Source: Minisyncoccota bacterium (GTDB lineage: Bacteria > Patescibacteriota > Minisyncoccia > UBA6257 > GWB1-50-10). Taken from it: a stretch of DNA of 57,334 nt. The DNA is taken from positions 1 through 57,334 of the forward strand of contig JAYRXE010000010.1 of the NCBI GenBank assembly GCA_041917695.1, read 5' to 3'. Below are positions 1-57,334 of this stretch, piece by piece; position 1 is the first letter of the stretch; the number at the start of each line of letters is the position of its first letter. The position numbers were made by a program, and so were the translations under genes. A model generated the notes under the pieces. That model was not told the origin of the DNA and did no database searches. It worked only from the letters and a program-made list of their open reading frames with translations.

Positions 1-253
1 CGAAACGGTTACATACAGCAACGCCAATTGGTGCTTTATACTGTTCACGGGTCGTTCCCTCCGATGAATTGGGTTCGCTTTTGCTCCAATTTATCTTTCG
101 GTTTGGGAAACGGCCCATTTTTCAACTCAAGACTGGGGTTATATATATGGACGGACGAACGGTTCATGGATCTTTCAGGCCAAGCTCCTTCCGAGCGATG
201 CCGCATCGAACGACGCCTTTGGATTCTCGGTCTCCCTTTTTGGCAACGTTGCT

Positions 254-1690
254 GTGATCGGCGCTCCCGGAAAGGGAATTACCGGAGTCAATCAAGGGGC
301 TGCCTATATTTTCTCGCGTACCGGGACAAGCTGGAAAGAAACCATCCGGTTGAAAGCCAACGACGGCCAGGCCAACGATCAATTTGGAACGAGCGTTTCA
401 ATTTCTGACCGACTGGTCGCGGTTGGATCCCCGGGGAACGACAACTTCGGCATCGATCAAGGTGCCGGGTATGTCTATGAGTTTCGAGAAGGGATCGGTT
501 GGGGGCAGGTGGCAAAGTTACTTTCCAACGACGGCAACGCAAACCATAACCTGGGGACCGCAATCGCCATCAATGGGCGAACAGTCATTGCCGGTGCTCC
601 CGGGGTGCCAGGAGCAATGGGTGTCGCTCAAGGCGCAGCCTATGCCTTTAATGACCAAGGCGGGAATTCCTGGCAACAGACAACGAAAATGATCCCTTCG
701 GATGGGTCCTCCAATAATCGATTCGGTACCGCGGTCGCCATTGCTGGTCGAAACGCCGTCATTGGTTCTCCTGGATCCCTGGTGAACGGCAATGCCCTTG
801 GCGCAATCTACAGCTTCCAGCGCGTCGGTCGAATCTGGACCTTCGCAAACAAGAGCTCCGTTGCCGACGGTCAGCCGTTCGACACATTCGGGAACGCGGT
901 TGCCCTCAACGGGGGGACTGCATTCGTGGGGAGCCCGAATGTAAGCGTCAATTCAAATACCGGAAGTGGAGCAGTTTATATTTTCAGAGGTTATTCCAAG
1001 AACGCCGCGACACCCGGACAGTTCAGACCGTCCAACGGCTTTGCCTTCTTGCGGAACTCGAACGACACAGGGTTTGCCGACCGGGAGTTTTTCTTTGGCC
1101 AATCCGGCGACATCCCCGTGTCCGGCGACTGGAATGGAGACGGAATCGACACCATCGGAATCTATCGCAACGGAACGTTTTTCCTGAGAAATTCGAACAC
1201 TTCCGGCTTCGCCGACATTCAGTTTCCCTTTGGAACCACGGGAGATCTTCCAATCGTCGGCGATTGGGATGGGGATGGTATCGATACGATTGGAATTGTT
1301 CGCGGAAATTCGGTTTTTCTCCGTAATTCGAACACTACCGGCAATGCGAACCTCCAGTTCAACTTCGGATCCTCCACCGATATTTTCATTGTCGGTGACT
1401 GGGATGGAGACGGGATCGACACGATTGGTGCCTTCCGACCGTCGAACGGATTCGTCTACCTTAGAAATTCCAACACAACGGGGAATGCCGACCTGGAGTT
1501 TTTCTATGGCCAGGCCGGCGACAAACCAATCGTCGGTGACTGGAAGGGTGAGGGTGTGGACACGATTGGAATCGTTCGCGGAAATCAGTGGTTTCTTCGA
1601 AACTCAAACAGTTCAGGTTTCGCTGATATTCAGTTTTTCTATGGGACGGATACCGATACGCCTATAACCGGCGACTGGGATGGCTACTAA
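254..1690 (+). CDS. FG-GAP/VCBS-type repeat protein, 5' end unresolved
   Basis: ORF track. N-terminal half has repeated GAxYxF...FGxSV...GxPG units. C-terminal half has five tandem ~42-aa units ending GDWDGDGIDTIG. The same frame stays open back to 68 (TGA at 65-67) and still reads as a repeat unit, so the first ATG at 254 is probably not the true start. Confidence 0.8.
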   Translation: MIGAPGKGITGVNQGAAYIFSRTGTSWKETIRLKANDGQANDQFGTSVSISDRLVAVGSPGNDNFGIDQGAGYVYEFREGIGWGQVAKLLSNDGNANHNLGTAIAINGRTVIAGAPGVPGAMGVAQGAAYAFNDQGGNSWQQTTKMIPSDGSSNNRFGTAVAIAGRNAVIGSPGSLVNGNALGAIYSFQRVGRIWTFANKSSVADGQPFDTFGNAVALNGGTAFVGSPNVSVNSNTGSGAVYIFRGYSKNAATPGQFRPSNGFAFLRNSNDTGFADREFFFGQSGDIPVSGDWNGDGIDTIGIYRNGTFFLRNSNTSGFADIQFPFGTTGDLPIVGDWDGDGIDTIGIVRGNSVFLRNSNTTGNANLQFNFGSSTDIFIVGDWDGDGIDTIGAFRPSNGFVYLRNSNTTGNADLEFFYGQAGDKPIVGDWKGEGVDTIGIVRGNQWFLRNSNSSGFADIQFFYGTDTDTPITGDWDGY

Positions 1691-1718
1691 TTCCCAGACT
1701 AAATTCCTTCTTTTATCC

Positions 1719-1744
1719 GGGTGGCTTAGTCCACCCGTTTTTTT
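1719..1744 (+). terminator. Rho-independent terminator after the FG-GAP gene
   Basis: GGGTGG-cttagt-CCACCC stem-loop followed by G and a T7 run, about 29 nt after the stop at 1690. Confidence 0.7.
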
Positions 1745-1867
1745 GCCAATAGCCAATCAAAAGAATATCCAATTTGGTAGTCTTCGAATGAACTGTCCCA
1801 ACTACACAGAGGCAGGAAACCGGAATGTTTCTTCAATAAAAAATCTCAAATATCTACGCACCTGAAC

Positions 1868-2002
1868 TCACGCTATCGATGCTGACCGGTTTAGTCTCGG
1901 GGTAGGAAAAATCCGGATTGTCCAATTCAATCTACCCGCAATCATTTTATTACCGCCGCTAAGCTGATTGCGCTGGAAGTGAACAATCTCCGATTCAGTC
2001 AT
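1868..2002 (-). CDS. possible 44-aa ORF translationally coupled to the upstream membrane protein
   Basis: Internal Met of ORF 1868..2074. Its ATG overlaps the stop of 1999..2253 as ATGA. No other support. Confidence 0.2.
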   Translation of the reverse strand: MTESEIVHFQRNQLSGGNKMIAGRLNWTIRIFPTPRLNRSASIA

Positions 2003-2253
2003 ACAAACAATATGAGTGGAATTGTTAAAGCGATCAACCCTACCGGCCATGCGAGGACCAAAAGCAACGGCCAAAGCAAGAATGGGTTAAAGTGTCCCCA
2101 AAGGCCAAAGTATTGCGCCCCCCAATAGACCAGAAATAAACCCATAAGAAAGATCATCCCATGTGTCACTATTACGTTTCCCGTCTCTTGATGCTTAATA
2201 GACCATCTGTTGAAATTTCGAAATAAAGAAACCAAGCCTCTAACCGTGGTCAT
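1999..2253 (-). CDS. small integral membrane protein (84 aa)
   Basis: ORF track. Mostly hydrophobic helices. GGGAG about 10 nt upstream of the ATG. Confidence 0.5.
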   Translation of the reverse strand: MTTVRGLVSLFRNFNRWSIKHQETGNVIVTHGMIFLMGLFLVYWGAQYFGLWGHFNPFLLWPLLLVLAWPVGLIALTIPLILFV

Positions 2254-2330
2254 TTTTAAAATCTCCCGTCTAAAAAGGATATAAGTTAAACGGAAGTCAG
2301 GAATGATATGTTCACCTTAAATGGCGTCTA

Positions 2331-2870
2331 TTATTGAATTTTTACCCTTCCTGACCATACTCGGGACAAGTTGATCCATTTATCCTTCTTCAGAATGTTC
2401 ATTGAATAAACCGTGCAGATTCGCCCCCAGAGAGGGCGTCGCCTCAAAGCTTCTTCTTTCGCATTTTCGATGGTGTCGAAGAGCCAAAACGCTTCATGAA
2501 CAAATGCCTGACCGTCATCGCCATTCATCCAGTAACACATCCGTTCATTCGGAGTCAGGTAGAACTCCACGTCTGTATCCGTCCTCAATTCCGGATCAAT
2601 CTCCTCGTCTGGCCCCTTCCATGAAACAATGAATTTCGTGAAATCCTCCTTTCTCAAGCGAAGATTTGCCTGAAGCCGATGATTGATTTTCACTCGCTGT
2701 AGCGCTGTAAATCGTTCGACCGGTTTCTCAACATCCTGAAATCCCACGGTGAATGGTCCTACAAAATTTCCCATACCTTTTTCTTCATCCTTCTTCGTCG
2801 GCTGATGTAACTGGGACTGAAGGTTGGCCGTTTTTAGGACCATAATTTGGCCAGCTATGTCACCTATCAC
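2331..2870 (-). CDS. hypothetical protein (179 aa)
   Basis: ORF track only. No recognisable motif. AT-rich relative to neighbours. Start uncertain. Confidence 0.5.
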   Translation of the reverse strand: MIGDIAGQIMVLKTANLQSQLHQPTKKDEEKGMGNFVGPFTVGFQDVEKPVERFTALQRVKINHRLQANLRLRKEDFTKFIVSWKGPDEEIDPELRTDTDVEFYLTPNERMCYWMNGDDGQAFVHEAFWLFDTIENAKEEALRRRPLWGRICTVYSMNILKKDKWINLSRVWSGRVKIQ

Positions 2871-3184
2871 TACTTCATTGCACGTTTATGAAGTTTGTTT
2901 TGACAATAGATTGGCCGAATGTTCATTTTGGGAAGCATGAATTGGCCGGTAATAACTGACCTGAACCCCAAAGTTGATCCACCTCAAATATTCGTTGAGG
3001 CTGGGTTTGGGGTTGAGATTCCGGATTGAAGGTTCAATCCATTGAACGCCATTGCATTCGATAGTCGCTGTGTAAACCGGAGCGCCGACGCGCCAATCAG
3101 CCCGGCGAGGCTTTGGGGAGAATGCCCGTCGCCAAGTCGTCGGTCATACCAACCGCCGGTCTCACGGGGGTTCAGGGGCGATGC

Positions 3185-3505
3185 CTACCGCATCAGAAAT
3201 TCATTCAGGCAAGCACGGAGGCGCTCTTTTGAAGGCCAGCCGCGCATCTGCTGACCGTCCTCCCGGTAGACCCGGCAGCCGTAGCCGATTCCGGCTTTCA
3301 CCGCGTCGGCCCCTTCCAGATCCACCCCATCAATTTGAATGGTCGGCGAACCCAGAAAGTTCAACCGCCGGGCTTCTTCCGGAGAAGTGACCGGAATCAT
3401 TTCAACCGGGGTCGTCAGCCCGGCCTCGGCCAAAACGGTTTTCAGGTTGTCCAATGCCGGTTGGTAGGAAGGACAGGTTTCAAAGTACAAGAGACTGATT
3501 TTCAT
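3185..3505 (-). CDS. small thioredoxin-fold protein (106 aa), last gene of the mer-like operon
   Basis: Internal Met MKISLLYFETCPSY of ORF 3185..3781. CPSY sits at the position of a Trx/Grx CxxC motif. It follows merT-merP on the same strand. The upstream part of the long ORF is low-complexity and probably not translated. Confidence 0.6.
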   Translation of the reverse strand: MKISLLYFETCPSYQPALDNLKTVLAEAGLTTPVEMIPVTSPEEARRLNFLGSPTIQIDGVDLEGADAVKAGIGYGCRVYREDGQQMRGWPSKERLRACLNEFLMR

Positions 3506-3656
3506 GATGATTTCGGTTCGGCCTTTGCCTTCGGAAGCTGGTTGCCCTGGGCGGCCAGAGGTACTCGGCCATGATCTTGGCGACCTTGAGTTCTCGTGGT
3601 CCGGATTATTTGCCAACAGGAGTGGCTGGATTTCGGAGGCACCCGAAGACAACCCC

Positions 3657-4370
3657 TCACGAAGGGGGCAAAAAGCAGCAGCCTGACTTTTCCCGCTTCC
3701 CGGTCCCGCCGCCCGCTGAGATTTTTGGCTGGTTTGGTACCCCCGGCTTGGCCGGAGCCGGTGGTTCGGCGGTGGTTTCATAGCCGGCCAGGCGAATGGC
3801 TTCGGCGAGCATTTTGTGGTTCACCTGCCTGGGGTCATAGGTTACGCGGGCTTGGGACGGCTCAAAACCGACTTCCGCGTGCAGCACGCCGGGAACCTTT
3901 CCAAGCGACTTCTTGACCGCGGCGGTACAGCCGGCACAGGTCATTCCGGTGATGGGCAGGGTGGCGGTTGCAACCGGGGCAGCCGGTGGAGTGGCCGAAC
4001 GCGCCGGGACGGCGGTGGGATTGGAACGCACCAACCCGTCCGCATAGTACGGGAACGCCCCGAATCCAATCACCAGCAGGGTTCCGATCCAGAGGACTGG
4101 TTTATTCCAACGTCCGACCCGTGCCGGGGGACAGTCACCTTCCGGGCAGGTTTTCGCCGCCGGCCGATAGACCAGGTAATAGCTGACCGCCAGCATGACC
4201 GCTGCCAGGGAAAGCAGAGAAGGTCTCCATTGCTCCAGGGCAGCCGCTGCCCCGAAACTGCCCAGGCCGAGCCCCACCGCCACCAGCGGTCCAAGGCAAC
4301 ACAGCGAAGCCGTCAAGGCCGTAAGAACCGAACCGGCGAGGGAGAGTTTTTGAGATGTCGTGTCTTTCAT
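3657..4370 (-). CDS. merT: mercuric ion transporter MerT fused to a MerP-like heavy-metal-associated domain
   Basis: First TM helix carries the CC pair (SLCCLGPLV). The loop carries a second Cys pair (CPEGDC). The C-terminal half carries the HMA motif GMTCAGC. The tail ends in GCC. Confidence 0.8.
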   Translation of the reverse strand: MKDTTSQKLSLAGSVLTALTASLCCLGPLVAVGLGLGSFGAAAALEQWRPSLLSLAAVMLAVSYYLVYRPAAKTCPEGDCPPARVGRWNKPVLWIGTLLVIGFGAFPYYADGLVRSNPTAVPARSATPPAAPVATATLPITGMTCAGCTAAVKKSLGKVPGVLHAEVGFEPSQARVTYDPRQVNHKMLAEAIRLAGYETTAEPPAPAKPGVPNQPKISAGGGTGKREKSGCCFLPPS

Positions 4371-4418
4371 GGGAATTACCTCACGACCACAGGGTAAACC
4401 CTGGTCTCAACTCCAGGG

Positions 4419-4862
4419 TCAAGCTTTTTTTCGGACAGCGGGAAAGGAATGGGGGATTTCCTCCAGGACCGGACAGCAATCGGCCTCATCCTGGGCCAAA
4501 ACCGCCCGACATTCGGCCAGAGAGTGGCTGAGGGTCCGGCGCAGGCGGGCAAGGGTTTCAATCCGTTGGTCAAGGTCGGCGATCCGGCCGGCCAGGACGG
4601 CCTGTACTTTCAGGCAGGCGGACCGGTCGTTTTTTTCAAAGCGCAGCAGTTCTCCGATTTGATCCAACGACAGGCCGAGTTCCCGGGCCTGCCGGATGAA
4701 CCGCAGCCGTTCAAGTGATTCCGGGGAATAGATCCGATACCCGGACGCCAGACGCCCGGGAGTGGGCAACAGGCCAATCTTTTCGTAGTAGCGAATGGTA
4801 TCAATCGTGACCTGGGCCTGGCCGGCCAGTTCTCCAATCAGAACACCGGTTCTGGAACTCAT
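4419..4862 (-). CDS. merR: MerR-family metal-responsive transcriptional regulator
   Basis: N-terminal HTH (IGELAGQAQVTIDTIRYYEKIGLL), a coiled-coil region, and Cys83/Cys118/Cys129-130. The Cys spacing is close to the Hg-binding cysteines of Tn501 MerR. Confidence 0.8.
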   Translation of the reverse strand: MSSRTGVLIGELAGQAQVTIDTIRYYEKIGLLPTPGRLASGYRIYSPESLERLRFIRQARELGLSLDQIGELLRFEKNDRSACLKVQAVLAGRIADLDQRIETLARLRRTLSHSLAECRAVLAQDEADCCPVLEEIPHSFPAVRKKA

Positions 4863-4874
4863 CTGCCCTACCCC

Positions 4875-5213
4875 TCATACTTTCCGCCGCGCAGTGAATC
4901 CGGCCATGGTCGCCCCGATAAAAAGCAAAAAACCCACGATCACCTGTGGTTGGAACAACCTGGTCAACGCGAGTCCAAAGAGGGCGGCAAAAAACAGGTT
5001 GGCAAGCTGGCAGACCCGGAAAACAACCGTATCCCGGCTGCCGACACGCAGGAGCACGAGATTCAGCAACCCGGCCAGAATAATGGCAACGCCTGAACCA
5101 AAAAACCACATCGCATTCAGGTTAAATTCACCGAAGTTAAACCATGTGAATGAAATATGGAGTAGTCCCAGCGCGAGAATGATGCCGGTGATAATCTGAT
5201 GAGCAAGTCTCAT
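4875..5213 (-). CDS. small membrane protein (112 aa), first gene of the mer-like operon
   Basis: Internal Met MRLAHQIITGIILALG of ORF 4875..5510. About four hydrophobic helices. GAGGG upstream of the ATG. Its stop lies 12 nt before the merR start. Confidence 0.55.
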   Translation of the reverse strand: MRLAHQIITGIILALGLLHISFTWFNFGEFNLNAMWFFGSGVAIILAGLLNLVLLRVGSRDTVVFRVCQLANLFFAALFGLALTRLFQPQVIVGFLLFIGATMAGFTARRKV

Positions 5214-5841
5214 ATTGCCCTCAAAAGGGAGAAACCCGCATATTTTTCCAACCTGGCCGCAAACCTTGACCCGGCGTTTAACTGCTGGCCCCAATTTGCT
5301 TTTCCTTGTCAGCCAGCATGCCTGAAACCAGCCTGAAACGAAATCAAGTTTGATCGTCAGGCCGGCTTGCCGCAAACCTACCCCTTTAAAGTGCGAGGTG
5401 AGCCACCTCACTTCAACCCCTTTTTCTGGATGGTGACTTCCAACAATTTCAAGACGGAAACTCCCTTTCGGAATTTCCGTATCGGCAGGATGCCGGTTGT
5501 TCCAGGTCATATTCTTAACCCAGGCCCGGTCGCTTTCTCACAATTTGCCACCACGAATGGGCGTGGGTCTTGCGACACCCTGCCATTCGGTGTCGTAACC
5601 AAACTCGAAACCAAGAAAAAGAGCATGCAGTCTATAGTCGACATTTGATTAGAGTGCGGATTGGATGTCGAATTATTTAAAAAGTTAAATCTCCTTTTAG
5701 ATCAGGAGGATAGAGGCGAAGCATCGGCCTTTCGCGTTCATTATAAATGAGTTCTTGAAAATTCTTTGTTTCAGTCCTATAGGATATAAGACATCAGATG
5801 ATAATTTTAATTGATTGAATTTTGAATCAATTTCAAATTGA

Positions 5842-8505
5842 ATGCGATTCATGAACGCTAAAAATACATCCGATTTATCCTGGTTGTCAGAAATGGCCCG
5901 GAAGGTTGTTGAGGAAATCCGGCGTTCCGGCCCCTCACGGGTCGTCAAAAGTGGACGAGGAAGCGTTTCCGGGCGATACCCCAGTCGCAAAATGGGCGTG
6001 GCGGTTCAATTCGAGAGTCACCGCAACGAGTTGGCCTACATCCTCGAACTTGAGCATGACCCCGATGTTCTCGAATACCACGATCAGCCGCCCTCGATTC
6101 CGCTCGGATACCTCTCCGCTACTGGAAAGCGGGTGTTGGCTGACCATACGGCTGATTTTTTCGTTGTCTCACGGGCCTTTACCGGATGGGTGGAATGCAA
6201 AACGGCGGCGCGACTGGAACGACTGTCAGTGGATCAGCCGAACCGCTTTCAATTGAGGTCTCTCGGTGAATGGCACTGTCCGCCCGGTGAGGCGCATGCC
6301 GCGCAACTCGGTCTCGGATACCGGGTTCGGTCCTCCGAGGAAACTGATCCGATACTCGCGAGCAACCTTCGCTTTCTGGACGACTATCTTCGCCCGGACG
6401 AATTGACTGTCCATCAAGTCCTGATTGATCTGGTTCTTTCGTTCGTCCTTGCCCGCCCCGGTCTCCCTCTCAGTGAAATCCTTTCGTTTCTTGCCGCGCG
6501 TGGATTACCGGCGGATGGACTCTACACGATGATTCTGACCGGGCACCTGTTCGTCGACCTGACGAAATCCCGGCTGACCGAACCGGAGCTGGTACCTCTT
6601 TTTCCCGATGCCAAAACCGCGGCCGGTTACCCGTCATCCGGAATCCAGCCCGGAGGCGTTCGGATTCCGCTGCTTCCAGGCGAGGTTATTCTTTGGGACG
6701 GTCGCCCGCTGACCCTGATCAACCGGGGAGAGCATTTAAACTGGTTTCGCCAGGCGGACGGCAATCTGGTAACCCTTTCCGATGACGACATCGTTGGACT
6801 GGTCGCCGGCGGCGGGATGGTTGTCACCCGCCGCGCTCAAACCGAAAGGGCGCGGGACGAAATTATTCGGGAACGACTGGCGACCGCCGATCCGGCAGCC
6901 CTTGGGGAAGCGAACCGGAGGCACAAGGCAATCTCCGACACCGCGTCCGAAATCCCGACGCGCACGCTTCGCCGCTGGCGGGAGTCGTACCGTCGAGCCG
7001 AGGAGAAAACCGGTATCGGATTTCTCGGCCTCATCCCAAATTTGTCCCGGAGTGGAAATCGGACGGCACGGCTTCCTCCGCGGTCGAGCGAGTTGGCCGG
7101 CGAATTCATTCGCGAGTATTTTGATAACCCTCGTCAGCCCAACCGACATTCTGTTTGGTCACGCCTCGTCGAAGCCTGCGCCCGTGAATCGCTCGTCGCG
7201 CCAACCTACAAAACCTTCCGGCGAATGCTGCTCAAACGTCCGGTTGTGGAGCAGACCGCCGCGCGTCGCGGACCACGGGCGGCCTATCAGGTTCAGGCCG
7301 CCGACACGATCCATCTCGATATCCAGGCCCCGCGTCATGGAGACCGGCCTTTTGAAATAGCCCACATCGACCATACCCGGCTGGACATCGCGCTGGTGTG
7401 TTCGGTCACGGGAAAGCCCCTTGGCCACCCCTGGATGACACTGCTCACCGACGCCTTTTCACGACGGTTTCTTGCCATCGGACTTACCTACGATCCGCCG
7501 AGCTACCGCGCCTGCATGGGAATTCTCAGGGAGTGCGTCCGACGATTTCAGCGTCTTCCGGGGATACTGATGACGGATGGCGGGAAGGAGTTTCAAAGCC
7601 AATATTACGAGGCCCTGCTCGCCGCCTACGAAGTAACCAAGAAAATCCGGCCTCCATCCGAATCCCGGTTCGGATCCATCTGTGAACGATTGTTCGGCAC
7701 GACCAATACCATGTTTATCCATACCCTGGTCGGAAATACCCAGCTCTCGGTCGAGAACCTGCGGTTGGCGACCGGGAAGTTCGCGCCGCGTCGCCAGGCA
7801 GCCTGGACACTCGAAGCCCTCCATCCCCTTTTGGAGAAATTCGCCTACGAGACCTATGACGGCATCGACCATCCGGCGCTCGGCCAAACCCCCGCCGAGG
7901 CGTTTACCCAGGGGATGGCAAATTTCGGACAACGTGAATTCCGAATCGTTCCCAACGACACGAATTTTCTCATGATGACCATGCCGACCACCCCCACCGG
8001 TCAGGCCACGGTGGTTCAGGGGCGGGGCATCAAGATCAACCGGATCTTCTATTGGTCCATTCAATTTGGACGACAGGAACTCCGCGGAAAGAAACTCAAG
8101 GTTCGTTACGACCCGGAGGATGCCGGTCGGGCATGGTCCTTCATTGATGGGCATTGGGTGGAATGCCGCAGTCAATATTATTCGGTCTTTCACCACCGTT
8201 CGGAGCGGGAGATTCAGCTCGCCACCGCTGAACTACGCAAGCGATTGGCTGCTCAGGACGGCAAGGTTCAGATCACGGCATTGAAGTTGGCCAATTTCCT
8301 TCGGGAGGTTGATGCCGCAGAGGTGGGTCTTCTCGCCGAACAAAGGAGCAAGGCTGCGGCCAACCTGAAACTTCGGACCACTCGAACCGAACCTCGCCAA
8401 AAAACTGAACAAACCGAACCGGCCTCAATCGGGGAAACCGCCAGGACTGGGCTTTCTCGCCGCATCGTTCCGAAAGAACTCGATATACTGGAACCGCTCG
8501 AATGA
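5842..8505 (+). CDS. TnsA-endonuclease / TnsB (Mu-type DDE) fusion transposase
   Basis: N-terminus shows the TnsA-like E...D...K pattern (FESHRNELAYILELEHDPDVLEY...HTADFFVV...GWVECK). The centre is an rve-type DDE core (HIDHTRLDI...LMTDGGKEFQS). A long Mu-transposase-like C-terminus follows. Confidence 0.8.
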   Translation: MRFMNAKNTSDLSWLSEMARKVVEEIRRSGPSRVVKSGRGSVSGRYPSRKMGVAVQFESHRNELAYILELEHDPDVLEYHDQPPSIPLGYLSATGKRVLADHTADFFVVSRAFTGWVECKTAARLERLSVDQPNRFQLRSLGEWHCPPGEAHAAQLGLGYRVRSSEETDPILASNLRFLDDYLRPDELTVHQVLIDLVLSFVLARPGLPLSEILSFLAARGLPADGLYTMILTGHLFVDLTKSRLTEPELVPLFPDAKTAAGYPSSGIQPGGVRIPLLPGEVILWDGRPLTLINRGEHLNWFRQADGNLVTLSDDDIVGLVAGGGMVVTRRAQTERARDEIIRERLATADPAALGEANRRHKAISDTASEIPTRTLRRWRESYRRAEEKTGIGFLGLIPNLSRSGNRTARLPPRSSELAGEFIREYFDNPRQPNRHSVWSRLVEACARESLVAPTYKTFRRMLLKRPVVEQTAARRGPRAAYQVQAADTIHLDIQAPRHGDRPFEIAHIDHTRLDIALVCSVTGKPLGHPWMTLLTDAFSRRFLAIGLTYDPPSYRACMGILRECVRRFQRLPGILMTDGGKEFQSQYYEALLAAYEVTKKIRPPSESRFGSICERLFGTTNTMFIHTLVGNTQLSVENLRLATGKFAPRRQAAWTLEALHPLLEKFAYETYDGIDHPALGQTPAEAFTQGMANFGQREFRIVPNDTNFLMMTMPTTPTGQATVVQGRGIKINRIFYWSIQFGRQELRGKKLKVRYDPEDAGRAWSFIDGHWVECRSQYYSVFHHRSEREIQLATAELRKRLAAQDGKVQITALKLANFLREVDAAEVGLLAEQRSKAAANLKLRTTRTEPRQKTEQTEPASIGETARTGLSRRIVPKELDILEPLE

Positions 8506-9752
8506 AACACCCCACCGCCCAGGTCGATCCCGAAGGGTTTCCTTTGAAGCTACTGAAGGCCCCGACGCCCGAAAAAGTCGATTACTTTGAACGCTACCTC
8601 GTGCGCCACCCGAATCTCGACGCAGTGGATCGGGCGATTTGGCGTGGAATCAACCACAAACCCGGTCCATCCCTTTATTTTGTAATCGGGCCAACCGGCG
8701 TCGGGAAAACCACGCTTCGCGAATCACTTCAACGCCGACTTGATCTGAACGCGCCAACCGTCTCCGCCGATGGCCGTCGCTGGCCGAACTATCTTTCCTG
8801 CGAAATCGCCGCGCCCGAATCCGGGTATATGAACTGGCGCGATTTTTACCGAAATCTCCTGGAACCCCTCGAAACGGAATTCCTCAAGGAACGACTGGGT
8901 GAAAAAGCCTCGAAGTTTCACTTGATCGGGCGTGCCGCCTACAGTCCGCGGGGATCGCTGGCCGACTATCGCGAAACGCTGATCGAGTGGTTTAAGGAAT
9001 CCAGGCCGCCAGCGCTTTTCATCGACGAGACGCAGCACCTGGTCAACCTGAGTTCGGGGCGACTCATGGAACATCTGGACGTTCTCAAATCCTTTGCCAC
9101 TCGGGCAAAAACGAAGATGGTGTTGTTCGGGACCTACCAACTTCTGCCGGGCCGCAACCTCAACGCCCAACTTTCCAGGCGAAGTGTTGACCTTCATTTC
9201 CCGCGCTACGGACTCTCCGACCGTGATACACGGGCGTTCGACAGCATCCTCTGGTCGTTTCAACGACACCTTCCGCTACGGTTCTGCGAAACACTGACCA
9301 ATCATGCCGACCTTCTTTACGCTCGAAGCGTCGGATGCGTCGGTATTCTCAAGAACTGGCTGACCTGGGCGCTTGAAATGGCGTGGGAGGAGAACCGGGG
9401 CAGACTGACGCTTGACCTGTTGAAAAGCGCCGCCCCAAACGTAAAGGTGAGTTCACGGATTGCCGACGAGGCCATCGAAGGCGAAAAACTCATTACGGAC
9501 GAGACCGGATCGGAGGAACACCTTTACGAGATTCTCGGCATGTCGGCACCGAAGAAGCAGATCGAAACACCGATGCACCCCATGCTTGAAACGGAAATCC
9601 CCAAAATGGAGAATCGAAAAGGCAACGCGAAAAAAAAGACGCGGTCTTCCGAACCCGACCTGAAAGTCCTCAAGACGGTCAGCCGCAAGCCTCGACTGCC
9701 TCACTCCATCGGGAAACGAAATCCAAAACGCGACCCAGTTGGAAAAGGGTAA
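8502..9752 (+). CDS. TnsC/TniB-family AAA+ transposition ATPase
   Basis: Walker A GPTGVGKT and Walker B LFIDETQH. The start overlaps the stop of the transposase (ATGA). Lys/Arg-rich C-terminal tail. Confidence 0.8.
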   Translation: MKHPTAQVDPEGFPLKLLKAPTPEKVDYFERYLVRHPNLDAVDRAIWRGINHKPGPSLYFVIGPTGVGKTTLRESLQRRLDLNAPTVSADGRRWPNYLSCEIAAPESGYMNWRDFYRNLLEPLETEFLKERLGEKASKFHLIGRAAYSPRGSLADYRETLIEWFKESRPPALFIDETQHLVNLSSGRLMEHLDVLKSFATRAKTKMVLFGTYQLLPGRNLNAQLSRRSVDLHFPRYGLSDRDTRAFDSILWSFQRHLPLRFCETLTNHADLLYARSVGCVGILKNWLTWALEMAWEENRGRLTLDLLKSAAPNVKVSSRIADEAIEGEKLITDETGSEEHLYEILGMSAPKKQIETPMHPMLETEIPKMENRKGNAKKKTRSSEPDLKVLKTVSRKPRLPHSIGKRNPKRDPVGKG

Positions 9753-9940
9753 AATCGAACGGCGAAAGCTCGGGGCCGAGCATTCAGGGTCGAAAGACTG
9801 GTTGTTACCGGCATTCCTGGGACCATAGTCTGGCCGCGGTGGCCAATCTACAGTCCCAGTTACAGCTGAAGCCTTCATTCCTAACAACATAAATGGCTTT
9901 ATCGGACACAACTTCTTTACGCAGATTGAAGTTCAGACAA

Positions 9941-10609
9941 TCAGTCCCCCGTCAATACATCTTCCTCGCGCCAAAAAAGGGAGAGGTCTGTTGTGCAGCC
10001 CCCGCTGCCGCAACTAAATGCCTGAACAATCCAAACTGGATCGAAACCAGTAGCTTTTATTTTCAGAGTTTCATAAAGGCCCGTATGCGGTGATCCTTTT
10101 TCGGTTTTTCTCAAAATTCGAAATCCGGCTGCTGTCAATGTGGGGGTGATGTTGAAATCCGCACCACTGTTTACACTTCCAAAAGTTTCTTCTGGCATTG
10201 AAACAGAAAGGCACATTGGGACTTTGTCTCCCAACAAGTAAACTTTCCACGGGAGTGGGGATCTACCGTTTCTTCCAAGTAGCCAAGGGTATTGACCGTT
10301 GACCGAGAAGTACCCTGATGCTTCTCGATACCGAGGAAAGTTCTCCGAGTAGGGTACTTCGCTATTATTTCCCTCGACGTAAACGACCCCATTGGTTTTC
10401 CACCGAATCGGTAAGTTCGAGTCTCCTGTTCCGATTTCCCAGCGGGGATAATCTCCCTCACCTTCTTTGACTAGGAATGACTTGAGCACAACTGCAAGTT
10501 CCACTCTGGTTTGTTTTCGATCAACCTTTTTCTTTTGTCCTTGGGAATTCGAAAAGGTAGAAAAAAAGATAACCAGCAAAAACACCAAGGCCTGGGTACG
10601 TTTCATCAT
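9941..10609 (-). CDS. secreted hypothetical protein (222 aa)
   Basis: ORF track. N-terminal signal peptide (MMKRTQALVFLLVIFFSTFSNSQG). AT-rich gene. Confidence 0.6.
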   Translation of the reverse strand: MMKRTQALVFLLVIFFSTFSNSQGQKKKVDRKQTRVELAVVLKSFLVKEGEGDYPRWEIGTGDSNLPIRWKTNGVVYVEGNNSEVPYSENFPRYREASGYFSVNGQYPWLLGRNGRSPLPWKVYLLGDKVPMCLSVSMPEETFGSVNSGADFNITPTLTAAGFRILRKTEKGSPHTGLYETLKIKATGFDPVWIVQAFSCGSGGCTTDLSLFWREEDVLTGD

Positions 10610-10744
10610 TGCCAGATTTCCTCTTTCGAATTTCTCATTCCTTCATCCTTCATAGATTTGCGCCAAAGGCATAGACTTTCAAGATAAAGAAAAGCACCTC
10701 TTCAACGACAATCTTTTGAGACCATACTCACCGGGATTCTCAGA

Positions 10745-11300
10745 TTGACAAAACGCTTTCTGACTCGTAAAAACCTGCTGTGCGAAACCTGTTTAATCTT
10801 TTCGCATCGTGCGTGGTTAGAGCTTGCAGAATACGAAGGTAGGAAGAACGTAGGTCAAATGGCAACCATATTCAGGGGCGTAGCCACCCGGCAGGCGATA
10901 AGTGCTTGGCGGCCCAAAGCGAGTCCCCGTACTGCCCGTTGAAATCCTACCCCCGCTTAGGTTGGCGCACGTTAAGCTGTCGCAAGACGGCATCGGACCG
11001 CAGTCGAACAGGCACCGACTGTTAGCCGCAACCGGGACCTGCACGAGCAATCCATACCGTGGCTCCATTACCGGAATGCTTGCCGTTGACCGAGGGTTAG
11101 GTCAACGTGTGTCCACCCGATCACCACCCCGGAATTTTACACCTTCACAAAGGTTCGTAACAGCAAGGCTAAAGCAAGTCCGCTGCTCAACAACAAGCTC
11201 AACGCCACGACCGACGGCGGATCCATACCGCATACCTTGGTGCAGAGGGGGGCGGCGGCGGCAATGGCAATTTGCGTCTTCAGTTTTCGATTTCAACTAA
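10745..11300. ncRNA. ORF-poor GC-rich segment: candidate structured RNA or decayed gene remnant, class unknown
   Basis: No protein-like ORF in six frames over about 650 bp. Visibly more GC-rich than both flanking AT-rich genes. Perfect local stems: CGTTGACC/GGTCAACG at 11085-11108 and CAGTCG/CGACTG at 11001-11022. TCCATACCG occurs twice. Confidence 0.25.
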
Positions 11301-11316
11301 AGGCATGAAATTAGGC

Positions 11317-11345
11317 CCATCAACTGAAGGACAGTGTTGATGGGC
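11317..11345 (-). terminator. 9-bp perfect hairpin downstream of the 199-aa gene
   Basis: CCCATCAAC-N11-GTTGATGGG about 50 nt after the stop at 11395. The U-tract on the minus strand is weak. Confidence 0.35.
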
Positions 11346-11394
11346 CGTCAGAACGCCTCGATCAATCTCACGTTCTTGCAAACGAAAGCCACGA

Positions 11395-11994
11395 TCAGGC
11401 TTCAAAGTGAAGTGCACCTTCTTTGAAGGCTGCTGCCACCACTTGAGATGTAAACAGAACATGCCGAGTAACTGTGATGAGATAGTCCAAAAACAGCGTT
11501 CTCGTCAAAGCATGTTCAAGAGGCTGCAAAGAACGCAACCATCGCTGTTTACGGAAGTCATCGTGGAAGTAGAATCCGTTCACCCACAAATCGGCGACCT
11601 GTTCAGGCAAAAGAAGCTTACCGTTAAAAAATAGCGGAAACTTTTTCCCCAAGAGATATTCCTTCCATATTCTTCGCTCTTCTCTCATCTCCTGTAAAAG
11701 GTAGTCTGACGTTAGGGACCGTTCGAGCATATTTCTGATCTTCCCGAGAAATACCGGCTCGGCGTCCGATACAAAACGCCTGAACATCAGCAAAAACGCC
11801 TGCAAATCATTTTCGTCCGGCTGAGGTGAACTGAATGAAAGTCCTTGGAAACGATCAAAGTTGATTGTTAAGGACGTTTGAAGACGTCGATCCTGAAGAA
11901 GGCGTGTATTCAGCAAATGATCGACCCTACTCAAAAAAAGCTCCAACACTTCCGGTGTTGAGCGCTGACTGGCTTCTTCTTTTTTCCTTGCCAC
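11395..11994 (-). CDS. hypothetical protein (199 aa)
   Basis: ORF track. GTG start directly preceded by AGGAGGAGGGA. No recognisable domain. Confidence 0.6.
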   Translation of the reverse strand: MARKKEEASQRSTPEVLELFLSRVDHLLNTRLLQDRRLQTSLTINFDRFQGLSFSSPQPDENDLQAFLLMFRRFVSDAEPVFLGKIRNMLERSLTSDYLLQEMREERRIWKEYLLGKKFPLFFNGKLLLPEQVADLWVNGFYFHDDFRKQRWLRSLQPLEHALTRTLFLDYLITVTRHVLFTSQVVAAAFKEGALHFEA

Positions 11995-12093
11995 TCCCTC
12001 CTCCTAAAAATCCCTAAAACCGTTCATGTCAGATACTGATCTTCACAAGTTTCGGACGGCGGAAAGATATTTCTACCCTTCCGCCGTGAGCGG

Positions 12094-12243
12094 TTATTTC
12101 TTTTTGGTTTTCCCAGTCGCCTGGGTGAGAGCCGAAGCAGCAACCGACTTTACATTTTTCGGTGTCTTCGGATTCGACAGCAGCTTCGATGCGGTCGAAG
12201 CCACTTTGGGAGACGTAGATTCGGACGTGGCTTTCCTGGCCAT
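12094..12243 (-). CDS. small basic Lys/Ser/Ala-rich protein (49 aa)
   Basis: Internal Met of ORF 12094..12372 (MARKATSESTSPKVASTASKLL...). GGAGGG lies 5 nt upstream of this ATG. Confidence 0.55.
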   Translation of the reverse strand: MARKATSESTSPKVASTASKLLSNPKTPKNVKSVAASALTQATGKTKKK

Positions 12244-12461
12244 ATTCCCTCCGCTTTCGTTAAGGACAATATCTTTCGGTCTTGTCTCATCTTTTTCAGA
12301 CCAGAAGTACTTACAGCGTTCATAAGTCCTCACGGTCGGAGGAATAATAAGACCAACTACTTTGCATGGCAAATCAAAAAGCCACTATAACTTGTTACAT
12401 TTCCATTCTCTACAACTAGAAGCTGTGGGCGCCCCGATTGCCCTTCCGATTCCTCACGTCT

Positions 12462-14444
12462 TTATTTTTTTTCACCACTCGGGCCTTCCATCAGGCAACG
12501 CTGACATTCGGTACCAAAAACCTCGAACACCACCGCCGGAGCAACCCCTGAATCCATCTCCATTTGTCCAGGTGAGTGCCCGGGAAGGTAAAATTCTCCG
12601 GTCATGGCGTTACAGGAATTACAAACGTTCGCCGGATACTCTCTTTGTTGCGTTTGGCTGAAACAAGGCCTGATGATCGCTCCTTTTTCAATTGCAAAGG
12701 CCAATTCGGCTTCACTGAAATTTTCAGGAGACCCAATCACACCGCCTTGGACACAATCTCCGGTCATGGCGACCTTCATATCGGCATCGCAATTCCAGCA
12801 CTTTGAATCGACGACGAGGACCAGCCTCTGGGAATAAGGTTCACCACAATCACATCGTCCGAAGGGTGCCTCTTCTTTCTCCTTCTTCGATTTCCGACCT
12901 TTGGTTTTCTCTTTTCGCGCCTTTTTTCCTTTTCCCGTCGTCTCCGGCACGTCCACACCCACAGTTTCCTTTTCCTGAATTTCGGCCATGGCGTTTTCCT
13001 GTCGATCCTCCCCCGCGGCCGATGTGGCTTCGAGTTTCTGTTCTGGCACGGTCAGTCCATAGGCTTCGGCGATGGCTCGCAAAATGTCAATTTCGTCGGC
13101 CGGAATTCCCTTTTCAAATAATTGATCTATTTCCGCCTGGAGTTCCCGGATCGTCCGCCGTTCCCTTCCCTTATGGTCAACCGTTCTGGCCTCACCACCG
13201 ACCCGTTCTCGAAGAAAGTCCTCCCTGCCTCTTCGTGCCTGCTCGCAATCGAAGTTTCGGTAGAAAGCCCTTTCGGCAAGGCGTCTCAGGCGCTCACCGG
13301 CCAGATTTCGAACCGCCATCCACCGGACTTCAGGCCCCAAGCCGTTGTGGAAACGTTGGATTTCGTCCTTCGATTCTTCGAGCTCATGACCGAACTGACC
13401 TTCATTGAGGCTGGCGTCGAGATCGAGGTTCGGGTAGGTCCCGAATTCGGGTTTCATACCTTTCAAGAAAATGTCCACACCATTCGTTCCGATGATGCCC
13501 AGATTTTTCCGGATCAGTGCTCTCCTGTCATCGGTGATCGTTCCCTTTTCTGGCCTCAGTACAAACGGGACTTCCCCGGGTTTACGAGTGATGACTTGTG
13601 GCGGCTGCGAGGTATCCCCCTTCAGCCATGCTTCCAGATCGCTTTCCAACAGCAACCAGATCTGGCGCCCGAATTTCTCGGTTCGAGCGAGGACGGCCGG
13701 TAACTGGTAGTTCTTTCCATGCGCCCGCTGAGACAGGAGTATTCCGGTTCGAACATCTCGTCCCCGCGCCTTCACGGTTTTCATTTTTTCAATCGCCTGA
13801 AGGTCTTCATGCGGCGAAAATCGGCTCAACGCGGCGTAAAGGAGTTTTCCGTCTCCTTTTTTCATCAAATCCATCAGTTCGACCATCAATCGAACATCTT
13901 CCGCCGCTTCGGAACAGTCACCGACTTCAAGGCCGTTTTCACAAGCGACGGCCCGCAATGCGAAATTGATCGTGCCGTCCTCGCGAACCGGAAATTTCAG
14001 CACATCGGGGGCAAACACTTTGAAAAGGACCAGGATCGGCAACAAATCGCCACGACGACGCCCCTTCCCCTCCAAACCGGCCGGGTCCAGCAAGTTTCTG
14101 AAACACAGGAAACGGGAGACCTCGTGGTCGAGGCCGAAGGCGTTGAACCCGATTGCCGTGGTCCCGGGTCTGGAAAACTGCTGGTGAATCAGAAAAGCCG
14201 ATTCGTATTCGGTTACTCCGTCATTCCAAACGGCCGGGGGAGTCCCGAGACCCCGGAGAGATTCCAAGGTCGGGACAACGTCTCGTCTCAATCTGATCCT
14301 GAAGTCGAGTTCCTCCAGCAGCTGCCCTTCAAGACTCCGCCTTTGCGCGACGAATCGGACAGGCTGATCGAAAACCGGATTGAATCCGGTCAGGACAAAA
14401 TCAAAGAAAAGAAGTGACGCCTGATTCTCGTTTTGATCCCTCAT
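12462..14444 (-). CDS. exonuclease I (SbcB)-like protein with degenerate DEDDh motifs and a C-terminal Lys-rich linker plus multi-Cys zinc-ribbon domain
   Basis: Residues 1-470 are colinear with E. coli ExoI as I recall it. LLFFDFVLTG aligns with FLFHDYETFG, GFNAFGLDHEVSR with GYNNVRFDDEVTR, and AFYRNF with FNYRARNF. The Exo-I Glu reads Val and the Exo-III His reads Ser. The tail has GKGKKARKEKTKGRKSKKEKEE followed by CDCG...CWNC...CNSC...CQRC. Confidence 0.65.
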   Translation of the reverse strand: MRDQNENQASLLFFDFVLTGFNPVFDQPVRFVAQRRSLEGQLLEELDFRIRLRRDVVPTLESLRGLGTPPAVWNDGVTEYESAFLIHQQFSRPGTTAIGFNAFGLDHEVSRFLCFRNLLDPAGLEGKGRRRGDLLPILVLFKVFAPDVLKFPVREDGTINFALRAVACENGLEVGDCSEAAEDVRLMVELMDLMKKGDGKLLYAALSRFSPHEDLQAIEKMKTVKARGRDVRTGILLSQRAHGKNYQLPAVLARTEKFGRQIWLLLESDLEAWLKGDTSQPPQVITRKPGEVPFVLRPEKGTITDDRRALIRKNLGIIGTNGVDIFLKGMKPEFGTYPNLDLDASLNEGQFGHELEESKDEIQRFHNGLGPEVRWMAVRNLAGERLRRLAERAFYRNFDCEQARRGREDFLRERVGGEARTVDHKGRERRTIRELQAEIDQLFEKGIPADEIDILRAIAEAYGLTVPEQKLEATSAAGEDRQENAMAEIQEKETVGVDVPETTGKGKKARKEKTKGRKSKKEKEEAPFGRCDCGEPYSQRLVLVVDSKCWNCDADMKVAMTGDCVQGGVIGSPENFSEAELAFAIEKGAIIRPCFSQTQQREYPANVCNSCNAMTGEFYLPGHSPGQMEMDSGVAPAVVFEVFGTECQRCLMEGPSGEKK

Positions 14445-14506
14445 CGTTCCCTCTCAACGGCTTTGGCCGAATTGTTTTTTTCGAACTATCCCGACTTCCC
14501 CGCCTT

Positions 14507-14547
14507 AGTCAAAAATCGGAACAAAAAGGCTGTTCCGAAATTTGACT
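14507..14547. promoter_or_regulatory. imperfect palindrome in the divergent intergenic region, operator-like
   Basis: AGTCAAAAATCGGAAC-N9-GTTCCGAAATTTGACT. The half-site AGTCAAATTTCGGAAC recurs at 41115-41130 and 42838-42853. Confidence 0.5.
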
Positions 14548-14578
14548 TTCAACCCGACGCCTCGTTAAAACGGCTGGT

Positions 14579-15436
14579 ATGTACCCCATCTCGAATATCG
14601 TCATTCGTTGGCACGATGCCTATAAAACCATCGGCGAGGTCGTTCACGCCGACCGGTCTCCTATTGGTTGCCTGACAAAATCAGGACTGTCCGGTTATAT
14701 CGTTTATCGGTTTCTTCCTTTAACCCGGGATGAAGTGGTTCAGCGGGATCTTCCTTTACTTTATTTATCCAAGGATGCTCAGACTGCCCCGGCGCCGAAT
14801 TTTCACGGACTTCACCAGATCGGGGAATTCAGCCTCGATCAAGGAATCCTGACTCTGACCGGCCAGGCCGAATACACCGAAGTCTTCGAAACTTTTCCCG
14901 AGATACCTGAAACCAGACTTCAAAGCCCTGTTTCGATCTGCCTTCCGGAGCTGCCTGATCCTCATACCTTCCTTTCGCTTCACTTCGACCGGCAGAAGGA
15001 CTTCATGGATCAATTTTTGAGTGACCTCTTTCTAAAAAATCCTCAGATTTCCCCGATTGTTCTCCGGCGGGCATTTCGAACCGTCTGGGGACGCTATCCG
15101 ACAAAAGCGCAACTCAAATCACTTTCCGCCACCCATCCGACTCACTACGCAAAATCAGCCTCGATTGAAAACTGGCCAACACCTATTCCGAAATCCTTTT
15201 CCTCCATTACTGAAAGGAACGACTACATCGCCAGGCTCTATTCAATAAACCCAGGGGCATCACTTAAGAACCTTGCCTCCGCCTTGGAAGAAAAATTGGG
15301 GATCACACTCACCAGAGCCGCATTGCAACTGCTTCTCAAAAAAGCCGGCATCGATACCAGCCGAGGAAAGAAAAACTCAAAGTCAAAAACGAAAGGGAAA
15401 TCCCATGCCGAAAGTAATCTCACTTCAAAACCATAA
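14579..15436 (+). CDS. hypothetical protein (285 aa) preceding parA
   Basis: ORF track. No recognisable domain. Lys-rich C-terminus. Overlaps the parA start by 32 nt. Confidence 0.55.
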   Translation: MYPISNIVIRWHDAYKTIGEVVHADRSPIGCLTKSGLSGYIVYRFLPLTRDEVVQRDLPLLYLSKDAQTAPAPNFHGLHQIGEFSLDQGILTLTGQAEYTEVFETFPEIPETRLQSPVSICLPELPDPHTFLSLHFDRQKDFMDQFLSDLFLKNPQISPIVLRRAFRTVWGRYPTKAQLKSLSATHPTHYAKSASIENWPTPIPKSFSSITERNDYIARLYSINPGASLKNLASALEEKLGITLTRAALQLLLKKAGIDTSRGKKNSKSKTKGKSHAESNLTSKP

Positions 15437-16145
15437 AGGCGGGGTTGGAAAAACCACCATTTCCTACCTGCTCGGAACGCTTCTCTCGCGCCACGGAAAG
15501 AAAACACTTCTGGTGGATACCGATCCACAGTCCAACCTCACTCGAAGCGTCGGGCTTGTACCCGAAAATCTCGGGACGACCATTCTTGATGCGTGGGTCG
15601 GGAAAACACCCGCCGCTCAAGCCCTTGCCAATGTCGGCGAAAACCTCTTCATCCTTCCTTCAAATTTCAATCTGGCTTTTCTCGAACAGAATTTCGGGCC
15701 CTATGTTCTTTCCAAGGAAATCCAACTGAAGAAGGCGCTTGATCCTATCCTCGATGACTTCGACGTCGTCATCGTTGATACGCCGCCGAATTTCGGACTG
15801 ACTGTTTCGAGCGTCCTGGCCTTTGCCAACCTGATCATCGTCCCGGTCAATCCCCATCCCTTCGCTCTCAGCGGTTTTGATCAGTTTTTCAAGATCTTCG
15901 AAGCGGCTCGCCTTGAACTGAACTCCCAGCTTCCGCCCCCCAAAATCCTCCTGAACATGACCGAGCGGACCAACATGACAAAGGTCGTTTTCGAAATGAT
16001 CGACCAAGATTTTCCTGGCGCGCGTCTAATCACCCAACTCAGGCGGACCGTACGTTTGGCCGAGGTTACCGTCTCCGACTTGACCCTTTCCGCCGAAATC
16101 CAAGACGACTTGCTGGCGCTCGCCGCTGAACTTCACCTGCTGTGA
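15405..16145 (+). CDS. parA: ParA/Soj-family partition ATPase
   Basis: Internal Met of ORF 15273..16145. Deviant Walker A KGGVGKTT directly after MPKVISLQNH. DTPP motif. Confidence 0.85.
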   Translation: MPKVISLQNHKGGVGKTTISYLLGTLLSRHGKKTLLVDTDPQSNLTRSVGLVPENLGTTILDAWVGKTPAAQALANVGENLFILPSNFNLAFLEQNFGPYVLSKEIQLKKALDPILDDFDVVIVDTPPNFGLTVSSVLAFANLIIVPVNPHPFALSGFDQFFKIFEAARLELNSQLPPPKILLNMTERTNMTKVVFEMIDQDFPGARLITQLRRTVRLAEVTVSDLTLSAEIQDDLLALAAELHLL

Positions 16146-16152
16146 GGACACC

Positions 16153-17040
16153 ATGTCAAAATCACTCCAATTACGGGGATCGTTCGCTACCCCTGCTAAA
16201 ACAAATTCAACCGCCGACGTTCCACCGAGCGCTTTGCGCTTTCCCCAAACACCGGCGGCCTCGGATCAAATCGTCCCGATCTCCTCCATCAAAGTCGGAT
16301 ACCGGGCACGCAGGTTTTTAGATCTTTCGAAACTCCAATTGCTCAAGGATTCCATCTCGGAAATCGGCCTACTTTCTCCAATTGGGGTGACTCCCGATCT
16401 CGAACTGGTGTATGGAGGGCGACGGCTTCAGGCTTGCCAGGAACTCGGCTTCGAAGGGATTCCGGTTCGCTTCATTCACAATCTTGACGAACTTGCCAAA
16501 CTCAAAGCCGAGCACGATGAGAACGTCTGCCGGCAGGATTTCACCCCCGGTGAAAGGTTTGAGCTGGTGACCCGTCTCTATGAGTTGTTCGAACCGGCTG
16601 CTCAAGAACGTCAGCTTCATTCCCGTTTTCAAAGGAAGCATACGGAACAAACCGATTCGCCTTCCCCCTTACTCGAATCAAACCCGACTCCCAGCGGCGA
16701 AACAGCCGACTTCATATCGACCTTTGTCGGCCTAAGTCCGGCAACCGTCCGCAACATCAAAGCGATCCGTACCTTTGGAGATACGGAACTCGAAGCGAAA
16801 GTCCTTTCAGGAGAAGTCTCGGTTTCCGAGGCAGCCGCCAGAGTCCGAAAACAGAAGAAGGGCAAGGCATCGACGCCAACCAAACTCAACAAGCGACTAA
16901 AGCTAAAGAAAAACCTCGACAATGGGACAGTCCAGGTTCAGATCGACATCCAGCTTACCAGCGGCAAAATCACCCCCGAGAAACTCCAGAGTCTCCTGCA
17001 AGAACTCATCGGGCACATCGAAACGGCGGTCTCTTACTGA
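16153..17040 (+). CDS. parB: ParB/Srx N-terminal-domain protein
   Basis: ParB-box region (LLSPIGV...LVYGGRRLQACQELG). Lies immediately downstream of parA. Confidence 0.75.
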   Translation: MSKSLQLRGSFATPAKTNSTADVPPSALRFPQTPAASDQIVPISSIKVGYRARRFLDLSKLQLLKDSISEIGLLSPIGVTPDLELVYGGRRLQACQELGFEGIPVRFIHNLDELAKLKAEHDENVCRQDFTPGERFELVTRLYELFEPAAQERQLHSRFQRKHTEQTDSPSPLLESNPTPSGETADFISTFVGLSPATVRNIKAIRTFGDTELEAKVLSGEVSVSEAAARVRKQKKGKASTPTKLNKRLKLKKNLDNGTVQVQIDIQLTSGKITPEKLQSLLQELIGHIETAVSY

Positions 17041-17290
17041 CGGTCCCGTTAGCTATCATGGGACCGTGGCTTCCCCGACAGCTTGTTTACCCAGAGCATC
17101 TTTCTTCGACGGTCCCGTTACAGCTAACGGGACCGCGTTTCAGATCGCTTTCACATCGAAACGGCTGTCTCTTTCTGACGGTCCCGTTAGCTATCATGGG
17201 ACCGTGGCTTTCCCGACAGTTTGTTTACTCAGAGCATTTTTCTTCGACGGTCCCGTTACAGCTAACGGGACCGCGTTTCAGATCGCTTTC
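17014..17290. repeat. 138-bp tandem duplication (2 copies, about 96% identical) with four palindromes; candidate parS/centromere or iterons
   Basis: Copy 1 is 17014-17151 and copy 2 is 17152-17289. Each copy holds ACGGTCCC-N12-GGGACCGT (17040-17067, 17178-17205) and CGGTCCCGTTA-cagc-TAACGGGACCG (17110-17135, 17248-17273). Copy 1 overlaps the last 27 nt of parB. Confidence 0.8.
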
Positions 17291-17552
17291 GATGGAAGTC
17301 TCGCGATTCTCGGCTACGACCTCATTTCGGCAATGGCATCGTGGCCCATCCCCTTTTCAGGTCATCTCGAAAACGCCCTAAAGGATGAGTCGAGTCGGAT
17401 TCATTCTCAGACTCGCCATCCACCTGCCCAAAGCCCCACTCACTCTAACTTGTTGCAAAATAATGATTTTAATCGATTGGCCGGCTTCTTGTTCTTCCCT
17501 CTTATTCTACTTCCGATAATATTCAAAGGAAGAAGAACCCTCTATTTCACTC

Positions 17553-18017
17553 TTAAATATTTAAGCGCGGTTCGCCTGAGCACCCCATCCACCAAAAGAC
17601 CAAGGCGACGAACCCGGCGAGGAACAGTAGGCTCGGCAAACTCAGGAAAAGTAACTCGCGGGAGCCGAAGGACTTCTCGTTCCAAGGATCTACAGTCCAG
17701 GTAATTGCCGTCAATAAAGCTGCCCCGAGGAGACCCGAAACGACCAGTTCAATTGCGAACATCACGAATAAGTTTCCCCCGCAGAAATTGAAGCAGAGAA
17801 CACTCGTCAGGATAGGGGTGAACGCCAGAATCGTCGTTCCGATCCTGGCCAACGTCCTATTCAAAGTTTGAGATCGGGTACTCCTTGTTCTTACCCAGAA
17901 CCCTGTCCAAAGGAGTGCGATTCCCAGGATCATTCCGATCATCAATTTGTGCGAAAAGAAGGGGGGTAGCGTTGACGGTCCTTTGAGAAGACCATCGGGA
18001 AGAAGCGCTTCGAACAT
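17553..18017 (-). CDS. integral membrane protein (154 aa)
   Basis: ORF track. Four to five hydrophobic helices. Starts 9 nt after the stop of the giant gene. Confidence 0.6.
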   Translation of the reverse strand: MFEALLPDGLLKGPSTLPPFFSHKLMIGMILGIALLWTGFWVRTRSTRSQTLNRTLARIGTTILAFTPILTSVLCFNFCGGNLFVMFAIELVVSGLLGAALLTAITWTVDPWNEKSFGSRELLFLSLPSLLFLAGFVALVFWWMGCSGEPRLNI

Positions 18018-18026
18018 GATGTCTCC

Positions 18027-21000
18027 TTACATAACCATCGCGTATTGCTCAACGGAGGTATTCCTGCTTCTCTCCGTTTGAACAGCCGGCTGAACGAACC
18101 CTTTCTCCACCATGAAGGCTCTGAGATTTTCGGCTTCGCTCCGGGTCATTTCCCCATTCGGGTCACCCATAACCAGGTTGTCCCGAGCAATGCGGTCGAG
18201 GGTTTTCACATAGGGCGTCAGCATCGAGGGATCGGTATGCCTCATCCCGTGAGAAACTCTCATCATCAAATCGGCATCGATTCCCTGATCCATCAATGCT
18301 GTCACGAATCCTGCATCCTGTTTTGTGAACCCGGTCATACGGGTGACCGAAACATCGACCTTTTGATTCGAACGATAGGCGACGCTGGCTCCGCATGCTT
18401 CGATCAGTTCGATTACCCCTTCGATCTTCTGCTCGTTCTGGAGCCTGTTCATCTCGTTGAACACGACAGTTTCCGTCAACGCGGTTCGACCGGATTCTCT
18501 CGCGGCTCGGCTACTCATGGCCTGGGCGTAGACGGCCTCGGTCAAGACCATGCCATTCAATTTTGCAATCGTTTCGGGGTTGATCGCCGTCTGGGCAAAC
18601 TGTTCAAGTTCGTTCGCTTTATATTTGCCCGGGTTGATTCCTTTGCCGATTTCAATAACCGACATCAACAACGCTTCCCGGTAATGGCGAGGGGATTCGA
18701 GCAAAGCGGTCAATGCCCGGTCGAAGTCGGCCAGGCGCGCGGCCTGATCATCGACCATGACAGGTAGAACCACCTGAACCGGCTTTGGTTCGGTTGCCCT
18801 GATTTCAGGAATTGGCGCACTGGCATGGAAAGGCCTATCCGGCACCGTCGAGGAAGCAGCCATCGGAGTCGATCCGCCGAGATTGCCCGCTGCCCCCCCA
18901 AGTGGGCCTCCACTCTCACTTCCGGGTGTTCCCGACGTTCCACCGCCATCCGGATCGATATCAACGCGCGGAAGAGGGCCTGCACCCTGTTCAGGTTCCT
19001 CGACTTTTCTTCGATTTTCCAGAGCAGTTGCAGCCGTAGATCTGACCTCTTCATCCCCATCGAAAACGGCCATTCTCAGGATGTTCTCGGACATCGGATT
19101 CCGGGGCGAGGCGGCAAAGACCTCAACAACCTTCTGGCGGACGGCCGGGTCCTCGTCGCTGAAGCTTCCGAACAGTTTTTTCCCGGTTTCTTCAACTCCG
19201 ATTCGAGGCCCAAGCAGCTCGACTGCGACGGTTCGCATTTCGGCGTTCCCTGCGTCAAGGTTCCGAAGCAGGAATTTTTCCGCCCAATCGGCAACCGCTT
19301 CATTTTCGGTATCGAAAACACCAAACAAAGCTTCCTTCACTTCTGCCGGGACGGGTTCGTTACCCAAAACCGCTTTTCTCGTTTCCAATTGAACCGAGGG
19401 ATGCTCGTCCGAGAAGCAAACCACCAGTTTTTCTCGGTTTTCAGGATTTTTTGCCAGCTCCTTGAGGGTATAAACAGAAGCCTCTCGAACCTCGGTTGCC
19501 TCCGCTTTCAGCCCTTCAATCACCAGGCGTTTAACTTCCAAGTCTTGTTCCGCAACCGAGGACAGCGAGAAAATTGCGAGACTTCTCGGTTCACTTTCCA
19601 CCCCATCCCCAGCCAAGGCGTAAACTCTCTTCAAAATCTCCTGGTCTTCATTCAATCCATCAAAGACCTTCAACAATACAGCCTTCTGAACTTTCGGATC
19701 TTCTTCAGGCGACATCGCTTCCAATATCGCAGCTCGGACATCACTCTTGTCGAAATGCGGCCACAACTGATCCAACGCCTTGGTTCGAGCCCAGGGATCG
19801 AACTCCCTGTCTGAGAATTTTCTCAGGTTTTCAACAACCTCCGTCGGGATATCCGAGCCCTTACGCGCCTCGACCCCGACTCGGTCTCCGAGAAGATCCA
19901 TCGCAACACCGCGCATTTCGGCGCCACTACCTTTGAGGAGTTGCTGAAGGTAATTCTCGGCCCACCCGCTAACGATTTCGCTCTTATCGTCGAACACTCC
20001 CGCCAAGGCTTCCCTTACCTCTTCAGCGGTCGAGCTTGCCGCCAAGAGTGCTTTTCTCGCCTCTACCCGGACAAAAGGACTTTCATCCGAAATGCAGTCC
20101 TTGAGGCTTTCGCGAACGCCTTCGTTTCTTTCCAGTCCGTTCAATGAATACGCGGAAACGACTCGTACGATTTCCTCTTCGGCCTTTAACCCCGCGGTGA
20201 CCAGCGCTTTCGCCTTCTCGTCATTTTCAACGAGCGAGAGGAGATAAATTCCGAAACTTCTGGTTTTTTCATCAGAGGCCTCGCCGGCCAGCGAGTAGAT
20301 CTCGTCCAAAACGCCGGGATAATTCTCAAGTCCTTCCAGAAACGCCGTTCGATTTTCTTCCTTTCCAAAATTGACCAACAACTGACCCAGGGCTTCCGAT
20401 CTTTCCTCCGGATTGAGCGTGCGGTCCGAAAATCTTTCCAAGTTGTTCCGAAGCAGTTCTTGCTCGGCTTCGGGAATGCCCTGTCGATCCTCACTTCGTT
20501 CCTGCGTTTCCATCTGCCGGGCCTCGGTTTCCTTCACCGCGCTTCCCGTTTCGACAGCCATCGCCGTTTTCCGAACCCCTTCATCCTTATCCGAAAGGGC
20601 CATTCTCATTACACTCCGAGTCAATGGGTTTTCGGGCGAAGCCGCAAACGCTTCCACGACCTTTTCGCGAACTGATGGCTCACCATCGGTGTAAGACAAA
20701 AAGATTTTTTTCGCGATTTCCTCGTCTCCAAGCCGGGGCCCGAGAAGTTCCACCCCCGCGGCGCGCATTTCAGGGCGAGGGTCTTCGATTCTTTGTTGAA
20801 GGTACTTCTCCGCCCATTGGAGAATTTTTTCATCTTCATCCTGGAAAACGCCCTCAAAAGCCTCTTTCACGGCTTCCGAATTCGGGTTGATCCCCAAAAC
20901 CGCTTTTCTCGCATCCAGCCTGACGACGCCGCTTTCATCCGAAAACAGAGCTTTCAGTTTCGTTCGAATTTCAGCTTCCCCGGCCAACTTGGTGAGCACA

Positions 21001-22916
21001 TTGACGGAAGTCTCTCGAACGTTCGCCTCGTTCGCATTCAATCCCTCAACCGCCAATCGTCGAACCTCTTCGTACCTTTCGACGAAGTCGGAAAGGGAAT
21101 AAAGCGCCAGAGTCCGCGTATCGGGACTCACGCCGACGCCGGCCAAGGGATAGATCCTTGTCAAGATCTCTTCGTCACTGCCCAAAGACTCCCAGACTTT
21201 TACCAGGACCTCTTTCTGGATTTGCGGGTCTTCATCAGGAGACAACCCAGCCAACACCGCACTGCGAACTTCACTCTTTTCGAAATTCCTCCACAAAATG
21301 TCCAATGCCTGAGATCTTTCCCAAGAATCGATCTTCCTGTCCGAGAACAATTCCAAGGCTTCCCCTAACTCCTGGGAGATCCCCGTATCCCTTCCGGTTT
21401 CTTCCACCTGTTCCTCGGACACAGGCACGCCTTCGCCCTTGGTCCCGTCCGATCCCAAAGGCACCCCGAATTCGTCCAATAGCTGGTCATTCGTAGGTGG
21501 CGGATTCGGTGACGTCAGAAAGAGGCAGTTCTCGAAAATCCGTTCGGTCGGTTCAAAGTCCGGACTGAATTCCATCGACCTGAATTGGCAGTCCCTGAAA
21601 AGCGCGCCTTCAAATGAAGCTCCCTTGAAGCTGCCGCTCGCGAACGTGGCGTTTCGAATCTCGAAGTTTTCCAGTCTCACCCCGGTGAGGTTGGAAAAAC
21701 TCACCGTGCCTTGTTCCATGCTCGCGTTCAAAAAGTCCGCATCGGTAAAGTCCGATTCATAGATCAGCGAGTTCGAAAATACTGACGACTCCAGGTTGGC
21801 TCCCCGGAACAACCCTTTCATGTTGGCCCCGCTGAAGGTCCCGCGTGAGAGATTCGAGCCGCTGAAATCGACACCGAAAAAGGAGGTGTCGATCCATTTC
21901 GAACTCATCAGGTTCGAATCATTCAGTCTCACGTTTCTGAGGGTCGCGCCTTTCAGGTTTGCGCCGTTGAGTCTCGCACCGGTTCCGGATACGTCCTTGA
22001 AGGTCGTTTTCGAAAGGTCCGCCAAGGAGAAGTCCGCTTTCGAAATATCCTGGTTCTCGATTTTCAGACCGGACAGATTCATCCGGGAGAACTCGCCTCG
22101 ACGACCTCCTTCACCATCGGAATCCAGCCAGTCCATGTGGGCGTTCAACATCCGGTCGAACCCGGACTGGGTCGGACCGATAAGGCTGGACAGCCTCCGT
22201 TCTTCGGTGTCGGGGTTTGCGACAATAAAAATATCCCGGTAGTCGGCGAGTCTTTCACCGTAACTCCGGGCTTCTTCCGGGGTGAACCCGGCTAACTTCA
22301 ACCTGATTCGAACCGGCAGTTCATCATCCCCTTGATTGAGCATTCCATCGGGTTGCGGCCGGTTATCCGGATTTCCGTATTTCAGAATCGTCCAGCTCGG
22401 GGCCTTTTCGATGAAGGCAACCGACGTAACCGGCTCAAGCCGTCCCGGGTTAAGGATGAAGACTTCCTTTTCCAGACATCCCGGCTCCTGGACGAGTTCC
22501 TGAATGACCCGATCCCGATCCTTATCCGAAACCAGTTTCGTCAGCGTTTTATCCAGTAGTTTCAGATCGCTTATTCCGAAAGGTCGAGGCCTTGCTTCCC
22601 CTACAACGGCTCCACTGAGCGTCAATCCGACCACGAAAAGCTCTTCGTCGAGATCGTCGTGCTGGACGACCTCGACATCTCCGAGACCGAAAAACTCGAT
22701 GGTTGTTTTTTGATACGGGAGCGAAAGTTTGACCGTCCCCTGTTCGGTTTTCCTGAAGTCCTCGCTGAACGCCAGTTGGAGCCGGCCATCGTTCGATCCC
22801 AAATGGGCGGGCTCCGCCAAATTGAGTGCCCTCGCAAGTCGGACAATCGACTCTCCTTGCTCATAGGTAACCAGTTCCGTGGTAGCGGGCATCTCGAAGC
22901 TCCTTCTCTCTGACAC
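18027..22916 (-). CDS. giant (1629 aa) pentapeptide-repeat / HEAT-like repeat protein
   Basis: Residues about 290-470 are pentapeptide repeats (ADFSLADLSKTTFKDVSGTGARLNGANLKGATLRNVRLNDSNL...). Three paralogous helical modules of about 200-290 aa follow, each beginning ...FSDR...W/ERS.ALD.LW.NF. A Gly/Pro linker and a roughly 330-aa unique C-terminal domain complete it. Confidence 0.85.
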   Translation of the reverse strand: MSERRSFEMPATTELVTYEQGESIVRLARALNLAEPAHLGSNDGRLQLAFSEDFRKTEQGTVKLSLPYQKTTIEFFGLGDVEVVQHDDLDEELFVVGLTLSGAVVGEARPRPFGISDLKLLDKTLTKLVSDKDRDRVIQELVQEPGCLEKEVFILNPGRLEPVTSVAFIEKAPSWTILKYGNPDNRPQPDGMLNQGDDELPVRIRLKLAGFTPEEARSYGERLADYRDIFIVANPDTEERRLSSLIGPTQSGFDRMLNAHMDWLDSDGEGGRRGEFSRMNLSGLKIENQDISKADFSLADLSKTTFKDVSGTGARLNGANLKGATLRNVRLNDSNLMSSKWIDTSFFGVDFSGSNLSRGTFSGANMKGLFRGANLESSVFSNSLIYESDFTDADFLNASMEQGTVSFSNLTGVRLENFEIRNATFASGSFKGASFEGALFRDCQFRSMEFSPDFEPTERIFENCLFLTSPNPPPTNDQLLDEFGVPLGSDGTKGEGVPVSEEQVEETGRDTGISQELGEALELFSDRKIDSWERSQALDILWRNFEKSEVRSAVLAGLSPDEDPQIQKEVLVKVWESLGSDEEILTRIYPLAGVGVSPDTRTLALYSLSDFVERYEEVRRLAVEGLNANEANVRETSVNVLTKLAGEAEIRTKLKALFSDESGVVRLDARKAVLGINPNSEAVKEAFEGVFQDEDEKILQWAEKYLQQRIEDPRPEMRAAGVELLGPRLGDEEIAKKIFLSYTDGEPSVREKVVEAFAASPENPLTRSVMRMALSDKDEGVRKTAMAVETGSAVKETEARQMETQERSEDRQGIPEAEQELLRNNLERFSDRTLNPEERSEALGQLLVNFGKEENRTAFLEGLENYPGVLDEIYSLAGEASDEKTRSFGIYLLSLVENDEKAKALVTAGLKAEEEIVRVVSAYSLNGLERNEGVRESLKDCISDESPFVRVEARKALLAASSTAEEVREALAGVFDDKSEIVSGWAENYLQQLLKGSGAEMRGVAMDLLGDRVGVEARKGSDIPTEVVENLRKFSDREFDPWARTKALDQLWPHFDKSDVRAAILEAMSPEEDPKVQKAVLLKVFDGLNEDQEILKRVYALAGDGVESEPRSLAIFSLSSVAEQDLEVKRLVIEGLKAEATEVREASVYTLKELAKNPENREKLVVCFSDEHPSVQLETRKAVLGNEPVPAEVKEALFGVFDTENEAVADWAEKFLLRNLDAGNAEMRTVAVELLGPRIGVEETGKKLFGSFSDEDPAVRQKVVEVFAASPRNPMSENILRMAVFDGDEEVRSTAATALENRRKVEEPEQGAGPLPRVDIDPDGGGTSGTPGSESGGPLGGAAGNLGGSTPMAASSTVPDRPFHASAPIPEIRATEPKPVQVVLPVMVDDQAARLADFDRALTALLESPRHYREALLMSVIEIGKGINPGKYKANELEQFAQTAINPETIAKLNGMVLTEAVYAQAMSSRAARESGRTALTETVVFNEMNRLQNEQKIEGVIELIEACGASVAYRSNQKVDVSVTRMTGFTKQDAGFVTALMDQGIDADLMMRVSHGMRHTDPSMLTPYVKTLDRIARDNLVMGDPNGEMTRSEAENLRAFMVEKGFVQPAVQTERSRNTSVEQYAMVM

Positions 22917-22966
22917 CGCCGGTCGTCAACTTGGACGACCGGTCCAGTCGAAACGCTGCGTTCGCT

Positions 22967-23359
22967 TCACGCCGCCTTCCCCAGGTTGAAGGGCACCGGC
23001 TGCGCGTTCAGATCGTTCGGAAATCCTTCGAACTCAATGCCGTCGAGCAGCTCGGAGATCTCGCTGCCCAGATCGATCACGGAGTGTTCTTCGCCGCTGG
23101 TTTTGAGATTGTCGGAGAAGAACGCCCCGAATTCGATTTCGAGGTTCTTTCCGTACTGTTCGTCGCGAACGACGCTTCCCGGGCTGACTTCCTGAATCAC
23201 GCTCGATTCGTGAACGATCACCGAGCGGCCACCCGTGGTGATCATCTGGTAGCGTCTGCCCACGCTTCCAGGAATGTCCGGAATGGCGACGATGCGTCCC
23301 TGCCCGTAGATGGTCGTGTTGACGATGGCCCCGATTTGGAATTGCTTCTTTTCGCTCAT
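22967..23359 (-). CDS. hypothetical protein (130 aa), first gene of the minus-strand operon
   Basis: ORF track. AAGGAG upstream of the ATG. Lies about 40 nt downstream of the predicted minus-strand sigma54 start site. Confidence 0.65.
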   Translation of the reverse strand: MSEKKQFQIGAIVNTTIYGQGRIVAIPDIPGSVGRRYQMITTGGRSVIVHESSVIQEVSPGSVVRDEQYGKNLEIEFGAFFSDNLKTSGEEHSVIDLGSEISELLDGIEFEGFPNDLNAQPVPFNLGKAA

Positions 23360-23410
23360 GGTTTTCTGCTCCTTTGCTTGGCTTTTAAAAGCGGACCTGC
23401 CAGACCTCTT

Positions 23411-23426
23411 GGCGAATTCCGTGCCA
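23411..23426 (-). promoter_or_regulatory. sigma54-type -24/-12 promoter (minus strand)
   Basis: Minus strand reads TGGCACGGAATTCGCC. GG and GC are at the canonical 10-nt spacing. The -12 element is TCGC rather than TTGC. Confidence 0.55.
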
Positions 23427-23502
23427 AAGTTCGATAAGAGCTTCGGAAATCCATAACTCCAACAAAATCAACAAAATGCCTTTTCTTGACGGTTTTTTTA
23501 AT

Positions 23503-23518
23503 TTCCGGAAATCAGGAA
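23503..23518. promoter_or_regulatory. 16-bp palindrome TTCCGGA-AA-TCAGGAA (putative enhancer-binding-protein site)
   Basis: 7-2-7 inverted repeat between the two divergent sigma54 promoters. The same architecture occurs at 26194, 26222, 35495 and 50891. Confidence 0.55.
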
Positions 23519-23642
23519 ACTTAAAAGTGATTCCTAAAATTAAGACTCTTACGGAGTTGTCGTTTTGCTTTCCCCAAATTTCCCGCCCTTGAAAATCAAT
23601 GACTTAGCCCAAAAAAAGAAATGCCCGCGAACGGCATTTCAT

Positions 23643-23658
23643 TGGCACGCATATTGCT
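23643..23658 (+). promoter_or_regulatory. sigma54-type -24/-12 promoter (plus strand)
   Basis: TGGCACGCATATTGCT matches TGGCACG-N4-TTGCW exactly. Confidence 0.65.
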
Positions 23659-23695
23659 TGATTCCGAGTACTTTCTCGGAAAGGGTTTCAACGGC

Positions 23696-25024
23696 ATGCA
23701 TGGAATCGAAGGGTTCGGCGAACAAAGAGGCAGACTGCTTGCGGTCCAAATGGAAGCCGAAGCTGCAACTCAACGCATGATCGATCACGAGAACAATCTC
23801 GGTTTTATCGAGATTGCGCTGGACAACCCGCAAGCTGCCGGGCTCAAGCCTCGCACCGGTCTACACACGGTCACCCTCCATGACCTGGTTTCCGCGCGTA
23901 GCGCGACCGAACGCCTCGTCGAGGAGGTAGAAGTAAATTTCAACTTCGCCGCCTTGAATACCTTCTACGAGATCGCGAGACAAAAGACGGTTCAGGCGGT
24001 CGGTGCTCAGGGTCGAGTACAGGATGTGCAGGCAGTCGTGTCCTACCTTAAAGACCCGGGTGCCGGGTTGAAGCAAACCCTCACGGGTGAAATTCTCAAA
24101 GGAACGGACAGACAGACGGCGGAAACCTTCGACAACGCCCAGAAGGTTCGACAGGGGCTCGGAATACTCAAGCAACTTGCCGCCAAGGACCCGGAAGCCG
24201 CGGCGTTACTCGACCGGTACAAACTTCAGACCTCCCTCGAACAGATGGTCCTCGAAGCGCATTCCCAAACCCTTCAGTCGCTCGCCAAACACGCATCCTC
24301 GGCCGAGATCAAAAGGGACGCACTGGAAGGGATCGTCGCCGATCACACCGCCCAGCTCACCGCATCCGGCACTCCCATTCCTAACGCGGTGTTCTCGGAT
24401 GAGGCGCTGAATGTGGCGCTTCAAAATGCCAGCGGCATTCGCTCTTCGACACTCATCGAGGAGTTCGGTCAAGTCCTTCGACAGACGCCCCTCACTCCGG
24501 AAGCGAAACAGATCGTCGTCAACCGGCTGTACGGCGCGACGGATTTTTTGCATTCAAGGGCCGCACACGAAACTCTTGTTTCAATGCAAACCCAGGACGC
24601 CGTGGACCGGATCGAGCGCGGTCAGATTCCGTCCGATCCCACCCTTTTCAGAACCCTCGTTGAAGTACCCGAAGGTCTCACGATCGAGGGCCGTGAACTT
24701 CAACAGTTCAGGGGGGTCGAAGGCGGACAGAAACAGGTCCAATTCGTTCTCGAACAACTCACTCGTAAGCACGAAGGCGTAAGCGTTGCGGAGATCCAGA
24801 ATGCCGCCCGGTTCGCCGCGGCACACGACACCGCCCAGACCGCGCGGGAAGTCGAAGTCATGACGAACGACCTTTCGCGCGAATGGAAGATCAGTCCGGA
24901 TCGCGCGTTGCTCACCGCGAGCGAGCGCGATTACCTCAAGGCTGTATCAATCGATCCGGCCGTCACCGCACCGGCCCAGGAAGATATCGCTCTTACGGCT
25001 GCTGAAGCCGCACTTACTCTTTGA
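23696..25024 (+). CDS. hypothetical alpha-helical protein (about 443 aa)
   Basis: ORF 23621..25024. The first ATG lies upstream of the sigma54 promoter, so the internal Met MHGIEG (23696) is the more likely start. Confidence 0.65.
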   Translation: MHGIEGFGEQRGRLLAVQMEAEAATQRMIDHENNLGFIEIALDNPQAAGLKPRTGLHTVTLHDLVSARSATERLVEEVEVNFNFAALNTFYEIARQKTVQAVGAQGRVQDVQAVVSYLKDPGAGLKQTLTGEILKGTDRQTAETFDNAQKVRQGLGILKQLAAKDPEAAALLDRYKLQTSLEQMVLEAHSQTLQSLAKHASSAEIKRDALEGIVADHTAQLTASGTPIPNAVFSDEALNVALQNASGIRSSTLIEEFGQVLRQTPLTPEAKQIVVNRLYGATDFLHSRAAHETLVSMQTQDAVDRIERGQIPSDPTLFRTLVEVPEGLTIEGRELQQFRGVEGGQKQVQFVLEQLTRKHEGVSVAEIQNAARFAAAHDTAQTAREVEVMTNDLSREWKISPDRALLTASERDYLKAVSIDPAVTAPAQEDIALTAAEAALTL

Positions 25025-25044
25025 AGGAAGGAACCCGAAATCCC

Positions 25045-25224
25045 ATGACGCATTCGACCATTTACGACGATCCCTATCTCGATGAGCTTCTTCAACAGGA
25101 ACAGGAACCTTCCCTTTCCCCCGAACTCTCCCGCCGGGTCGATGAGCGGCTCAGACAATTTCGCGGCCCCCTCCCCGAAGGGCTGATCGAGGCCGAGGTC
25201 GGCAAGATGGGAATTTTCGATTGA
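25045..25224 (+). CDS. small acidic hypothetical protein (59 aa)
   Basis: ATG at 25045 inside ORF 25021..25224. GAAGGAAGG upstream. Confidence 0.45.
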   Translation: MTHSTIYDDPYLDELLQQEQEPSLSPELSRRVDERLRQFRGPLPEGLIEAEVGKMGIFD

Positions 25225-25245
25225 AAAAAGTTCGGTAGAAAGGTT

Positions 25246-25713
25246 TTGAGGACTGCCATGCAAGCGACATCGACTCAACTGAATCCCGCGGAAGAATGGC
25301 TCCGGCGATGGAAGGAGTTCGCCCTGATGTTTGACGTGATGCTTAAAGCGGAGGGCCAGGGGCGGGTTGCGTTGGGTCGTCAGTGCGCCGCCTATTCCTA
25401 CAGGCTTTTCATCTCGCAAAACTTCACCGACGCGATTCCGGCCGCGCACTTTGGAAAGCTCGCTGCCCCCGATTTACCCGAGGTCCTCATCGTTCATGGG
25501 GCAGCCTGCTACATGCGCCGGTCGTTGAACCCCGATCTCCTCGTCGAAGCCAGGGAATCCTGGCAAGTGGCGGCGGCTTCCGAATCCCCCGTCAAGGTAC
25601 TGGCGGAACAACTTCTTTCCATCATCGATCTGAATGTGGTCGATCCGTTCAAGACGTTCCTCCTGACTCCCGGGATGCCTTTTCCTTCAAACGACTTCAC
25701 CGTTCAGAGCTGA
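25246..25713 (+). CDS. hypothetical protein (about 151-155 aa)
   Basis: ORF track. Alternative ATG at 25258. Confidence 0.55.
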   Translation: MRTAMQATSTQLNPAEEWLRRWKEFALMFDVMLKAEGQGRVALGRQCAAYSYRLFISQNFTDAIPAAHFGKLAAPDLPEVLIVHGAACYMRRSLNPDLLVEARESWQVAAASESPVKVLAEQLLSIIDLNVVDPFKTFLLTPGMPFPSNDFTVQS

Positions 25714-25719
25714 ATCACT

Positions 25720-26166
25720 ATGCCCCACTCCAAAAAGATTTCACCCACCGAACGCCACCAATTCGCTCAGGTCCTCAACCGTGTCCGTCACGCAGGGCAA
25801 TTAGCCAGTAATGACATGGTTGTCGGCCGTTCCTCCGAAGTCCCTTTTGGGAAGATCGGATCAACGGCTTTCGAGCAGGCGCAAATCGCCAGGGACCTTT
25901 CCTGTTGGTGCATGCACGTCGAAGCACTTCAGGCACTCGCCCTCGCGTTCCATCTGCTTGACCATCCCAAGGACCAGCACCTGCGACAACTTGCCGATCT
26001 TCCCGAGTTGAACCGAATCCTTACGGAAGCGGCCGAGGAAGTCGCCGTCTATTCAACGGCCCACTTCATCTGTCACCGGGCGGATCTCCTTCAATCAGGC
26101 GTGAAGAAATTTTCGGACGAGGCCATCCTTTTGGCCACCCGCTTTTCAGTCCCCTGCCCGATCTGA
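25720..26166 (+). CDS. hypothetical protein (148 aa)
   Basis: ORF track. Tightly spaced after the previous gene. Confidence 0.55.
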   Translation: MPHSKKISPTERHQFAQVLNRVRHAGQLASNDMVVGRSSEVPFGKIGSTAFEQAQIARDLSCWCMHVEALQALALAFHLLDHPKDQHLRQLADLPELNRILTEAAEEVAVYSTAHFICHRADLLQSGVKKFSDEAILLATRFSVPCPI

Positions 26167-26193
26167 GTTTTCAAAGAAACGCTCGATCTAAAT

Positions 26194-26237
26194 TTCCTGA
26201 TTTTAGGAATCTCCTCTGGTATTCCTGAATTCAGGAT
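26194..26237. promoter_or_regulatory. two copies of the 16-bp palindrome (TTCCTGA-TT-TTAGGAA and TTCCTGA-AT-TCAGGAT)
   Basis: 26194-26209 and 26222-26237, centred 92 and 64 nt upstream of the sigma54 -24 element at 26293. Confidence 0.55.
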
Positions 26238-26292
26238 TTTGTCGTTTAGGGGCAAACTATTGGATTGTAAAGACTTGTGAACATTCTTTATT

Positions 26293-26308
26293 TGGCACGA
26301 CGTTTGCT
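26293..26308 (+). promoter_or_regulatory. sigma54-type -24/-12 promoter upstream of the helicase gene
   Basis: TGGCACGACGTTTGCT matches TGGCACG-N4-TTGCW exactly. Confidence 0.65.
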
Positions 26309-26317
26309 TTTTCAATC

Positions 26318-27991
26318 TTGAACCCGCGTCCGTCGATTTTCGACAAAGACCACTCTGAAAAAACCAAATACGCGCATTTTCGAAGCATGCTCAGACTTCG
26401 CCCATACCAGAACGAATGCGTCGGCGCCTGCCAGAAAAAATGGGAAGAAGGCTACGCGCGCCTGCTCGTCGCACTTGCGACCGGTTTGGGAAAAACGATC
26501 CTTTTTTCCGAAATTGCGAGTCAGCGGATTCGCAAAAACAACAAGGAACGAGTCCTGATTCTCGCCCATCTGGACGAACTCCTGACTCAGGCGACCGAAA
26601 AGATTCCCTTGGTCGATCCGAATCTCCAGTCGCACATCATCCGAAAAGGCCACATCGATCACTCGGCGCCGGTTCACCTCATCTCCGTCCAATCGGCCTC
26701 GACACCCCAAACGCTCGACCAGCTCCGAAAAGTCGGCTACGGCTTGGTGATTGTTGACGAGGCCCATCACACCCCGGCCGATGAATACCAGGTTGTCCTG
26801 GGGGAACTCGGATGTTTCTCTGGGCAAACCAAACTGCTCGGAGTGACCGCCACGCCGTTCAGGACCGACGACCGGGAACTCGACGAAACCTTCGAGGTGA
26901 CCGCCTACAAGAAAGGAATTCTGGAAGGGATCATCGAGGGGTACTTGGCCGACCTGAGAGGAATCGAGGTCCCCATCGATTGCGACCTCGGACAGTCGAG
27001 CGGGTCCGACTACAATGCCGGCAAACTCGGTCGCATTCTGAGAGGCGTGCTCCCGGAAGTCGCGCTCGATACGATCCAGCGATACGCCCCGAACCGGAAA
27101 ACCATCATCTTCGTTCCGACTATCGAGGTCGCCCGCGATGTCGCCGCGACACTGGTCGCCCACGGCATCTCAGCCGACCACGTTTCTGGCGAGGGTACCC
27201 CTACCGAACGTCGTCGAAAGATCGCCGACTACCGGGCCAATAAAATCCGGGTCCTCGTCAACGCAATGCTTTTGACTGAAGGCTTCGACGATCCCGAAAC
27301 CGATTGCGTGATCGTCGCCAGACCGACCCTGAGCAAGGGGCTCTATATTCAGATGATCGGCCGCGGCCTGCGTTTGTTTCCCGGCAAATCCGACTGCCTG
27401 GTCGTGGACCTCGTTCCTAAAGGCCACAAATCGCCGACGCTCACCTTGGCCGAGATGGCAAGGGTGACACCTGAAGAAGCCCGGAATCGGGGAATGCGCG
27501 CCCTCTACAAGAAAAAGAAGCAATCCGCCGATTCTCTCGGGAATCCCAAATGGGGAGATGGTCACGAGCGAAATCTTTTCGCGGATCTCAACTGGAGCCG
27601 CTTCGAGGGCGAGGTCTACGGGATACAGGTGGAAAAAACGTCGGTGGTCCTTTTCCCGGTGTCCGGGTTCGACCGCTACCATCCCCTGTACGATGTGTTC
27701 ATCCAGGAAGGCTCCCAAGGGCAGTTCCTTCATCGATCCCTTTCTCTCCCGTATTCCCAAGGAGTGGCCGAGGACCTGATTCGAGACCGAAATGCCTTTC
27801 AGCTCACAAAAACTCAGGCAGGATGGCGAGACCTACCAGTGACCGACTCGCAGTTTCAGGCCCTTCAAATCAACAAACTTCCCTTCCACAAAGACATGAC
27901 CCGCGGCGAGGCCTGTGACCTGATTCAGCAATCGAAACTCTCCCGAGTCGTTCAGGCGCTTCGTCGAAAAAGCCAGGAACAAGCCGCTTGA
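26318..27991 (+). CDS. superfamily-2 DEAD/DEAH-box helicase with a C-terminal extension
   Basis: Motif I ATGLGKT, motif II VDEAHH, motif III TATP, helicase-C region (MLLTEGFDDPE...ARPT...QMIGRGLR). The TTG start at 26318 lies at the predicted transcription start. ATG at 26387 is an alternative. Confidence 0.85.
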   Translation: MNPRPSIFDKDHSEKTKYAHFRSMLRLRPYQNECVGACQKKWEEGYARLLVALATGLGKTILFSEIASQRIRKNNKERVLILAHLDELLTQATEKIPLVDPNLQSHIIRKGHIDHSAPVHLISVQSASTPQTLDQLRKVGYGLVIVDEAHHTPADEYQVVLGELGCFSGQTKLLGVTATPFRTDDRELDETFEVTAYKKGILEGIIEGYLADLRGIEVPIDCDLGQSSGSDYNAGKLGRILRGVLPEVALDTIQRYAPNRKTIIFVPTIEVARDVAATLVAHGISADHVSGEGTPTERRRKIADYRANKIRVLVNAMLLTEGFDDPETDCVIVARPTLSKGLYIQMIGRGLRLFPGKSDCLVVDLVPKGHKSPTLTLAEMARVTPEEARNRGMRALYKKKKQSADSLGNPKWGDGHERNLFADLNWSRFEGEVYGIQVEKTSVVLFPVSGFDRYHPLYDVFIQEGSQGQFLHRSLSLPYSQGVAEDLIRDRNAFQLTKTQAGWRDLPVTDSQFQALQINKLPFHKDMTRGEACDLIQQSKLSRVVQALRRKSQEQAA

Positions 27992-28100
27992 CCCGAGATC
28001 TCAACCGACACGGATCCAACGGAAATTTTTTGTTTGCGGAAGTATTACTCGAACCTGTCTTTCCGATGACCAGGCGCGCGGCAAGCCTCGGCCTTCAGGC

Positions 28101-29602
28101 TTGTCTTTATCCACAGAATGTTCATTTACAAGGAGTGGGTCAAAGGTTGGTAGTCAGATGATTCAGGGGGTAATGGAGTGATGACCTTGGGTTTATCGGT
28201 TGAGGCGTGGTCGGAGCAGGAATTTTCGGGGTCGAGTTTCAGCGATGAGCGGATGAGTCGTCGGGCGGTGGCGATCGGTTCGGCGATGGCGCGTCATCCG
28301 GGGAATGGATTGGGTCAGATGTTTGGGCGGGTTTCGGAGGTTCGTGCGGCGTACCGGTTCGTGAATCATGCGGAAGCGACGCCGGAAACGATTCAGTACG
28401 GTCATCGGGAGCGGGTGTTTTCGGAGATGGGAACGGGTTGGTATTTGCTCCTGGAAGACACGAGCGAGATTTTGTGCAGTCGGGGCGAGGAGATCGAGGG
28501 GTTGGGACCGATTGGCGGGAGTCGGACGCGCAAGATCGGATTTTTGCTGCATACGACGTTGGCGGTCAGATGGGACGGGAGCGGGGCGGGGGTGCATCGT
28601 CGGGCGGTGGAGGTGGTTGGGATTGCGGATCAGTCGTACCGGATTCGCGAGCCGCAGCCCGGGCGTGGTCCGGATCGGGGTTCGCGTCGTCGGCAAGTCG
28701 GAAGCGGGGTGGAGTCCGGGGTCTGGGAGCAGACGTCGCATCGGCTGGGTCATCCGCCACCGGGAGCGCGATGGATCAAGGTGGGTGATCGTGGGGCGGA
28801 TATTTACGATCATTTGATGAGTTGCCGGGCGAACGGTCAGGATTTCGTGATTCGGGCGCAGGCGGATCGGGTGATTGAGGAGACCCCGGGGCGATTGTTT
28901 GTGGCGGCGCGGGCGACGGCGGCAAAGGACGAAACGAGTCGGTTGACGTTGCGTCGCCGCGGGCAAACACCGAAACGCACCGCACGGCTGTCGGTGAGCG
29001 TGACGGTGGTTCGGATTCAGTCGCCGCAGGTCGTCGGATTTCGCCGTGGGGCGCGTCCGGCACTCACGGTCACGCTGGTCCGGGCCTGGGAGGCCGATCC
29101 GCCACCGGGTGTGACGGCGCTGGAATGGATTTTGTTGACCAGTCTGCCGGTTGAGACGACGGCGCAGGCGTGGGAAATCGTTCGGATGTACGCGACCCGC
29201 TGGCTGGAGGAAGAATTTCACAAAGCCTTGAAAACCGGGCTTGGACTGGAGCGCCAGCAAATGGAAAGCGCCGCGGCGTGGTTTGCCGTGACGGCCCTGA
29301 TGAGCGTGGTCGCCGTACGTCTGATTGCGCTTCGGGAAGTGGTTCGCGCCGCGCCCGCCGCACCCGCCGATCAGTCCGGATTGACGCCAACCGAACAGGC
29401 GGTCTTGAGCCTGCGCGCCGAACGGCCATTGAAAACGGTCCGCGATGTCGCACTCGCGCTGGCACGACTTGGAGGTCATATGAACCGGGCCGGGGATGGT
29501 CTCCCCGGCTGGATCGTTCTCTGGCGCGGCTGGCAAGTACTCCAAAATCTGATCGAAGGGGTTCACATTGCCCGTAAATTGACTTTCTGTGGATAAAGAC
29601 AA
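28101..29602 (+). mobile_element. IS4-family (IS50/Tn5-like) insertion sequence, 1502 bp
   Basis: Perfect 16-bp terminal inverted repeats: TTGTCTTTATCCACAG at 28101-28116 and CTGTGGATAAAGACAA at 29587-29602. Flanked by the 10-bp direct repeat GCCTTCAGGC (28091-28100 and 29603-29612). Confidence 0.9.
28178..29596 (+). CDS. IS4-family DDE transposase (472 aa)
   Basis: Fills the IS. The stop lies inside the right IR. The N-terminus resembles the Tn5 transposase N-terminal domain (...AAYRFVNH...). Confidence 0.85.
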   Translation: MMTLGLSVEAWSEQEFSGSSFSDERMSRRAVAIGSAMARHPGNGLGQMFGRVSEVRAAYRFVNHAEATPETIQYGHRERVFSEMGTGWYLLLEDTSEILCSRGEEIEGLGPIGGSRTRKIGFLLHTTLAVRWDGSGAGVHRRAVEVVGIADQSYRIREPQPGRGPDRGSRRRQVGSGVESGVWEQTSHRLGHPPPGARWIKVGDRGADIYDHLMSCRANGQDFVIRAQADRVIEETPGRLFVAARATAAKDETSRLTLRRRGQTPKRTARLSVSVTVVRIQSPQVVGFRRGARPALTVTLVRAWEADPPPGVTALEWILLTSLPVETTAQAWEIVRMYATRWLEEEFHKALKTGLGLERQQMESAAAWFAVTALMSVVAVRLIALREVVRAAPAAPADQSGLTPTEQAVLSLRAERPLKTVRDVALALARLGGHMNRAGDGLPGWIVLWRGWQVLQNLIEGVHIARKLTFCG

Positions 29603-29654
29603 GCCTTCAGGCCGGGGAAGGATAGCGCGAACGCGGAAGGCGTCTTCCCGTGGA

Positions 29655-30071
29655 TCAGTGAGGTCTCTGCTGTTGCTGGATGTACTGCCTGATGATCTCG
29701 ATGGGCGCACCGCCGCAGCTTCCGGCAAAGTAGGAAGGAGACCAGAGGGCGCCGCCCAATAGCTTCTTTCTGATCCCTAGGTCGTTTTTCTTTCGAATCA
29801 GTCGGCTGGAGACTCCCTTCAAACTGTTCACCAGCGCCGACACCGCGACCTTCGGCGGGTAATTCACCAGCAGATGGACGTGATCGTCCTCGCCGTCGAA
29901 CTCCACGAGTTCCGCCTCGAAGTCCGCGCAGACGCTGGAAAAGATTTCGCGCAAATCGTCGAGAATATCGATCGTGAAGACATTTCGGCGGTATTTGGTC
30001 ACGAAGACCAAATGGACGTGCATAAGAAAAACACAATGCCTGCCGTGTCGAATATCGTTGTCATCGCTCAT
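29655..30071 (-). CDS. tnpA: IS200/IS605 TnpA, HUH/Y1 single-strand transposase (138 aa)
   Basis: Internal Met MSDDNDIRHGRH of ORF 29655..30350. HUH motif HVHLLV and the Tyr-containing C-terminal helix (APIEIIRQYI). Confidence 0.85.
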   Translation of the reverse strand: MSDDNDIRHGRHCVFLMHVHLVFVTKYRRNVFTIDILDDLREIFSSVCADFEAELVEFDGEDDHVHLLVNYPPKVAVSALVNSLKGVSSRLIRKKNDLGIRKKLLGGALWSPSYFAGSCGGAPIEIIRQYIQQQQRPH

Positions 30072-30092
30072 GGACCAAATTATAATCCAGAC

Positions 30093-31331
30093 ATGAGACG
30101 ACTCCAAGCCTTCAAATTCGAACTGATGCCGACCGGAGATCAGAAGCGCCGGATGCGGCGTTGTGCCGGTTCGTGTCGGGTTGTGTTCAACGAGGCTTTG
30201 AGTTTGCGGAAAGCGTGTTCCGAGAATGGGGAAAAAATGCCCGGCTACGCGGAGTTGTGCCGGGAGCTGACGGCCTGGCGCAATGGCGCGCCGCTGCCAT
30301 CCGGGCGGGTTGCGCGCTGGCTTGGAGACGCGCCGGTGCATCCGCTCCAACAGAAACTCAAGGATCTGTTGCGGGCCTACGACAACTTCTTCGCCAAAAG
30401 GGCGGACTTCCCGCGCTTCAAGAAGAAGGGGCAGGGGGACAGCTTCAGGTATCCCGATCCCAAGCAGATCAAACTCGACTCCGCCAACAACCGGGTCTTC
30501 CTGCCCAAACTCGGCTGGCTGCGGTATCGGAACAGCCGCCCAGTGCCGGGCGAGTTAAAGCAGGTGACGGTATCCGCCATCGGCGACAAGTGGTTCGTCA
30601 GCATCCAGACCGAACGCGAGATTCCCGATCCTGTATTGAAGGCGACCAGCTCGGTAGGCATCGACCTTGGGATCGCCCGCTTCGCCACCCTGTCGGATGG
30701 CACGTTCCACTCCCCGCTCAACAGTTTCAAGCTGCACGAAGTCGCGCTCCGCAAGGCGCAACAGGCGTTGAGCCACAAAACAAAATTCAGCCACAACTGG
30801 AAGAAGGCCAAGGCCAGAGTTCGCACCCTTCATGCCCGAATTGCCAATGCTCGCCGCGACTACCTGCACAAAATCACGACCACCATCAGCCAAAATCACG
30901 CGATGGTGTGCATTGAGGATTTGCAGGTTCGGAACATGTCCCGTTCGGCGGCTGGAACGGCGGAAAATCCGGGCCGGAAGGTCAAAGCGAAATCAGGCCT
31001 GAACAAGGCCATCCTGGACCAGGGATGGTACGAGTTCCGCCGTCAGCTTGAGTACAAACTGGCGTGGCAGGGCGGGCGGCTGATTGCCGTCCCGCCAATG
31101 AACACGAGCCGCTCCTGTCCCCATTGCGGCCATGTGTCGGCGGACAACCGGCGCACGCAATCGCGGTTCGCGTGTGTCACATGCAAGTTCGAGGAACACG
31201 CCGACGTGGTCGGCGCGATCAACATTCTCAGGGCGGGACACGCCCGTTGCGCCTGTGAAGTGAGCGGTGCGGTAAGGCCGCCAGCAGCAGGAACCCACCG
31301 AAGCGACTCACCCGGCTCACTGCGGGAATGA
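30093..31331 (+). CDS. tnpB: TnpB (IS605 OrfB) RNA-guided nuclease family protein (412 aa)
   Basis: Internal Met MRRLQAFKFELMPT of ORF 29874..31331. RuvC residues read intact in GIDLGI, CIEDLQV and HADVVGAINI. Zinc finger CPHCG...CVTC. Confidence 0.85.
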   Translation: MRRLQAFKFELMPTGDQKRRMRRCAGSCRVVFNEALSLRKACSENGEKMPGYAELCRELTAWRNGAPLPSGRVARWLGDAPVHPLQQKLKDLLRAYDNFFAKRADFPRFKKKGQGDSFRYPDPKQIKLDSANNRVFLPKLGWLRYRNSRPVPGELKQVTVSAIGDKWFVSIQTEREIPDPVLKATSSVGIDLGIARFATLSDGTFHSPLNSFKLHEVALRKAQQALSHKTKFSHNWKKAKARVRTLHARIANARRDYLHKITTTISQNHAMVCIEDLQVRNMSRSAAGTAENPGRKVKAKSGLNKAILDQGWYEFRRQLEYKLAWQGGRLIAVPPMNTSRSCPHCGHVSADNRRTQSRFACVTCKFEEHADVVGAINILRAGHARCACEVSGAVRPPAAGTHRSDSPGSLRE

Positions 31332-31382
31332 GCGCCGTAGGAATCCCCGGCCTTTAGGCCGGGGAGGATGTCAAGTTTATAT

Positions 31383-31674
31383 TCAGGAAGCAGGTCAACA
31401 AGGGCAGTTCCTCCATCGATCCCTTTCCCTCCCTTATGCCCAAGGAGTGGCAGAGGATCTGATTTGAGACCGGAATGCCTTTCAGCTCACCACCACCCAA
31501 GCTGGATGGCGAGAACTCCCTGTAACCGATTCCCAGTTTCAGGCGCTTCAACTCAACAAACTTCCCTTCCACAAGGACATGACCCGTGGAGAGGCCTGCG
31601 ACCTGATTCAGCAATCAAAACTCTCCCGAGTCGTTCAGGCGCTTCGTCGAAAAAACCAGGAACGAGCTGCCTGA
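31383..31674 (+). pseudogene. diverged 3' fragment of a helicase paralogue (copy 2 of 27703-27991)
   Basis: High DNA identity (roughly 85-90% by eye) to the helicase 3' end. In-frame TGA where the helicase has CGA (..AEDLI*DRNA..). Starts right at the IS605 right end. Confidence 0.75.
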
Positions 31675-31675
31675 C

Positions 31676-32593
31676 TCAAAAGCTTCCGCCGAGGTTTTCC
31701 CACGATCCAATATGTCGATTCCAAAATCCAGAGAAGTGCCCATTTCTGATCAATCCATTCACCGGTGGCGACAAAAATTCGGAAATCTCTTTAACCACAA
31801 CTTCCAGCTCGACTGGTGTTTCCCGGATTTCTTCAAGATAGTGCATCCAGGGCTTTTGATTTTTTTGAGCGAACTCAATGGTCAATCCCGGTAGGTCAGC
31901 CGTCAAGCTGACCATCTCGCGTCGCTCAAAAGTTTTGAGAATAGCTAGAGACAGAAGTGCTCCATCAAAATCGTTTCCTTTCGCAAGAACCGAGATGTCG
32001 CGATAGTCCTTCAGTCTGGAATTAAGCATACCCCGGTCAGTCATCGCGTGGAGTTTCTCGGCGATTACGGCTTCCTTGGGATACACCTGAAAGAATGGCC
32101 TTGGCATACCTGCCAGCGATGGAATTTCAACCTTTTTCGGTGTAGGAAAAACGGCGTCTCCGATACCAATGTCTATTTGAAGAGGAATTATGGCGTTTTC
32201 CAGCCTAGCTCGGATACGAACTCGAATCCCCCCATATTTCTGATCTTCTCGAATTGGCCCCACCCCGAATTCCGATTCGAAAATCAAACCGTCCGAGATA
32301 TCGACACCAGTGGCAAGAGTGACGATTTCACGAACCGAATCCTCTGAAAGCGCGCCGAACCCAAGCAGATCAAGGTCACTGGTTGGGCGAAAGCCGGATT
32401 CCTCCCACACTACGAACAACATCGCCCCTTTCAGGACGAACCGGTCCGAGAATCCCGCAAGTTCAAGGCGTTTCAGAAAACGTTCGTAGGCATACCTGCG
32501 AAGAATCCGGTCAAAATTCACCCCAGTGGAACGATATTCGTTCATCAACTTTGCACGGATCGAGGCCGCCGGATTCGTGATTGGCCTTTTCAT
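31676..32593 (-). CDS. abiEii: AbiEii/AbiGii-family nucleotidyltransferase toxin
   Basis: 305 aa. Typical N-terminus (IRAKLMNEYRSTGVNFDRILRRYAYERFLKRL...FVLKGAMLF...SDLDLLG). 4-nt overlap with the upstream antitoxin gene. Confidence 0.85.
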   Translation of the reverse strand: MKRPITNPAASIRAKLMNEYRSTGVNFDRILRRYAYERFLKRLELAGFSDRFVLKGAMLFVVWEESGFRPTSDLDLLGFGALSEDSVREIVTLATGVDISDGLIFESEFGVGPIREDQKYGGIRVRIRARLENAIIPLQIDIGIGDAVFPTPKKVEIPSLAGMPRPFFQVYPKEAVIAEKLHAMTDRGMLNSRLKDYRDISVLAKGNDFDGALLSLAILKTFERREMVSLTADLPGLTIEFAQKNQKPWMHYLEEIRETPVELEVVVKEISEFLSPPVNGLIRNGHFSGFWNRHIGSWENLGGSF

Positions 32594-33204
32594 CCGAGAG
32601 CCTCCAGATACGGACGCATGACATTTGCCATCCGAAATTGCTCCGCCATTTCAACCAGTTCAGAAATGGTACCTTTCTTCCCGGCTCGGTAGGCCCTCAA
32701 CGCCTCAACCGCGATTCCGGATCCAAGGCGATTCCGAATTCGGAAACAATCGACCACCGTACGGGCTGGGGTAGTGATTTTGACTCGGGTCCCTTCGATG
32801 ATGTGAGTCTTCACACCAACTTGCAACACGGAAGAAGTTCCTCGAATGACCTTGAGAAAATTCCGGGTCAGCCGTGGCGTAGCCGAACGTTGAGGGATGA
32901 ACATCCAGATTCGGGACGGAGACTGGGTCCCAAGTTCATGGAAGGCAAGAGCGGAAAGCAGACAAATTACCCCCTCGGGCATGGCCGTTCCCGCGACCGC
33001 CAGCTCGTGATGTTCAGTTATGGGGGCATCAGCCAACCGAAAAAGACCGCGATGAACCCGTTCGAGAACCCCTTTTTTGACCAAGCGGCTGAAGTGTTCC
33101 CGCGTAACTCCCTGGTCCGCCAACATTTTGGGCTGGACGAATCCTTTTCGGGCCGATTGCAAAATCAGTTTGGTAGCTTGGGATGTGGCCATGATTCTCA
33201 ACAC
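32590..33204 (-). CDS. abiEi: AbiEi-family type IV antitoxin / transcriptional regulator
   Basis: 204 aa. N-terminal wHTH-like region (LADQGVTREHFSRLVKKGVLERVHRGLFRLAD). Lies upstream of abiEii. Confidence 0.8.
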   Translation of the reverse strand: MLRIMATSQATKLILQSARKGFVQPKMLADQGVTREHFSRLVKKGVLERVHRGLFRLADAPITEHHELAVAGTAMPEGVICLLSALAFHELGTQSPSRIWMFIPQRSATPRLTRNFLKVIRGTSSVLQVGVKTHIIEGTRVKITTPARTVVDCFRIRNRLGSGIAVEALRAYRAGKKGTISELVEMAEQFRMANVMRPYLEALG

Positions 33205-33299
33205 TTCCTTTATACTGAGGTTTAATTATAGATAAAACGTAACAAAAATGCACGCATGTCACGCATTTTAGGTCGCTAAATATTCTTTATTCCCACAAG

Positions 33300-33365
33300 G
33301 GCTTCGTCGAAAAAGCCAGGAACGGGCTGCCTGATCCCAAACCTCAACCGACACGGTTTCAAAGC
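33300..33365 (+). repeat. third copy of the helicase 3' end plus its downstream tail (66 nt)
   Basis: GCTTCGTCGAAAAAGCCAGGAACGGGCTGCCTGATCCCAAACCTCAACCGACACGG matches 27959-28016. Its first 33 nt also match 31642-31674. Confidence 0.8.
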
Positions 33366-33495
33366 CAACCTTTTCAGTTCCGGAGCTATTGCCCGACCCT
33401 CTTTGCTCGATGACAACCGGCCTCGAGAAAAAAATTTCGAGGCCTCGCCAAAAACGGCGCGGCAAATGGGAATGACCAGAGCGTACGAACCGGCA

Positions 33496-35352
33496 TTATG
33501 TTCTCGAGGAACGCACAACAACCCGGAAGCCGCTGCTGTTACCCAGGTATGCCGGTGCACCCTTATCTCGGAACGCCGAGCGGCAGAAATAGGCATCGTA
33601 GCACCATGAACCGCCGCGTAGGACGCGGTAATCGCCGCTCGACGGTCCTTTCGGGTCCTCGGTCGATCTGCTCTCGTAGTAATTTTCGTCGTACCAATCC
33701 GAGCACCATTCCCAGACGTTGCCGTGCATATCGTGGAGGCCGAATGCGTTCGGACGTTTTTTCCCGACCGGATGGGTTTGGCAGCCATTCGGCTTTAATG
33801 TGTTTTCGTAATACTTATTGAAGTCCGGTTTGGCATCTCCATAATAAGCTTGGTATGCGTCGATTGGACTTGTCCCGGAATTGTTGGCGTACCAGGCCAT
33901 CTCATCGAGGTTGCCGGCGTAATCGCCGGATGTTCCCGCGCGGCAGGCATACTCCCACTCCGCTTCCGTGGGAAGCGCGTACTCATTCCCGTCACAAAGC
34001 CGATTGAGGCGAAGAAAGAACTCCTCGCAATCTTCCCAACTGACCGTTTCAACCGGGAGGTCGGCTCCCTTGAACGTAGCGGGCGAAGCATCAATGTCCC
34101 GCTTCACCCTCCGAAGCTTTTCCGCTACATACCGCCATTGCCGCTGGGTCACTTGATACCGCCCCATAAAAAACGGCCGACTGATCGTTACCATCCTGGA
34201 AGGCCGTTCATCACTGAAATTCCCCTTCAGGTTGAATTTCGCGAACACCTCCCTCGTCCATCGGTCTTCTTCGTCCAGCTCCGATCCCATCACAAATTCT
34301 CCGGCAGGAATAAAGACGACCTGGATTCCGGCGGCAACAATTCTTGAATCGCCAATTTTGTGGCCAATGACTTCAATGATTGGCTCGGGCTTCTCGACAA
34401 AAACTTCTTTCAAGGCGCCGAGTTCCTTTTCAATCCGACCTTGAATGACCTTCCCAATGTAAGAATCTTCAGTAGCGAGGCCCAAAAGCCGCCTCATGTC
34501 TTTCGAAGTTTGCGGTCTCCCGGATGGGTGAAGTGACAAGCCGTCCATCACGACAGCCCAAATGTGACCGGGAACTTCCGGGGCAATTTGGCCCAAGGAC
34601 AGCAATGGGTCTGGCAATTGTGAAAGGGCCGAAATACCTCGCATCAAAGCCGCCGGCGGGATGATTCCGGTCAAAAGTTGGTACATCGTCGCCGCCAACG
34701 AATAGATGTCGCTGCGAGCATCCGTCCCCTGATTCTGTGACTGTTCCAAGGAAGAAAAGCCCGGAGTAGAAGCCGCAACACTGGCCGGCTGCGAATGCTG
34801 CGTCACATGACCTTTCGCCAGCCCGAAATCGAGCAACATCAACCGGCCGTCCTTGGTTTCCTTCAAATTCGCCGGCTTGATGTCCCGATGGATGATCGGA
34901 GGCGATTGGTTGTGAAGGAAATCGAGTGTCTGAAGCAGAACGTCCGCCCACTTGAGAACTTTTTCAACCGGAAACGGCTTCCCGTCCGAAGCCATTTTTT
35001 CGGCGAGAAGCTGACTCAGGTCCTTTCCGGTTATGAACGACATCACTAAAAAGGGGTGGCCAGCCGCTTCGAAGCGGTCCGTCACTTTCGGGATGTTCGG
35101 GTGGTCCAGACGTTCGAGCAGTTTGGCTTCCCGCTCGAAGGCTTTCCGAAGTTCCGGATCGGTGAAGAACGTCTGTTTGACTGCAACCGGTTTTTCTTCA
35201 ACCTCGTCGAACGCCAGATAGACAACGCCCATCCCTCCGGCGGCAATGACCCGAGTGATGGTGTACCGATTTTCGTGAAGACGAGTTCCCGCCGGGAGAG
35301 GTGGGATCATGAGAAGGGAGAGTCCTTGTTTTGGGTTGTGGATATTTTCCAA
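33496..35352 (-). CDS. Ser/Thr protein kinase fused to a formylglycine-generating-enzyme (FGE/SUMF1) domain
   Basis: Kinase motifs HRDIKPANL and DFGLA. C-terminal FGE-type motifs (NAFGLHDMHGNVWEWCSDWY...RVLRGGSW). Confidence 0.85.
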   Translation of the reverse strand: MENIHNPKQGLSLLMIPPLPAGTRLHENRYTITRVIAAGGMGVVYLAFDEVEEKPVAVKQTFFTDPELRKAFEREAKLLERLDHPNIPKVTDRFEAAGHPFLVMSFITGKDLSQLLAEKMASDGKPFPVEKVLKWADVLLQTLDFLHNQSPPIIHRDIKPANLKETKDGRLMLLDFGLAKGHVTQHSQPASVAASTPGFSSLEQSQNQGTDARSDIYSLAATMYQLLTGIIPPAALMRGISALSQLPDPLLSLGQIAPEVPGHIWAVVMDGLSLHPSGRPQTSKDMRRLLGLATEDSYIGKVIQGRIEKELGALKEVFVEKPEPIIEVIGHKIGDSRIVAAGIQVVFIPAGEFVMGSELDEEDRWTREVFAKFNLKGNFSDERPSRMVTISRPFFMGRYQVTQRQWRYVAEKLRRVKRDIDASPATFKGADLPVETVSWEDCEEFFLRLNRLCDGNEYALPTEAEWEYACRAGTSGDYAGNLDEMAWYANNSGTSPIDAYQAYYGDAKPDFNKYYENTLKPNGCQTHPVGKKRPNAFGLHDMHGNVWEWCSDWYDENYYESRSTEDPKGPSSGDYRVLRGGSWCYDAYFCRSAFRDKGAPAYLGNSSGFRVVVRSSRT

Positions 35353-35494
35353 CCAATCCTGACCATCTCTCTGTTATTCGACAAGGGCTAACCCAAGGAT
35401 TGCTAATCGAAAACACCCACAACCACCGACCGGTTCGAATCCCCGAATATTGATCAGTATCTTAAATATCCTCGCGCTTTAAGACTCGCTTAAA

Positions 35495-35510
35495 TTCCGG
35501 AAATCCGGAA
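35495..35510. promoter_or_regulatory. perfect 16-bp palindrome TTCCGGA-AA-TCCGGAA
   Basis: Centred 90 nt upstream of the sigma54 -24 element at 35593. Confidence 0.55.
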
Positions 35511-35592
35511 TCTAAGCAAATGTCGTGTTTTCAGGAAAATCTCGCGCACTAAAAATCACTTAGAATCAGTCAGTTACAAATCTCAACCACTT

Positions 35593-35608
35593 TGGCACGA
35601 TGCTTGCA
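35593..35608 (+). promoter_or_regulatory. sigma54-type -24/-12 promoter upstream of the pseudopilin operon
   Basis: TGGCACGATGCTTGCA matches TGGCACG-N4-TTGCW exactly. The leader to the ATG at 35845 is about 225 nt. Confidence 0.6.
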
Positions 35609-35844
35609 AAGCAATCTAGTGTTTTCAAGGCTTCGCATTTCCGAGTTTTGAAATGTCGATCTCGGACAAATCGTTTTTGAGGGGAACTTTCCATGACTGA
35701 AAGTCTCCAAATTGGTGAGATAACTTTCTGAAAGTTAAGTCCGGTGAAGACAATCGTTTTTCTGGTGTGATAGCCTGACCCGAATTTTCGTTTTCCTGAG
35801 ACCCCGCACGGTACTCTCATGGCCGAAGTTCGTTTCGAGGGTGG

Positions 35845-37119
35845 ATGATGTTGAAAAAAAAGAACGGTCCAAAATTTGCCTACGGATATCTGCTCCTCCT
35901 GCCTTTTGCGTTTTCGATATTTTTCGCAGGTGGATCATCGCCGAAGGTCAGAGCTGAAAGTCCCGGCCAGTACACAACGTCCGCCGAATTCTTCACGGAT
36001 GTCACCAACTGGTGTACGACCGAGGTTCGCGGAACCAGACGCTGGAAGCTCGAAGCCACCTACAACCCCACGGATCGGACACTTTCCGGGAAAGTGGTTT
36101 TCACCAACACCGGGGATCAGGCAAGCGGCCAGAACAAAGCGTATCTCTACGTCGATTCGTTCGATATTTTCGACATCGACGGGAACCAGATCGCCACGCT
36201 CCCCTGTTCGCTTCTCAACCAGCCTTCCGGAGACTACTCGTTTGCGACCATCACCCTTCCGACCGACCCCTACCTGGTCAAGGTGTCGGGGCAGAACTAT
36301 CGTTCCCCCGGAATTTGTCCTCCCGGTCCGTTTCAAGACGATTACTCGCTGCCGTTCAACCAGCTGGCCACCAATCCCTATTTCAACGTCCCCTGCCCTG
36401 TAATCACGACCTTCCAGATCACGCCGAACCCGGTTCCCCCGGGCGGAAGCGTGACGGCGGACTGGGTCGTCGAGAACCTTTTCATCGGAAGGAAGATCAG
36501 AATTACCGGTCCCGGCTTTCCCTCGGGCGACCGCACCGACGCAACCGGAAGTCAGGTCTTCACCGCGCCGGCCACCATCGGGAACTACACATACACGCTT
36601 TCGATCATCGAGCGGGACGGGACGACCCAGGTTGCCTGCGTCACGCCTCGAACGGTGACGCTCGTCGTCGGTGGGGCCAATTTCTTCTGGCTGGTCAAAC
36701 GCCAGCAAATTGCGGGAGAGCTTTATCCGCCGGGAAGTCCGCCTTTTTATGTCGAGCCGCCCGTAGGTACCGCTCCCCCTGGATCGAACGATTCCGGTTC
36801 CTTCAGGCGGGTTCCTGAAACGGGCTTCTTTCAGGCAACTTCATTCTCTCAAGCCCAAACCATGTTCATTACAGAGAGGAATACAGCCAGAATCCAGATG
36901 ATTGCTTCGGATCAATTCTTCCCTGGTGGTGCTCGAAGTCCAAATTATCTTGCTGCCCGAAATGATTTCCTTGTTGGCGTCAATCAACTTTATCCAAATG
37001 CCGTCAACAGATTTAATTCACAGAATCCCGGGTATGCCGGTCCGATTCTTGGAGTCGGGCTGCCTGAAAATCTCTCAACCCCCAAGCGGAATGAGCGAGT
37101 AGACCCATATGAAAATTAG
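35845..37119 (+). CDS. secreted hypothetical protein (424 aa)
   Basis: ORF track. Signal peptide. GAGGG upstream of the ATG. Confidence 0.7.
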   Translation: MMLKKKNGPKFAYGYLLLLPFAFSIFFAGGSSPKVRAESPGQYTTSAEFFTDVTNWCTTEVRGTRRWKLEATYNPTDRTLSGKVVFTNTGDQASGQNKAYLYVDSFDIFDIDGNQIATLPCSLLNQPSGDYSFATITLPTDPYLVKVSGQNYRSPGICPPGPFQDDYSLPFNQLATNPYFNVPCPVITTFQITPNPVPPGGSVTADWVVENLFIGRKIRITGPGFPSGDRTDATGSQVFTAPATIGNYTYTLSIIERDGTTQVACVTPRTVTLVVGGANFFWLVKRQQIAGELYPPGSPPFYVEPPVGTAPPGSNDSGSFRRVPETGFFQATSFSQAQTMFITERNTARIQMIASDQFFPGGARSPNYLAARNDFLVGVNQLYPNAVNRFNSQNPGYAGPILGVGLPENLSTPKRNERVDPYEN

Positions 37120-38047
37120 AAAAATAGAAGCCGGCTATTCGCTGATCGAGCTGATAATTGCCGTCACCATTTTCACGATTGTCATCGTGGGATTCGGTGC
37201 CGCGTTCGGGGTTTCCCTGAGAACCGCGAGATTCCAGCAAGGGCAAGCGCTTCTCAACACCGACCTTCAGCGGGCATCCAAACTCCTCGACACCGACGTT
37301 CGCCAGACGGGGTTTCTTCTGGCAGCCGGTTCCAACAACACCCTTCCGCTCTTCGTCAGGGACGGACACCCGGTCGCCGCGGTCGAAGTCGCTGACGACG
37401 GCAAAACCCTTCGTTGCTACCGGATCGGCGACGAATCGGGCGGTCGCGCGGTCGAAGGCATCACACCCGCCGGCGCGATCACTTCCGGTACAACCGAATT
37501 CACCGTGGCCGGAAACATCTCGACACTGACCGGCCGGATCGGGTCTTCGAGGGCCTTCCTTTTCGTTTCCGAGGGCCTCGGACGCCAGGGGCTGCTCTTC
37601 ATCACAAGTTCGGCTCCAACCGTTGACTCGGTGAATCCCAATCTGGTTCACCTTCGGGGCGCATTCTCATCCGGCCCCTGTCTGAATGTCGGCGATATCG
37701 GAACCGCACCCGTCGATTACAGAGGAATGCTCGCGATACCTGTCAGTTCATATCTCGAGTATCGGGTCCGGGATGAAGGCCTCGTGCGTTCCGAATATCC
37801 CGGGACCCTCAACCCTTGCGGAAGCACTGCAACTTCAACGGATAAACTCCTGATCCAGACCACCCATTTCGCCGATCTTCGTTTCGGCTACCTCCGTTCG
37901 AACGGCGACAACGCGGTCACTGTAGCCGACTCCGATTTCCCATCGATTCGAGGCGTCATGCTCGTCGTCAAACGGCGAAACACCGGTACCGCGAATAACG
38001 AATTCGTCAGCCATTATGTCCCGTTCATCATGAACAGCGAGTGGTGA
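37109..38047 (+). CDS. prepilin-type N-terminal cleavage/methylation-domain protein (pseudopilin-like, 312 aa)
   Basis: MKIRKIEAG/YSLIELIIAVTIFTIV: Gly before the cleavage site and Glu at +5, followed by a hydrophobic helix. Confidence 0.75.
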   Translation: MKIRKIEAGYSLIELIIAVTIFTIVIVGFGAAFGVSLRTARFQQGQALLNTDLQRASKLLDTDVRQTGFLLAAGSNNTLPLFVRDGHPVAAVEVADDGKTLRCYRIGDESGGRAVEGITPAGAITSGTTEFTVAGNISTLTGRIGSSRAFLFVSEGLGRQGLLFITSSAPTVDSVNPNLVHLRGAFSSGPCLNVGDIGTAPVDYRGMLAIPVSSYLEYRVRDEGLVRSEYPGTLNPCGSTATSTDKLLIQTTHFADLRFGYLRSNGDNAVTVADSDFPSIRGVMLVVKRRNTGTANNEFVSHYVPFIMNSEW

Positions 38048-38050
38048 ATC

Positions 38051-38482
38051 ATGCCGAAGAACCGTCGACAAAACTTTTGCCGGAATCAGAACGGAACGCT
38101 CTACGTCGAGCTGCTGATCGCCATCGCCCTTCTGGCGGTTTTCGGTGCGGTCGTGATGTCCTACATCACCCAGCACCAACGACTTCAACAATTGGCTCGA
38201 GTTCGGGACACCGCGAATTACACCGCCAATGCAGCCGCGCGCCTTTACAAGGTCAATTTTTGTCCTTCCGGAACCGTCGTTCCGGGAAACGGAACGGTCG
38301 TCGTATCCGAACAGGGAATCAAGCTTTTCGTTCTTCCCGATACCCCCGCGGCGGGAACCCCCGGCCAGACGTTTTTGTTCCGGGCTACTTCAAGTCGAAC
38401 TCCAACCGGGGGAAATGCCCTGAGCTTCGAACTCGTTGACCAGTTCGGAAAGTCCATCACCGTGAAGATCATCCCGATCTGA
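38051..38482 (+). CDS. prepilin-type N-terminal-domain protein (143 aa)
   Basis: ...NQNG/TLYVELLIAIALLAVFG: Gly, Glu at +5, then a hydrophobic helix. Confidence 0.65.
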   Translation: MPKNRRQNFCRNQNGTLYVELLIAIALLAVFGAVVMSYITQHQRLQQLARVRDTANYTANAAARLYKVNFCPSGTVVPGNGTVVVSEQGIKLFVLPDTPAAGTPGQTFLFRATSSRTPTGGNALSFELVDQFGKSITVKIIPI

Positions 38483-38525
38483 AACCCGAATCCGATTCAA
38501 GTACGTAAAGGAAGGTGTTCAAACC

Positions 38526-39407
38526 ATGCCGATTCTCGTCGTTATCGCGCTGATGGCCATTCTTATCGGAATTCTTTCTCCGGTTTCGGAACAGACCGTC
38601 CAAACCACCCGTCAGGCCTATCTGGATCAGGCCGTGACCGAAAACAACGAATTCGCCGACAATGCGTCGGTGAACCTTCGTCAATTCAAGATCAATACCG
38701 TGGTTGGCGATATCCAGCGGGATCCGTCCTCGAGCGCCAAAAGCCTTCAGGGGATGCAGTTGGTCCAGTTCAGAATCTACGGGAACCCTTCTTACGTTTC
38801 GTCCTTGGGGAACTATACGGCCTGGCCGGTTCCCGCGACCGAGATGCAGAAATTCATGGATGAAGCGATGGGAACGGTCCCGAACTTCCTTGTGCGCGAG
38901 CAGCCGGTATTCGTCGGAAACTTCACCGTTCAGAGGTGGTCGATCCGGATCGACAAAGTGCGCTTCACCGAGTGGACGCTCGTCGATCAGTCCTGGCTCG
39001 ACGCAAAATTCGGCCCCGCCGGTTCCGGCTACTCGCGATGGGTTGCTCGCGTGGACATCGAGACGACCGAAACGTTCTGGAAGGATCAGGTTGGCCTCGA
39101 CGGCAAACCCTTCGATCAGGTCGGAACGGACCCCTGCAACAAATGCACCAGTCCGACCGCCCCGACCCGGGGCGTTTCACGCGCGGCAACTGCGTTCAAA
39201 CGTTCCTTCGAAATTCCCGTTTGTTTCGGGCTTCCGGGAGTCGCCTCACCGAAGCCTTGTAACGATCCGGCCTTTTCATTCGTTACACCCCTCGGTGTCT
39301 CCGGCAATGCCTGTAGTCCGCCCGATTGCCGAAACCACATCGTTGGTGGCGAGAACGGATGCGCCCCACCTGGATTTAATTACTCGTTTCAACTCGTCCA
39401 ACAATGA
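38526..39407 (+). CDS. pilin-like protein with a truncated leader (293 aa)
   Basis: Begins directly with the hydrophobic helix MPILVVIALMAILIGILSP. The upstream in-frame sequence back to the stop at 38463 has no G-x-x-x-x-E cleavage motif. Confidence 0.55.
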   Translation: MPILVVIALMAILIGILSPVSEQTVQTTRQAYLDQAVTENNEFADNASVNLRQFKINTVVGDIQRDPSSSAKSLQGMQLVQFRIYGNPSYVSSLGNYTAWPVPATEMQKFMDEAMGTVPNFLVREQPVFVGNFTVQRWSIRIDKVRFTEWTLVDQSWLDAKFGPAGSGYSRWVARVDIETTETFWKDQVGLDGKPFDQVGTDPCNKCTSPTAPTRGVSRAATAFKRSFEIPVCFGLPGVASPKPCNDPAFSFVTPLGVSGNACSPPDCRNHIVGGENGCAPPGFNYSFQLVQQ

Positions 39408-39455
39408 CAAAGGGCCGGGTTTTCCCGGCCCTTTCCCTCAACAAGTTAAACGGAA

Positions 39456-40979
39456 TCAATATTGGGAAATCGAGATCCGCGCGCCGTTGATGACGACGGT
39501 TCCGATTCTTGTCGGCTGACCTTTTCCAATCGGTGAAACGGTTACGGTCACAACTCCGGTCGTGTAGTTCACTTGCGGCGTCATCCAGGAATCGAGCGAG
39601 TAGACCTGCCAGTCGTTTGACGGCGTACCTTGAATCGAGAACGTCACCGCTCCGCCGGTGGCCGGCACTACCCTCGAACTCGAATTCAGGATCGTAACCG
39701 TGGATTCCGCGGATGAAAGGATGCAAGCACCCGAAAACGATTGAAGATTTTGATTGATTCCGTTGACCGTTTTCCAACAGAACTTGGTGGCCAAGGTATC
39801 CCCTAAAATTGGCACCTGGCCGATGAACACATCAAGAATGTTGGAAGAACAATCAGGATCACCAACAACTACACCGCTATTTAAATCCATTTGCAATGTG
39901 GTTAAAGAACTCAGGTTGTTCAACGTTGCAAACGGCCCAAAGAGGTTCGGATTTCCTTCTCTGGCTATAAAACCTTGGTTGGACAAACAGGAAGCACTGC
40001 TACTCACACCCGAATCGGTTTCGGGCAGATAGGTCTTCCCGGTCAGCATCATGACGAAAGCACGCTGTGGGGTTGGCCGATTCACCCAGTCGCCAGCAAG
40101 TTGTCCCAATAGATCGATACTGCTTTGCCCAGTGTAGACCTGCGGCAGCGTGTCACGCACGACTTGCCCGGAAACTCGCAGCCGGAGACCGACGCCTTGC
40201 TGAAAAAACGGTTCGTACGTGTTGATAAACGAGAGAATCCGCGCATTCGCCGCGCTCGCGCTCCCCTGGTTCTGGACGTACTCGAAGTCCGCGTCGGTGA
40301 CGATTTTGACCGTTTTCTGGGCAATCGTCCGGTTCACGATCGGAACCCAAGGTACGTTTGCCGGATCGACCGGCGCCCGACCAGCTCCCTTCGCATTCAC
40401 ACCGCCGACCAGCTTTTCCGGAAGCGTCGTTCCGCAGGTAGCGCAGGAAGGCCGATCCGTTTTCGAAATGACCACCGTTCCGACCCTGGCCGAAACACCA
40501 TTGGTCTCGATCCGGTCCACTTTTACCGTATCGATCACAAATGCGCCCGTCGGCGTGGCGATCACCCCACCCAGGTAATTTTCGTCCACGTACATCCGGA
40601 CTTCGCTTCCGTCCATGCCTTCCACGGTTCCCCGGTAGGTTCGGCACGGGCCCTTACCAAGCGGAATCAGCTTCCCGCCCTGGGCGGAATAGGTCTGAAA
40701 ATCGGCCGTCCGGATCTCGTTCGGGACGAGCGACACGACGCGGCTGGCGGAATCCAGGGGAAGGGCAATCCGTCCGGTCACCAGGACTTCCTTCGAATAG
40801 GACCCCAGGTCAATTCGCGAAGTCGTCCGCGGTTCGAGAGCCGCTTTCTTTGCCGGCAGCCGGTAGTTGAAGCTTTTCATTTCCGGAGTGGCGCCCTTGT
40901 CGGCCGACACCGCCAAGATATTCACCGCCGACACCGCCAGAATTCCGACAGCAATCAAAAAAATTCGCACGTTCGTCAT
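39456..40979 (-). CDS. secreted protein with reprolysin (M12B)-like N-terminal layout but no HExxH
   Basis: ORF 39456..41006. The Met at 40979 has GAGG upstream and opens a signal peptide. CRTYRGTVEGMDGSEVRMYVDENYLGGVI resembles reprolysin-family pro/catalytic-domain starts. No His-containing zinc motif follows. Confidence 0.6.
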   Translation of the reverse strand: MTNVRIFLIAVGILAVSAVNILAVSADKGATPEMKSFNYRLPAKKAALEPRTTSRIDLGSYSKEVLVTGRIALPLDSASRVVSLVPNEIRTADFQTYSAQGGKLIPLGKGPCRTYRGTVEGMDGSEVRMYVDENYLGGVIATPTGAFVIDTVKVDRIETNGVSARVGTVVISKTDRPSCATCGTTLPEKLVGGVNAKGAGRAPVDPANVPWVPIVNRTIAQKTVKIVTDADFEYVQNQGSASAANARILSFINTYEPFFQQGVGLRLRVSGQVVRDTLPQVYTGQSSIDLLGQLAGDWVNRPTPQRAFVMMLTGKTYLPETDSGVSSSASCLSNQGFIAREGNPNLFGPFATLNNLSSLTTLQMDLNSGVVVGDPDCSSNILDVFIGQVPILGDTLATKFCWKTVNGINQNLQSFSGACILSSAESTVTILNSSSRVVPATGGAVTFSIQGTPSNDWQVYSLDSWMTPQVNYTTGVVTVTVSPIGKGQPTRIGTVVINGARISISQY

Positions 40980-41075
40980 ATACGCCTCACCGAAATTCAT
41001 ATTCACCCGTTGCTATCTTTTCCGAAAAAATCGTCCGAACGGTTTTCTTGTTTTTCAAAAATCACCCAAATCAAA

Positions 41076-41262
41076 ACTTCCCAACGAGCGGGATTTTCAA
41101 CGCTCATTGCAGTTAGTCAAATTTCGGAACAAAGAAATTTTTAAGCCTGGCCAAGAATTCAAACTCCAAACCATAGCCTGAAACCGAAATCCTTTGCAGA
41201 ACTTTTTGTTTCTCACGGGAAAGTCCAGTTCAGCCAATACAAAACTCCAATACCTGTGGGCC
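41076..41262 (+). repeat. 187-bp direct repeat, copy R1 (about 85% identical to R2)
   Basis: ACTTCCCAACGAGCGGGATTTTCAACGCTC...CCTGTGGGCC. Contains AGTCAAATTTCGGAAC (41115-41130) and an internal hairpin. Confidence 0.8.
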
Positions 41263-41312
41263 GACTGGTCAATTACCGAATCCAGGGGAAGGGCAATCCG
41301 CCCGGTCTGCTA

Positions 41313-42653
41313 TCAAGAAAGTGCGCGTAAGTGCTCACGGTTCTTTTCCTGCCCCGACGTGTCCTGGTGACCACATTCGTATCTGACAGGCGTGACTTTC
41401 CCGTCAGTGACGGAAACAATTTCCGTCACCGCGCCGCCGTTGCCGGTCGGACTCGCCACGGGTAGGGCGGTTGCGGTTGCCAGCCGTTGCAGGTTGAGCG
41501 CCGCGTTGAAGTCGCGGTCGTGGATCGTGCCGCATTGCGGACACCTCCATTCCCGATCTTTCAGCTTCAAAGCTTCGTTCTTCCAGCCACACACCGAACA
41601 CAGGCGGGTGCTCGGATACCAACGGTCAGCGATGACCAATCTTGTGCCGAACCGTTTTGCCTTGTATTCAATTTGCGAGCGAAACATCCCGAATCCCACG
41701 TCGCTGATGGCGCGGGCGAGCTTGTCGTTCGCCAGCATGCCTTTGACGTGCAAGTCTTCGACCACCACCGCTTGGTTTTTACGGCAGAGTCGAGTCGTGA
41801 GCTTGTGGGTGAAATCCGCCCGGATATTGGCAATACGCGCATGCAGTCTTGCCAATGTCGCTGAGGACTTCTTCCGGTTATTGGAAACCGGCAGTCGCGT
41901 CCCCTTGGGAAGCCGGGCTCCCGGCGAAAACCCGGCTTCCAGCTTTGCCGCCTCGGTCTTGCGACTGACGCAACGACTCCGAAGTTTCAGACGGCGCAGC
42001 ACGGCCTTGAGCGGCTTTGGCGACTGGATCGCTTCGCCACTGGAGAGAGTGGCGGCCGATTTCACGCCAAGATCGACACCGGTCACGCCATCCCCGGTCC
42101 TGGCCTTTTGGAACTGTGTGTCTCGCACCTCGACCTGAATCGCCACAAACCATCGATGCGCCGTGCGTGAAACCGTCGCGCCGAGAATCTTTCCCTCGAA
42201 GCGCAATGCCTCGGTCATGGCGACTTCACCTATTTTCGGCAGGCGGATCGCTTTGTCCGAGACGCTGAATTTGTCGTTCGCCACATAGAAACTGTCCCGA
42301 CAACGGCCCTTCTTCTTGAATTGTGGTTCGTGCGCCGGTTTCCCGTTCCGGATGTCGGCAAAGAACCGACTCCACGCCTTGGCCAGGTAGGCGAAGGGCT
42401 GTGCGTGGGCGTCCCGGTGAATCCCCCGCAACCACGGCTGGCCGTTTTCGTCGAGCCATTCCGGGTCGTGGTACTTGATGGCATTGAATTCTTTCTTGAG
42501 CGCCATCGCATCGGGTTTTTGCCCGCTCGCGTATTGCCTGTTCCACTCGGCCAGCGCCCAGTTCCAGACCCTTCTCGCGGTGCCGCAAGCGCGAGTGAAA
42601 TAATCGGCCTGTTCCGGTGTCGGGCAAAGGGCAATTTTGTGAGTCAGTTGCAT
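41313..42653 (-). CDS. tnpB: solo TnpB (IS605 OrfB/IS1341-type) RNA-guided nuclease family protein (446 aa)
   Basis: RuvC residues read intact in GVDLGV, VVVEDLHV and HDRDFNAALNL. Zinc finger CSVCG...CPQCG. No tnpA adjacent. Confidence 0.85.
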   Translation of the reverse strand: MQLTHKIALCPTPEQADYFTRACGTARRVWNWALAEWNRQYASGQKPDAMALKKEFNAIKYHDPEWLDENGQPWLRGIHRDAHAQPFAYLAKAWSRFFADIRNGKPAHEPQFKKKGRCRDSFYVANDKFSVSDKAIRLPKIGEVAMTEALRFEGKILGATVSRTAHRWFVAIQVEVRDTQFQKARTGDGVTGVDLGVKSAATLSSGEAIQSPKPLKAVLRRLKLRSRCVSRKTEAAKLEAGFSPGARLPKGTRLPVSNNRKKSSATLARLHARIANIRADFTHKLTTRLCRKNQAVVVEDLHVKGMLANDKLARAISDVGFGMFRSQIEYKAKRFGTRLVIADRWYPSTRLCSVCGWKNEALKLKDREWRCPQCGTIHDRDFNAALNLQRLATATALPVASPTGNGGAVTEIVSVTDGKVTPVRYECGHQDTSGQEKNREHLRALS

Positions 42654-42797
42654 TGACTGGCCTTTTCAATCGCCAACTTCGTCAATCCGCGCGCAAGAAT
42701 CCTGCGTGCGCAAATGACCGATGCAGCCGTTTCGGCGTCCGGCCACTAATCCCGTTACCCCCAGAACCATCCGGCGGCGTTTATTTCAACGACGCGG

Positions 42798-42984
42798 ACT
42801 TTCCCGACGAGCGGGATTTTCAACGCTCGCTTCGTTTAGTCAAATTTCGGAACAAAGATTTTTTTTGCCTGGCCAGGAATCCAAACTCAAAAACATAGCC
42901 TGAAGCGGAAACCCCTTGCAGGACTTTTTGTTTTTCAACGAAAAGTCCAGTTCAGGAAGTACAAAACTCCATTACCTGTGGGCC
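42798..42984 (+). repeat. 187-bp direct repeat, copy R2
   Basis: ACTTTCCCGACGAGCGGGATTTTCAACGCTC...CCTGTGGGCC. Contains AGTCAAATTTCGGAAC (42838-42853) and the hairpin GGACTTTT-N12-AAAAGTCC. Confidence 0.8.
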
Positions 42985-42989
42985 ACCTG

Positions 42990-43172
42990 ATGAACGACAA
43001 GGAAATCCGCGCCGCACTGATCCAAAAAATTTGTCGAGAAAATTTTTCGAATCCGGACGCTCTGCTCGTCGAGGAACTCGGGCTGTGCGAAGGGAAGTCT
43101 CACTTGGACCCCCTCCTCTTCACCGACCGCGGTGACCACCAAGGCTGCCACTGCATGAAACTATTGGGGTGA
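42990..43172 (+). pseudogene. N-terminal fragment of an sce7726-family gene
   Basis: MNDKEIRAALIQKICRENFSNPDALLVEELGLCEG matches the N-terminal pattern of sce7726-family proteins as I recall it. The frame then degenerates, stops after 60 aa and runs into the convergent TPR gene. Confidence 0.45.
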
Positions 43173-45233
43173 TTGTTTCATGAGTTTTCGTACTCGCTCC
43201 AAATTCTTTGAAACAGCCATCGTGCTGGGGTGTTCCTTCCCAAGCATCTTTTCCCTAATCGCCAGCGAACGGACAAACAATGGTTCGGCTTTCGCATATG
43301 CCCCCTGGACTTGATAAAGCAATGCCAGATTGTTCAGGCAGGTCGCGACGAAAGGGTGTCCCGGCCCGAGCGACTTTTCACCTATCGCCAACGACCTGAC
43401 AAGCAACGGTTCTGCTTTCGCGTATTCCTTTTGGACTTCGTAAAGCGTTGCCAGATTGTTCAAGGCAGTCGCGACGAAAGGGTTCCACGGCCCGAGCACT
43501 TTTTCACTTATCGCCAGTGATCGGGCAAACAACGGCTCGGCTTTCTCATATGCCCCTTGGTCTTCAAAAAGCAACGCCAGATTGTTCAAGCAGGTCGCGA
43601 CGAAAGGGTGTTCCGGCCCGAAAGTCTTTTCTCCTATCGCCAATGACCTAACAAATAACGGCTCGGATTCCACATATGCCCTTTGGACTCGGTACAGCGT
43701 CGCCAGATTGTTCAGCGCAGCCGCGACGTCGGGATGTTCCTGCCCGAGTGTCTTTTCCTTTATCGCCAGCGAACGGACAAACAACGGCTCGGCTTTCGAG
43801 TAGGCCCCCTGATCACAATAAAGCAATGCCAGATTGTTCAGGCAGGTCGCGACGTCGGGATGTTCCTGCCCGAGCGACTTTTCGATTATCGCCAAAGAAC
43901 GAACAAACAACGGCTCAGCTTTCCCGTATGCCCCTTGGGCCGTGTAAAGCAATGCCAGATTGCCCAAAGCAATTGCGACGTCGGGGTGTGCTAGCCCGAA
44001 GGCCTTTTCCCTTATCTCCAAAGAACGGACAAACAACGGCTCAGCTTTCCCGTATGCCCCTTGGGCCTTGTAAAGCAATGCCAAGTTGTTCAGAGAAGTC
44101 CCGACGAAGGAGTGTTCTGCCCCAAGTGCCTTTTCCCTTATCGCCAACGACCTGACAAGCAACGGCTCGACTTTCGCATATTCCCCTTGGGCTTTATAGA
44201 GACACGCCAGATTGTTCTGGGCAGTCGCGACGTCGGGGTGCTCCGGTCCAAGTGCCTTTTCTCTTATCGCCAACGACCTGACAAGCAACGGTTCGGCTTT
44301 CACGTACTCCCCCTGGGCTTGGTAAAGCAACGCCAGATTGTTCAGGGATGTCGCAAAATCAGGATTCTCAACGCCAAATTTCTTCTCTTTAATTTCAAGC
44401 GCTTTTACAAGGAACAGCTTTGCTTCCTCAAACTTTGCCAGAACCAACAATGTCACCCCGTATTTGTTCAGTATTATCTCGTCCTCTGGGCGACGATCCG
44501 CAGCTTCCTGGTAAGCAACTGATGCTTCCAAATACTTGCCCTGCGCATATCTTGCCTGACCAAGGCCAAATGCCGCCTCCGCTGTTTTCAACTTCGCTTG
44601 TGCTTCTTCTTTTCTTCGAACTTCGAACGATTCTTCAAACCCAAGCTCTGCCTCCCGATATCTTTCCAGATACAGATTACCCAAAGCTTTATCAAAGGGA
44701 TCCTTTGCAACGGCGGCCCAAGCCCGGATGGCCTGATCAATTTCATTTTTCGGTAGGTCGTAGTATTTCGCGGTTTCCTCTAATGTGATTTCAATCTCAC
44801 GACTACGAAGGCTTTCCTCCCGTGCGGCAATTGCCTTTGTTGTCGCACGTTGCACCATCGCCCGCAAAACGTTCGGGTCTTTGAGCAAAGCAAGATCACC
44901 CCGCTTCGCCAATACGATCTTTTTATCTCGTGAGCCAAGTTCGATCACACCGTCCCACGGTGAAACAAATACCCAACCCGAAGGTTTGATGATTTCCAGA
45001 CTCACCCAGCCGCTTCCGAATGCTTCACTTGAAGGATGAACGGCTAACTGTCCCGAACGTGTCGTTGTTTGCCGACAACCAGCACCATTGGCCGGGCAGA
45101 GAATAAAACCAGCCAGCGCCGAGCCTTTCGTATCTTGAACCTGAACCAGAACGGCTCTCTGCGGCCCTTGCGCCAAAGCCGGTGAAGTTATGATTAGAAA
45201 CAAAAAACCAAAAAACAGGCTGGATTTTCTCAT
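43161..45233 (-). CDS. secreted tetratricopeptide-repeat protein (kinesin-light-chain-type TPRs)
   Basis: ORF 43161..45326. The Met at 45233 (GGGAGG upstream) opens a signal peptide (MRKSSLFFGFLFLIITSPALAQG). About nine consecutive 42-aa units follow (LNNLALLYxxQGxYxKAEPLxVRSLAIxEKxLGxEHPxVA). Confidence 0.85.
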   Translation of the reverse strand: MRKSSLFFGFLFLIITSPALAQGPQRAVLVQVQDTKGSALAGFILCPANGAGCRQTTTRSGQLAVHPSSEAFGSGWVSLEIIKPSGWVFVSPWDGVIELGSRDKKIVLAKRGDLALLKDPNVLRAMVQRATTKAIAAREESLRSREIEITLEETAKYYDLPKNEIDQAIRAWAAVAKDPFDKALGNLYLERYREAELGFEESFEVRRKEEAQAKLKTAEAAFGLGQARYAQGKYLEASVAYQEAADRRPEDEIILNKYGVTLLVLAKFEEAKLFLVKALEIKEKKFGVENPDFATSLNNLALLYQAQGEYVKAEPLLVRSLAIREKALGPEHPDVATAQNNLACLYKAQGEYAKVEPLLVRSLAIREKALGAEHSFVGTSLNNLALLYKAQGAYGKAEPLFVRSLEIREKAFGLAHPDVAIALGNLALLYTAQGAYGKAEPLFVRSLAIIEKSLGQEHPDVATCLNNLALLYCDQGAYSKAEPLFVRSLAIKEKTLGQEHPDVAAALNNLATLYRVQRAYVESEPLFVRSLAIGEKTFGPEHPFVATCLNNLALLFEDQGAYEKAEPLFARSLAISEKVLGPWNPFVATALNNLATLYEVQKEYAKAEPLLVRSLAIGEKSLGPGHPFVATCLNNLALLYQVQGAYAKAEPLFVRSLAIREKMLGKEHPSTMAVSKNLERVRKLMKQSPQ

Positions 45234-45534
45234 AAATATTCGACCTCCCTGGGTCACCCTTGGTTGTGTAGGTTTCCGTGTGAAATCAATCGAGATTCCT
45301 ACTTGAGGGGCGGAGACTGGTTTCACTTGGCAACACCAACCAAACCCTTTTTAGGATGCCCTTTTGCACTCGCAAATTATCCATTCAGAGGCATGCGTTG
45401 ATTTTCACCTCGGTGACTGGCCGTGAAGGGGGGGGGCGATAACTAAAACCCAGATACACGATAACGGACGGAATTCTTGGGAGACTTTTGGGAGAGGTTG
45501 AAATCACCAGGATAGCCCGGATTTCGGGTCGAAG

Positions 45535-45559
45535 ACCGGCGGCAGACGCCGGTTTTTTT
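45535..45559 (+). terminator. Rho-independent terminator with no annotated upstream gene
   Basis: ACCGGCG-gcaga-CGCCGGT followed by T7. Confidence 0.6.
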
Positions 45560-45564
45560 GTGCC

Positions 45565-45780
45565 TGAAGGTCGTCCCCGGTGGGTGTCCGAAGGCGGTCC
45601 CCGGCGGGTGCTGAAGGCGGGCCGATGAAGGTCGGCGGCGAGCGGTGATGATGGCCTCGATGGGCGGCCTGGACAGGTGGTCGAAGCAGGCCGATGAACG
45701 TACCGGCAGGGGCTTGGTTTGGTGTCGCCGGCGATACTATCTCGTTTGCGCGCCTGTGAAGGCGGTCAAGGCGGCCCGTC
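45565..45780 (+). repeat. GC-rich array of GAAGG(C/T)(C/G)G-containing units; candidate left-end transposase-binding region of the Mu-like prophage
   Basis: TGAAGGTCGTCCCCGGTGGGTG and CGAAGGCGGTCCCCGGCGGGTG in tandem, then TGAAGGCGGGCCGA, TGAAGGTCGGCGG, and TGAAGGCGGTCAAGGCGGCC at 45757. Composition matches the prophage body. Confidence 0.4.
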
Positions 45781-45798
45781 ATTCGCCGCGAAAATTGA

Positions 45799-46524
45799 TC
45801 AGGTTGCTCGCGCTATGACCTTCCCTGATTTGGTATCAAAAAAATGGAAGGCAATGACTTTTCCTTTTAGGTAATGAAAAACAAAAAATTTGGTGACTTC
45901 ATCTGACGAGATGAATGGGTAGGCAAGTTTGATGCTGATCATAGCGCCAAGACTGGGCTTTATCTTCCTTGCGTCTTCAGCTTTCATCCCGACTCTAAAA
46001 TGAATCGAGTTGCTCGCTGGATTGTCCCTTTGAAGCCGGAACCCATCAACCAGCTTCAAGAGAACCGCTTGTAACTGTTTGTTTTTACCCTTCGGGATAT
46101 GAGCGCAATAAAGAGTATCAGGCTGAAATGCCATGCTTCGGGTCTGAAGGAAATCAACGTGGATATTCAGAATTTCCGCATCGGCGTCATATGAGGCCCG
46201 CCAGTCTCTCAAGCGAAACGCAAATACATCCTCAACGGTGAGCAAATCCAAGACCGGTTTCTGAAACGCTCCAGCTACACGACTGTCAAAAGCCGATGTC
46301 GTTTCAAATTCGTCTTTGGGTTTAATGCTTTTCCATATCCGTCGCACTCCCTCATATACCTCAAATGGGTCATGCCCCGGATCGTTTGGTGGAAATTCAG
46401 TAGCATTCTCGTCAAAAGGGATCGTGGAATAGTGAGAGGTAGTCGAAGTTTGTTTTTGCTTCTTTTGCCCCCAAATGGGCAAAGAAAAGCAAACAAGCAA
46501 AATCAAAGAAACTAAGATTTTCAT
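45799..46524 (-). CDS. secreted hypothetical protein (241 aa) co-transcribed with the prophage repressor
   Basis: Signal peptide MKILVSLILLVCFSLPIWGQ. AT-rich. Starts 12 nt after the repressor stop. Confidence 0.65.
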   Translation of the reverse strand: MKILVSLILLVCFSLPIWGQKKQKQTSTTSHYSTIPFDENATEFPPNDPGHDPFEVYEGVRRIWKSIKPKDEFETTSAFDSRVAGAFQKPVLDLLTVEDVFAFRLRDWRASYDADAEILNIHVDFLQTRSMAFQPDTLYCAHIPKGKNKQLQAVLLKLVDGFRLQRDNPASNSIHFRVGMKAEDARKIKPSLGAMISIKLAYPFISSDEVTKFFVFHYLKGKVIAFHFFDTKSGKVIARAT

Positions 46525-46536
46525 CTTGGACTCCTT

Positions 46537-47379
46537 TCATCCACGAGTACGGCGTTGGATTTCCTCGACGATTCCTTGGATGACCACCTGGTCAGGCGCA
46601 AAAACCCTGGTCTTGTAATCAGGGTTGGCGGGAACGAGGTGAATCTCGCCGCCCCTCAAATAAAACCGTTTGCAGGTTGCCTCCCCATTGATAAGCGCGA
46701 TCACGACATCCCCGTTTTTGGGGTTGGATTCGGCCCGGCAGAGGATGCGGTCGCCGTCCCGGATGTCCATATCGATCATGCTTTCGCCGCGAGCAATGAG
46801 AGCGAACATCTGTCTCGGATCGTAAGGGAAGGTCTTGGCGACCCGAATTTCATCCGTGTTTGGAATCGCTTCGATGGGGTCGCCGCAGGAAATGTAGCCT
46901 AGCAGCTTGATTGTCACCCATTCAATATCAACCGGAATCAGCTTGATCGATTCGAACGGTTGCGTGTTGACGAGACCTTTCGCCTCCAAACTTTCAATGA
47001 CCAGATCGTAAATCACGCGGTCAAAGGTCTTCCCTTGGGTACGAGCAAGTTCATCAATCACGGCCTCGGTCGTGCTGTTGAAAATGACGGTTCTTCCGGG
47101 AGGCTCATCAGTCCAGGTGACGTGCCGGTCCACGAGGCTTAGAACTGAATCTGGAACAGGCTCCTGTTTGCGGACCTTCATCTCTCCTTGACCGGTTAAA
47201 AGCCAATGAAGGTTAACTTTCGTGGAATCCGCAATCTTCAATAAAACTTCAGCGCGAGGAAGCTGCCCTTCACTCAAATAGTTTTTTGCTCCTTGGTAAG
47301 AAATACCAAGGATCTTAGCTATTTGAGCCGGTTCACTGGTCCCAAGAGCTTCAACGAGCCTTGAAGAAAATTCATTCAT
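46537..47379 (-). CDS. phage CI/LexA-type repressor (XRE HTH plus S24 peptidase domain)
   Basis: N-terminal HTH (AQIAKILGISYQGAKNYL). C-terminal S24 motifs (ARGESM...GDVVIALINGEATCKRF). Confidence 0.85.
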   Translation of the reverse strand: MNEFSSRLVEALGTSEPAQIAKILGISYQGAKNYLSEGQLPRAEVLLKIADSTKVNLHWLLTGQGEMKVRKQEPVPDSVLSLVDRHVTWTDEPPGRTVIFNSTTEAVIDELARTQGKTFDRVIYDLVIESLEAKGLVNTQPFESIKLIPVDIEWVTIKLLGYISCGDPIEAIPNTDEIRVAKTFPYDPRQMFALIARGESMIDMDIRDGDRILCRAESNPKNGDVVIALINGEATCKRFYLRGGEIHLVPANPDYKTRVFAPDQVVIQGIVEEIQRRTRG

Positions 47380-47404
47380 TTTGAACTTTTATGGAATTTC
47401 CTGA

Positions 47405-47433
47405 TTGACAGAAACTCCACGAAACTTTAATCT
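47405..47433 (+). promoter_or_regulatory. sigma70-type early promoter
   Basis: TTGACA, 17 nt, TAATCT. The spacer holds the direct repeat GAAACT...GAAACT. Lies about 38 nt upstream of the Ner-like ATG. Confidence 0.6.
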
Positions 47434-47470
47434 CACGAACGTTCTAGCACACTTGTTGGAAGAAATTACC

Positions 47471-47653
47471 ATGACGAAAAAGCAAATTGAACATGCCCTG
47501 GTTGACGCGGAACTCTCCGTGACGCAGTTGGCTGAGAAGTTGGGCTATGCCCGGACATCAGTCAGCCGCGCAATCCACGGTGACGAGCGATACCACATCG
47601 TTCGGCGGCGCGTTGTGGAGTACCTGAGCCAGTTCGCGCAAATCGCCGCGTAG
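47471..47653 (+). CDS. Ner/Cro-like small HTH DNA-binding protein (60 aa)
   Basis: MTKKQIEHALVDAELSVTQLAEKLGYARTSVSRAIHG. Divergent from the repressor. Confidence 0.7.
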   Translation: MTKKQIEHALVDAELSVTQLAEKLGYARTSVSRAIHGDERYHIVRRRVVEYLSQFAQIAA

Positions 47654-47733
47654 ACCACCAAACACAATCGAATCCGCCACCGCAGGCTGCTGCCTGGTCG
47701 GGATTCGTCTTGCCAAAAACCGGAGTCGGAGCA

Positions 47734-48120
47734 ATGCACCAGAACGATCGCGAATTGTTCATCCCCGCTGCCCAGGGGCGCATCGAGATCCCTCGCTGTC
47801 GCGTCTGTAAGACCCACATCAATTACATGGCCGATGTTTTCCCCGCTGAACGTCACTGCATTCTGTGCAGCCGGTCGATCTGCAATCAGCGATTGCAGGC
47901 GTCGATGGAGTTGTCTGAGGCCGCCGCCAAGAACCTTGCTGGTCAGGCCACTGCTTCTTACTTGATCACGGTTTTGCGTATGGGCGCGGCGATGTCGGCA
48001 GGGGATGAGGCTTCCATCAAGAGGTTGAGGAAGACGTTGGCGCGCTGCCACGAACGGCTGGAGCGTCGCCTGTACCTGGTCGGTCTCGTTCGCGTCTGCG
48101 ACTCCACACCAATCAACTGA
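47734..48120 (+). CDS. hypothetical phage early protein with CxxC...CxxC
   Basis: ORF 47710..48120. The ATG at 47734 has GGAG upstream. Confidence 0.5.
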   Translation: MHQNDRELFIPAAQGRIEIPRCRVCKTHINYMADVFPAERHCILCSRSICNQRLQASMELSEAAAKNLAGQATASYLITVLRMGAAMSAGDEASIKRLRKTLARCHERLERRLYLVGLVRVCDSTPIN

Positions 48121-48199
48121 GGCGCGCCACCCGCGGAGGTTCGGCGCGGTCGAGCCTGCGCGGGTGGCACGCCCCACACCACGGCCTGGAGGAATCCTG

Positions 48200-48832
48200 A
48201 TGGGCCTCGCCAGTTTTCTGCGCGCCATTGCGGCCGCGCTCGATCCGCAACCCTCAATCACTGTCATTGGAGGCAGTTTCAGCATGTTCAAACTTCCCTG
48301 CGATACACCCGATTTCACATTCACCGTGCCCTTGCCGAAGGTCGTCATTAAGGACACCGAAGGCAACCAGGTGACCGCCGGCTTCAAGGAGGTCATCGAA
48401 TCCGACAATCCCGACGCCCTTCAGGTGCTGGGCTTCAACCGCGAAAGCCGCGATTGCGTGGTCCGCGTGGGAAGTCCCGGCGTCGCCGTGCTGCGGCACG
48501 TCGTCATCGCCGGCAACGCCCGCGTCACCGTGTCCGAGCATCCGCCGGTGCGAGTCACTACCGGGACCATCGACCAGGTCGAGGTGTCCGGCGATCCCTT
48601 CAACCTTCCGGGAATCGTCCCCGATACGGAAATTTTCGCCGCCGATGCGTCCGAAGTCCTTCCGGGCGATACCGATGGAGAACTTTCCGCCGCGATTCAG
48701 CCCATTGAAATCGAACCCATCGGGACCGTGATGGGCGATTTCGGTCCTGAACTGATCCTCCCCGCCGAACTCGAAGCGGCCCTGGCCGAGACGCCGGTGA
48801 AACCGGCCCCGCCCGAAACTCCCGTCGAGTAG
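48200..48832 (+). CDS. hypothetical phage early protein
   Basis: ORF 48164..48832. The ATG at 48200 is preceded by GGAGGA. Confidence 0.55.
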   Translation: MGLASFLRAIAAALDPQPSITVIGGSFSMFKLPCDTPDFTFTVPLPKVVIKDTEGNQVTAGFKEVIESDNPDALQVLGFNRESRDCVVRVGSPGVAVLRHVVIAGNARVTVSEHPPVRVTTGTIDQVEVSGDPFNLPGIVPDTEIFAADASEVLPGDTDGELSAAIQPIEIEPIGTVMGDFGPELILPAELEAALAETPVKPAPPETPVE

Positions 48833-48937
48833 CACGGACGGGCGGCGTGCCGATGGTGCGCCCGCCGCCCGTCTCCCATCAATGCGCGGCAACCGAATGC
48901 GGCGCACGGCAACAAGCCCCAACCACAGGAGACCACT

Positions 48938-49459
48938 ATGAAATCGCTTACTCGTTCGCGCCGCGTGTACGGCGCTCGTGAATTCCTCGCCGGTCCCGAA
49001 CTGATCAAGCAGGCGGCGGCGGTGACGACCATGAAGGCGCTCGGCGAGGCGTTGGGTCGCAGTGAAAGCTTCGTCGAAAAATGCGTGCAGCCGGTCGAAA
49101 GCGGCATCGGCCAGGGGAAGACGGTCGTGGACTTCGTCACCCTTGCCGACCGCTTTTTTTCTTTCGCCATCGAGCACGCTCCCGAGGTCGCTCGTCAGTT
49201 CCAAGAACGGTTTGAGTTGGCGCGGGCCGCATTCGAGAACCGCCAGCGGGTGACCGCCGAAGTCGAGCCGCCGGATGCGGCCGATCTTACCGAGTCATTG
49301 CAGGAAGTCTTCGTGCAGAAAGCGGAGTTCGAGATGGCGCTCGCCTCGGGCGCTCCCAACGCGGTCGTGCGGAAGGAGCAAGCCGACGTGGTCGATGCCA
49401 CGGATCGCTTCCTCCGGCTTCGCAGCATCGCGTCGCCCGCCTTCAAACCCGCCGCGTAA
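48938..49459 (+). CDS. hypothetical phage early protein (173 aa)
   Basis: ORF track. AGGAG upstream. Confidence 0.6.
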   Translation: MKSLTRSRRVYGAREFLAGPELIKQAAAVTTMKALGEALGRSESFVEKCVQPVESGIGQGKTVVDFVTLADRFFSFAIEHAPEVARQFQERFELARAAFENRQRVTAEVEPPDAADLTESLQEVFVQKAEFEMALASGAPNAVVRKEQADVVDATDRFLRLRSIASPAFKPAA

Positions 49460-49482
49460 CTGAGACCAAAGGGAGGTTTCTT

Positions 49483-49731
49483 ATGTCAAAGGTCAACGAC
49501 TCCCAGCAGGAAAGGCTCAGGCTCGCGGCCTCGGTGAGTAAGGCGATGGAGGGGGTGACTTGCCCTTACATCCTGAGCGATCTGCGTCGGGTGCAAGCCG
49601 TCATTCTTTTCATGAACTCGGACGAGTACGCCCTGATCAAACAGGGTCTTCAGACCCATCCGAACTTCATCAACTTCAATCTCGACGAGATGACTCTGCC
49701 AGCCGAGGAAGTCGCTCGGATGTGCGCGTGA
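49483..49731 (+). CDS. hypothetical phage early protein (82 aa)
   Basis: ORF track. GGGAGG upstream. Confidence 0.55.
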   Translation: MSKVNDSQQERLRLAASVSKAMEGVTCPYILSDLRRVQAVILFMNSDEYALIKQGLQTHPNFINFNLDEMTLPAEEVARMCA

Positions 49732-49738
49732 GGTCCCA

Positions 49739-50173
49739 ATGAAGATGACCACCGAACAGCGGAAAACCATCTTCGGTCTCGCGAAGAAGGTCGGGATGAG
49801 CAACGAGACGCTGGCCCTGGCTGTGTCTCGCATCACCGGCAACCCCATCGAGGAAGGCCACACCGGGATTGCCGCGATGGGGTTCGACGATGCCAACAAG
49901 CTGATCCGGGAACTGGGCGGCACGGAGCATCGGTACGAATCCAAGCGCACCGCGCAGCACCGCCGTCGCAAGGCCGGAATCAAGGCCATCGCGACGAAAC
50001 GCCAACTCAACTACATCAATTTCCTCGCGGGTGAACGGGGTTGGTCGGATGAAGCCCTGGCTGCGTTCTGTCAACGCCAGATCAAGAAAACGTCGCCCAC
50101 CACCACGAAGGAAGCCAACGCCGTCATCGAGGCGCTGAAGGCAATGGCCGCGCGGCCACGCAACGCGGCTTGA
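49739..50173 (+). CDS. GemA/gp16 (DUF1018)-like phage regulatory protein
   Basis: MKMTTEQRKTIFGLAKKVGMSNETLALAV...FDDANKLIRELGG and a second similar half (KRQLNYINFLAGERGWSDEAL...KEANAVIEALK) match my recollection of the DUF1018 pattern. Confidence 0.5.
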   Translation: MKMTTEQRKTIFGLAKKVGMSNETLALAVSRITGNPIEEGHTGIAAMGFDDANKLIRELGGTEHRYESKRTAQHRRRKAGIKAIATKRQLNYINFLAGERGWSDEALAAFCQRQIKKTSPTTTKEANAVIEALKAMAARPRNAA

Positions 50174-50201
50174 CGAACCAAGGAAACGAAAGGACTCCAA
50201 A

Positions 50202-50801
50202 ATGTCAGACACCAATAATCGCGATCTTCTTTGGGAAGCGGTGTGCGAAATCTGCGGCATCACCCAGCCCAGCCTGTACGGGCGCGCCCGGCTCAATGGC
50301 GAAGTCTCCAAGCTCCGGCACGCCAACATCACCGCCGATGAAGTCACCCGGTTCGGGAACTGGTTCAGCCAGTTCGACTGGCGGGGCAAGAAGGGCGAAC
50401 TCCCGACACCTGTTCTGATCTGCCAGCAGTGGCCGCAGTTCAAGGCGTGGGACGAAATGCAGGCCCTGAAGGCGGCACCGGTGCAGCCCGTGGTCGAGCC
50501 GGAGGTGGAAGACGAGCCGCGCACTCCCGGTGACATGGACCCCGAGTACTTGCAGGAACAGTTCGAGGAGTGGGCCTACGACCGGCGGGGGGACGTGTGG
50601 GATTCGATTCCGTTGCAGGAGCGGCAGGTCCGGCTGGATCGCGAGCGTGCCTACCTCGCCAACAAAGTCGGCCCGGCGGCTTTCTCTCGGATGCCGATGG
50701 ACGAGATCAACTCGACCGTCACCACGAACGCGATGTTCCGCGCGGCCAAGGAGAAGCTCACCCTGGCCGACTACCTGAAAACCATCGTGAAGGCGGCCTG
50801 A
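50202..50801 (+). CDS. hypothetical phage early protein (199 aa)
   Basis: ORF track. Confidence 0.6.
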   Translation: MSDTNNRDLLWEAVCEICGITQPSLYGRARLNGEVSKLRHANITADEVTRFGNWFSQFDWRGKKGELPTPVLICQQWPQFKAWDEMQALKAAPVQPVVEPEVEDEPRTPGDMDPEYLQEQFEEWAYDRRGDVWDSIPLQERQVRLDRERAYLANKVGPAAFSRMPMDEINSTVTTNAMFRAAKEKLTLADYLKTIVKAA

Positions 50802-50919
50802 ATGCGGAATCCGGCAGTGCGCCGCATTGCCGGAAAATCCGCCGCGCGGACGCTGCCTTTGTTGGAAACAAAAGACTTACAGGATTCAAATTCCGGAATG
50901 CCGGAATTTTGAGGGAAGA

Positions 50920-51729
50920 ATGAAAAAAACTTCGACAGATCCAAAACCCGATGCCATTGCCGTTATCAACAACGCCAATAGCATTCAACACTTCAACCCA
51001 AACAGCATTCGAGCCTTTGAAGCTTTGGGTGCGGTGAAAGCTCTTCAGGCAATCACGAACTTCATCTCTGGTCAGGCCCTGTTGGGTTTGAAAAGCATTG
51101 AAGAGTCCGGTGCTTACAAGGATTTTGGTTGCGCGACTTTCGCTGATTTTTTGGACAAGTTCTCTCCCATTAAGAAAACAGCCTTCTACGACCGCTGGAA
51201 TCTTCTCCAAAAGGAAGGCGCTGCTTTCGACGTTCTGACCCAGATCGGCGTCAGCATCCGGGACCGCAAGCTCCTCGGGCGCGGTGAGGTCGGCATCGAG
51301 GGCGACGAGATCATCATCAAGGGCGAGCGGGTCAACATCTCCGAGAAAGAGCAGATCAAGACCATCATCGCGACCCTCACCCAGAAGGTGAACGATCAGG
51401 ATGCGAAGATTTCCAAAGGCGAGAAGACCGTCAAGGACCTGAAGACCCGGCTTTCCGACGCGGAGCGTGAAGCTCGGGAAAACTCCCGGCGGCTCGCGAC
51501 GTGGGAAGAACGACTCACGGAGGCACAGGTCTCCCTCGGGAATCTGGCTCTCGCCCTGGGCGCCCCGGACATCAGCATCGAAGACCGCCGCGAACACGCC
51601 CGGCTCATCCTCGAAGGGCTGGGTCAGCAGATGGTCCGGGTGCATCGGGCGCTCGGGCTGCACTCGGATGAAGAACAGCAGAATCACGCCATCGACGAAC
51701 TGCTCGCCGATCTGGACGCGGAGGGATAG
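50920..51729 (+). CDS. hypothetical coiled-coil protein (269 aa) preceding the transposase
   Basis: Internal Met MKKTSTDPK of ORF 50827..51729. GAGGGA upstream. The 5' half is visibly AT-richer than the prophage. Confidence 0.6.
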   Translation: MKKTSTDPKPDAIAVINNANSIQHFNPNSIRAFEALGAVKALQAITNFISGQALLGLKSIEESGAYKDFGCATFADFLDKFSPIKKTAFYDRWNLLQKEGAAFDVLTQIGVSIRDRKLLGRGEVGIEGDEIIIKGERVNISEKEQIKTIIATLTQKVNDQDAKISKGEKTVKDLKTRLSDAEREARENSRRLATWEERLTEAQVSLGNLALALGAPDISIEDRREHARLILEGLGQQMVRVHRALGLHSDEEQQNHAIDELLADLDAEG

Positions 51730-51732
51730 GCC

Positions 51733-53496
51733 ATGCCGCGTCGCAAGCTCACTCACGACCAACTGTCCCAGGTGCTCGAATTGATGCGGGGTCTGTCCGG
51801 GTCCGCCGCGTCCGCCACGGCTGATCGCCTGGCCAGCCAGTTCGGCGTTACGCGGAGCGCGATCTACGAGGCTTCCGAGTCGGTCAGACCGGCCCGGAAG
51901 CGTCGGAAGGATGCCGGGCGGCGCGTGGCGAGCTTGACCGAGCATCCGGTGCTTCGGTTCGCGACGATGCTCGTGGTGACAAAGCATCTGGACCCGGCAA
52001 TGGCGTTGGAGGCGGCACAACTGAACGGGGCATCCGCTCCGGTTTCGCTGGAAACCTTCCTCCGCTATCTCCGTGAACAGAACCTGTCCGCCAAAACCCG
52101 GAAGGTGGCGGTCACGCCGCATCGCCGGTTCCAAGCGGAATACGCCGGGCAAATCTTTCAGGGCGACTGGTCGGCGTTGAAGGAAAGGTGGATGGACCCG
52201 ACCACCCGGCGCATCCTCCGCATCCCCGGCTCGGACGAGCGGAATCACCCCGAGCGGGGCGGCAACCGGGTCCGGGTCTGGATTTGTTCGATTGTGGACG
52301 ACTACTCCCGGCGGCTGTTCCTGAAATGCATCGTCGGGCGCGTGCCGACGCAGTTGGACACTTTGGAAGCCCTGAAGGAGTGCGGACAGGAATTCGGAGA
52401 TCTGTGCCGCATCTACTACTCGGACAACGGCGGCGAACAGAAGGCGGGCATCATGAGGAACGCTGCCCGATGCCTGAACATCTACTATGCGGAGTGCGGT
52501 GGTTTCGAGCTTCGGCAGCACAGTCCTCGTAATTCCCGCGCTTCCGGCAAGGTCGAGAACACCTTCAAGGTCACGGACAAGTTTGCCCGCCTGCTCGGAC
52601 TCGTCGAGAACCCCAGCCTCGACGAACTCAACGCCTTCTTCAAAAACGTCGCCGAACGCAAAAACCATACCGTCCATCGGGAGACCGGCGAGAAGCCGAT
52701 CATCCGGTGGCGTAGCGGATTGCGCGTTCCCCGCGCGATGCCGCCCGCCGAACTGGACGCCGTTCTGCGCGCCCAGTTGTTCGAAGGAGTGGTCCTTCGC
52801 CCGGATATGACCATCGCCATCGAGGGCGCCCGGTGGCAGGTCCCGCACCAGAGTCCGTTCGTCGAGTACGCGAAGGCACGGGTCAACGTGCTGTTCCCGG
52901 TCATTGACCGCAAGGCGCAAGCGATCCGGACCCCGGACGACTACGCCGACGCGGTTGGCTGGATGGTGGTCACTCTGCCGGATCAGTCCGAGTGGAAGAT
53001 CACCCGCCGGCTGTTCGCGCCGGATGTGGCGCTCGATTTCAAGGGCGTGCAGGAGTCGGCCACGCAGCAGATCATCAAGGCGCTCGAAGCCGACGCCGCG
53101 AACCTCGATCTTTCGGCGGTCTCCGTGCCCGGTTTCCACGCCCCATTCGCGGGGCAGGCCGACGACAGCGTGGTCCTGTTCCCGGCCCGTCAGGTCACAG
53201 GCAACGCCGACAACCTCGGCGCGGCCGTGATGGACAGCCAGCATCAACCGGCGGCGGTCGTCGAATTCCCCGCGCCGCCCGAACCCGAAAACGATTACAG
53301 CGAATTACTCGACCTCGTCTCCGCGCGCCGGTGGTTGCTGGCGGAACGGCTGCTTGCGCCCCCGATCAGCGATCAGGACGTGGAGTGGTTGTGCGAGGTC
53401 TTCAACGGCCGTGTCGAGATCAGCGCCAAAGAGCTTCGCGCGGCCTTCGATCAACGTGAAAACCAGCGCCCGCAACGACTGGCGCTTGTCAGATAG
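51733..53496 (+). CDS. Mu A-like DDE transposase (587 aa)
   Basis: rve-type core (QGDWSAL...WICSIVDDYSRR...YYSDNGGEQKAG...HRETGEKP). N-terminal HTH-like region. Followed by an AAA+ B-type gene. Confidence 0.8.
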   Translation: MPRRKLTHDQLSQVLELMRGLSGSAASATADRLASQFGVTRSAIYEASESVRPARKRRKDAGRRVASLTEHPVLRFATMLVVTKHLDPAMALEAAQLNGASAPVSLETFLRYLREQNLSAKTRKVAVTPHRRFQAEYAGQIFQGDWSALKERWMDPTTRRILRIPGSDERNHPERGGNRVRVWICSIVDDYSRRLFLKCIVGRVPTQLDTLEALKECGQEFGDLCRIYYSDNGGEQKAGIMRNAARCLNIYYAECGGFELRQHSPRNSRASGKVENTFKVTDKFARLLGLVENPSLDELNAFFKNVAERKNHTVHRETGEKPIIRWRSGLRVPRAMPPAELDAVLRAQLFEGVVLRPDMTIAIEGARWQVPHQSPFVEYAKARVNVLFPVIDRKAQAIRTPDDYADAVGWMVVTLPDQSEWKITRRLFAPDVALDFKGVQESATQQIIKALEADAANLDLSAVSVPGFHAPFAGQADDSVVLFPARQVTGNADNLGAAVMDSQHQPAAVVEFPAPPEPENDYSELLDLVSARRWLLAERLLAPPISDQDVEWLCEVFNGRVEISAKELRAAFDQRENQRPQRLALVR

Positions 53497-53505
53497 GAGT
53501 CAGCG

Positions 53506-54669
53506 ATGTCCAGCAAATTCCCCTGGGACGCGGTCGGGCTGTCGGTGCGCGAGTTCAGCAAGCTGTGTGGCGGTGCCGCCGCCGGCGCGGCCCCGTCCAC
53601 GCTGCAATCCGTCTGGATTGGTGACGCCACCGAACGGACGGCTGAAAAGGTAAAGCCCCTGATTACTCAGGGGCTTCGAAAAGCGCTCTCCATCAAGGGT
53701 TTCAAAGGCAGGACACTTGAAACCGAGATTCAAACGATTTTCACCGGGATGGCGGGTGCCACCGTCACCCCGGACGAGGATAACCAGATGGCTGAAAAAT
53801 TCGCAACCCTCTCCCCGGCGCAACAGCGCAAGTTCGGTTTCCGCTTCGACCCGTTCGCCGCGCGGCCCGTCCGGCGCGAAGACGTGTGGACCAACAAAGA
53901 CCTTGACGAAATCGAGACGCAGGCAATCTACGCGGTCAAGAATCAGCACATGCTCGGCATCGTCGGCGTCCCCGGCACCGGCAAGACCGAGATGCGGAAG
54001 CGGCTCGTCGATCTTTCGCGGAAGTCGGGCGGCAAGATGCACATCCTGTTCCCCGAGGCGCGCGACATGCGGGGCGTCCGGACCGGTGCGATCATGTCCG
54101 GAATTTTGCGGCACTTCGAAGAGCACGTTCCGTTGGACCTGGTCGCCCGCGACGAACGCCTGATCAAACTGTTGGCCCGGCTGTCGGACAACAACGAGAC
54201 GGTGGCGCTGTGCTTCGACGACGCGCACCAGCTTGACGACCGCGTCCTCATCAACCTGAAGCGATTCCTCGAAATGTCGGACGGCGGCTACACCTACTAC
54301 CTGTCGGTGCTCCTGTTCGGCCAGCCGCCGCTTGAGGCCCGCCTCGCCGACTTCCGGTTCAGCGAAATCATGCAGCGGGTCGAGATGCGTCGCCTCCCCG
54401 AACTCACCGGGGCGACCGGGTGGGAATACGTCAACTGGCGGTGTCGGCTGGCCGGGGTCAACGCGGCCGACGTCATCGAGCAGGCCGTCGTCGAGAAGCT
54501 CGTGAACGACCGCCGGTGCAAGACTCCGCTCGCTCTCGGCAACGCCTGCACCGCCCTGCTGATCGATGCCTGGGCGACCGGTGAAACCTGCGTGCGGGTC
54601 GGCGCGGTCAAATGGAAAGAGAGCGAGATGTCCTCTTCCCGCGTGGTTGCCTCGAAGAAGGCGGCGTAA
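53506..54669 (+). CDS. Mu B-like AAA+ transposition ATPase (387 aa)
   Basis: Walker A GVPGTGKT and Walker B LCFDDAH. Lies directly after the transposase. Confidence 0.75.
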   Translation: MSSKFPWDAVGLSVREFSKLCGGAAAGAAPSTLQSVWIGDATERTAEKVKPLITQGLRKALSIKGFKGRTLETEIQTIFTGMAGATVTPDEDNQMAEKFATLSPAQQRKFGFRFDPFAARPVRREDVWTNKDLDEIETQAIYAVKNQHMLGIVGVPGTGKTEMRKRLVDLSRKSGGKMHILFPEARDMRGVRTGAIMSGILRHFEEHVPLDLVARDERLIKLLARLSDNNETVALCFDDAHQLDDRVLINLKRFLEMSDGGYTYYLSVLLFGQPPLEARLADFRFSEIMQRVEMRRLPELTGATGWEYVNWRCRLAGVNAADVIEQAVVEKLVNDRRCKTPLALGNACTALLIDAWATGETCVRVGAVKWKESEMSSSRVVASKKAA

Positions 54670-54719
54670 CTCGACCGGCCTGGGCAACCGGGCCGGACCT
54701 ACAAGGAGCATCGCAAGAA

Positions 54720-55046
54720 ATGAATGAGCCAGAATATCCCACCAAAATCGACGGATTAGTGCTTCACCTCGGCCTGAGTCCAGAGGATTTTGCGCTCCTC
54801 TTGACGGTTCAGGGACTGCTCGGACAACCGTTGCCGAAGTCTCAAGAAGAGATCGTGGACTGCCTTGATCGATTGGTGAAGGGAGCAATCCAGGAAAACA
54901 TCCGCCGCACCCTGAATTGCAACTCGCCCTGGAGGAAGAAAACTGCTTCCGATGCCGCCGGGAAATTTATTGCGGATTTGGAAGCGGGCCTTATCCCGAA
55001 GAGCATCCCGAACTTTTTCGAGGGATACAGGAGGGGCAACGGATGA
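54720..55046 (+). CDS. hypothetical phage protein (108 aa)
   Basis: The ATG at 54720 inside ORF 54612..55046 is preceded by AAGGAG. Confidence 0.55.
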   Translation: MNEPEYPTKIDGLVLHLGLSPEDFALLLTVQGLLGQPLPKSQEEIVDCLDRLVKGAIQENIRRTLNCNSPWRKKTASDAAGKFIADLEAGLIPKSIPNFFEGYRRGNG

Positions 55047-55339
55047 AACGATTCGACAAAACCCTCGCCTGCATCGCCTGCAAGGCCCAGTTTGTCTGGA
55101 CCGCCCTCGACCAGGAGTTCTACCGGGAACGCGGGCTGAAACAGCCCAAGCGGTGCAAGACGTGCCGCGAAGCTCGCAAGGCTTTGTTTGAGGGCAACCA
55201 GATCAAGCCCGGCGTCGCGATCTCGGTGCATGTCAACTGCTCCGAATGCGAAAAATCCACGTCGGTCCCGTTCGTGCCCGCCGATGGCCGTCCAGTTCTG
55301 TGCCGGGACTGCTACCTGAAACAGAAACTCACCGCATGA
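55043..55339 (+). CDS. zinc-ribbon protein (98 aa)
   Basis: Two units, CIACK...KRCKTCR and CSECE...VLCRDC. ATGA overlap with the previous gene. Confidence 0.6.
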   Translation: MKRFDKTLACIACKAQFVWTALDQEFYRERGLKQPKRCKTCREARKALFEGNQIKPGVAISVHVNCSECEKSTSVPFVPADGRPVLCRDCYLKQKLTA

Positions 55340-55596
55340 AGGGCCAACGCAAAAAGCCCCTCACCCCCCTGGAGGAAGCGACCGCTCGGGTGCGCTTCCT
55401 CGAATATCAACTCTACGGGGTCGAGACCCAACGCGACGCGCTCACGCGCCAGTTGGCCGCGAAACAGACTGAAATCGACGAACTCCGGCGCCGCTATGAA
55501 GAGCTGTGCGACGAGGTATTCCGTCCCGGTTTCAGGCCAGACCCCGAATCGTTCGCCGGTCGCGCGAAGGCGGCCAGAAAGCAGAAGTCAGCATGA
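55336..55596 (+). CDS. hypothetical coiled-coil phage protein (86 aa)
   Basis: Internal Met of ORF 55246..55596. ATGA overlap with the previous gene. Confidence 0.5.
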   Translation: MKGQRKKPLTPLEEATARVRFLEYQLYGVETQRDALTRQLAAKQTEIDELRRRYEELCDEVFRPGFRPDPESFAGRAKAARKQKSA

Positions 55597-55838
55597 AGAA
55601 TTCGACCATCGGCAAATTCCCGAAAATCTCTGACCGTGGCTTCGGCTACTACAAGTTCAAGGACCAGTATGGCCGGGAGTGTTCACTCAACGAGTCATCA
55701 GCCGCGCGTCAGAAGTGCATTTGGCTTGGCACTAAAGATGAGGCAATGCACCTGAACCAAAAGGATGTGGCTGAACTGATTCCGTTACTTCAACACTTTG
55801 TGGAAACCGGGCACCTGCCCCGGAAGGAGGAAGTGTGA
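55593..55838 (+). CDS. hypothetical phage protein (81 aa)
   Basis: Internal Met of ORF 55506..55838. ATGA overlap with the previous gene. Confidence 0.5.
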   Translation: MKNSTIGKFPKISDRGFGYYKFKDQYGRECSLNESSAARQKCIWLGTKDEAMHLNQKDVAELIPLLQHFVETGHLPRKEEV

Positions 55839-56353
55839 CCATGGAACAGGAAACCTACAACGTCGATGAAATGCAAATTCAAGGGATGCACTGGCGGAAA
55901 CGCCCGCTCGTGATTCAGGCCGTCCAGTTGCCGTATCCATTCGAAGTCACGACTCTGCAAGGCGTGATGACCGGAAAGGCTGGTGATTACCTCGTCATCG
56001 GCATCAAGGGCGAGCGCTATCCGGTTGACCGGGAGATTTTTGAAAACTCGTACGTCGCTTCCAATCCGGAGGCCGACAAGTTGCAGGAAATCTTCGAACA
56101 GATCGCCGAAGAACGCCGACATCAGGATTCGAAATGGGGCGGACCGGATCACGATGACAAGCTGGCCCTTTTCGACTTCGTCAGCTTCATGACCAGAAAG
56201 CTGTTTCAACTTTGGGGGGAACAATTCCAAGGAATCAGTCCCCGTCTGAGGTTCATCCAGGTTGCCGCCCTGGCCGTTGCCGCCATCCAGTCGTCATACC
56301 GCCGCGAAGCGATCTTCCAGACAATCTATTCGGGGAAAGGCGAGGTGCGGTGA
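55835..56353 (+). CDS. hypothetical phage protein, C-terminal half possibly MazG-like NTP pyrophosphohydrolase fold
   Basis: ORF track. EERRHQDSKWGGPDHDD resembles the R..Q..KWG motif of phage MazG-like proteins as I recall it. Alternative ATG at 55841. Confidence 0.5.
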   Translation: MTMEQETYNVDEMQIQGMHWRKRPLVIQAVQLPYPFEVTTLQGVMTGKAGDYLVIGIKGERYPVDREIFENSYVASNPEADKLQEIFEQIAEERRHQDSKWGGPDHDDKLALFDFVSFMTRKLFQLWGEQFQGISPRLRFIQVAALAVAAIQSSYRREAIFQTIYSGKGEVR

Positions 56354-56604
56354 TGGCAAATTCCAAGCCCAAGAAGAAGACGCTGAAGCTCACCATCACC
56401 GTGACCGAGGAAGCCGTGGCGCAGTCGGATGGGACCGTCAACACCACGGTCAACTTCGCTTTCACTCCGTTTGTGGATGAGAACGAACCTTCCGTGCGTC
56501 GGGCGATTTGCATGGCAGCGGTTCAGGGAGTTCAGAAGTTCTTCGAAGATCAGAACACGATCCCGACCGGCCTCAAGCTGAAGCCGAAGAAAGGAGGCCG
56601 ATGA
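56353..56604 (+). CDS. hypothetical phage protein (83 aa)
   Basis: Internal Met MANSKPKKK of ORF 56212..56604. Overlaps the previous stop. Confidence 0.5.
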   Translation: MANSKPKKKTLKLTITVTEEAVAQSDGTVNTTVNFAFTPFVDENEPSVRRAICMAAVQGVQKFFEDQNTIPTGLKLKPKKGGR

Positions 56605-57334
56605 TGGGCGAGAACTCCAACATTGAATGGTGTCACCATACCTACAATCACTGGATCGGCTGCACGAAGGTTTCGCCTGGCTGCGCCAACTGCTACGCCG
56701 AATCAGAGAACCATCGGCGGAAGTGGGCGGTCGAAGGCTGGGGGAAGGGCAAGCCTCGTCACCTCACTTCTGAGCGGAATCATTTTCAACCTGTCATCTG
56801 GGATCGGAAGGCGAAGAATTACGGGAAACGACGGCGCGTCTTCTGTTCGTCTTTGGCCGATTGGCTGGATGACGAAGTCCCGGTTCAATGGTTCGTCGGC
56901 CTGCTGAAAATTGTTCGAAAGTGTCGAAATCTTGATTGGTTGCTCCTCACCAAAAGGCCGGAAAACTTCCTGGACAGGATGAAAGGGGTTTTACGCGAAC
57001 CAGACGAGGATTTGCCGGTCGGCTTGCGCGAATGGATCGAAAAATGGTTGGCAGGTAAAGCCCCCAAAAATGTCTGGATGGGGGTCAGTGTGGAAGACCA
57101 GCAGCGCGCCAATGAGCGAATCCCTGAACTCCTCCATATCCCCGCTCAGGTTCGATTTCTTTCGGTCGAACCTATGCTCGGCCCCATAAATCTTGCCTGT
57201 ATCGAAAGCCCCAAGGGGCCTCGGATGCATGCCTTGGATGGACACGAGGCCGTCTACACCTTTGGCGGCAAATTGATCCTTTCGAAGGTTCACTGGGTTA
57301 TCGCTGGCGGAGAATCCGGAGTGAATGCCCGTCC
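56601..57334 (+). CDS. phage Gp37/Gp68 (DUF5131) family protein, 3' end outside the window
   Basis: Not in the ORF track because it has no stop in the window. My translation from ATG 56601 reads MMGENSNIEWCHHTYNHWIGCTKVSPGCANCYAE...RVFCSSLADWLDDEVP...LLLTKRPEN...FLSVEPMLGPI, the characteristic DUF5131 motifs. The frame is open to 57334. Confidence 0.8.
   Translation, partial: MMGENSNIEWCHHTYNHWIGCTKVSPGCANCYAESENHRRKWAVEGWGKGKPRHLTSERNHFQPVIWDRKAKNYGKRRRVFCSSLADWLDDEVPVQWFVGLLKIVRKCRNLDWLLLTKRPENFLDRMKGVLREPDEDLPVGLREWIEKWLAGKAPKNVWMGVSVEDQQRANERIPELLHIPAQVRFLSVEPMLGPINLACIESPKGPRMHALDGHEAVYTFGGKLILSKVHWVIAGGESGVNAR

Follow-up and report, generated by a model that had tools for sequence, protein, structure and literature searches.

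Within the window, by which we mean the whole 57,334-nucleotide stretch that was analysed, positions 2806-9864 hold what is, with roughly 80% probability, an autonomous Tn7-like transposon with a fused TnsAB transposase, complete and active in the recent past, in which TnsC would capture target DNA directly. Tight target control via selectors of the TniQ/TnsD type is a hallmark of the Tn7 family, whose members are being engineered as DNA-insertion tools; to our knowledge, natural elements without TniQ have been described only for the Tn5541 branch of the cyanobacteria, and there briefly. What is added here is that one TniQ-less element is mobile (it is found at two sites, flanked at each by a different 5-bp duplication), carries metal-handling cargo and occurs outside the cyanobacteria. 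This well-bounded 7-kb element and its 4.2-kb relatives provide material for asking whether TnsAB and TnsC suffice, the likely practical outcome being a modest extension of known biology and not a new principle.

Genes, ends and cargo of the element

The tnsAB gene (5842-8505, plus strand) encodes an 887-aa protein in which, as the preliminary description had proposed, a TnsA-type endonuclease is fused to a Mu/TnsB-type DDE transposase. Its Pfam matches are to TnsA_N (weakly), rve and Mu-transpos_C, the Pfam and NCBIfam TnsA matches of the TnsA part being below cut-off, and residues 15-839 align to the fused TnsAB of PmcCAST (PDB 9bw1, E 8e-218). None of the catalytic residues varies in an alignment of 29 sequences, whether in the nuclease (E63, D105 and K120) or in the DDE core (D510, D579 and E615); the protein has, as is characteristic of Tn7-like systems, a TnsA-type endonuclease with catalytic acidic and lysine residues and a DDE transposase of the TnsB kind, whose C-terminal domain is Mu-type. 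Mutation of D106 in McCAST gives rise to cointegrates, and D105 of the window protein would be its counterpart, judged by position. As a single TnsA-TnsB polypeptide with full-length homology to members of the fused-TnsAB clade (the Tn5469/Tn5541 family and the cores of I-B2/I-D CASTs), the protein belongs to that clade; its homologues 830-940 aa in length number over 1,250, at 43-50% identity.

Adjoining the transposase gene, again as in Tn7-like systems, is tnsC (8502-9752, plus strand), which encodes a TnsC/TniB AAA+ ATPase and target-DNA adaptor of 416 aa and overlaps tnsAB in an ATGA. TnsC has Pfam matches to AAA_22/TniB, residues 11-350 match PmcCAST TnsC (PDB 8fcu, E 4e-63), and both the Walker A sequence GPTGVGKT and the Asp-Glu pair at 175-176 (the acidic Walker B) are conserved in the alignment.

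The ends and target-site duplication, which the preliminary description had left undefined, can be mapped at both termini, giving an element of 7,059 bp. The right end (2806-2950, plus strand) has a TGT terminus, which matches 9841-9864 in inverted orientation at 22 of 24 positions, and four TnsB-type sites at about 2814, 2837, 2901 and 2931, with a 23/64/30 bp spacing that recurs in the related loci L008 and L011. The left end (9817-9864, minus strand) has the ACA terminus at 9862-9864 and, against the four sites of the right end, only two facing ones: the terminal site at 9841-9856 and an inverted inner site at 9820-9835. Sites were located with GGACNNTAGATTGGCC, the fourth right-end site being read by eye. 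The same 5 bp, GCTGA, abut both termini as a perfect match (2801-2805 and 9865-9869). TGT/ACA termini, several asymmetric TnsB-type sites and a 5-bp duplication together form a Tn7-like hallmark, and the duplication is present at two independent sites (GCTGA and ATATG). An alternative right end immediately 5′ of tnsAB (TGTCGTAACC at 5591) had no partner and no repeated sites, and 2806 was preferred.

The second of these sites comes from another metagenome, where the same 7,059 bp are found at 99.97% identity, flanked by ATATG (L180) and lying between UmuDC-type genes and an integrase. Identity to the window begins at exactly 2806 in L180 and ends at exactly 9864 in L179, L180 and L186, the junctions of the second site being present in L179 and L186 also. 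This near-identical copy at a second site, with a different duplication, shows that the element has moved recently. The sequencing runs that contain the element are SRR27292921, SRR18055304, SRR18055311, SRR26835159 and SRR10663364.

All of the cargo is placed between the right end and tnsAB, and all of it on the minus strand. It comprises a DF-family (seleno)protein-like gene (3185-3505; NCBIfam NF049942, E 8e-28; 106 aa in the gene calls of related contigs such as L181); a gene for a MerT-MerP (HMA) fusion metal transporter (3657-4370; Pfam MerT and HMA, with NCBIfam MerTP_fusion below its cut-off); a MerR-family metal-responsive regulator (4419-4862; Pfam MerR_1 and MerR-DNA-bind, the matches to NCBIfam MerR/ZntR/CadR models all falling short of the cut-offs); and an ORF of 211 aa (4875-5510; 112 aa in the gene calls of some contigs) with no Pfam or NCBIfam match. 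Since this last ORF is missing from other members of the clade, it is not a conserved selector.

The missing selector gene

The preliminary description had reported a Tn7-like tnsAB-tnsC pair lacking a TniQ-, TnsD- or TnsE-type selector, and none is encoded between 2806 and 9864. The profile search for TniQ that it had proposed for the contig was extended to the whole 1.24-Mb genome, where PF06527 found none at E≤1 and tblastn with the TniQ of a relative likewise found none; a family-specific HMM run on all six frames returned only weak matches that are, or probably are, helix-turn-helix noise. Among these matches, the gene at 46537-47379 of the window encodes a CI/S24 repressor with similarity in the helix-turn-helix only, and that at C33:64826-65377 (E 1e-4, 21 bits) is probably noise of the same helix-turn-helix type. 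The assembled genome is thus without a recognisable gene of the TniQ/TnsD family. Neither cas effector genes nor a CRISPR array, by which a CRISPR-associated transposon would be recognised, lie within 2806-9864.

Because the left end lies 112 bp past the stop codon of tnsC, the element has no space there for a tniQ gene. The ORF-free stretch of about 700 bp 3′ of tnsC, in which the missing gene had been looked for, is real but is not element DNA, as the left end is at 9864; a decayed tniQ in this stretch was also considered, and gave no tblastn or HMM signal. It had further been suggested that a selector is encoded elsewhere in the cargo, which is very unlikely because the cargo varies among members of the clade and some carry none at all. 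A 516-aa gene (39456-41006) was examined as a displaced selector, together with the idea of an inversion, and rejected: it has only weak Reprolysin matches and belongs to a paralogous pseudopilin block, and its 59%-identical paralogue, found 3′ of tnsC on C33, is outside the mapped left end of the element there.

Relatives and closest known systems

The source genome, a 98%-complete MAG of 49 contigs, holds two TniQ-less elements, the paralogue at C33:12378-17176 being 48% identical to the window element and flanked by the duplication AAGTT. A Cas12b-like gene and an array are also present on C33, outside the ends of this paralogue. In L011, L172 and L173 the left end stands directly 3′ of tnsC, the L173 contig consisting of exactly one 4,193-bp tnsAB and tnsC element; the same is true of L183/L184, a 4,182-bp element of tnsAB and tnsC only with the duplication TTTGG. 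In L008, whose ends are intact, only two small cargo genes separate tnsC from the left end. As a left end abutting tnsC is common to this clade of relatives, absence of TniQ is the normal state of the lineage and not a product of decay. Some members of the clade are decaying, since tnsAB is split in L011 and L183/L184, and matching duplications are absent from L008 and L011 despite their intact ends, which counts against our preferred reading.

In the wider family, 130 loci have sequence that reaches far enough 3′ of tnsC, and in 113 of them TniQ lies there, the sample being biased by the choice of what was fetched. The other 17 comprise 15 in three TniQ-less lineages, L006 with an orphan TnsC and L080, in which TnsC is fused to TniQ. 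A metagenome scan with a TnsC profile of the clade yielded mostly TniQ-bearing relatives, at no more than 45% identity. The window clade (SH-aLRT 100) stands apart from the Tn5541-like L091 and L177, with TniQ-bearing lineages between them. At least three separate lineages of the fused-TnsAB family are therefore without TniQ, the count of independent losses depending on the root.

The novelty implied by the preliminary description was overstated, as Tn5541, a cyanobacterial transposon with TnsAB and TnsC and without TniQ, has been published (by Schaefer & Kahn in 1998, and discussed by Hsieh & Peters, PMC9881144). Traits of the branch are a C-terminal extension of TnsC and an occurrence only on plasmids. 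Like this branch, the window element combines a TnsAB fusion with TnsC, lacks TniQ and has a lengthened linker (about residues 350-400), basic and rich in lysine and proline, before the conserved C-terminal tail of TnsC; the examples fetched are on plasmid or mobile-element DNA, relaxase genes adjoining in both L091 and L183. The expansion falls at the same position of TnsC in both TniQ-less lineages and is of low-complexity sequence, but is 25-35 aa long in the window clade as against about 100 aa in Tn5541-like TnsC; C33 TnsC has the expanded linker too, yet is shorter elsewhere (388 aa overall). TnsAB of the Tn5541 branch is about 41% identical to that of the window and Tn5541-like sequences nest among cyanobacterial elements, whereas the window element has a non-cyanobacterial host and carries cargo between its right end and tnsAB. 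The window element lies on a separate, well-supported branch of TniQ-less fused-TnsAB elements that had not been noted before, apart from Tn5541.

The minimal Tn5469-type elements (tnsAB-tnsC-tniQ, about 5.5 kb, without cargo) belong to the same family, with TnsAB 45-50% identical, and share the TGT/ACA ends, the four plus two end sites and the 5-bp duplication; unlike the window element, they have a single tniQ gene in the space from tnsC to the left end, with a product of about 460-520 aa. The closest solved structures for TnsAB and TnsC are those of the type I-B2 system PmcCAST (PDB 9bw1, 8fcu and 8v32), in which TnsAB binds the ring of TnsC through its C-terminal tail (PMC11915506). PmcCAST, however, targets via TniQ, TnsD and Cascade, in contrast to the window element, which is without cas genes, array, TniQ and TnsD.

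Target choice

How the element picks its targets we can only infer, by analogy with other systems. A TnsAB protein that keeps both TnsA nuclease and TnsB DDE residues, cognate ends with repeated binding sites and 5-bp duplications at two sites fit cut-and-paste transposition of the Tn7 type, and with the left end abutting tnsC there was never space for TniQ. Selector-free targeting by a transposase and an AAA+ regulator is known from gain-of-function mutants of Tn7 TnsABC, from TniQ-independent activity of TnsB and TnsC of type V-K CASTs and from MuA/MuB of Mu, and TnsC of the window element would bind target DNA directly, without an adaptor, which would resemble these mutants, type V-K TnsB and TnsC, or MuB; its lysine/proline-rich linker may help in target capture. 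In Tn7 and the CASTs selector-free transposition is a mutant or side pathway, whereas in the window element it would be the natural and sole one. Insertions may favour mobile-element DNA and possibly places where a short motif stands some 34 bp beyond the left end.

This motif is tentatively placed at 9898-9911 (TTTATCGGACACAA, 34 bp outside the left end), where it matches at 10 of 14 positions the sequence ATTATCAGACGTAA, which stands 33-35 bp beyond the left end both at the second site of the window element and at the site of L172, a different element with 68% TnsC identity. Shuffling gave values of about 1e-5 and 0.005 for a motif that was noticed post hoc at three sites. The L183 flank has GGACGTA, at a different offset. 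A fixed-distance motif is not predicted by purely non-specific binding of TnsC, and could mean that the element, with its own transposase, is targeted by an unrecognised sequence-specific factor (a DNA-binding protein of the host, or TnsAB or TnsC with a new reading function) that recruits TnsC to the motif in place of TniQ/TnsD. Despite the shared offset we think this unlikely: the motif flanks the left end, but TnsD-type selectors of Tn7 act on the right-end side; it is not convincing at C33, L008 and L011; and the clade has no conserved extra gene. A guide encoded by the element is not indicated either, as a search for matches to the flanks gave one 11-mer against 1.2 expected, and the window and flanks hold no Rfam families. 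There is a small chance that this is a natural two-protein Tn7-type system which is still site-selective, with TnsC, TnsAB or a recruited host protein reading a motif of about 14 bp and the left end being set 33-35 bp away; if so, motif reading without TniQ would give the Tn7 family a novel and very compact way of selecting targets.

It is far less probable that TniQ is borrowed in trans from co-resident TniQ-bearing relatives of the tnsAB-tnsC-tniQ type (about 5.5 kb). Such relatives are abundant in metagenomes and the MAG is fragmented, but no TniQ is found in this 98%-complete genome with two of the elements; cross-talk is unlikely because TnsC shares no more than 36-38% identity with its counterparts in TniQ-bearing relatives; and at least three lineages have layouts without TniQ, among them minimal elements in multiple copies. 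To the suggestion that a tnsAB-tnsC-tniQ element has decayed or been rearranged, leaving these genes as a remnant, we give almost no credence: although tniQ follows tnsC in most members of the family, both ends and the 5-bp duplication are intact here, as are the catalytic residues and the two reading frames, and the 99.97%-identical copy elsewhere has a duplication of its own. The boundaries enclose no TniQ gene, and tnsAB and tnsC are not a fragment of a rearranged element.

Against our preferred reading, of direct target capture by TnsC, it counts that the true host of the element may differ from the assigned one and could supply a factor, because the MAG is fragmented and relatives of the element were found in 0 of 440 genomes of the phylum (none of 40 closely related genomes and none of 400 from the phylum). 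On the same contig, ParA and ParB genes are located 5.4 kb from the element.

Genes, ends and movement of the element

The fused tnsAB gene and adjoining tnsC of the preliminary description were both found where it had put them, with matching domains, in a window that constitutes the entire contig C10 of a 1.24 Mb genome in 49 contigs. The reading frames of tnsAB (5842-8505, 887 aa) and tnsC (8502-9752, 416 aa) overlap in a shared ATGA. The 887-aa protein gives Pfam matches to TnsA_N (weak), rve and Mu-transpos_C and a TnsA-like NCBIfam match, and its residues 15-839 align (E 8e-218) with PDB 9bw1, the solved, homologous fused TnsAB of the type I-B2 CAST from the Peltigera membranacea cyanobiont (PmcCAST). 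The nuclease residues E63, D105 and K120 and the DDE residues D510, D579 and E615 are unchanged across all 29 aligned homologues. The 416-aa protein is, by Pfam, an AAA+ ATPase of the TniB/TnsC type; it is homologous to PmcCAST TnsC (PDB 8fcu, E 4e-63) and retains a Walker A motif and, at 175-176, an Asp-Glu pair.

When the DNA left of tnsAB was scanned for inverted matches to that right of tnsC, a single clear pair emerged: TGTAACTGGGACTG... begins at 2806 and its 22/24 inverse finishes at 9864, both termini being flanked by an identical 5 bp, GCTGA. A 16-bp site occurs four times in the right end (about 2814, 2837, 2901 and 2931) and, in the left end, as a terminal site (9841-9856) and an inverted inner site (9820-9835); at up to two mismatches, 5/5 window matches to the site consensus fall within the two ends, and the right-end spacing of 23/64/30 bp is identical in the relatives L008 and L011. 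Because of this inverted pair, the duplication and the clustered sites, we set the element at 2806-9864 (7,059 bp), and so the ends and duplication that the preliminary description could not define, and the TnsB-site repeats it envisaged, are now located, the repeats numbering four plus two. The left end sits 112 bp beyond the tnsC stop; the 700 bp after tnsC, earlier described as having no plus-strand ORF, are ORF-free but are therefore flanking DNA and not part of the element. Cargo is placed between the right end and tnsAB; all its genes are read from the minus strand and encode a DF-family protein, a MerT-MerP fusion and a MerR-family regulator, besides one ORF without family assignment. 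Excision in silico gives back an intergenic spacer, situated some 30 bp upstream of a 148-aa ORF.

The same element is present on contigs from other sequencing runs. On one of these, L180 (run SRR27292921), the match to window 2806-9864 is exactly 7,059 bp long and 99.97% identical; it lies in a distinct neighbourhood with UmuDC-type genes on one side and a tyrosine integrase on the other, and this copy is flanked by a perfect duplication, ATATG, unlike the window's GCTGA. Contigs L179 and L186 carry this second left junction; L181 and L182 carry the window's own insertion context. A second copy with identical limits, at another site and with another duplication, independently confirms the boundaries and shows that the element transposed recently.

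Absence of TniQ in the element and its clade

The preliminary description saw no TniQ-type selector, and our searches returned marginal matches at most. Profile PF06527 had no match at E<=1 in the whole genome, and a relative's TniQ, used as a tblastn query, gave none. A TniQ HMM of ~90 family members, run with filters off in all six frames, gave two marginal matches, one in the window and the other at C33:64826-65377, on another contig of the genome (E 1e-4, 21 bits). The in-window match was rejected as a selector, the protein being a CI/S24 repressor. The original reading of a selector-less Tn7-like module is supported, and the element carrying it is intact and mobile.

The fused TnsAB family is large, with >1,250 homologues (43-50% identity) spread over Chloroflexota, Acidobacteriota, Cyanobacteriota and further phyla. 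Its usual form is tnsAB-tnsC-tniQ, ~5.5 kb, with no cargo and TGTGACTT-type ends; TniQ follows tnsC in 113 of the 130 loci where the sequence runs on for 1.5 kb or more past tnsC, a sample biased by the choice of loci fetched. The closest relatives of the window element all lack TniQ, and their left end directly follows tnsC, as in L011; the exception, L008, has intact ends with only two small cargo genes between tnsC and its end. The others in this closest group are a TniQ-less paralogue from the window's own genome (C33:12378-17176; 4,799 bp, 48% identical, duplication AAGTT, methyltransferase cargo), L172 (68% TnsC identity), L173, whose contig limits are the exact termini of a 4,193-bp tnsAB and tnsC element, and L183/L184 (4,182 bp, duplication TTTGG, relaxase adjoining). 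All form one clade with the window element (support 100 in TnsAB trees), and this phylogeny argues that TniQ-lessness is a lineage trait, not an accident.

Elsewhere in the family, a 1,013-aa ORF of an Acidobacteriaceae MAG (L080 12529-15570) matches both TnsC and TniQ profiles and is apparently a natural TnsC-TniQ fusion. On contigs L174-L176 (ENA PRJEB13142), a relative has TnsA and TnsB in separate pieces, interrupted by another transposase gene; the place of tniQ behind tnsC is taken there by a 470-aa protein that matches no Pfam family and may be a divergent selector. The C33 paralogue is inserted exactly within one repeat of a CRISPR array, its duplication (there AACTT) lying mid-repeat; the array (>=53 repeats of 36 nt, period 70-75) adjoins a 1,220-aa Cas12b/C2c1-like gene, the region being covered by L004 and L005 (C33:12288-21154 and 21329-24991).

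Relation to Tn5541 and choice of target

The element fits best as a new branch, lacking TniQ, within the known family of fused-TnsAB Tn7-like transposons. Its published analogue is the cyanobacterial transposon Tn5541, which likewise pairs TnsAB with TnsC and has no TniQ, and whose branch has a TnsC with a C-terminal extension and is seen on plasmids only (PMC9881144). The Tn5541-like loci L091 and L177 come from cyanobacterial plasmids, encode TnsC of 488-492 aa, and are placed by the TnsAB tree among cyanobacterial elements, away from the window clade. A third TniQ-less set, in Pleurocapsales cyanobacteria, is a 4,116-bp element with tnsAB and tnsC only and duplication AATCT (L072 9748-13863; L079, a whole 4,116-bp contig; L069), and separates from the Tn5541-like sequences on that tree. 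Because the TniQ-less sets fall apart in this way, absence of TniQ probably had at least two or three origins, the count depending on the tree root. TnsC is expanded at one shared place, a linker that leads into the conserved, basic C-terminal tail, in both Tn5541-like elements (about 100 aa) and the window clade (25-35 aa); we infer that this expanded basic linker may make up for the absent adaptor.

No conserved extra gene was found across the clade, nor, inside the element, any guide-like match to the flanks beyond chance; in the simplest model, TnsC would capture target DNA directly. Both in L180 (about 14048-14061) and at the L172 insertion (1946-1959), ATTATCAGACGTAA is found 33-35 bp beyond the left end, and at the window insertion a 10/14 match stands equally far out (9898-9911); shuffles put such matches at about 1e-5 and 0.005, for an observation spotted post hoc at three insertion sites, all independent, that belong to two related elements. 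Its fixed distance fits poorly with purely non-specific targeting. The insertion neighbourhoods that could be read hold mobile-element or defence genes: ParA/ParB near the window insertion, UmuDC and integrase in L180, a relaxase in L183 and the CRISPR array on C33.

Host and replicon

TnsAB or TnsC relatives were found in 0/40 close relatives and 0/400 genomes of the phylum. The MAG, at 1.24 Mb, is about twice the size of same-genus and same-family genomes (0.5-0.8 Mb); for this reason C10 and C33 may be plasmids, or may have been binned wrongly, and the host is uncertain. C37, a single 680-kb contig, may be the chromosome, and C10, C15, C33, C35 and C40, which bear Tn7-like elements, ParAB, TnpB, Cas12b and numerous paralogous blocks, may lie outside the chromosome or have been mis-binned. 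C10 ends in 141 bp that recur, without a difference, at the ends of C35 and C39. A five-gene paralogous block (window 35845-41006; C33:6529-11779; 59-66% protein identity) includes a 424-aa protein, an N_methyl pseudopilin, a 293-aa protein and a 516-aa protein (weak Reprolysin-like matches). C40:21933-26202 (L006 9934-14203) carries a third TnsC-like ATPase, a 371-aa orphan without a TnsAB partner; ahead of it is encoded a 594-aa protein with resemblance, in the ESM Atlas, to GHKL/HATPase_c_3 ATPases, and behind it comes a TnpB gene.

Follow-up and report, generated by a model that had tools for sequence, protein, structure and literature searches.

The window analysed here, a contig of 57,334 nucleotides from a Minisyncoccota bacterium, carries ParAB, transposons and mer genes and gave no matches to tRNAs, Rfam families or housekeeping genes. 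We show that this plasmid-like contig holds 13 genes in two modules that form a lineage-restricted regulon, governed by sigma-54 together with an enhancer-binding protein and driven by four –24/–12 promoters. Module A consists of genes for 154-, 1,629- and 130-amino acid (aa) proteins, divergent from four orphan genes (442, 59, 151 and 148 aa) and a RadD-like SF2 helicase, and Module B encodes four minor-pilin-type proteins and a 516-aa secreted protein. A first-pass annotation had placed ten genes at 17553–27991; we count eight there, and the interval omits the fourth promoter with its palindrome (35593–35607 and 35495–35510) and five more genes (35845–41006), which are part of the same conserved cluster. 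The gene set is very rare and is conserved elsewhere, and what it does we can only infer.

Gene content of the two modules

The minus-strand operon, divergent from the plus-strand operon as annotated, begins with a 130-aa orphan (22967–23359, –) that has orthologues of 34–39% identity in two related loci, L001 and L002, and no family or PDB match. The giant cytoplasmic protein of 1,629 aa (18027–22916, –) probably starts at M9. According to Pfam, NCBIfam (HetL/Qnr-like) and its internal repeats, it combines an orphan N-terminal domain (aa 1–270), a pentapeptide beta-helix (approximately 271–470), a HEAT region (515–1309) with three tandem modules (515–800, 826–1016 and 1026–1309), a Gly/Ser/Pro linker and a second orphan domain (approximately 1385–1629). 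Its N-terminal orthologues in L001 and L002 are 35–48% identical, and when the C-terminal domain was searched exhaustively against 1.84 billion representatives, the protein itself and a 597-aa HEAT paralogue were the only matches. The last gene (17553–18017, –), also present in a third relative, L006, encodes a membrane protein of 154 aa in which a hydrophobicity scan marks about four hydrophobic segments; searches of Pfam, PADLOC and NCBIfam found no family match for it.

The four plus-strand proteins, whose longest open reading frames (ORFs) span 467, 67, 155 and 148 aa, had been described as lacking recognizable motifs, and Pfam, NCBIfam, PHROGs and PADLOC indeed gave no match. The promoters at 23643 and 26293 fall within the longest ORFs of the "467-aa" protein and the helicase, and orthologue alignments place the real starts at approximately 23696 (M26, 442 aa) and 26387 (M24, 534 aa). 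The 442-aa protein (23696–25024, +; pN/pS 0.22) is an all-helical orphan for which 5.8 billion proteins yielded just three relatives; AlphaFold2 predicts long helices for it, though only at a pLDDT of 54. The 59-aa orphan (25045–25224, +), read from the first ATG of the "67-aa" ORF, has orthologues of 46–57% identity in L001 and L002 and is likewise 59 aa long in L006. The 151-aa (25258–25713, +; pN/pS 0.13) and 148-aa (25720–26166, +; pN/pS 0.28) orphans are 49–59% and 39–47% identical to their counterparts in L001 and L002. Across the genes measured, pN/pS ranges from 0.09 to 0.28, and the orphan genes are, to judge by their sequences, under purifying selection. Together with the end domains of the giant protein, the orphans are almost without relatives among billions of proteins. 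A deletion scar (26136–26187) emerged from blastn of L006 against the window: at this place, L006 and L002 carry a HEAT protein of 597/607 aa that ends in the C-terminal domain of the giant protein, and the alignment indicates that the 597-aa paralogue has been deleted from this contig.

The helicase follows the orphan genes as annotated (ResIII/Helicase_C; 26318–27991). From the revised start, it is a 534-aa RadD-like SF2 protein (26387–27991, +; pN/pS 0.09) with ResIII, Helicase_C and C-terminal domains in Pfam, matching phrog_16 at 2.8e-80 and PDB entry 6jde at 1.7e-37 and sharing 60% identity with the helicases of L001 and L002. Far from being an isolated oddity, it belongs to a common RadD-like family of phage and plasmid type, with >2300 relatives at E<1e-30 and approximately 35% identity over 96% of its length across thousands of proteins. 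It is not a RadD orthologue, because the RadD model gives 165 bits against a cut-off of 720 bits.

The four-gene operon of Module B (35845–39407, +), recognized by an N_methyl match and synteny in L001, encodes a 424-aa secreted Ig-like protein as its first product, two prepilin-type proteins of 312 aa (G/YSLIELI) and 143 aa (G/TLYVELL), and a Cys-rich protein of 293 aa whose N-terminus is hydrophobic. Weak matches connect the products to GspJ, ComGE and Verru_Chthon cassette D, and Module B represents the minor pilins, or tip components, of a type IV filament. Convergent with the operon lies the gene for the 516-aa secreted protein (39456–41006, –), which belongs to a family of only seven proteins and in L001, L012 and L015 is invariably found next to that operon.

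Between helicase and pilin block, the interval 27993–35352 contains secondary insertions outside the system: an IS4/Tn5-like transposase (28178–29596), IS605 TnpB (29874–31331), a duplicated helicase 3' end (31399–31675), AbiEii/AbiEi (31676 to approximately 33249), a 37-bp helicase-end remnant (33301–33337) and a Ser/Thr kinase-FGE fusion (33496–35352). All 12 genes of L001 are contiguous and free of insertions, so that the IS elements, AbiE and the kinase must have come later; L006 has AbiE only. The flanks first described, ParA/ParB upstream and IS elements with AbiEii downstream, are present, but the "defence island" neighbourhood read from them does not hold: the mobile and defence genes are insertions within the cluster and, given the absence of AbiE and IS elements from L001, this context is not ancestral.

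Sigma-54 promoters and activator sites

The TGGCAC-N5-TYGC motif precedes all three units of Module A, as originally reported. The 57-kb contig contains four such sites against 0.12 expected; every one of them is an intergenic site within the cluster, oriented toward its genes. The 16-bp palindrome noted ahead of the units was found at 23503, 26194 and 26222, and a palindrome of the form TTCC-N8-GGAA (0.13 expected) is placed 71–133 bp upstream of each sigma-54 site. The promoter of the giant-protein operon (TGGCACGGAATTCGC; 23412–23426, –) matches L001 1850–1864, L002 1694–1708 and L006 9790–9804, and that of the orphan operon (TGGCACGCATATTGC; 23643–23657, +) matches L001 2087, L002 1927 and L006 10023. 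Common to both divergent promoters is an upstream activator region (23503–23544) with the inverted repeat TTCCGGAAATCAGGAA (23503–23518) and, approximately 27 bp from it, a degenerate second site. Two activator palindromes 28 bp apart, TTCCTGATTTTAGGAA and TTCCTGAATTCAGGAT (26194–26237), accompany the helicase promoter (TGGCACGACGTTTGC; 26293–26307, +), which matches L002 6483 and L006 14572; L001 lacks this promoter because its helicase begins 23 nt after the 149-aa gene. In the fourth region (35495–35607, +), the palindrome TTCCGGAAATCCGGAA (35495–35510), with a half-site 28 bp downstream, is followed by the promoter TGGCACGATGCTTGC (35593–35607), which drives the minor-pilin operon. The homologous region of L006 contains TTCCTAAATCTAGGAA and a promoter at 18148, and a sigma-54 promoter ahead of the pilin operon is kept in five loci.

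Sigma-54 promoters thus recur at equivalent positions in L001, L002 and L006, as expected of the co-regulated unit that had been proposed. L002 has a different palindrome from that of the contig, shared by its divergent region and the region upstream of its helicase, from which we conclude that the activator site co-varies within a lineage. In L001, no clear palindrome common to the divergent region and the pilin promoter was seen.

Conservation and separability of the modules

The first-pass annotation had named gene co-occurrence across genomes as the way to tell a system from a chance juxtaposition. Chance juxtaposition was not borne out, as L001, L002 and L006 keep the gene order, with amino acid identities of 34–66% in L001, where the helicase is part of the orphan operon. 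Apart from the helicase, no protein of the cluster matches a characterised housekeeping family, and PADLOC finds no system, in agreement with the statement that no named system fits. The cluster described is therefore a genuine co-regulated unit, although larger than first drawn, composite and co-regulated with the minor-pilin operon of a type IV filament.

Module A is known from only three independent lineages. Module B occurs without it in L012 and L015: there, perfect sigma-54 promoters precede the pilin block, which is found immediately downstream of T2SSE, T2SSF and GGDEF genes. The 516-aa protein is encountered by itself in L013 and L014, and the modules are thus separable. L003 has only the helicase in common with the cluster and contains zero sigma-54 sites. 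Outside the cluster, the nearest helicase (P0006, 40% identity) is preceded by a secretin-T2SSE-T2SSF operon and followed by a HEAT protein, a second case in which filament genes and a HEAT protein accompany such a helicase; the P0006 element also bears a 3,722-aa PriCT/AAA_34 protein, Tn3 and SLT. More distant relatives (37–39% identity) are found in phage replication modules and not in pilus loci.

Comparison with known systems

The regulation resembles the sigma-54/PilR control of type IV pilin genes (Pseudomonas and Myxococcus pilA), with –24/–12 promoters and activator sites approximately 70–130 bp upstream. Here, however, the activator sites also precede three operons without pilus-like proteins, the site sequence is TTCC-N8-GGAA and the activator gene is not on the contig. 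Like the minor pseudopilin tip sets (GspH-I-J-K of T2SS, FimU-PilVWX-PilY1 of type IV pili and Verru_Chthon cassette A–D), Module B is a four-gene cassette with prepilin-type N-termini, weak family matches and, in relatives, a place downstream of T2SSE/T2SSF. It differs in that the family scores are all far below curated cut-offs, a clear G/xxxxE motif is present in only two of the four proteins and the cassette is accompanied by the 516-aa secreted partner. By analogy only, the cluster recalls Gram-positive competence (ComG pseudopilus and ComFA), in which a single regulator likewise controls pseudopilins and an SF2 ATPase of ResIII/Helicase_C type, but it lacks ComEA, ComEC, DprA and ComGA/GB and adds the giant scaffold and the orphans. 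The helicase itself is closest to RadD/phrog_16.

With RadD (YejH) and the phage/plasmid "IRC3-like" helicases (phrog_16), the helicase shares the SF2 core, reaching 1.7e-37 against RadD structures, while unlike them it is placed under a sigma-54 promoter or inside the orphan operon. The pentapeptide beta-helix of the giant protein, approximately 200 aa above Pfam thresholds, is comparable to HetL, Qnr and MfpA, yet it is one part of a 1,629-aa protein that also has HEAT arrays and an orphan domain at either end, and it scores far below every curated equivalog cut-off. Zorya ZorD, Druantia, Dpd and Pbe are alike in weak helicase-domain similarity, large repeat partners and mobile context; the cluster differs in having no partner match, recognized effector domain or PADLOC system architecture.

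Possible functions

The reading that we prefer, although we consider it possible rather than probable, is that the cluster serves to handle DNA in conjunction with a pilus and is carried by a mobile replicon. An activator encoded elsewhere would switch on the four promoters together, and the pilins would be assembled by a pilus machine also encoded elsewhere. Module A would form a cytoplasmic and membrane-associated complex in which the HEAT arrays of the giant protein serve as a scaffold, the pentapeptide beta-helix offers a DNA-shaped surface and the helicase acts as the motor. DNA mimicry is well established for pentapeptide proteins such as MfpA and Qnr. The complex might then handle DNA entering or leaving via the filament, in uptake or transfer of the replicon. 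In favour of this reading are the confinement of the four sigma-54 sites and their palindromes to the cluster, the recurrence of the promoters in L001, L002 and L006, the co-varying palindrome of L002, the synteny and low pN/pS, the prepilin traits of Module B with its T2SSE/T2SSF neighbours in L012 and L015, and the P0006 locus; the phage contexts of the distant helicases, the L003 locus, the three lineages of Module A and the separability of the modules speak against it, as do the absence from the contig of ComEC, ComEA, DprA, pilus ATPase, platform, secretin and activator genes and the orphan proteins, for which sequence and structure searches gave no functional clue.

That Module A is instead an undescribed anti-phage or anti-plasmid defence, in which the helicase would do the sensing or supply the motor, the giant protein would be a scaffold or the sensor, and the effector would be the membrane protein or the orphan end domains, we judge quite unlikely. 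The analyses run gave no positive evidence for a defence or conflict function. The mobile, plasmid-like contig, the extremely narrow distribution and the variable content, with the HEAT-597 gene gained or lost, would suit such a role, as would the resemblance of the helicase domain to type I/IV restriction enzymes, PbeA and Dpd, the HEAT-region matches to the PADLOC candidate models HEAT-ARM_XIII and HEAT_CxxC_PDDEXK (repeat similarity only) and the repeated gain of cargo, AbiE included, downstream of the helicase. However, PADLOC gives no system-level match and no hit for the orphans, no nuclease, NADase, protease or other recognized effector domain was found, and AbiE and the IS elements are secondary. 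Strict sigma-54/activator dependence and co-regulation with pilins are, moreover, unusual for defence genes. A cell-death module, with the N-terminal domain of the giant protein as a gasdermin-like pore former, appears very improbable indeed. The top two PDB matches of the N-terminal profile are bacterial gasdermin (8sl0 and 7n51), and a gapless 95-residue alignment sets RVIQELV on the gasdermin LYVITQVI, but both matches are one protein at E-values of 0.3–0.4, and one match of this level is expected by chance because eight similar profiles were compared. Pfam and PADLOC give no gasdermin match in three orthologues, and the single-sequence AlphaFold2 model of the domain (pLDDT 33) is too low for fold comparison.

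The block may also be the backbone of a plasmid-like replicon family and no single "system", with the helicase and perhaps the orphans serving replication, recombination or establishment and the pilins being cargo or mating-related. ParA/ParB and a candidate centromere repeat adjoin the conserved block, the contig is free of tRNA, Rfam and housekeeping matches, and helicase relatives in phage-like loci have primase/DnaB, Prim-Pol and ParB as neighbours, in keeping with the phrog_16 match. An ExoI-like gene of this contig is also the neighbour of the 516-aa protein's homologue in L013, which suggests a shared backbone. We nevertheless regard this as rather unlikely, as searches of the contig turned up neither a recognizable replication initiator nor a relaxase or type IV secretion gene, replication genes are not usually under an activator-dependent sigma-54 promoter, and the PLSDB (plasmid) and IMG/VR (viral) collections gave no matches. 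Rather unlikely, too, is that up to three functionally unrelated neighbours (the operon of the giant protein, that of the orphans and helicase, and the pilins) answer one activator, with synteny due to the recent shared ancestry of a few related contigs and not to a mechanism in common. The independent occurrence of Module B and the 516-aa protein, the mere three diverged lineages of Module A and the lack of a clear palindrome common to the divergent region and the pilin promoter in L001 fit this explanation. Against it, gene order is kept at 34–66% identity while neighbouring cargo turns over, and the L001 helicase is fused into the orphan operon. The two divergent operons are further tied together by the domain that the giant protein shares with HEAT-597 of the opposite operon and that is found nowhere else.

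Gene Content and Conservation of the Cluster

We found the 13 genes considered here to be a conserved, sigma-54 co-regulated set that is maintained by purifying selection and falls into two modules that can be separated. One of them is a set of minor pilins of a pilus. Apart from these, the helicase is of a common type, and the remaining components are true orphans. The first-pass annotation had counted ten genes in the interval 17553–27991, where ORF calls gave eight convincing ones, a number matched by the independent gene calls of L006, a 97%-identical relative carrying the same cluster. These eight make up Module A. On the minus strand, they encode a 154-aa protein with approximately four hydrophobic segments, a 1629-aa pentapeptide and HEAT protein, and a 130-aa orphan; on the plus strand, they comprise a divergent orphan operon with ORFs of 467, 67, 155, and 148 aa and a 557-aa ORF with ResIII and Helicase_C domains. 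The giant protein starts with a region of ∼270 aa lacking a family match, followed by ∼200 aa of pentapeptide repeats, whose tandem A(D/N)LXX units score above the Pfam gathering thresholds (PF00805, 59 bits with a cut-off of 20; PF13599, 62 bits with a cut-off of 38), three HEAT modules in tandem (aa 515–800, 826–1016, and 1026–1309; the first and third are 51% identical), a Gly/Ser/Pro-rich linker, and a C-terminal domain of ∼245 aa. The four plus-strand orphans had been described as free of recognizable motifs, and we agree: the 130-, 467-, 67-, 155-, and 148-aa proteins had no match in Pfam or PADLOC, and all of these except the 67-aa protein were also searched against PHROGs and NCBIfam with the same outcome.

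The first-pass annotation had staked its proposal on the genes occurring together elsewhere. They do, and the neighborhood is kept in the contigs of relatives. Only three relatives of the 467-aa protein were found among 5.8 billion proteins, and all three contigs retain the surrounding genes. L001, in which this protein is 46% identical, has the cluster without insertions: a pentapeptide protein cut by the contig end and a 129-aa protein, then, divergently, proteins of 445, 61, 150, and 149 aa and a helicase of 533 aa. The series continues past the helicase with proteins of 434, 316 (N_methyl), 146, and 296 aa and a convergent one of 519 aa. By blastp, every one of these genes pairs with a gene in the window at 34–66% identity, and five of the window genes so matched lie at 35845–41006, outside the interval first described. 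The L001 helicase starts 23 nt after the 149-aa gene and belongs to the orphan operon there. L002 (58% identity for the 467-aa protein) has the same left half and a 607-aa HEAT protein before the helicase. In comparison with L006, the 467-, 155-, 148-, and 424-aa genes and the helicase have pN/pS of 0.09–0.28, identifying them as real coding genes under purifying selection.

PLSDB gave no match to the cluster by megablast or tblastn; GTDB species genomes, JGI metagenome contigs, and IMG/VR contained nothing matching the profiles of the 467-, 293-, and 516-aa proteins or the giant N terminus; and no description of such a cluster was found in the literature. An L001-type cluster is also present on a 120,489-bp NCBI contig. 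The earlier proposal of an undescribed system stands in part: the cluster is real and conserved and extends further than first described, but its distribution is narrower than hoped, and its status as a single system is less clear.

Rearrangements and Inserted Cargo

The rearrangements were read from a blastn comparison of the window with L006. A 597-aa HEAT gene (HEAT-597), located between the 148-aa gene and the helicase in L006 (12516–14466) and also present in L002, has been deleted in the window, leaving a scar at 26136–26187; it is missing from L001 as well. An IS4/Tn5-like element and an IS605 TnpB were inserted at 27993–31398. Both the window and L006 have an AbiEii/AbiEi pair downstream of the helicase, and a Ser/Thr kinase-FGE gene in the window, whose best plasmid matches are cyanobacterial at ∼34% identity, takes the place of two small L006 genes. 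Copies of the final 37–277 bp of the helicase gene flank the inserted blocks; they are found in the window at 27716–27992, 31399–31675, and 33301–33337 and as remnants in L006 at 15996–16272, 17878–17923, and 17962–18013. In the window, a 277-bp repeat at 89% identity and then a 37-bp remnant flank the IS block and the AbiE cassette. These repeats suggest that cassettes were inserted serially at an att-like hotspot formed by the helicase 3′ end. The cluster had been described as bordering an IS/AbiE patch in a defense-prone neighborhood. The patch lies instead inside the cluster, and as L001 lacks this cargo, it is secondary and does not represent an ancestral defense-island context.

Synonymous divergence from L006 was very uneven across window positions 23621–26166 and 35845–37119: it was lowest in the 467-aa gene (0.03) and the helicase (0.06), higher in the 155-aa (0.16) and 424-aa (0.17) genes, and highest in the 148-aa gene (0.33). 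This pattern suggests recombination mosaicism around the deletion site.

Sigma-54 Promoters and Activator Sites

The motif TGGCAC-N5-TYGC has four exact matches in the 57,334-bp window, where 0.12 would be expected, all intergenic and oriented correctly toward genes; a one-mismatch search of the window revealed no extra sites. The sites at 23412–23426 (minus strand), 23643–23657 (plus), and 26293–26307 (plus) drive the 130/1629/154 operon, the orphan operon, and the helicase, respectively. The first-pass annotation had reported such promoters, with a palindrome, before all three units, and our analysis confirms this and extends it by the fourth site at 35593–35607 (plus), which drives the pilin operon. 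Two of the four promoters fall inside the longest ORFs; orthologue alignment places the true starts near 23696 and 26387, giving proteins of 442 aa (the 467-aa ORF) and 534 aa (the helicase).

TTCC-N8-GGAA palindromes precede every promoter by 71–133 bp (positions 23503, 26194 with 26222, and 35495); three matches are exact, against 0.13 expected, and each palindrome is accompanied by a second, weaker activator site ∼28 bp from the first. A −24/−12 promoter with upstream activator sites is the geometry expected for activator-dependent sigma-54 promoters. Of the contig ORFs scanned, none was found to encode a Sigma54_activat protein. The promoters recur at matching positions in L001, L002, and L006. 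In L002, the divergent region and the region upstream of the helicase share a different palindrome (AAGATTCTCG / CGAAAATCTT; L002 1780–1835 and 6370–6405) in place of TTCC-N8-GGAA, indicating that the activator site varies between lineages yet is common within one. Such a replacement is consistent with the activator and its sites evolving together.

Ahead of the 424-aa gene, a leader block (…GGTRAAGA…TTTTTCTGGTGTGRTAG) is conserved in the window (35738–35773), L001 (6282–6319), and L006. It aligns with perfect sigma-54 promoters in two related loci, L012 (5508–5522) and L015 (6356–6370), and appears to be a decayed ancestral promoter; in the window and in L006, a new promoter with its own activator site, lying farther upstream, has replaced it.

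Module B and Type IV Filament Loci

The five genes at 35845–41006, Module B, encode proteins of 424, 312, 143, and 293 aa and a convergent secreted protein of 516 aa. The 312-aa and 143-aa proteins have class III signal peptides with Glu at +5 (AG|YSLIELI and NG|TLYVELL, respectively), and the prepilin-type N terminus was detected by N_methyl (1.2e-5) and by TIGR02532 above its cut-off; the 424-aa and 293-aa proteins lack an evident motif of this kind. Weak matches within the module were to N_methyl, GspJ, ComGE, and Verru_Chthon-cassette-D, and the prepilin-type proteins are accompanied by partners bearing signal peptides. L012 and L015 have the same five genes at 35–67% identity, directly downstream of GGDEF, T2SSE, T2SSF, and T2SSE genes and behind perfect sigma-54 promoters. 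This linkage to assembly ATPase and platform genes holds in L012 and L015 but not on the window's contig. Together with the prepilin motifs, it identifies Module B as a type IV filament's minor-pilin or tip set. No helicase or orphans adjoin the block in L012 or L015, so Module B can exist without Module A. The 516-aa family has only seven members, and in two further loci, L013 and L014, its homologue is present without pilins.

Helicase and Orphan Proteins

The solved structure closest to the helicase is E. coli RadD (1.7e-37), and among phage families it matched phrog_16 (2.8e-80). Against the RadD equivalog NF053632, it scored 165 bits with a cut-off of 720, marking it as a related SF2 helicase and not a RadD orthologue. 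More than 2300 relatives were found at E < 1e-30, typically ∼35% identical over the full length; those at 37–39% identity occur in phage-like replication modules with primase/DnaB, Prim-Pol, HNH, and ParB. The nearest helicase outside the cluster, P0006, is 40% identical and follows a secretin–T2SSE–T2SSF operon and precedes a 286-aa HEAT protein (L003 844–12604, JGI 3300037462; also GCA_025491035.1). The element carrying it encodes a 3722-aa PriCT_2/AAA_34/Helicase_C_4 protein, a Tn3 transposase, and an SLT lytic transglycosylase; it had nothing beyond the helicase in common with the window and no sigma-54 sites. No homology was found between Module A and the unknown genes of the pilus loci in L003, L012, and L015.

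The orphan parts proved extremely rare. Queried with the C-terminal domain of the giant protein, an exhaustive HMMER scan of 1.84 billion representatives recovered only the protein itself and the paralogue HEAT-597, and the domain that these two have in common links the two divergent operons. No orphan had a significant match in PDB profile searches, where the C-terminal domain of the giant and the 130-, 155-, and 148-aa families gave only noise at E > 0.05. An AlphaFold2 model of the 442-aa orphan from a three-sequence alignment consisted entirely of long helices at low confidence (pLDDT 54), had no Foldseek match in the PDB below E = 1, and was set aside; a single-sequence model of the giant N-terminal domain reached a pLDDT of 33, too low to be used. 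We considered the 155- and 148-aa proteins as possible paralogues and rejected this.

Proposed Function and Alternatives

The cluster is most aptly classed as an unusual form of type IV filament regulon under sigma-54 control, one into which an orphan helicase–scaffold module has been recruited. Our tentative reading is that one activator may co-induce a pilus tip and a DNA-processing helicase–scaffold complex. A single activator would switch on both the tip proteins and a complex located in the cytoplasm and membrane; this complex would process DNA passing through the filament, the HEAT arrays serving as scaffold, the pentapeptide repeats as a DNA-like surface, and the helicase as motor. By analogy, ComG and ComFA may offer a similar pairing of filament and helicase. 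Competence systems of the Com type also include ComEC, ComEA, and DprA, and none of these was found by Pfam or NCBIfam among the ORFs scanned on the contig. Somewhat more doubtful is that the giant with its two end domains unknown from other proteins, HEAT-597, the membrane protein, the five orphans, and the RadD-like helicase constitute an undescribed multiprotein machine working with the filament.

Unlikely as we judge it, the genes could instead supply backbone functions of the replicon, in its replication or establishment. That they are unrelated neighbors sharing one regulator is likewise improbable. Less plausible still is an undescribed defense system: PADLOC-DB 2.0 gave only generic helicase-domain and HEAT-repeat matches, with ten proteins unmatched and no system combination, and we found neither an effector domain nor an ancestral defense context. 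The earlier statement that no named system matches holds in the same database, where no combination of components corresponded to the cluster. A gasdermin-like death module is very improbable. Bacterial gasdermin was the top PDB profile match of the giant N-terminal domain at only E = 0.3, and as neither Pfam nor PADLOC gave a gasdermin match, we take this lead as probably due to chance.

If the coupling of pilus tip and helicase–scaffold complex is functional, both would be under one sigma-54 activator and carried by a mobile replicon, providing a testable candidate for the coupling of DNA handling to type IV filaments beyond model organisms and a first functional context for seven protein families with essentially no relatives. 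Should Module A indeed be such a machine, it could give a little-studied lineage of bacteria a new route for taking up or transferring DNA, or a defense triggered by the pilus. Even without a functional link, the "defense island" look of the locus is shown to come from later insertions, and a putative att-like hotspot at the helicase 3′ end, collecting AbiE and IS cargo, is still documented.

Replicon Context

The window is one whole NCBI contig, with genes for ParA/ParB, a Mu/Tn7-like transposase with TniB, MerT, a CI/S24-type repressor, an ExoI-like protein, and two IS605 TnpB; tRNA and Rfam scans of the contig were empty. It looks like a plasmid or an island. A cyanobacterial origin was rejected, as cyanobacteria are not known to possess sigma-54; the Verru_Chthon-like match and the kinase-FGE fusion give no more than a hint of a PVC-group origin. 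Further mobile-element content falls in five intervals (3657–4370, 5842–9752, 29874–31331, 41313–42653, and 46537–47379) and includes a MerT-HMA fusion, the transposase (rve and Mu-transpos_C) with its TniB-like ATPase, the two IS605-family TnpB, and the CI-type repressor with an S24 peptidase domain.

Directly after parB, a 138-bp unit is repeated twice at 96% identity (17014–17289). Each copy holds 27-nt inverted repeats, and L006 has one copy fewer; the repeat is a candidate centromere or parS array. A 660-aa protein at 12462–14444 (minus strand) has an exonuclease I-like N terminus (NCBIfam 2e-29), and a 36%-identical homologue at L013 3840–5297 is convergent with the 516-aa homologue of that locus, an arrangement that hints at a common element backbone.

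Follow-up and report, generated by a model that had tools for sequence, protein, structure and literature searches.

A probable pair of divergent sigma-54 promoters with a common enhancer, and the four-promoter regulon to which it appears to belong

Introduction

What controls the two groups of genes that diverge from the interval 23411-23658 of the DNA stretch analysed here (57,334 nucleotides, hereafter the window)? The initial annotation had seen in this interval two divergent sigma-54 promoters sharing one palindromic upstream site. We conclude that the interval is very probably a genuine back-to-back sigma-54 promoter pair with a common activator-binding enhancer, judging from its sequence; comparison with two diverged orthologous loci bears out both the divergent pair and the shared enhancer. 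The pair is not isolated, however. It is highly probable that the interval is the control region of two divergent sigma-54 operons within a four-promoter regulon that lies on a mobile element and is controlled by one enhancer-binding protein (bEBP); this reading is based on the motifs, on how often they occur relative to chance, and on their geometry and conservation. The locus is known only from metagenomic contigs.

Results

Predicted promoters P1 and P2

Elements with GG and GC at the -24/-12 spacing had been proposed on both strands, and they are present at 23426-23411 (minus strand) and 23643-23658 (plus strand). With one exception (a half-like element, see below), all sequences quoted in the initial annotation were found where it had placed them. 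The interval contains the following features.

23411..23426, minus strand: predicted sigma-54 promoter P1, TGGCACGGAATTCGCC, with a TCGC -12 element
23466..23478, plus strand: imperfect IHF-like site between the dyads and P1, AATCAACAAAATG
23503..23518: strong dyad, the predicted enhancer, TTCCGGAAATCAGGAA; centre at -110.5 from P1 and -158.5 from P2
23531..23546: the weaker of the two dyads, TTCCTAAAATTAAGAC, spaced 28 bp from its strong neighbour; centre at -138.5 (P1) and -130.5 (P2)
23594..23606, plus strand: IHF-consensus site between the dyads and P2, at about -69, AATCAATGACTTA
23618..23640: hairpin of 8 bp, GAAATGCCGTTCGCGGGCATTTC, abutting the -24 element of P2
23643..23658, plus strand: predicted sigma-54 promoter P2, TGGCACGCATATTGCT, perfect consensus

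The two patterns suggested for scanning, TGGCACG-N4-TTGCW and TTCCKGA-NN-TCMGGAA, have three and five matches in the window, respectively, both far above chance. The three perfect matches to the sigma-54 pattern (at 23643, 26293 and 35593; 0.01 expected) all lie in non-coding gaps and are co-oriented with the next gene. P1 conforms to GG-N10-GC and has two mismatches to this pattern, including TCGC for TTGC. If transcription is assumed to start 12 nt after the GC, the P1 transcript would begin at ~23400, with a 41-nt leader to the ATG at 23359, and the P2 transcript at ~23669, with a 27-nt leader to the ATG at 23696 (the corresponding leaders of P3 and P4, described below, are ~68 and 226 nt). 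The P2 leader has this length only with the corrected start codon, as the start chosen by gene callers lies upstream of P2. The proposal that the gene begins at 23696 is confirmed by the orthologues: one of them (L004) has its gene call at the homologous ATG, similarity between the proteins sets in at this Met, and the ribosome-binding site GGAAAGGG is conserved. The hairpin in front of P2 looks terminator-like, because it is followed by T7 when read on the minus strand; in its place L003 has a hairpin of other sequence and L004 an imperfect one.

Putative enhancer dyads and IHF-like sites

The predicted enhancer between P1 and P2 is very probably shared, but it does not consist of a single site, since there are two dyads 28 bp apart. 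The 7-2-7 palindrome described at 23503-23518 is present, although its symmetry is not perfect (6/7 arm positions are complementary), and the distances of ~85 and 132 nt assigned to it are right provided that they are measured between the GG and the centre of the palindrome (about 86 and 134 nt). At ≤1 mismatch, TTCCKGA-NN-TCMGGAA was found five times in the window, against 0.08 expected. Four of these five palindromes in 57 kb are placed at P1/P2, P3 (two copies) and P4, so that 4/5 precede a perfect sigma-54 match by ≤160 bp (binomial probability ~2e-8). Paired dyads 27-29 bp apart occur at every promoter of the set, including those of the orthologous loci L003 and L004, and over all promoters and loci measured the dyad centres span -88.5 to -163.5. 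The half-like element CTTCGGAAATCC, which is located at 23441-23452 and not at 23451, was considered as a third enhancer site and rejected, as it lies ~15-25 nt upstream of the -24 element, too near to it, and its position is not conserved: L003 has a similar ATTCCGG 10 nt nearer to the promoter, and L004 lacks any counterpart.

IHF-type sites are found between dyads and promoters at P2 (consensus) and at P4 and P1 (near-consensus); none is recognisable at P3. The site at 23594..23606 is the sole exact WATCAANNNNTTR match in the 57-kb window, and its L003 counterpart, AATCAATGATTTA, has the same position. The four aligned loci all share, without change, the AAATCAA of the imperfect site at 23466..23478, and the L004 homologue of this site is a perfect AATCAATAGTTTG. 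Sequence matches to the IHF consensus also lie between dyads and promoters in L003, L004 and L005.

Two further control regions of the same type

The same arrangement recurs twice downstream on the plus strand.

26194..26308, plus strand: P3 control region with two dyads and a sigma-54 promoter
26194-26209: P3 dyad, TTCCTGATTTTAGGAA, centre at -117.5
26222-26237: P3 dyad, TTCCTGAATTCAGGAT, centre at -89.5
26293-26308, plus strand: predicted promoter P3, TGGCACGACGTTTGCT, perfect consensus
35495..35608, plus strand: P4 control region with two dyads, an IHF-like site and a sigma-54 promoter
35495-35510: perfect P4 dyad, TTCCGGAAATCCGGAA, centre at -116.5
35522-35537: P4 half-dyad ending in TCAGGAA, centre at -89.5
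35564-35576: P4 IHF-like site, AATCAGTCAGTTA
35593-35608, plus strand: predicted promoter P4, TGGCACGATGCTTGCA, perfect consensus

An RNA structure in the conserved ~130-nt leader of the first gene behind P4 (encoding a 424-aa protein) was considered as well and rejected (5 pairs, no covariation).

Conservation in orthologous loci

Both P1 and P2 are kept at the same distances in L003 and L004, where the flanking proteins are 34-58% identical; the DNA surrounding the elements in the diverged orthologues is no longer aligned by blastn. The P1 counterparts, TGGCACGGCATTCGCC in L003 and TGGCACGCAAATCGCA in L004, retain the unusual TCGC -12 element; those of P2 are TGGCACACGCATTGCT and TGGCATACGGTTTGCA, respectively. 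In a four-way alignment of the intergenic region, the invariant blocks are the two promoters (for P1, GCGAnTnnCGTGCCAAA) and AAATCAA. P3 is kept in L003, with dyads at -117.5/-88.5 and the promoter TGGCACAAGGGTTGCT, and both P3 and P4 are kept in L005 and L066. The P4 region of L005 is 75% identical to that of the window and has the same blocks, with dyads at the same -116.5/-89.5; both arms of the dyad have changed symmetrically (GG..CC to TA..TA), so that the symmetry is kept.

The counterpart of the strong dyad in L003 is TTCTCGAAAACGGGAA, and the dyad centres there are at -111.5/-139.5 from P1 and -159.5/-131.5 from P2. In L004, the dyads are wholly different in sequence (CTGACA-N4-TGTCAG, TTACTGACAGAAGTGTCAGTAA), whereas their geometry is as in the window (-111.5/-139.5 from P1, -163.5/-135.5 from P2). 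Across the loci, the geometry is constant to within 1-5 bp.

A megablast search of the locus against plasmids gave no match, and tblastn searches with the ParA and kinase-FGE proteins against plasmids returned distant matches only, from mixed phyla. A metagenome scan for the P3/P4 geometry had 0 matches. The corresponding scan for the P1-P2 pair pattern had 11, with no orthologue among them: all were divergent sigma-54 pairs unrelated to this locus, in which other upstream sites are repeated.

Driven genes

The genes predicted to be driven from these promoters, and one neighbour, are listed here.

17553..23359, minus strand: P1 operon, with the 130-aa, HEAT/pentapeptide and 154-aa genes
22967-23359, minus strand: gene for the 130-aa protein
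18027-22916, minus strand: gene for a HEAT and pentapeptide-repeat protein of about 1621-1629 aa
17553-18017, minus strand: gene for a 154-aa membrane protein
23696..26166, plus strand: P2 operon, encoding a 442-aa all-alpha orphan and then proteins of 59, 151 and 148 aa
26387..27991, plus strand: gene for a ResIII/DEAD/Helicase_C superfamily-2 helicase, behind P3
35845..39407, plus strand: P4 operon, encoding proteins of 424 aa, 312 aa, 143 aa (pilin-like) and 293 aa
39456..41006, minus strand: gene for a 516-aa orphan, convergent with the end of the P4 operon

Judging by its sequence, the P4 operon resembles a module for a type IV filament (pseudopilins); its 312-aa protein has the prepilin signal G|YSLIELIIAV. 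In L050 and L052 the module adjoins genes for T2SSE, T2SSF and GGDEF proteins, and there, too, a sigma-54-like promoter stands in front of it. The 516-aa orphan gene is a constant companion of this module. In the window, which is rich in mobile elements, the cluster is split by IS, TnpB, AbiE and kinase insertions.

The orthologues of the 130-aa protein are 39% and 34% identical to it; a word-based search found only the protein itself, and its AlphaFold model is unusable (pLDDT 33). The model of the 442-aa protein is partly confident and all-alpha; Foldseek returned no match to it with E below 0.7, and a profile search with its family among 1.84 billion representatives recovered only the family itself, as one representative. 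Among the driven genes, the helicase alone had matches in PHROGs and PADLOC, and PDB sequence searches gave none. Scans of IMG/VR for these genes were empty as well, and in the window neither an Rfam family nor a tRNA was found.

Search for the activator

A six-frame search of the 57-kb window for GAFTGA, ESELFGH and GESGTGKE found none of them, no Sigma54_activat or HTH_8 Pfam match occurred among essentially all window ORFs >130 aa, and a Walker A search of the window revealed two TniB-like ATPases only. No bEBP gene was found in the 57-kb window or in any related contig. Presumably, the activator is encoded in another part of the element or by the host chromosome.

Discussion

How the regulon may work

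From the arrangement described above we infer bEBP binding, a requirement for IHF, the transcription start sites and the existence of an inducing signal. A dimeric bEBP with a Fis-type HTH would bind the two TTCC-N8-GGAA dyads (23503-23518 and 23531-23546) 28 bp apart and assemble there into an active AAA+ oligomer. The IHF-type sites on either side would bend the DNA, allowing the bEBP to reach the closed sigma-54 holoenzyme at P1 or P2. P1 would then drive, leftward, the genes for the 130-aa, the giant HEAT/pentapeptide and the 154-aa proteins, and P2, rightward, the 442-aa gene and three small genes. The same activator would serve P3 (helicase) and P4 (pseudopilin module) through the same dyads at a fixed -117/-89 geometry. 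With one activator and the same dyads at all promoters, the four operons of one conserved and very rare cluster would be switched on together.

Beyond this, it is conceivable, and we propose it only tentatively, that the regulon is the dedicated sigma-54 regulon of an undescribed mobile-element system, whose own, co-evolving activator has changed its DNA specificity between lineages while the geometry stayed fixed to the base pair. The parts of such a system would be the giant HEAT/pentapeptide protein, the all-alpha orphans, the SF2 helicase and the type IV-filament pseudopilin module, and the shift in activator specificity would be that from TTCC-N8-GGAA to CTGACA-N4-TGTCAG or vice versa. 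If true, this would be a natural example of the rewiring of an enhancer, coupled to a new apparatus for the transfer or uptake of DNA or for defence.

Alternative explanations

The activator could also be borrowed from the host, as a DctD-type two-component bEBP, and the cluster induced by a host C4-dicarboxylate (or similar) signal; we regard this as unlikely. A genome-wide scan for the palindrome 55-85 nt before TGGCAC-N5-TTGC returned 43 loci, with about 2 estimated by chance, mostly from Burkholderiaceae. Three loci of this family were examined (L008, L033 and L046); there the promoter precedes dctA and a dCache histidine kinase gene, and in L033 and L046 it also precedes a REC-Sigma54_activat-HTH_8 regulator; in Neobacillus, a palindrome-bearing promoter precedes an operon with a PAS-Sigma54_activat-HTH_8 regulator. 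These loci are an independent precedent for the regulon proposed above. In favour of a borrowed activator, the P4 dyad TTCCGGAAATCCGGAA equals, in reverse complement, TTCCGGATTTCCGGAA, which stands before sigma-54 dctA promoters of Cupriavidus, Paraburkholderia and Caballeronia. A resident activator is consistent with the fact that no activator gene is linked to the cluster, and the distinct L004 dyads are expected if each element variant uses a different resident bEBP. Yet L004, too, retains the dyad spacing of 27-29 bp and the promoter distances, which points to a single co-evolving activator family, whereas the TCCGGA dyads of Burkholderiaceae dctA (Cupriavidus, Caballeronia) are spaced otherwise (about 22 bp in our own reading, compared to 28 bp in the window). 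The G+C content of the cluster region (51-55%) is below that of Burkholderiaceae (roughly 60-68%), and the genome scan returned no match from the window's own host. An SDF transporter, a dCache kinase, a REC-AAA+ regulator, dctB and dctD are all absent from the window, which shares with the DctB/DctD regulon the dyad sequence only.

Another regulator, e.g., a repressor or a plasmid or phage factor, may use the dyads as operators, while the sigma-54 promoters are real and their bEBP acts from other sites or from solution. The window encodes a CI/S24-type repressor (46537-47379) and AbiEi, a bEBP gene linked to the cluster is lacking, and the fifth palindrome, at 50891, directly precedes an ORF, and within 260 bp there is no sigma-54 promoter. 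We nevertheless consider operators of this kind quite improbable, as the dyads are located at -90 to -160 and not over the promoters, their distance to the promoter varies by no more than a few bp even in L004, where dyads of another sequence have taken their place, IHF-type sites lie in between, and the same palindrome occurs at the same position before the bEBP-encoding operons of Burkholderiaceae and Neobacillus.

It is very improbable that P2 alone is functional, in which case TGGCACGGAATTCGCC would match by chance or be a decayed element, and transcription of the 130-aa/HEAT operon would start from a promoter of another type. On its own, P1 is indeed not significant: it deviates from the pattern at two positions, including the TCGC at -12, and the window has 7 matches at ≤2 mismatches, with 7.4 expected. 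Its support comes from conservation in the orthologous loci and not from motif statistics. The P1 motif, with its TCGC, is kept in three lineages at the same distance to the orthologous gene and to the dyads, it is among the few invariant blocks of the intergenic alignment, and no sigma-70-like promoter was found in 22900-26500.

Finally, P3 and P4 are alike in layout and could be duplicates in a region rich in mobile elements, but chance matches or repeated mobile-sequence copies without promoter function are extremely improbable in view of the chance expectations (0.01 and 0.08), the persistence of the elements in diverged orthologues with surroundings that blastn fails to align, and the location of every copy in a non-coding gap, co-oriented with genes.

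Implications

Divergent sigma-54 promoters, tandem dyads and IHF sites are a textbook design, and therefore the finding alone teaches nothing new about transcription. A four-promoter regulon under one bEBP would turn four separated operons, between which insertion sequences and a toxin-antitoxin pair now intervene, into one co-regulated unit and thereby link orphan genes into a single functional system. Furthermore, the locus offers a natural case in which the enhancer sequence was swapped and the geometry preserved, which could help to learn what determines the distance between bEBP sites and promoters. We suggest the predicted Burkholderiaceae DctD-type site as a lead to the DNA-binding domain of the activator.

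Comparison with known systems

The Pu promoter of the TOL plasmid has an IHF site. As predicted for the window, upstream activator sites are followed on this mobile replicon by an IHF site and a -24/-12 promoter. In the TOL plasmid, whose Pu/XylR system is described in PMC3900584, the xylR gene lies beside the regulated operons, whereas no activator was found within the 57 kb of the window.

The P4 operon resembles systems in which PilR/PilS and sigma-54 control pilin genes, as it likewise encodes proteins with classical prepilin N-termini, and the homologous modules located by T2SSE/T2SSF genes are also behind sigma-54-like promoters. For Ralstonia, a bEBP (pehR) is listed together with an RpoN promoter at pilA (PMC4676750). 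Unlike these systems, the window possesses neither a PilB/PilC-type ATPase or platform gene nor PilR/PilS genes, and its enhancer type would also serve HEAT/pentapeptide, helicase and orphan genes.

The divergent pair itself has a parallel in zraP/zraSR of E. coli and Salmonella, where two divergent sigma-54 promoters are likewise under one bEBP (ZraR). There, the activator gene is part of one of the divergent operons (autoregulation); here, no activator gene is linked, orphan genes are driven, and the enhancer type recurs at two further promoters.

Tandem dyads upstream of a sigma-54 promoter are also a feature of dctA: in Rhizobium, tandem DctD-binding dyads are described ~90-140 bp upstream of the promoter (a 1990 study, cited among the references of PMC11437626), and in Ralstonia dicarboxylate use is RpoN-dependent, with dctD2 paired with dctA (PMC4676750). 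The dctA system serves dicarboxylate transport, whereas the target genes in the window are unrelated to it. Nevertheless, the predicted site before Burkholderiaceae dctA, TTCCGGAWTTCCGGAA, followed by the IHF-like AATCAATGACTT, has practically the same sequence as its counterpart in the window.

Predicted sigma-54 promoters of the gene cluster

Three perfect matches to TGGCACG-N4-TTGCW are present in the window (0.01 expected from shuffles), all on the plus strand; the corresponding predicted sigma-54 promoters are designated P2, P3 and P4. A further motif, P1, was read in the sequence on the minus strand, divergent from P2.

17553-18017, minus, 154-aa membrane protein
18027-22916, minus, pentapeptide and HEAT repeat protein, about 1621-1629 aa
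22967-23359, minus, 130-aa gene with a good ribosome-binding site
23426..23411, minus, P1 motif TGGCACGGAATTCGCC
23503-23518, palindrome TTCCGGAAATCAGGAA
23531-23546, second, weaker dyad TTCCTAAAATTAAGAC
23643..23658, plus, P2 motif TGGCACGCATATTGCT (perfect match), followed by the 442/467-aa gene and 59-, 151- and 148-aa genes
26293, plus, P3 (second perfect match), followed by a ResIII/Helicase_C helicase gene
28178-29596, Tn5-like transposase
29874-31331, TnpB
31676-33204, AbiEii/AbiEi toxin-antitoxin pair
33496-35352, Ser/Thr kinase-FGE-sulfatase fusion
35593, plus, P4 (third perfect match), followed by 424-, 312-, 143- and 293-aa genes

The 130-aa, pentapeptide/HEAT and 154-aa genes apparently form one operon. 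All sequences quoted in the initial annotation were found at their places, except that CTTCGGAAATCC lies at 23441-23452 and not at 23451.

The P1 motif has two mismatches to TGGCACG-N4-TTGCW, and sites of this class occur in the window at chance frequency (7 versus 7.4 expected); the case for P1 therefore rests on other evidence. In L003, a related locus on a metagenome contig (58% identical protein), the counterparts of P1 and P2 are TGGCACGGCATTCGCC (minus) and TGGCACACGCATTGCT (plus), and that of P3, before the helicase, is TGGCACAAGGGTTGCT. In the related locus L004 they are TGGCACGCAAATCGCA (minus) and TGGCATACGGTTTGCA (plus) for P1 and P2. The unusual TCGC -12 element of P1 is retained in all three lineages, and the invariant blocks of a four-way intergenic alignment are GCGAnTnnCGTGCCAAA (P1), AAATCAA and TGGCA..TTGC (P2). 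P1 thus appears credible despite its weak score, because this footprint is invariant while the flanking proteins have diverged (identity across the same loci is just 39% and 34% for the 130-aa proteins, and 58% and 46% for the 442-aa proteins). A search of 22900-26500 for sigma-70-like promoters gave none.

The gene on the P2 side is called as 467 aa from the ATG at 23621, which lies upstream of P2 and would therefore be absent from the P2 transcript. Protein conservation starts at Met26 (23696), the L004 gene call begins at the homologous ATG, and a GGAAAGGG-type ribosome-binding site is conserved 8-10 nt upstream of ATG 23696; the start at 23696 proposed in the initial annotation is thereby borne out. 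The same over-extension of starts is seen in the L003 gene calls on both sides of the intergenic region.

Paired dyads at conserved distances

A single 7-2-7 palindrome shared by P1 and P2 had been proposed. It is indeed present between them at 23503-23518, is imperfect (6 of 7 arm positions are complementary) and is one of two dyads, the second being that at 23531-23546. At one mismatch or fewer, TTCCKGA-NN-TCMGGAA occurs five times in the window (0.08 expected), and four of these palindromes precede the perfect sigma-54 matches, three in number, by at most 160 bp (binomial probability ~2e-8).

Dyad centres relative to an assumed start site 12 nt after the GC (window; L003; L004; L005)
P1: -110.5/-138.5; -111.5/-139.5; -111.5/-139.5; n/a
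P2: -158.5/-130.5; -159.5/-131.5; -163.5/-135.5; n/a
P3: -117.5/-89.5; -117.5/-88.5; absent; -117.5/-89.5
P4: -116.5/-89.5; absent; absent; -116.5/-89.5

These positions argue that the predicted enhancer is always a pair of dyads spaced by 27-29 bp. In L003 the same TTC-N10-GAA frame recurs in variant form, as TTCTCGAAAACGGGAA and CTTTCGAAATCGAAAA. The L004 dyads (TTACTGACA-GAAG-TGTCAGTAA and GTGACA-AAAA-CGTCAG) are wholly different in sequence and the same in position. The P4 dyad TTCCGGAAATCCGGAA of the window is TTCCTAAATCTAGGAA in L005, with both arms changed symmetrically, as expected for a site that would be read by a dimer.

The sole exact match to WATCAANNNNTTR in the whole window is the IHF-type site AATCAATGACTTA (23594), which separates the dyads from P2; L003 carries AATCAATGATTTA in its place. 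Similar sites are found before P3 of L003, before P4 of the window and of L005, and on the P1 side of L004. In the window, the IHF-like AATCAACAAAATG on that side is imperfect; its AAATCAA core is invariant in the alignment.

An 8-bp hairpin (GAAATGCCGTTCGCGGGCATTTC, 23618-23640) abuts the -24 element of P2 and, read on the minus strand, is followed by T7 and thus terminator-like. The hairpin at the equivalent place in L003 differs in sequence (TCAGGCG...CGCCTGA beside A9) and keeps the structure; that of L004 is imperfect. One possible role is insulation against antisense transcription; another is protein binding.

A rare cluster broken by insertions

The 442/467-aa family is extremely rare: three clusters were found in a set of 5.8 billion proteins, and a single representative in one of 1.84 billion. 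On the contigs carrying it, the genes behind all three plus-strand promoters form one conserved cluster. In L004 this cluster is compact: it starts with a pentapeptide protein and a 129-aa gene on the minus strand, continues on the plus strand with 445- (the 46% identical 442-aa homologue), 61-, 150- and 149-aa genes, the helicase and 434-, 316- (N_methyl), 146- and 296-aa genes, and has a 519-aa gene on the minus strand at its far end. Judged by this gene order, the window holds a version of the cluster broken by insertions. The insertion block (27992-35590, between the helicase and P4) comprises the transposase, TnpB, toxin-antitoxin and kinase-sulfatase genes listed; some 250 bp from the 3' end of the helicase gene recur as a duplicate at 31399-31647 (89% identical). 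The remaining window is also mobile DNA (ParA/ParB, two Tn7/Mu-like modules, MerR/MerT, CI/S24 repressor).

L005 and L066, variants at 93-97% identity, have additional genes: a HEAT gene of 597 aa upstream of the helicase promoter and, behind P4, small ORFs for secreted Cys-rich proteins. In L005, L066 and L003 the 597-aa gene (1.9 kb; L005 12557-14456) separates the 148-aa gene from the P3 enhancer; it is missing from the window at 26175-26177, in what looks like a clean deletion beside a short tcaaaa repeat. After P4, L005 (18255-19456) and L066 encode two small Cys-rich signal-peptide proteins and a 212-215-aa secreted protein; these ORFs are missing from the window, which has only a 16-codon remnant ORF at 35694.

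Beyond the helicase, the HEAT/pentapeptide repeats and the prepilin motif, the genes driven by the four promoters gave no Pfam, PHROG, PADLOC or PDB match, and structure predictions for their proteins were unusable or had no structural match. Metagenome pattern scans returned no further orthologues of the locus, and the window has no matches to tRNAs or Rfam families. A 660-aa ORF (12462-14444, minus), conserved in L005 and adjoining ParA/ParB, has no Pfam match; near its N-terminus, FDFVLTG is reminiscent of a degenerate DEDDh exonuclease motif, and the Cys-rich C-terminus is zinc-ribbon-like. The protein may act in replication or maintenance of the element. The fifth palindrome (TTCCGGAATGCCGGAA, 50891-50906) has CCGGAA-like repeats CGGAATCCGG and GCCGGAAAATCCG nearby (50820-50930) and no sigma-54 motif within 260 bp. 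It lies ~20 nt upstream of the ATG of an ORF that is followed by a Tn7/Mu-like module (rve integrase, AAA_22 ATPase), and may represent transposon-end repeats or an unrelated operator.

The pseudopilin module and P4

The P4-driven 312-aa protein has a classical prepilin N-terminus (G|YSLIELIIAV), and the 143-aa protein is pilin-like. The 516-aa gene accompanying this module has seven relatives. On two of their contigs, L050 and L052, the genes beside the module encode two T2SSE ATPases, a GGDEF protein and, in L050, a T2SSF platform protein as well, a neighbourhood suggesting that the P4 operon is a type IV-filament module; a sigma-54-like promoter (TGGCACGCAAATTGCC or TGGCACAGAAATTGCC) precedes it there. 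PilR-type sigma-54 control of pilins is well known, and the predicted control of the P4 operon fits it.

In L004 and in L053, another contig carrying the module, it directly follows the helicase; the ~130-nt leader is conserved, and the module lacks its own canonical GG-N10-GC promoter. This arrangement suggests that P4, as found in the window and L005, was acquired secondarily, bringing the module back under the activator once insertions had parted it from the helicase operon. The leader, before the 424-aa gene (window 35718-35845; L005 19451-19580; L004 ~6262-6418; L053 11185-11312, minus), contains the blocks TAACTTTCTGAWAGYTAAGT ... CTTTTTCNGGTRTG ... GACCCCGC; RNAalifold detected neither structure nor covariation in it, and it might hold a promoter of another type or be bound by a protein. 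Within the leader before its 434-aa gene, L004 has TGGCACGTAATTCGTG (6355-6372), with GG at -24 and GT for GC at -12; this site has no equivalent in the homologous leaders elsewhere (window, L005, L053), and represents a sigma-54 site that is either decayed or non-canonical.

The same palindrome in other bacteria

A scan of one genome per species for TTCCNGANNTCNGGAA with TGGCAC-N5-TTGC 55-85 nt behind it yielded 43 loci versus ~2 estimated by chance, mostly in Burkholderiaceae (Cupriavidus, Paraburkholderia, Caballeronia, Ralstonia, Burkholderia); the host of the window is not among them. There the site TTCCGGAWTTCCGGAA is flanked by more TCCGGA dyads and an IHF-like AATCAATGACTT, followed by TGGCAC-N5-TTGC. 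In the three loci inspected (L008, L033, L046), dctA (SDF family) and a dCache histidine kinase gene lie behind the promoter, and in L033 and L046 a REC-Sigma54_activat-HTH_8 regulator comes next. RpoN-dependent dicarboxylate use and a dctD2-dctA pairing are known from Ralstonia (PMC4676750). In Neobacillus, the same palindrome, in one case identical to 23503-23518, precedes an operon with a PAS-Sigma54_activat-HTH_8 regulator. At the sequence level, these matches demonstrably make the palindrome class an enhancer-type site beside operons for sigma-54 enhancer-binding proteins (bEBPs) in two unrelated lineages, and supply a ready-made predicted DctD site for Burkholderiaceae.

The Burkholderiaceae layout is highly conserved in the three inspected and about 30 other loci (Cupriavidus, Paraburkholderia, Caballeronia, Ralstonia). 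Three metagenome contigs (L056, L059, L065) carry an unrelated divergent sigma-54 pair ~215 bp apart with three GTAGCATTTTGC copies between the promoters, another natural shared-enhancer example.

Proposed regulation and comparison with known systems

The best-supported model is the classical bEBP/IHF-loop mechanism. A dimeric HTH-type bEBP would bind both dyads, assemble into an oligomer and activate P1 or P2 via an IHF-assisted DNA loop; P3 and P4 would be activated by the same bEBP in the same manner, so that the four cluster operons would answer one signal. No bEBP gene is encoded anywhere in the window; the activator could be dedicated and co-evolving, or it could be a DctD-type regulator borrowed from the host. 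The model would tie a very rare mobile-element cluster of orphan genes into one regulon, with an enhancer geometry kept to the base pair through a total replacement of the dyads in sequence.

Divergent sigma-54 promoters under one bEBP, predicted here from sequence, are known from zraP/zraSR (PMC4987338). The predicted dyad pairs resemble the tandem DctD sites of dctA (according to the title of Ledebur et al. 1990, listed in PMC11437626), and sigma-54 promoters on mobile DNA have their parallel in the plasmid-borne Pu/XylR system (PMC3900584). Every feature of the design has a known precedent.

Follow-up and report, generated by a model that had tools for sequence, protein, structure and literature searches.

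A probable relic of an insertion site in the guide position of a truncated IS607-type TnpB element from a Minisyncoccota bacterium

The main finding of this study is that a 30-nt sequence just past the stop codon of a tnpB gene, which nearly repeats a stretch of the neighbouring gene P0002, is very probably a relic of the DNA into which a transposon of the IS607 family inserted. Since TnpB takes its guide from the flank of the element's right end, this relic sits exactly where the guide would be read. The window, by which we mean the whole stretch of DNA that was analysed (57,334 nt, all positions being counted from its first letter), had earlier been read from its letters alone, and the original prediction offered two explanations of the repeat, a footprint of insertion into a paralogous copy or a natural self- or neighbour-targeting guide. 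Our results favour the footprint, but the copy that received the transposon appears to have been a local duplicate of about 528 nt and not the independent paralog on contig C33. The second explanation fares less well, because a check of the TAM gave GGAG for the family against GGTG in the gene, together with a mismatch at guide position 6, and a working neighbour-targeting guide is, by analogy with tested relatives, not supported.

The repeat, the right end and the element

The sequence GAATCCAGGGGAAGGGCAATCCGCCCGGTC (41278-41307) and positions 40750-40779 agree at 29 of 30 bases in direct orientation. This match, with its start 5 nt past the tnpB stop (41313-41315), had been noticed before and is borne out here, since a second match appeared in 0 of 100 dinucleotide-preserving shuffles and BLAST found no further copy of the 30-mer in the 1.24-Mb genome. 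The sole mismatch (41301 C versus 40773 T, that is GGG versus GGA on the minus, coding strand) is a synonymous glycine change in the frame of the neighbouring ORF. For the 30-mer taken alone it is true that similarity stops at both of its edges, but a direct repeat of about 195 nt begins right at its end.

The right end of the element was defined by a scan of reference genomes, which gave 80 loci with TnpBs 54-83% identical to that of the window. In about 60 of these loci nucleotide similarity to the window element stops at own-coordinate 1994-1996, and these homologous elements, the window copy included, all end in ...TTGATAGCAG and then diverge. A conserved right end, ...TTCTTGA[T/G/A]AGCAG, of the kind that characterizes IS607 elements, is thus common to about 60 of them. 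The genomes of Chloroflexus sp. MS-G and of a betaproteobacterial MAG carry several copies, all of which end in ...TTCTTGA TAGCAG with divergence straight after, and a sister copy from run X7 (93% similar) loses similarity exactly at 41307. As far as homology can define an end, these alignments show that the window element ends at 41307, so that the position of about 41308-41312 predicted earlier was essentially correct. The flank therefore starts at 41306, where it reads ACCGGGCGGATTGCCCTTCC... on the minus strand, and 41306-41277 is the guide position. The assignment of the 30-mer to the guide rather than to the scaffold likewise stands, because the right end does not lie well past 41278 and the X7 sister copy diverges at 41307. 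Base 41307 of the 30-mer (G on the minus strand) is the final base of the right end (...TAGCAG) and not flank; the flank copy proper, 41306-41278, matches the window gene at 28 of 29 bases, and against the contig of a related strain, L089, it runs one base longer, to 41277, with 29 of 30 bases matching. The resulting 30-nt flank, called T' below, is identical to the window gene at 28 of its 30 positions and, judged from these alignments, is a relic of codons 77-86 of P0002. Guides of TnpB (OMEGA) systems are about 16-20 nt long.

The element had been labelled IS1341-type, a label that its full-length relatives contradict. These carry a left end (GGAG[G/C]N..ACTCTAG), a tnpA encoding a MerR-HTH/serine recombinase, and tnpB, a plan which by comparison of sequences makes the element IS607-type rather than IS1341/IS605. 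In the betaproteobacterial subtype only, an extra ORF of 110 aa lies between tnpA and tnpB. The left end and tnpA are absent from the window copy (tnpA is present in the L028 element), so this copy cannot move, and on present alignments it is a 5'-truncated IS607 derivative and not an autonomous member of the family. The left truncation point, at about 42799, falls inside the small ORF and abuts the upstream repeat copy R_B without filler; the window copy would derive from the betaproteobacterial subtype. Copies of the family number at least 14 in the betaproteobacterial MAG (L028-L040, L055; 99.5-99.9% identical) and at least about 15 in Chloroflexus sp. MS-G (L021-L048; 92-96% identical).

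The tnpB gene itself is intact and its product has the length found in mobile relatives. As in a TnpB nuclease, the RuvC D/E/D triad and the CxxC...CxxC zinc finger are preserved (GVDLG, VVVEDL, HDRDFNAA, CSVCG...CPQCG), and in the 115 columns that are invariant in 31 relatives the window TnpB has a single unique change, a conservative I-to-L, while mobile relatives have 0-4. Such an undecayed tnpB in an immobile element fits either a recent truncation or selection. The fold of the last 240 nt or so of the element is conserved as well: an RNAalifold alignment of 26 sequences yields a consensus of 55 pairs, of which 17 show compensatory changes, with 8-14 double changes at each pair of one stem. 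This covariation supports the structured guide-RNA scaffold expected of a TnpB element, in which the window copy has four non-canonical pairs versus 0-2 in close relatives. The region 40700-43300 gave no Rfam match at E <= 1, and the scaffold is therefore not a RAGATH-18-derived reRNA; the TnpB of the window has 446 aa versus about 390 aa in the RAGATH-18 group.

Table 1. Features of the TnpB locus, compared sites, and helicase copies at the second TnpB locus
Feature	Position	Strand	Remarks
P0002, secreted protein, function not assigned	39456..41006	-	likely start ATG at 40979
Living site in P0002	40749..40782	-	TAM position 40782-40779 GGTG; protospacer 40778-40749 ACCGGACGG...GGATTCC
R_A, downstream repeat copy, native upstream region of P0002	41075..41276	-	starts where T' stops
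T', 30-nt right-end flank, omegaRNA guide position	41277..41306	-	reads ACCGGGCGGATTGCCCTTCCCCTGGATTCG; about 60 homologous elements lose similarity at 41307
Right end and omegaRNA scaffold	41307..41545	-	overlaps tnpB 3' end; finishes ...TTCTTGATAGCAG
tnpB, 446 aa, intact	41313..42653	-	Pfam HTH_OrfB_IS605, OrfB_IS605 and Cas12f1-like_TNB above cutoff
Decayed 3' remnant of small ORF, about 45 codons	42654..42799	-	in-frame TAA and TAG; from alignment to L028
R_B, upstream copy of the intergenic segment of about 195 nt	42800..42994	-	fused directly to truncated IS
U', 5' part of gene U, truncated; U (191 aa) is complete in L089	42991..43172	+	homology to L089 ends at about 43099
Window gene site			5' flank CTGGTG; ACCGGACGG...GGATTCC
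L089 site			5' flank CTTGAG; ACTGGGCGG...GGATTCG
T' site			5' flank TAGCAG; ACCGGGCGG...GGATTCG
Helicase gene, intact 3' end	27716-28001
Helicase relic copy, 88% identical	31399-31684		its start lies at most about 24 nt from where homology of the second element ceases to be detectable

Target motif, undisturbed locus and probable insertion history

The target motif of the family was read from a Chloroflexus insertion (L026) for which two sister Chloroflexus genomes have the empty site (L102 and L103). The empty sites read flank-GGAG-flank and the occupied one flank-GGAG[CCGG...TAGC AG]flank. The comparison places GGAG in the target, makes AG the repeated core, and lets the guide-matching DNA begin right after it; as far as junction sequences reveal it, GGAG is thereby shown to be the target or TAM of the family. 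The core dinucleotide typical of IS607 was thus found in relatives, and the left junction of the window copy is deleted. All 48 of 48 left-end junctions also carry GGAG, with A favoured at -5, but the search pattern itself required GGAG and this count is circular, so that the empty sites are the independent evidence. An empty-site search in Massilia gave a best match spanning only 447 of 500 flank bases. At its right end the window element carries GCAG, one base (position -3) off GGAG, and by analogy with the family we infer that GGAG also stood at the insertion site in the window. The published CboIS607 system, with the TAM TGGG and the right end TCGG, likewise discriminates at position -3.

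The neighbouring gene had been described as reprolysin-like, a name that rests on sub-threshold Pfam matches only (Reprolysin_4/5 at E = 0.02-0.03), and nothing in Pfam scores above threshold for P0002. Neither an ortholog of P0002 nor a close TnpB (>35% identity) was found among 40 relatives of the genome, so these gave no empty site, and a metagenome scan with P0002 found no relative. A protein-database search and Logan contigs led to L089, whose P0003 is a 95%-identical ortholog of the P0002 protein and whose contig aligns to the window along 5.5 kb at 93% identity. There the locus is undisturbed: a gene U of 191 aa, a single intergenic segment R, the leader and the gene follow one another, and no IS is present.

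In the window, the segment R occurs twice as a direct repeat of about 195 nt, about 85% identical, which brackets the whole element; the single R of L089 aligns both with R_B, next to U, and with R_A, next to the gene. BLAST of the genome found no third copy of the repeat and no further copies of the element, so the repeat is neither a dispersed family nor a transposon end. A plus-strand scaffold and guide RNA formed by the repeat and the 30-mer was also considered and is rejected, because the repeat is ordinary intergenic DNA that is single in L089. Both copies contain an identical promoter-like sequence, TTGACT-16-GAAAAT, on the minus strand, identified by its match to the consensus only, at 41120-41093 in R_A, where it faces P0002, and at 42843-42816 in R_B, where it faces tnpB. 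Since the R_B site now points at the truncated IS, it may drive tnpB.

The junctions of the locus were compared with contigs from four other datasets over 39400-43400. A metatranscriptome contig from X3 covers 41217-42865, and hence R_B, the IS, T' and R_A, with zero differences, although such a contig shows neither RNA ends, strand nor RNA nature, and an X5 contig bridges 41091-41608 with one difference. The neighbouring gene, as far as 40963, lies on a second metatranscriptome contig, and 40964-41216 is a gap in the RNA run; neither this gap nor the contig ends can be taken for transcript ends. No contig of these four datasets joins R_B to R_A without the IS. As independent contigs bridge the junctions, these are not assembly artefacts, and the X3 contig is a weak sign that transcription of tnpB runs on through T'.

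The order of the window is U', R_B, the truncated IS (tnpB, omegaRNA and right end), T', R_A, the leader and the intact P0002 (codons 1-76, the living site T, and the rest). T and T' are spaced by 528 nt, which equals R plus the leader plus codons 1-86, and the homology between R_A and R_B stops where the IS remnant starts. The duplicate is thus a partial copy, of about 528 nt, of the segment, the leader and the first 86 codons of P0002. Three events, a duplication, an insertion and a deletion, would explain all the junctions. From an ancestral locus arranged as in L089, with U, one R of about 195 nt, the leader and P0002, a second R with leader and codons 1-86 (period 528 nt) would have come to lie upstream of an intact P0002, through tandem duplication or, alternatively, one-sided homologous repair from a foreign allele. 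The IS607 element would have sat in the upstream copy at GGAG/ACC..., between codons 76 and 77. A later deletion would have removed its left end, tnpA and most of the small ORF along with the leader and codons 1-76 of the upstream copy, and fused R_B to the interior of the IS. Any omegaRNA made from this locus would then carry, as its guide, the ancestral sequence of the P0002 site. A paralog on contig C33 (59% amino acid identity) was considered as the insertion target and rejected; its flank reads GGGC, 3 of the first 16 nt are mismatched, and its DNA is much more diverged at the site, so it is not the source of T'.

The comparison of the three sites is consistent with this history. T' has 0 unique changes, the window gene 2 (+6 and +30) and L089 1 (+3), all of them synonymous third-position changes. 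The living site and T' therefore disagree at +6 and +30 of the guide, and the flank of the living site departs from the family TAM at -2. L089 keeps AG at -2/-1 (TGAG) and the window gene keeps GG at -4/-3 (GGTG), so that an ancestral CTG GAG/ACC GGG, a GGAG site, would lie one step from each of them.

The probable order of these events is less constrained. Within 206 columns, R_A has 15 unique changes, R_B 20 and the R of L089 15, which puts the three at much the same distance from one another; on these numbers the duplication need not postdate the strain split, and no order of events is imposed. In R_A the unique changes crowd into the half on the side of U, in R_B into the half on the side of the gene, and these fast halves have 13-14% unique changes. 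This pattern fits a weaker constraint on that half of each copy whose neighbouring gene was lost, it fits a duplication as old as the strain split that later collapsed in L089, and it fits one-sided recombination with a foreign allele that repaired the IS-disrupted gene. In favour of the last of these, R_A and the gene are 93% identical to L089, versus 88% for U and R_B. T' has 0 unique changes in 30 nt versus 15-20 in 206 for R_A and R_B, and the probability of 0 changes at equal neutral rates is roughly 0.015-0.1, so that a neutral relic as old as the R_A/R_B split would be mildly unexpected. The unchanged T' and the undecayed tnpB fit a recent IS and truncation, or selection.

Possible effects of the guide on P0002

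Tested TnpBs of the ISFba1-type IS607 group recognize the TAM AGGAG; any single TAM mutation abolishes their cleavage, and a single mismatch at positions 1-13 abolishes or strongly impairs it. By analogy with these enzymes, GGTG together with the mismatch at +6 implies that P0002 should not be cut. Elsewhere in the genome the first 16 nt of the guide find no near-match, all other sites having at least 2 mismatches, and none of the closer remaining guide-like sites has a GGAG flank.

Past conflict between the TnpB and the gene beside it is conceivable but rather improbable. In this variant of the insertion history, an immobilised, active TnpB-omegaRNA, locked on the ancestral sequence of P0002, would have cut cells or incoming alleles with GGAG and a matching seed, so that only P0002 with a changed TAM (GAG to GTG, Glu to Val) and a changed seed (+6) persisted. 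The state of the element speaks for it, since tnpB has no unique damaging changes and the scaffold is largely intact, but for its non-canonical pairs. The metatranscriptome contig that runs over tnpB and the right end into T' and 60 nt past it, next to the uncovered 40964-41216, would agree with an expressed guide, but RNA contigs prove neither transcription nor processing. Both of the differences that are relevant to targeting are unique to the window gene, and over the TAM and the 12-nt seed the window and L089 have 4 differences, a divergence reached by only the top 5-7% of 16-nt windows; this enrichment, however, is weak and post hoc. In addition, the IS-free L089 also differs at -4 and +3, either because an IS was there in the past or because the site is simply variable, and the residue before the site varies in the family (V, E, A, G). 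T' is unusually unchanged, as conflict would have it, and there is a published precedent in fliC_P beside TldR, where mutations in TAM and seed preclude self-targeting.

A bolder proposal, and an unlikely one, is that an immobilised but fully active IS607 TnpB has been kept because its fixed guide polices one P0002 allele. If this were true, the TnpB would cut chromosomes or incoming DNA that carry P0002 with the ancestral GGAG and a matching seed; it would have driven the Glu-to-Val change in the TAM and the synonymous seed changes, and it would keep recombination from restoring the ancestral allele. Domestication of TnpB in this way, with an active nuclease that discriminates between alleles, would differ from the nuclease-dead route of the TldRs, and the second TnpB locus (27.7-31.7 kb) might be another case.

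It is very improbable that the locus encodes a domesticated regulator, in which TnpB with the T' guide would bind inside P0002 without cutting and tune its expression in the manner of TldR. The intact tnpB in an immobile element, the conservation of T', the adjacent gene as the guide's only near-match in the genome, and a guide that would pair with the template strand of P0002 could all be read in this way. TldRs, however, are defined by RuvC decay, and here the protein keeps both its RuvC D/E/D triad and its zinc finger; GGTG is not the cognate TAM (GGAG) and the seed is mismatched, the target lies in the coding region and not at a promoter, the guide-target pair is conserved in no other genome, and the duplication fully accounts for the origin of the match. 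Chance similarity or mis-assembly has only the shortness of the match in its favour and is negligible against the shuffles, the register of the match with the 528-nt duplication, and the contigs of other datasets that bridge the junctions.

Known systems and a second TnpB locus

The reading we prefer, a relic of an insertion site in the guide position, places the locus closest to the IS607 homing systems, that is the CboIS607 IStron and the ISFba1-type elements. It shares with them the tnpA/tnpB plan in its full-length relatives, a right end that templates the guide RNA, a guide consisting of the DNA just outside that end, and a motif whose closing core dinucleotide recurs at the right end. 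The distinction of self from non-self would fall at -3 (GGAG versus GCAG here, TGGG versus TCGG in CboIS607), and the family TAM GGAG resembles the published AGGAG of the ISFba1 type. The window copy differs from these systems in that it lacks the left end and tnpA and is immobile, in that its scaffold lies almost wholly within the tnpB frame and ends 6 nt past the stop, and in that it is not a RAGATH-18 RNA. It also differs in that the sequence of the policed empty site survives in cis, 528 nt off, through the local duplication.

Self-targeting CRISPR spacers, which are tolerated through PAM or seed mutations, offer a second comparison. In both cases a guide matches its own chromosome and the target carries changes in motif and seed, but the guide here is a transposon flank and was not acquired by an adaptation machinery. 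TldRs, defined in the literature by mutated or lost RuvC catalytic residues or by C-terminal truncation, provide a third. As with them, a TnpB-type protein stands outside a transposase context with a guide matching a nearby host gene, and the TAM and seed differences of the adjacent copy would prevent self-targeting, much as the mutations of fliC_P do according to the TldR paper. Unlike TldRs, the protein of the window keeps its RuvC triad and zinc finger, and the match lies inside the coding region, at codons 77-86, next to a non-cognate GGTG and with the +6 mismatch; the guide-target pair is not conserved across genomes, and the match is explained by the insertion history.

For annotation, these results suggest that when the right-end flank of a TnpB element matches a nearby gene, insertion history combined with local duplication should be suspected first, and not a programmed target. 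The locus allowed a clean test of this kind, as the TAM (GGAG) could be taken from empty sites of the family and the undisturbed arrangement from a related strain. It may also serve as a natural experiment, in which an empty donor site persists in cis and differs in both TAM and seed, either of which abolishes cleavage in tested IS607 TnpBs. If the changes were selected, the locus would illustrate in nature how a gene escapes TnpB self-targeting and how an immobile, active TnpB can shape a neighbouring gene.

A second tnpB, at about 30111-31244 on the plus strand, has the same layout as the first, with a helicase gene, whose intact 3' end lies upstream of the element, and its relic copy in the places of P0002 and T' (Table 1). 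The genome holds no sister copies of the 3' end of this second element, so its right end can be placed only within about 24 nt. The same layout at two TnpB elements of this small genome suggests that insertions into genes survive here mainly when a gene-restoring duplicate is present, or that TnpB-linked breaks promote duplications. A third partial copy of the helicase (33296-33374) lies beyond an AbiE-like gene pair, and between the helicase end and the second tnpB there is a separate insertion sequence (28086-29617) with 44-nt terminal inverted repeats (86% complementary) and an ORF of 472 aa.

Several minor observations concern the genome and the surroundings of the locus. The genome (G000) has 1.24 Mb at 98% completeness, while its 40 relatives have 0.5-1.4 Mb, most of them 0.5-0.8 Mb, with 0.6 Mb in the same genus. 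That neither P0002 nor a close homolog of the TnpB was found in the 40 relatives suggests recently gained, rearrangement-prone DNA. In L089 a different TnpB, of 358 aa, is inserted at L089:3691-4767; the corresponding DNA of our genome, G000:C35:13239-13974, is contiguous there, with the junction at C35:13685, which gives an occupied/empty pair. Contig C35 also carries another 5' fragment of U, of 79% amino acid identity (G000:C35:21602-21744). After the truncation of U' at about 43099 there follows a TPR-repeat gene (43161-45326, minus strand), in which positions 43227-44408 form eight tandem units of 126 nt that are 71-78% identical and represent ordinary TPR coding repeats.
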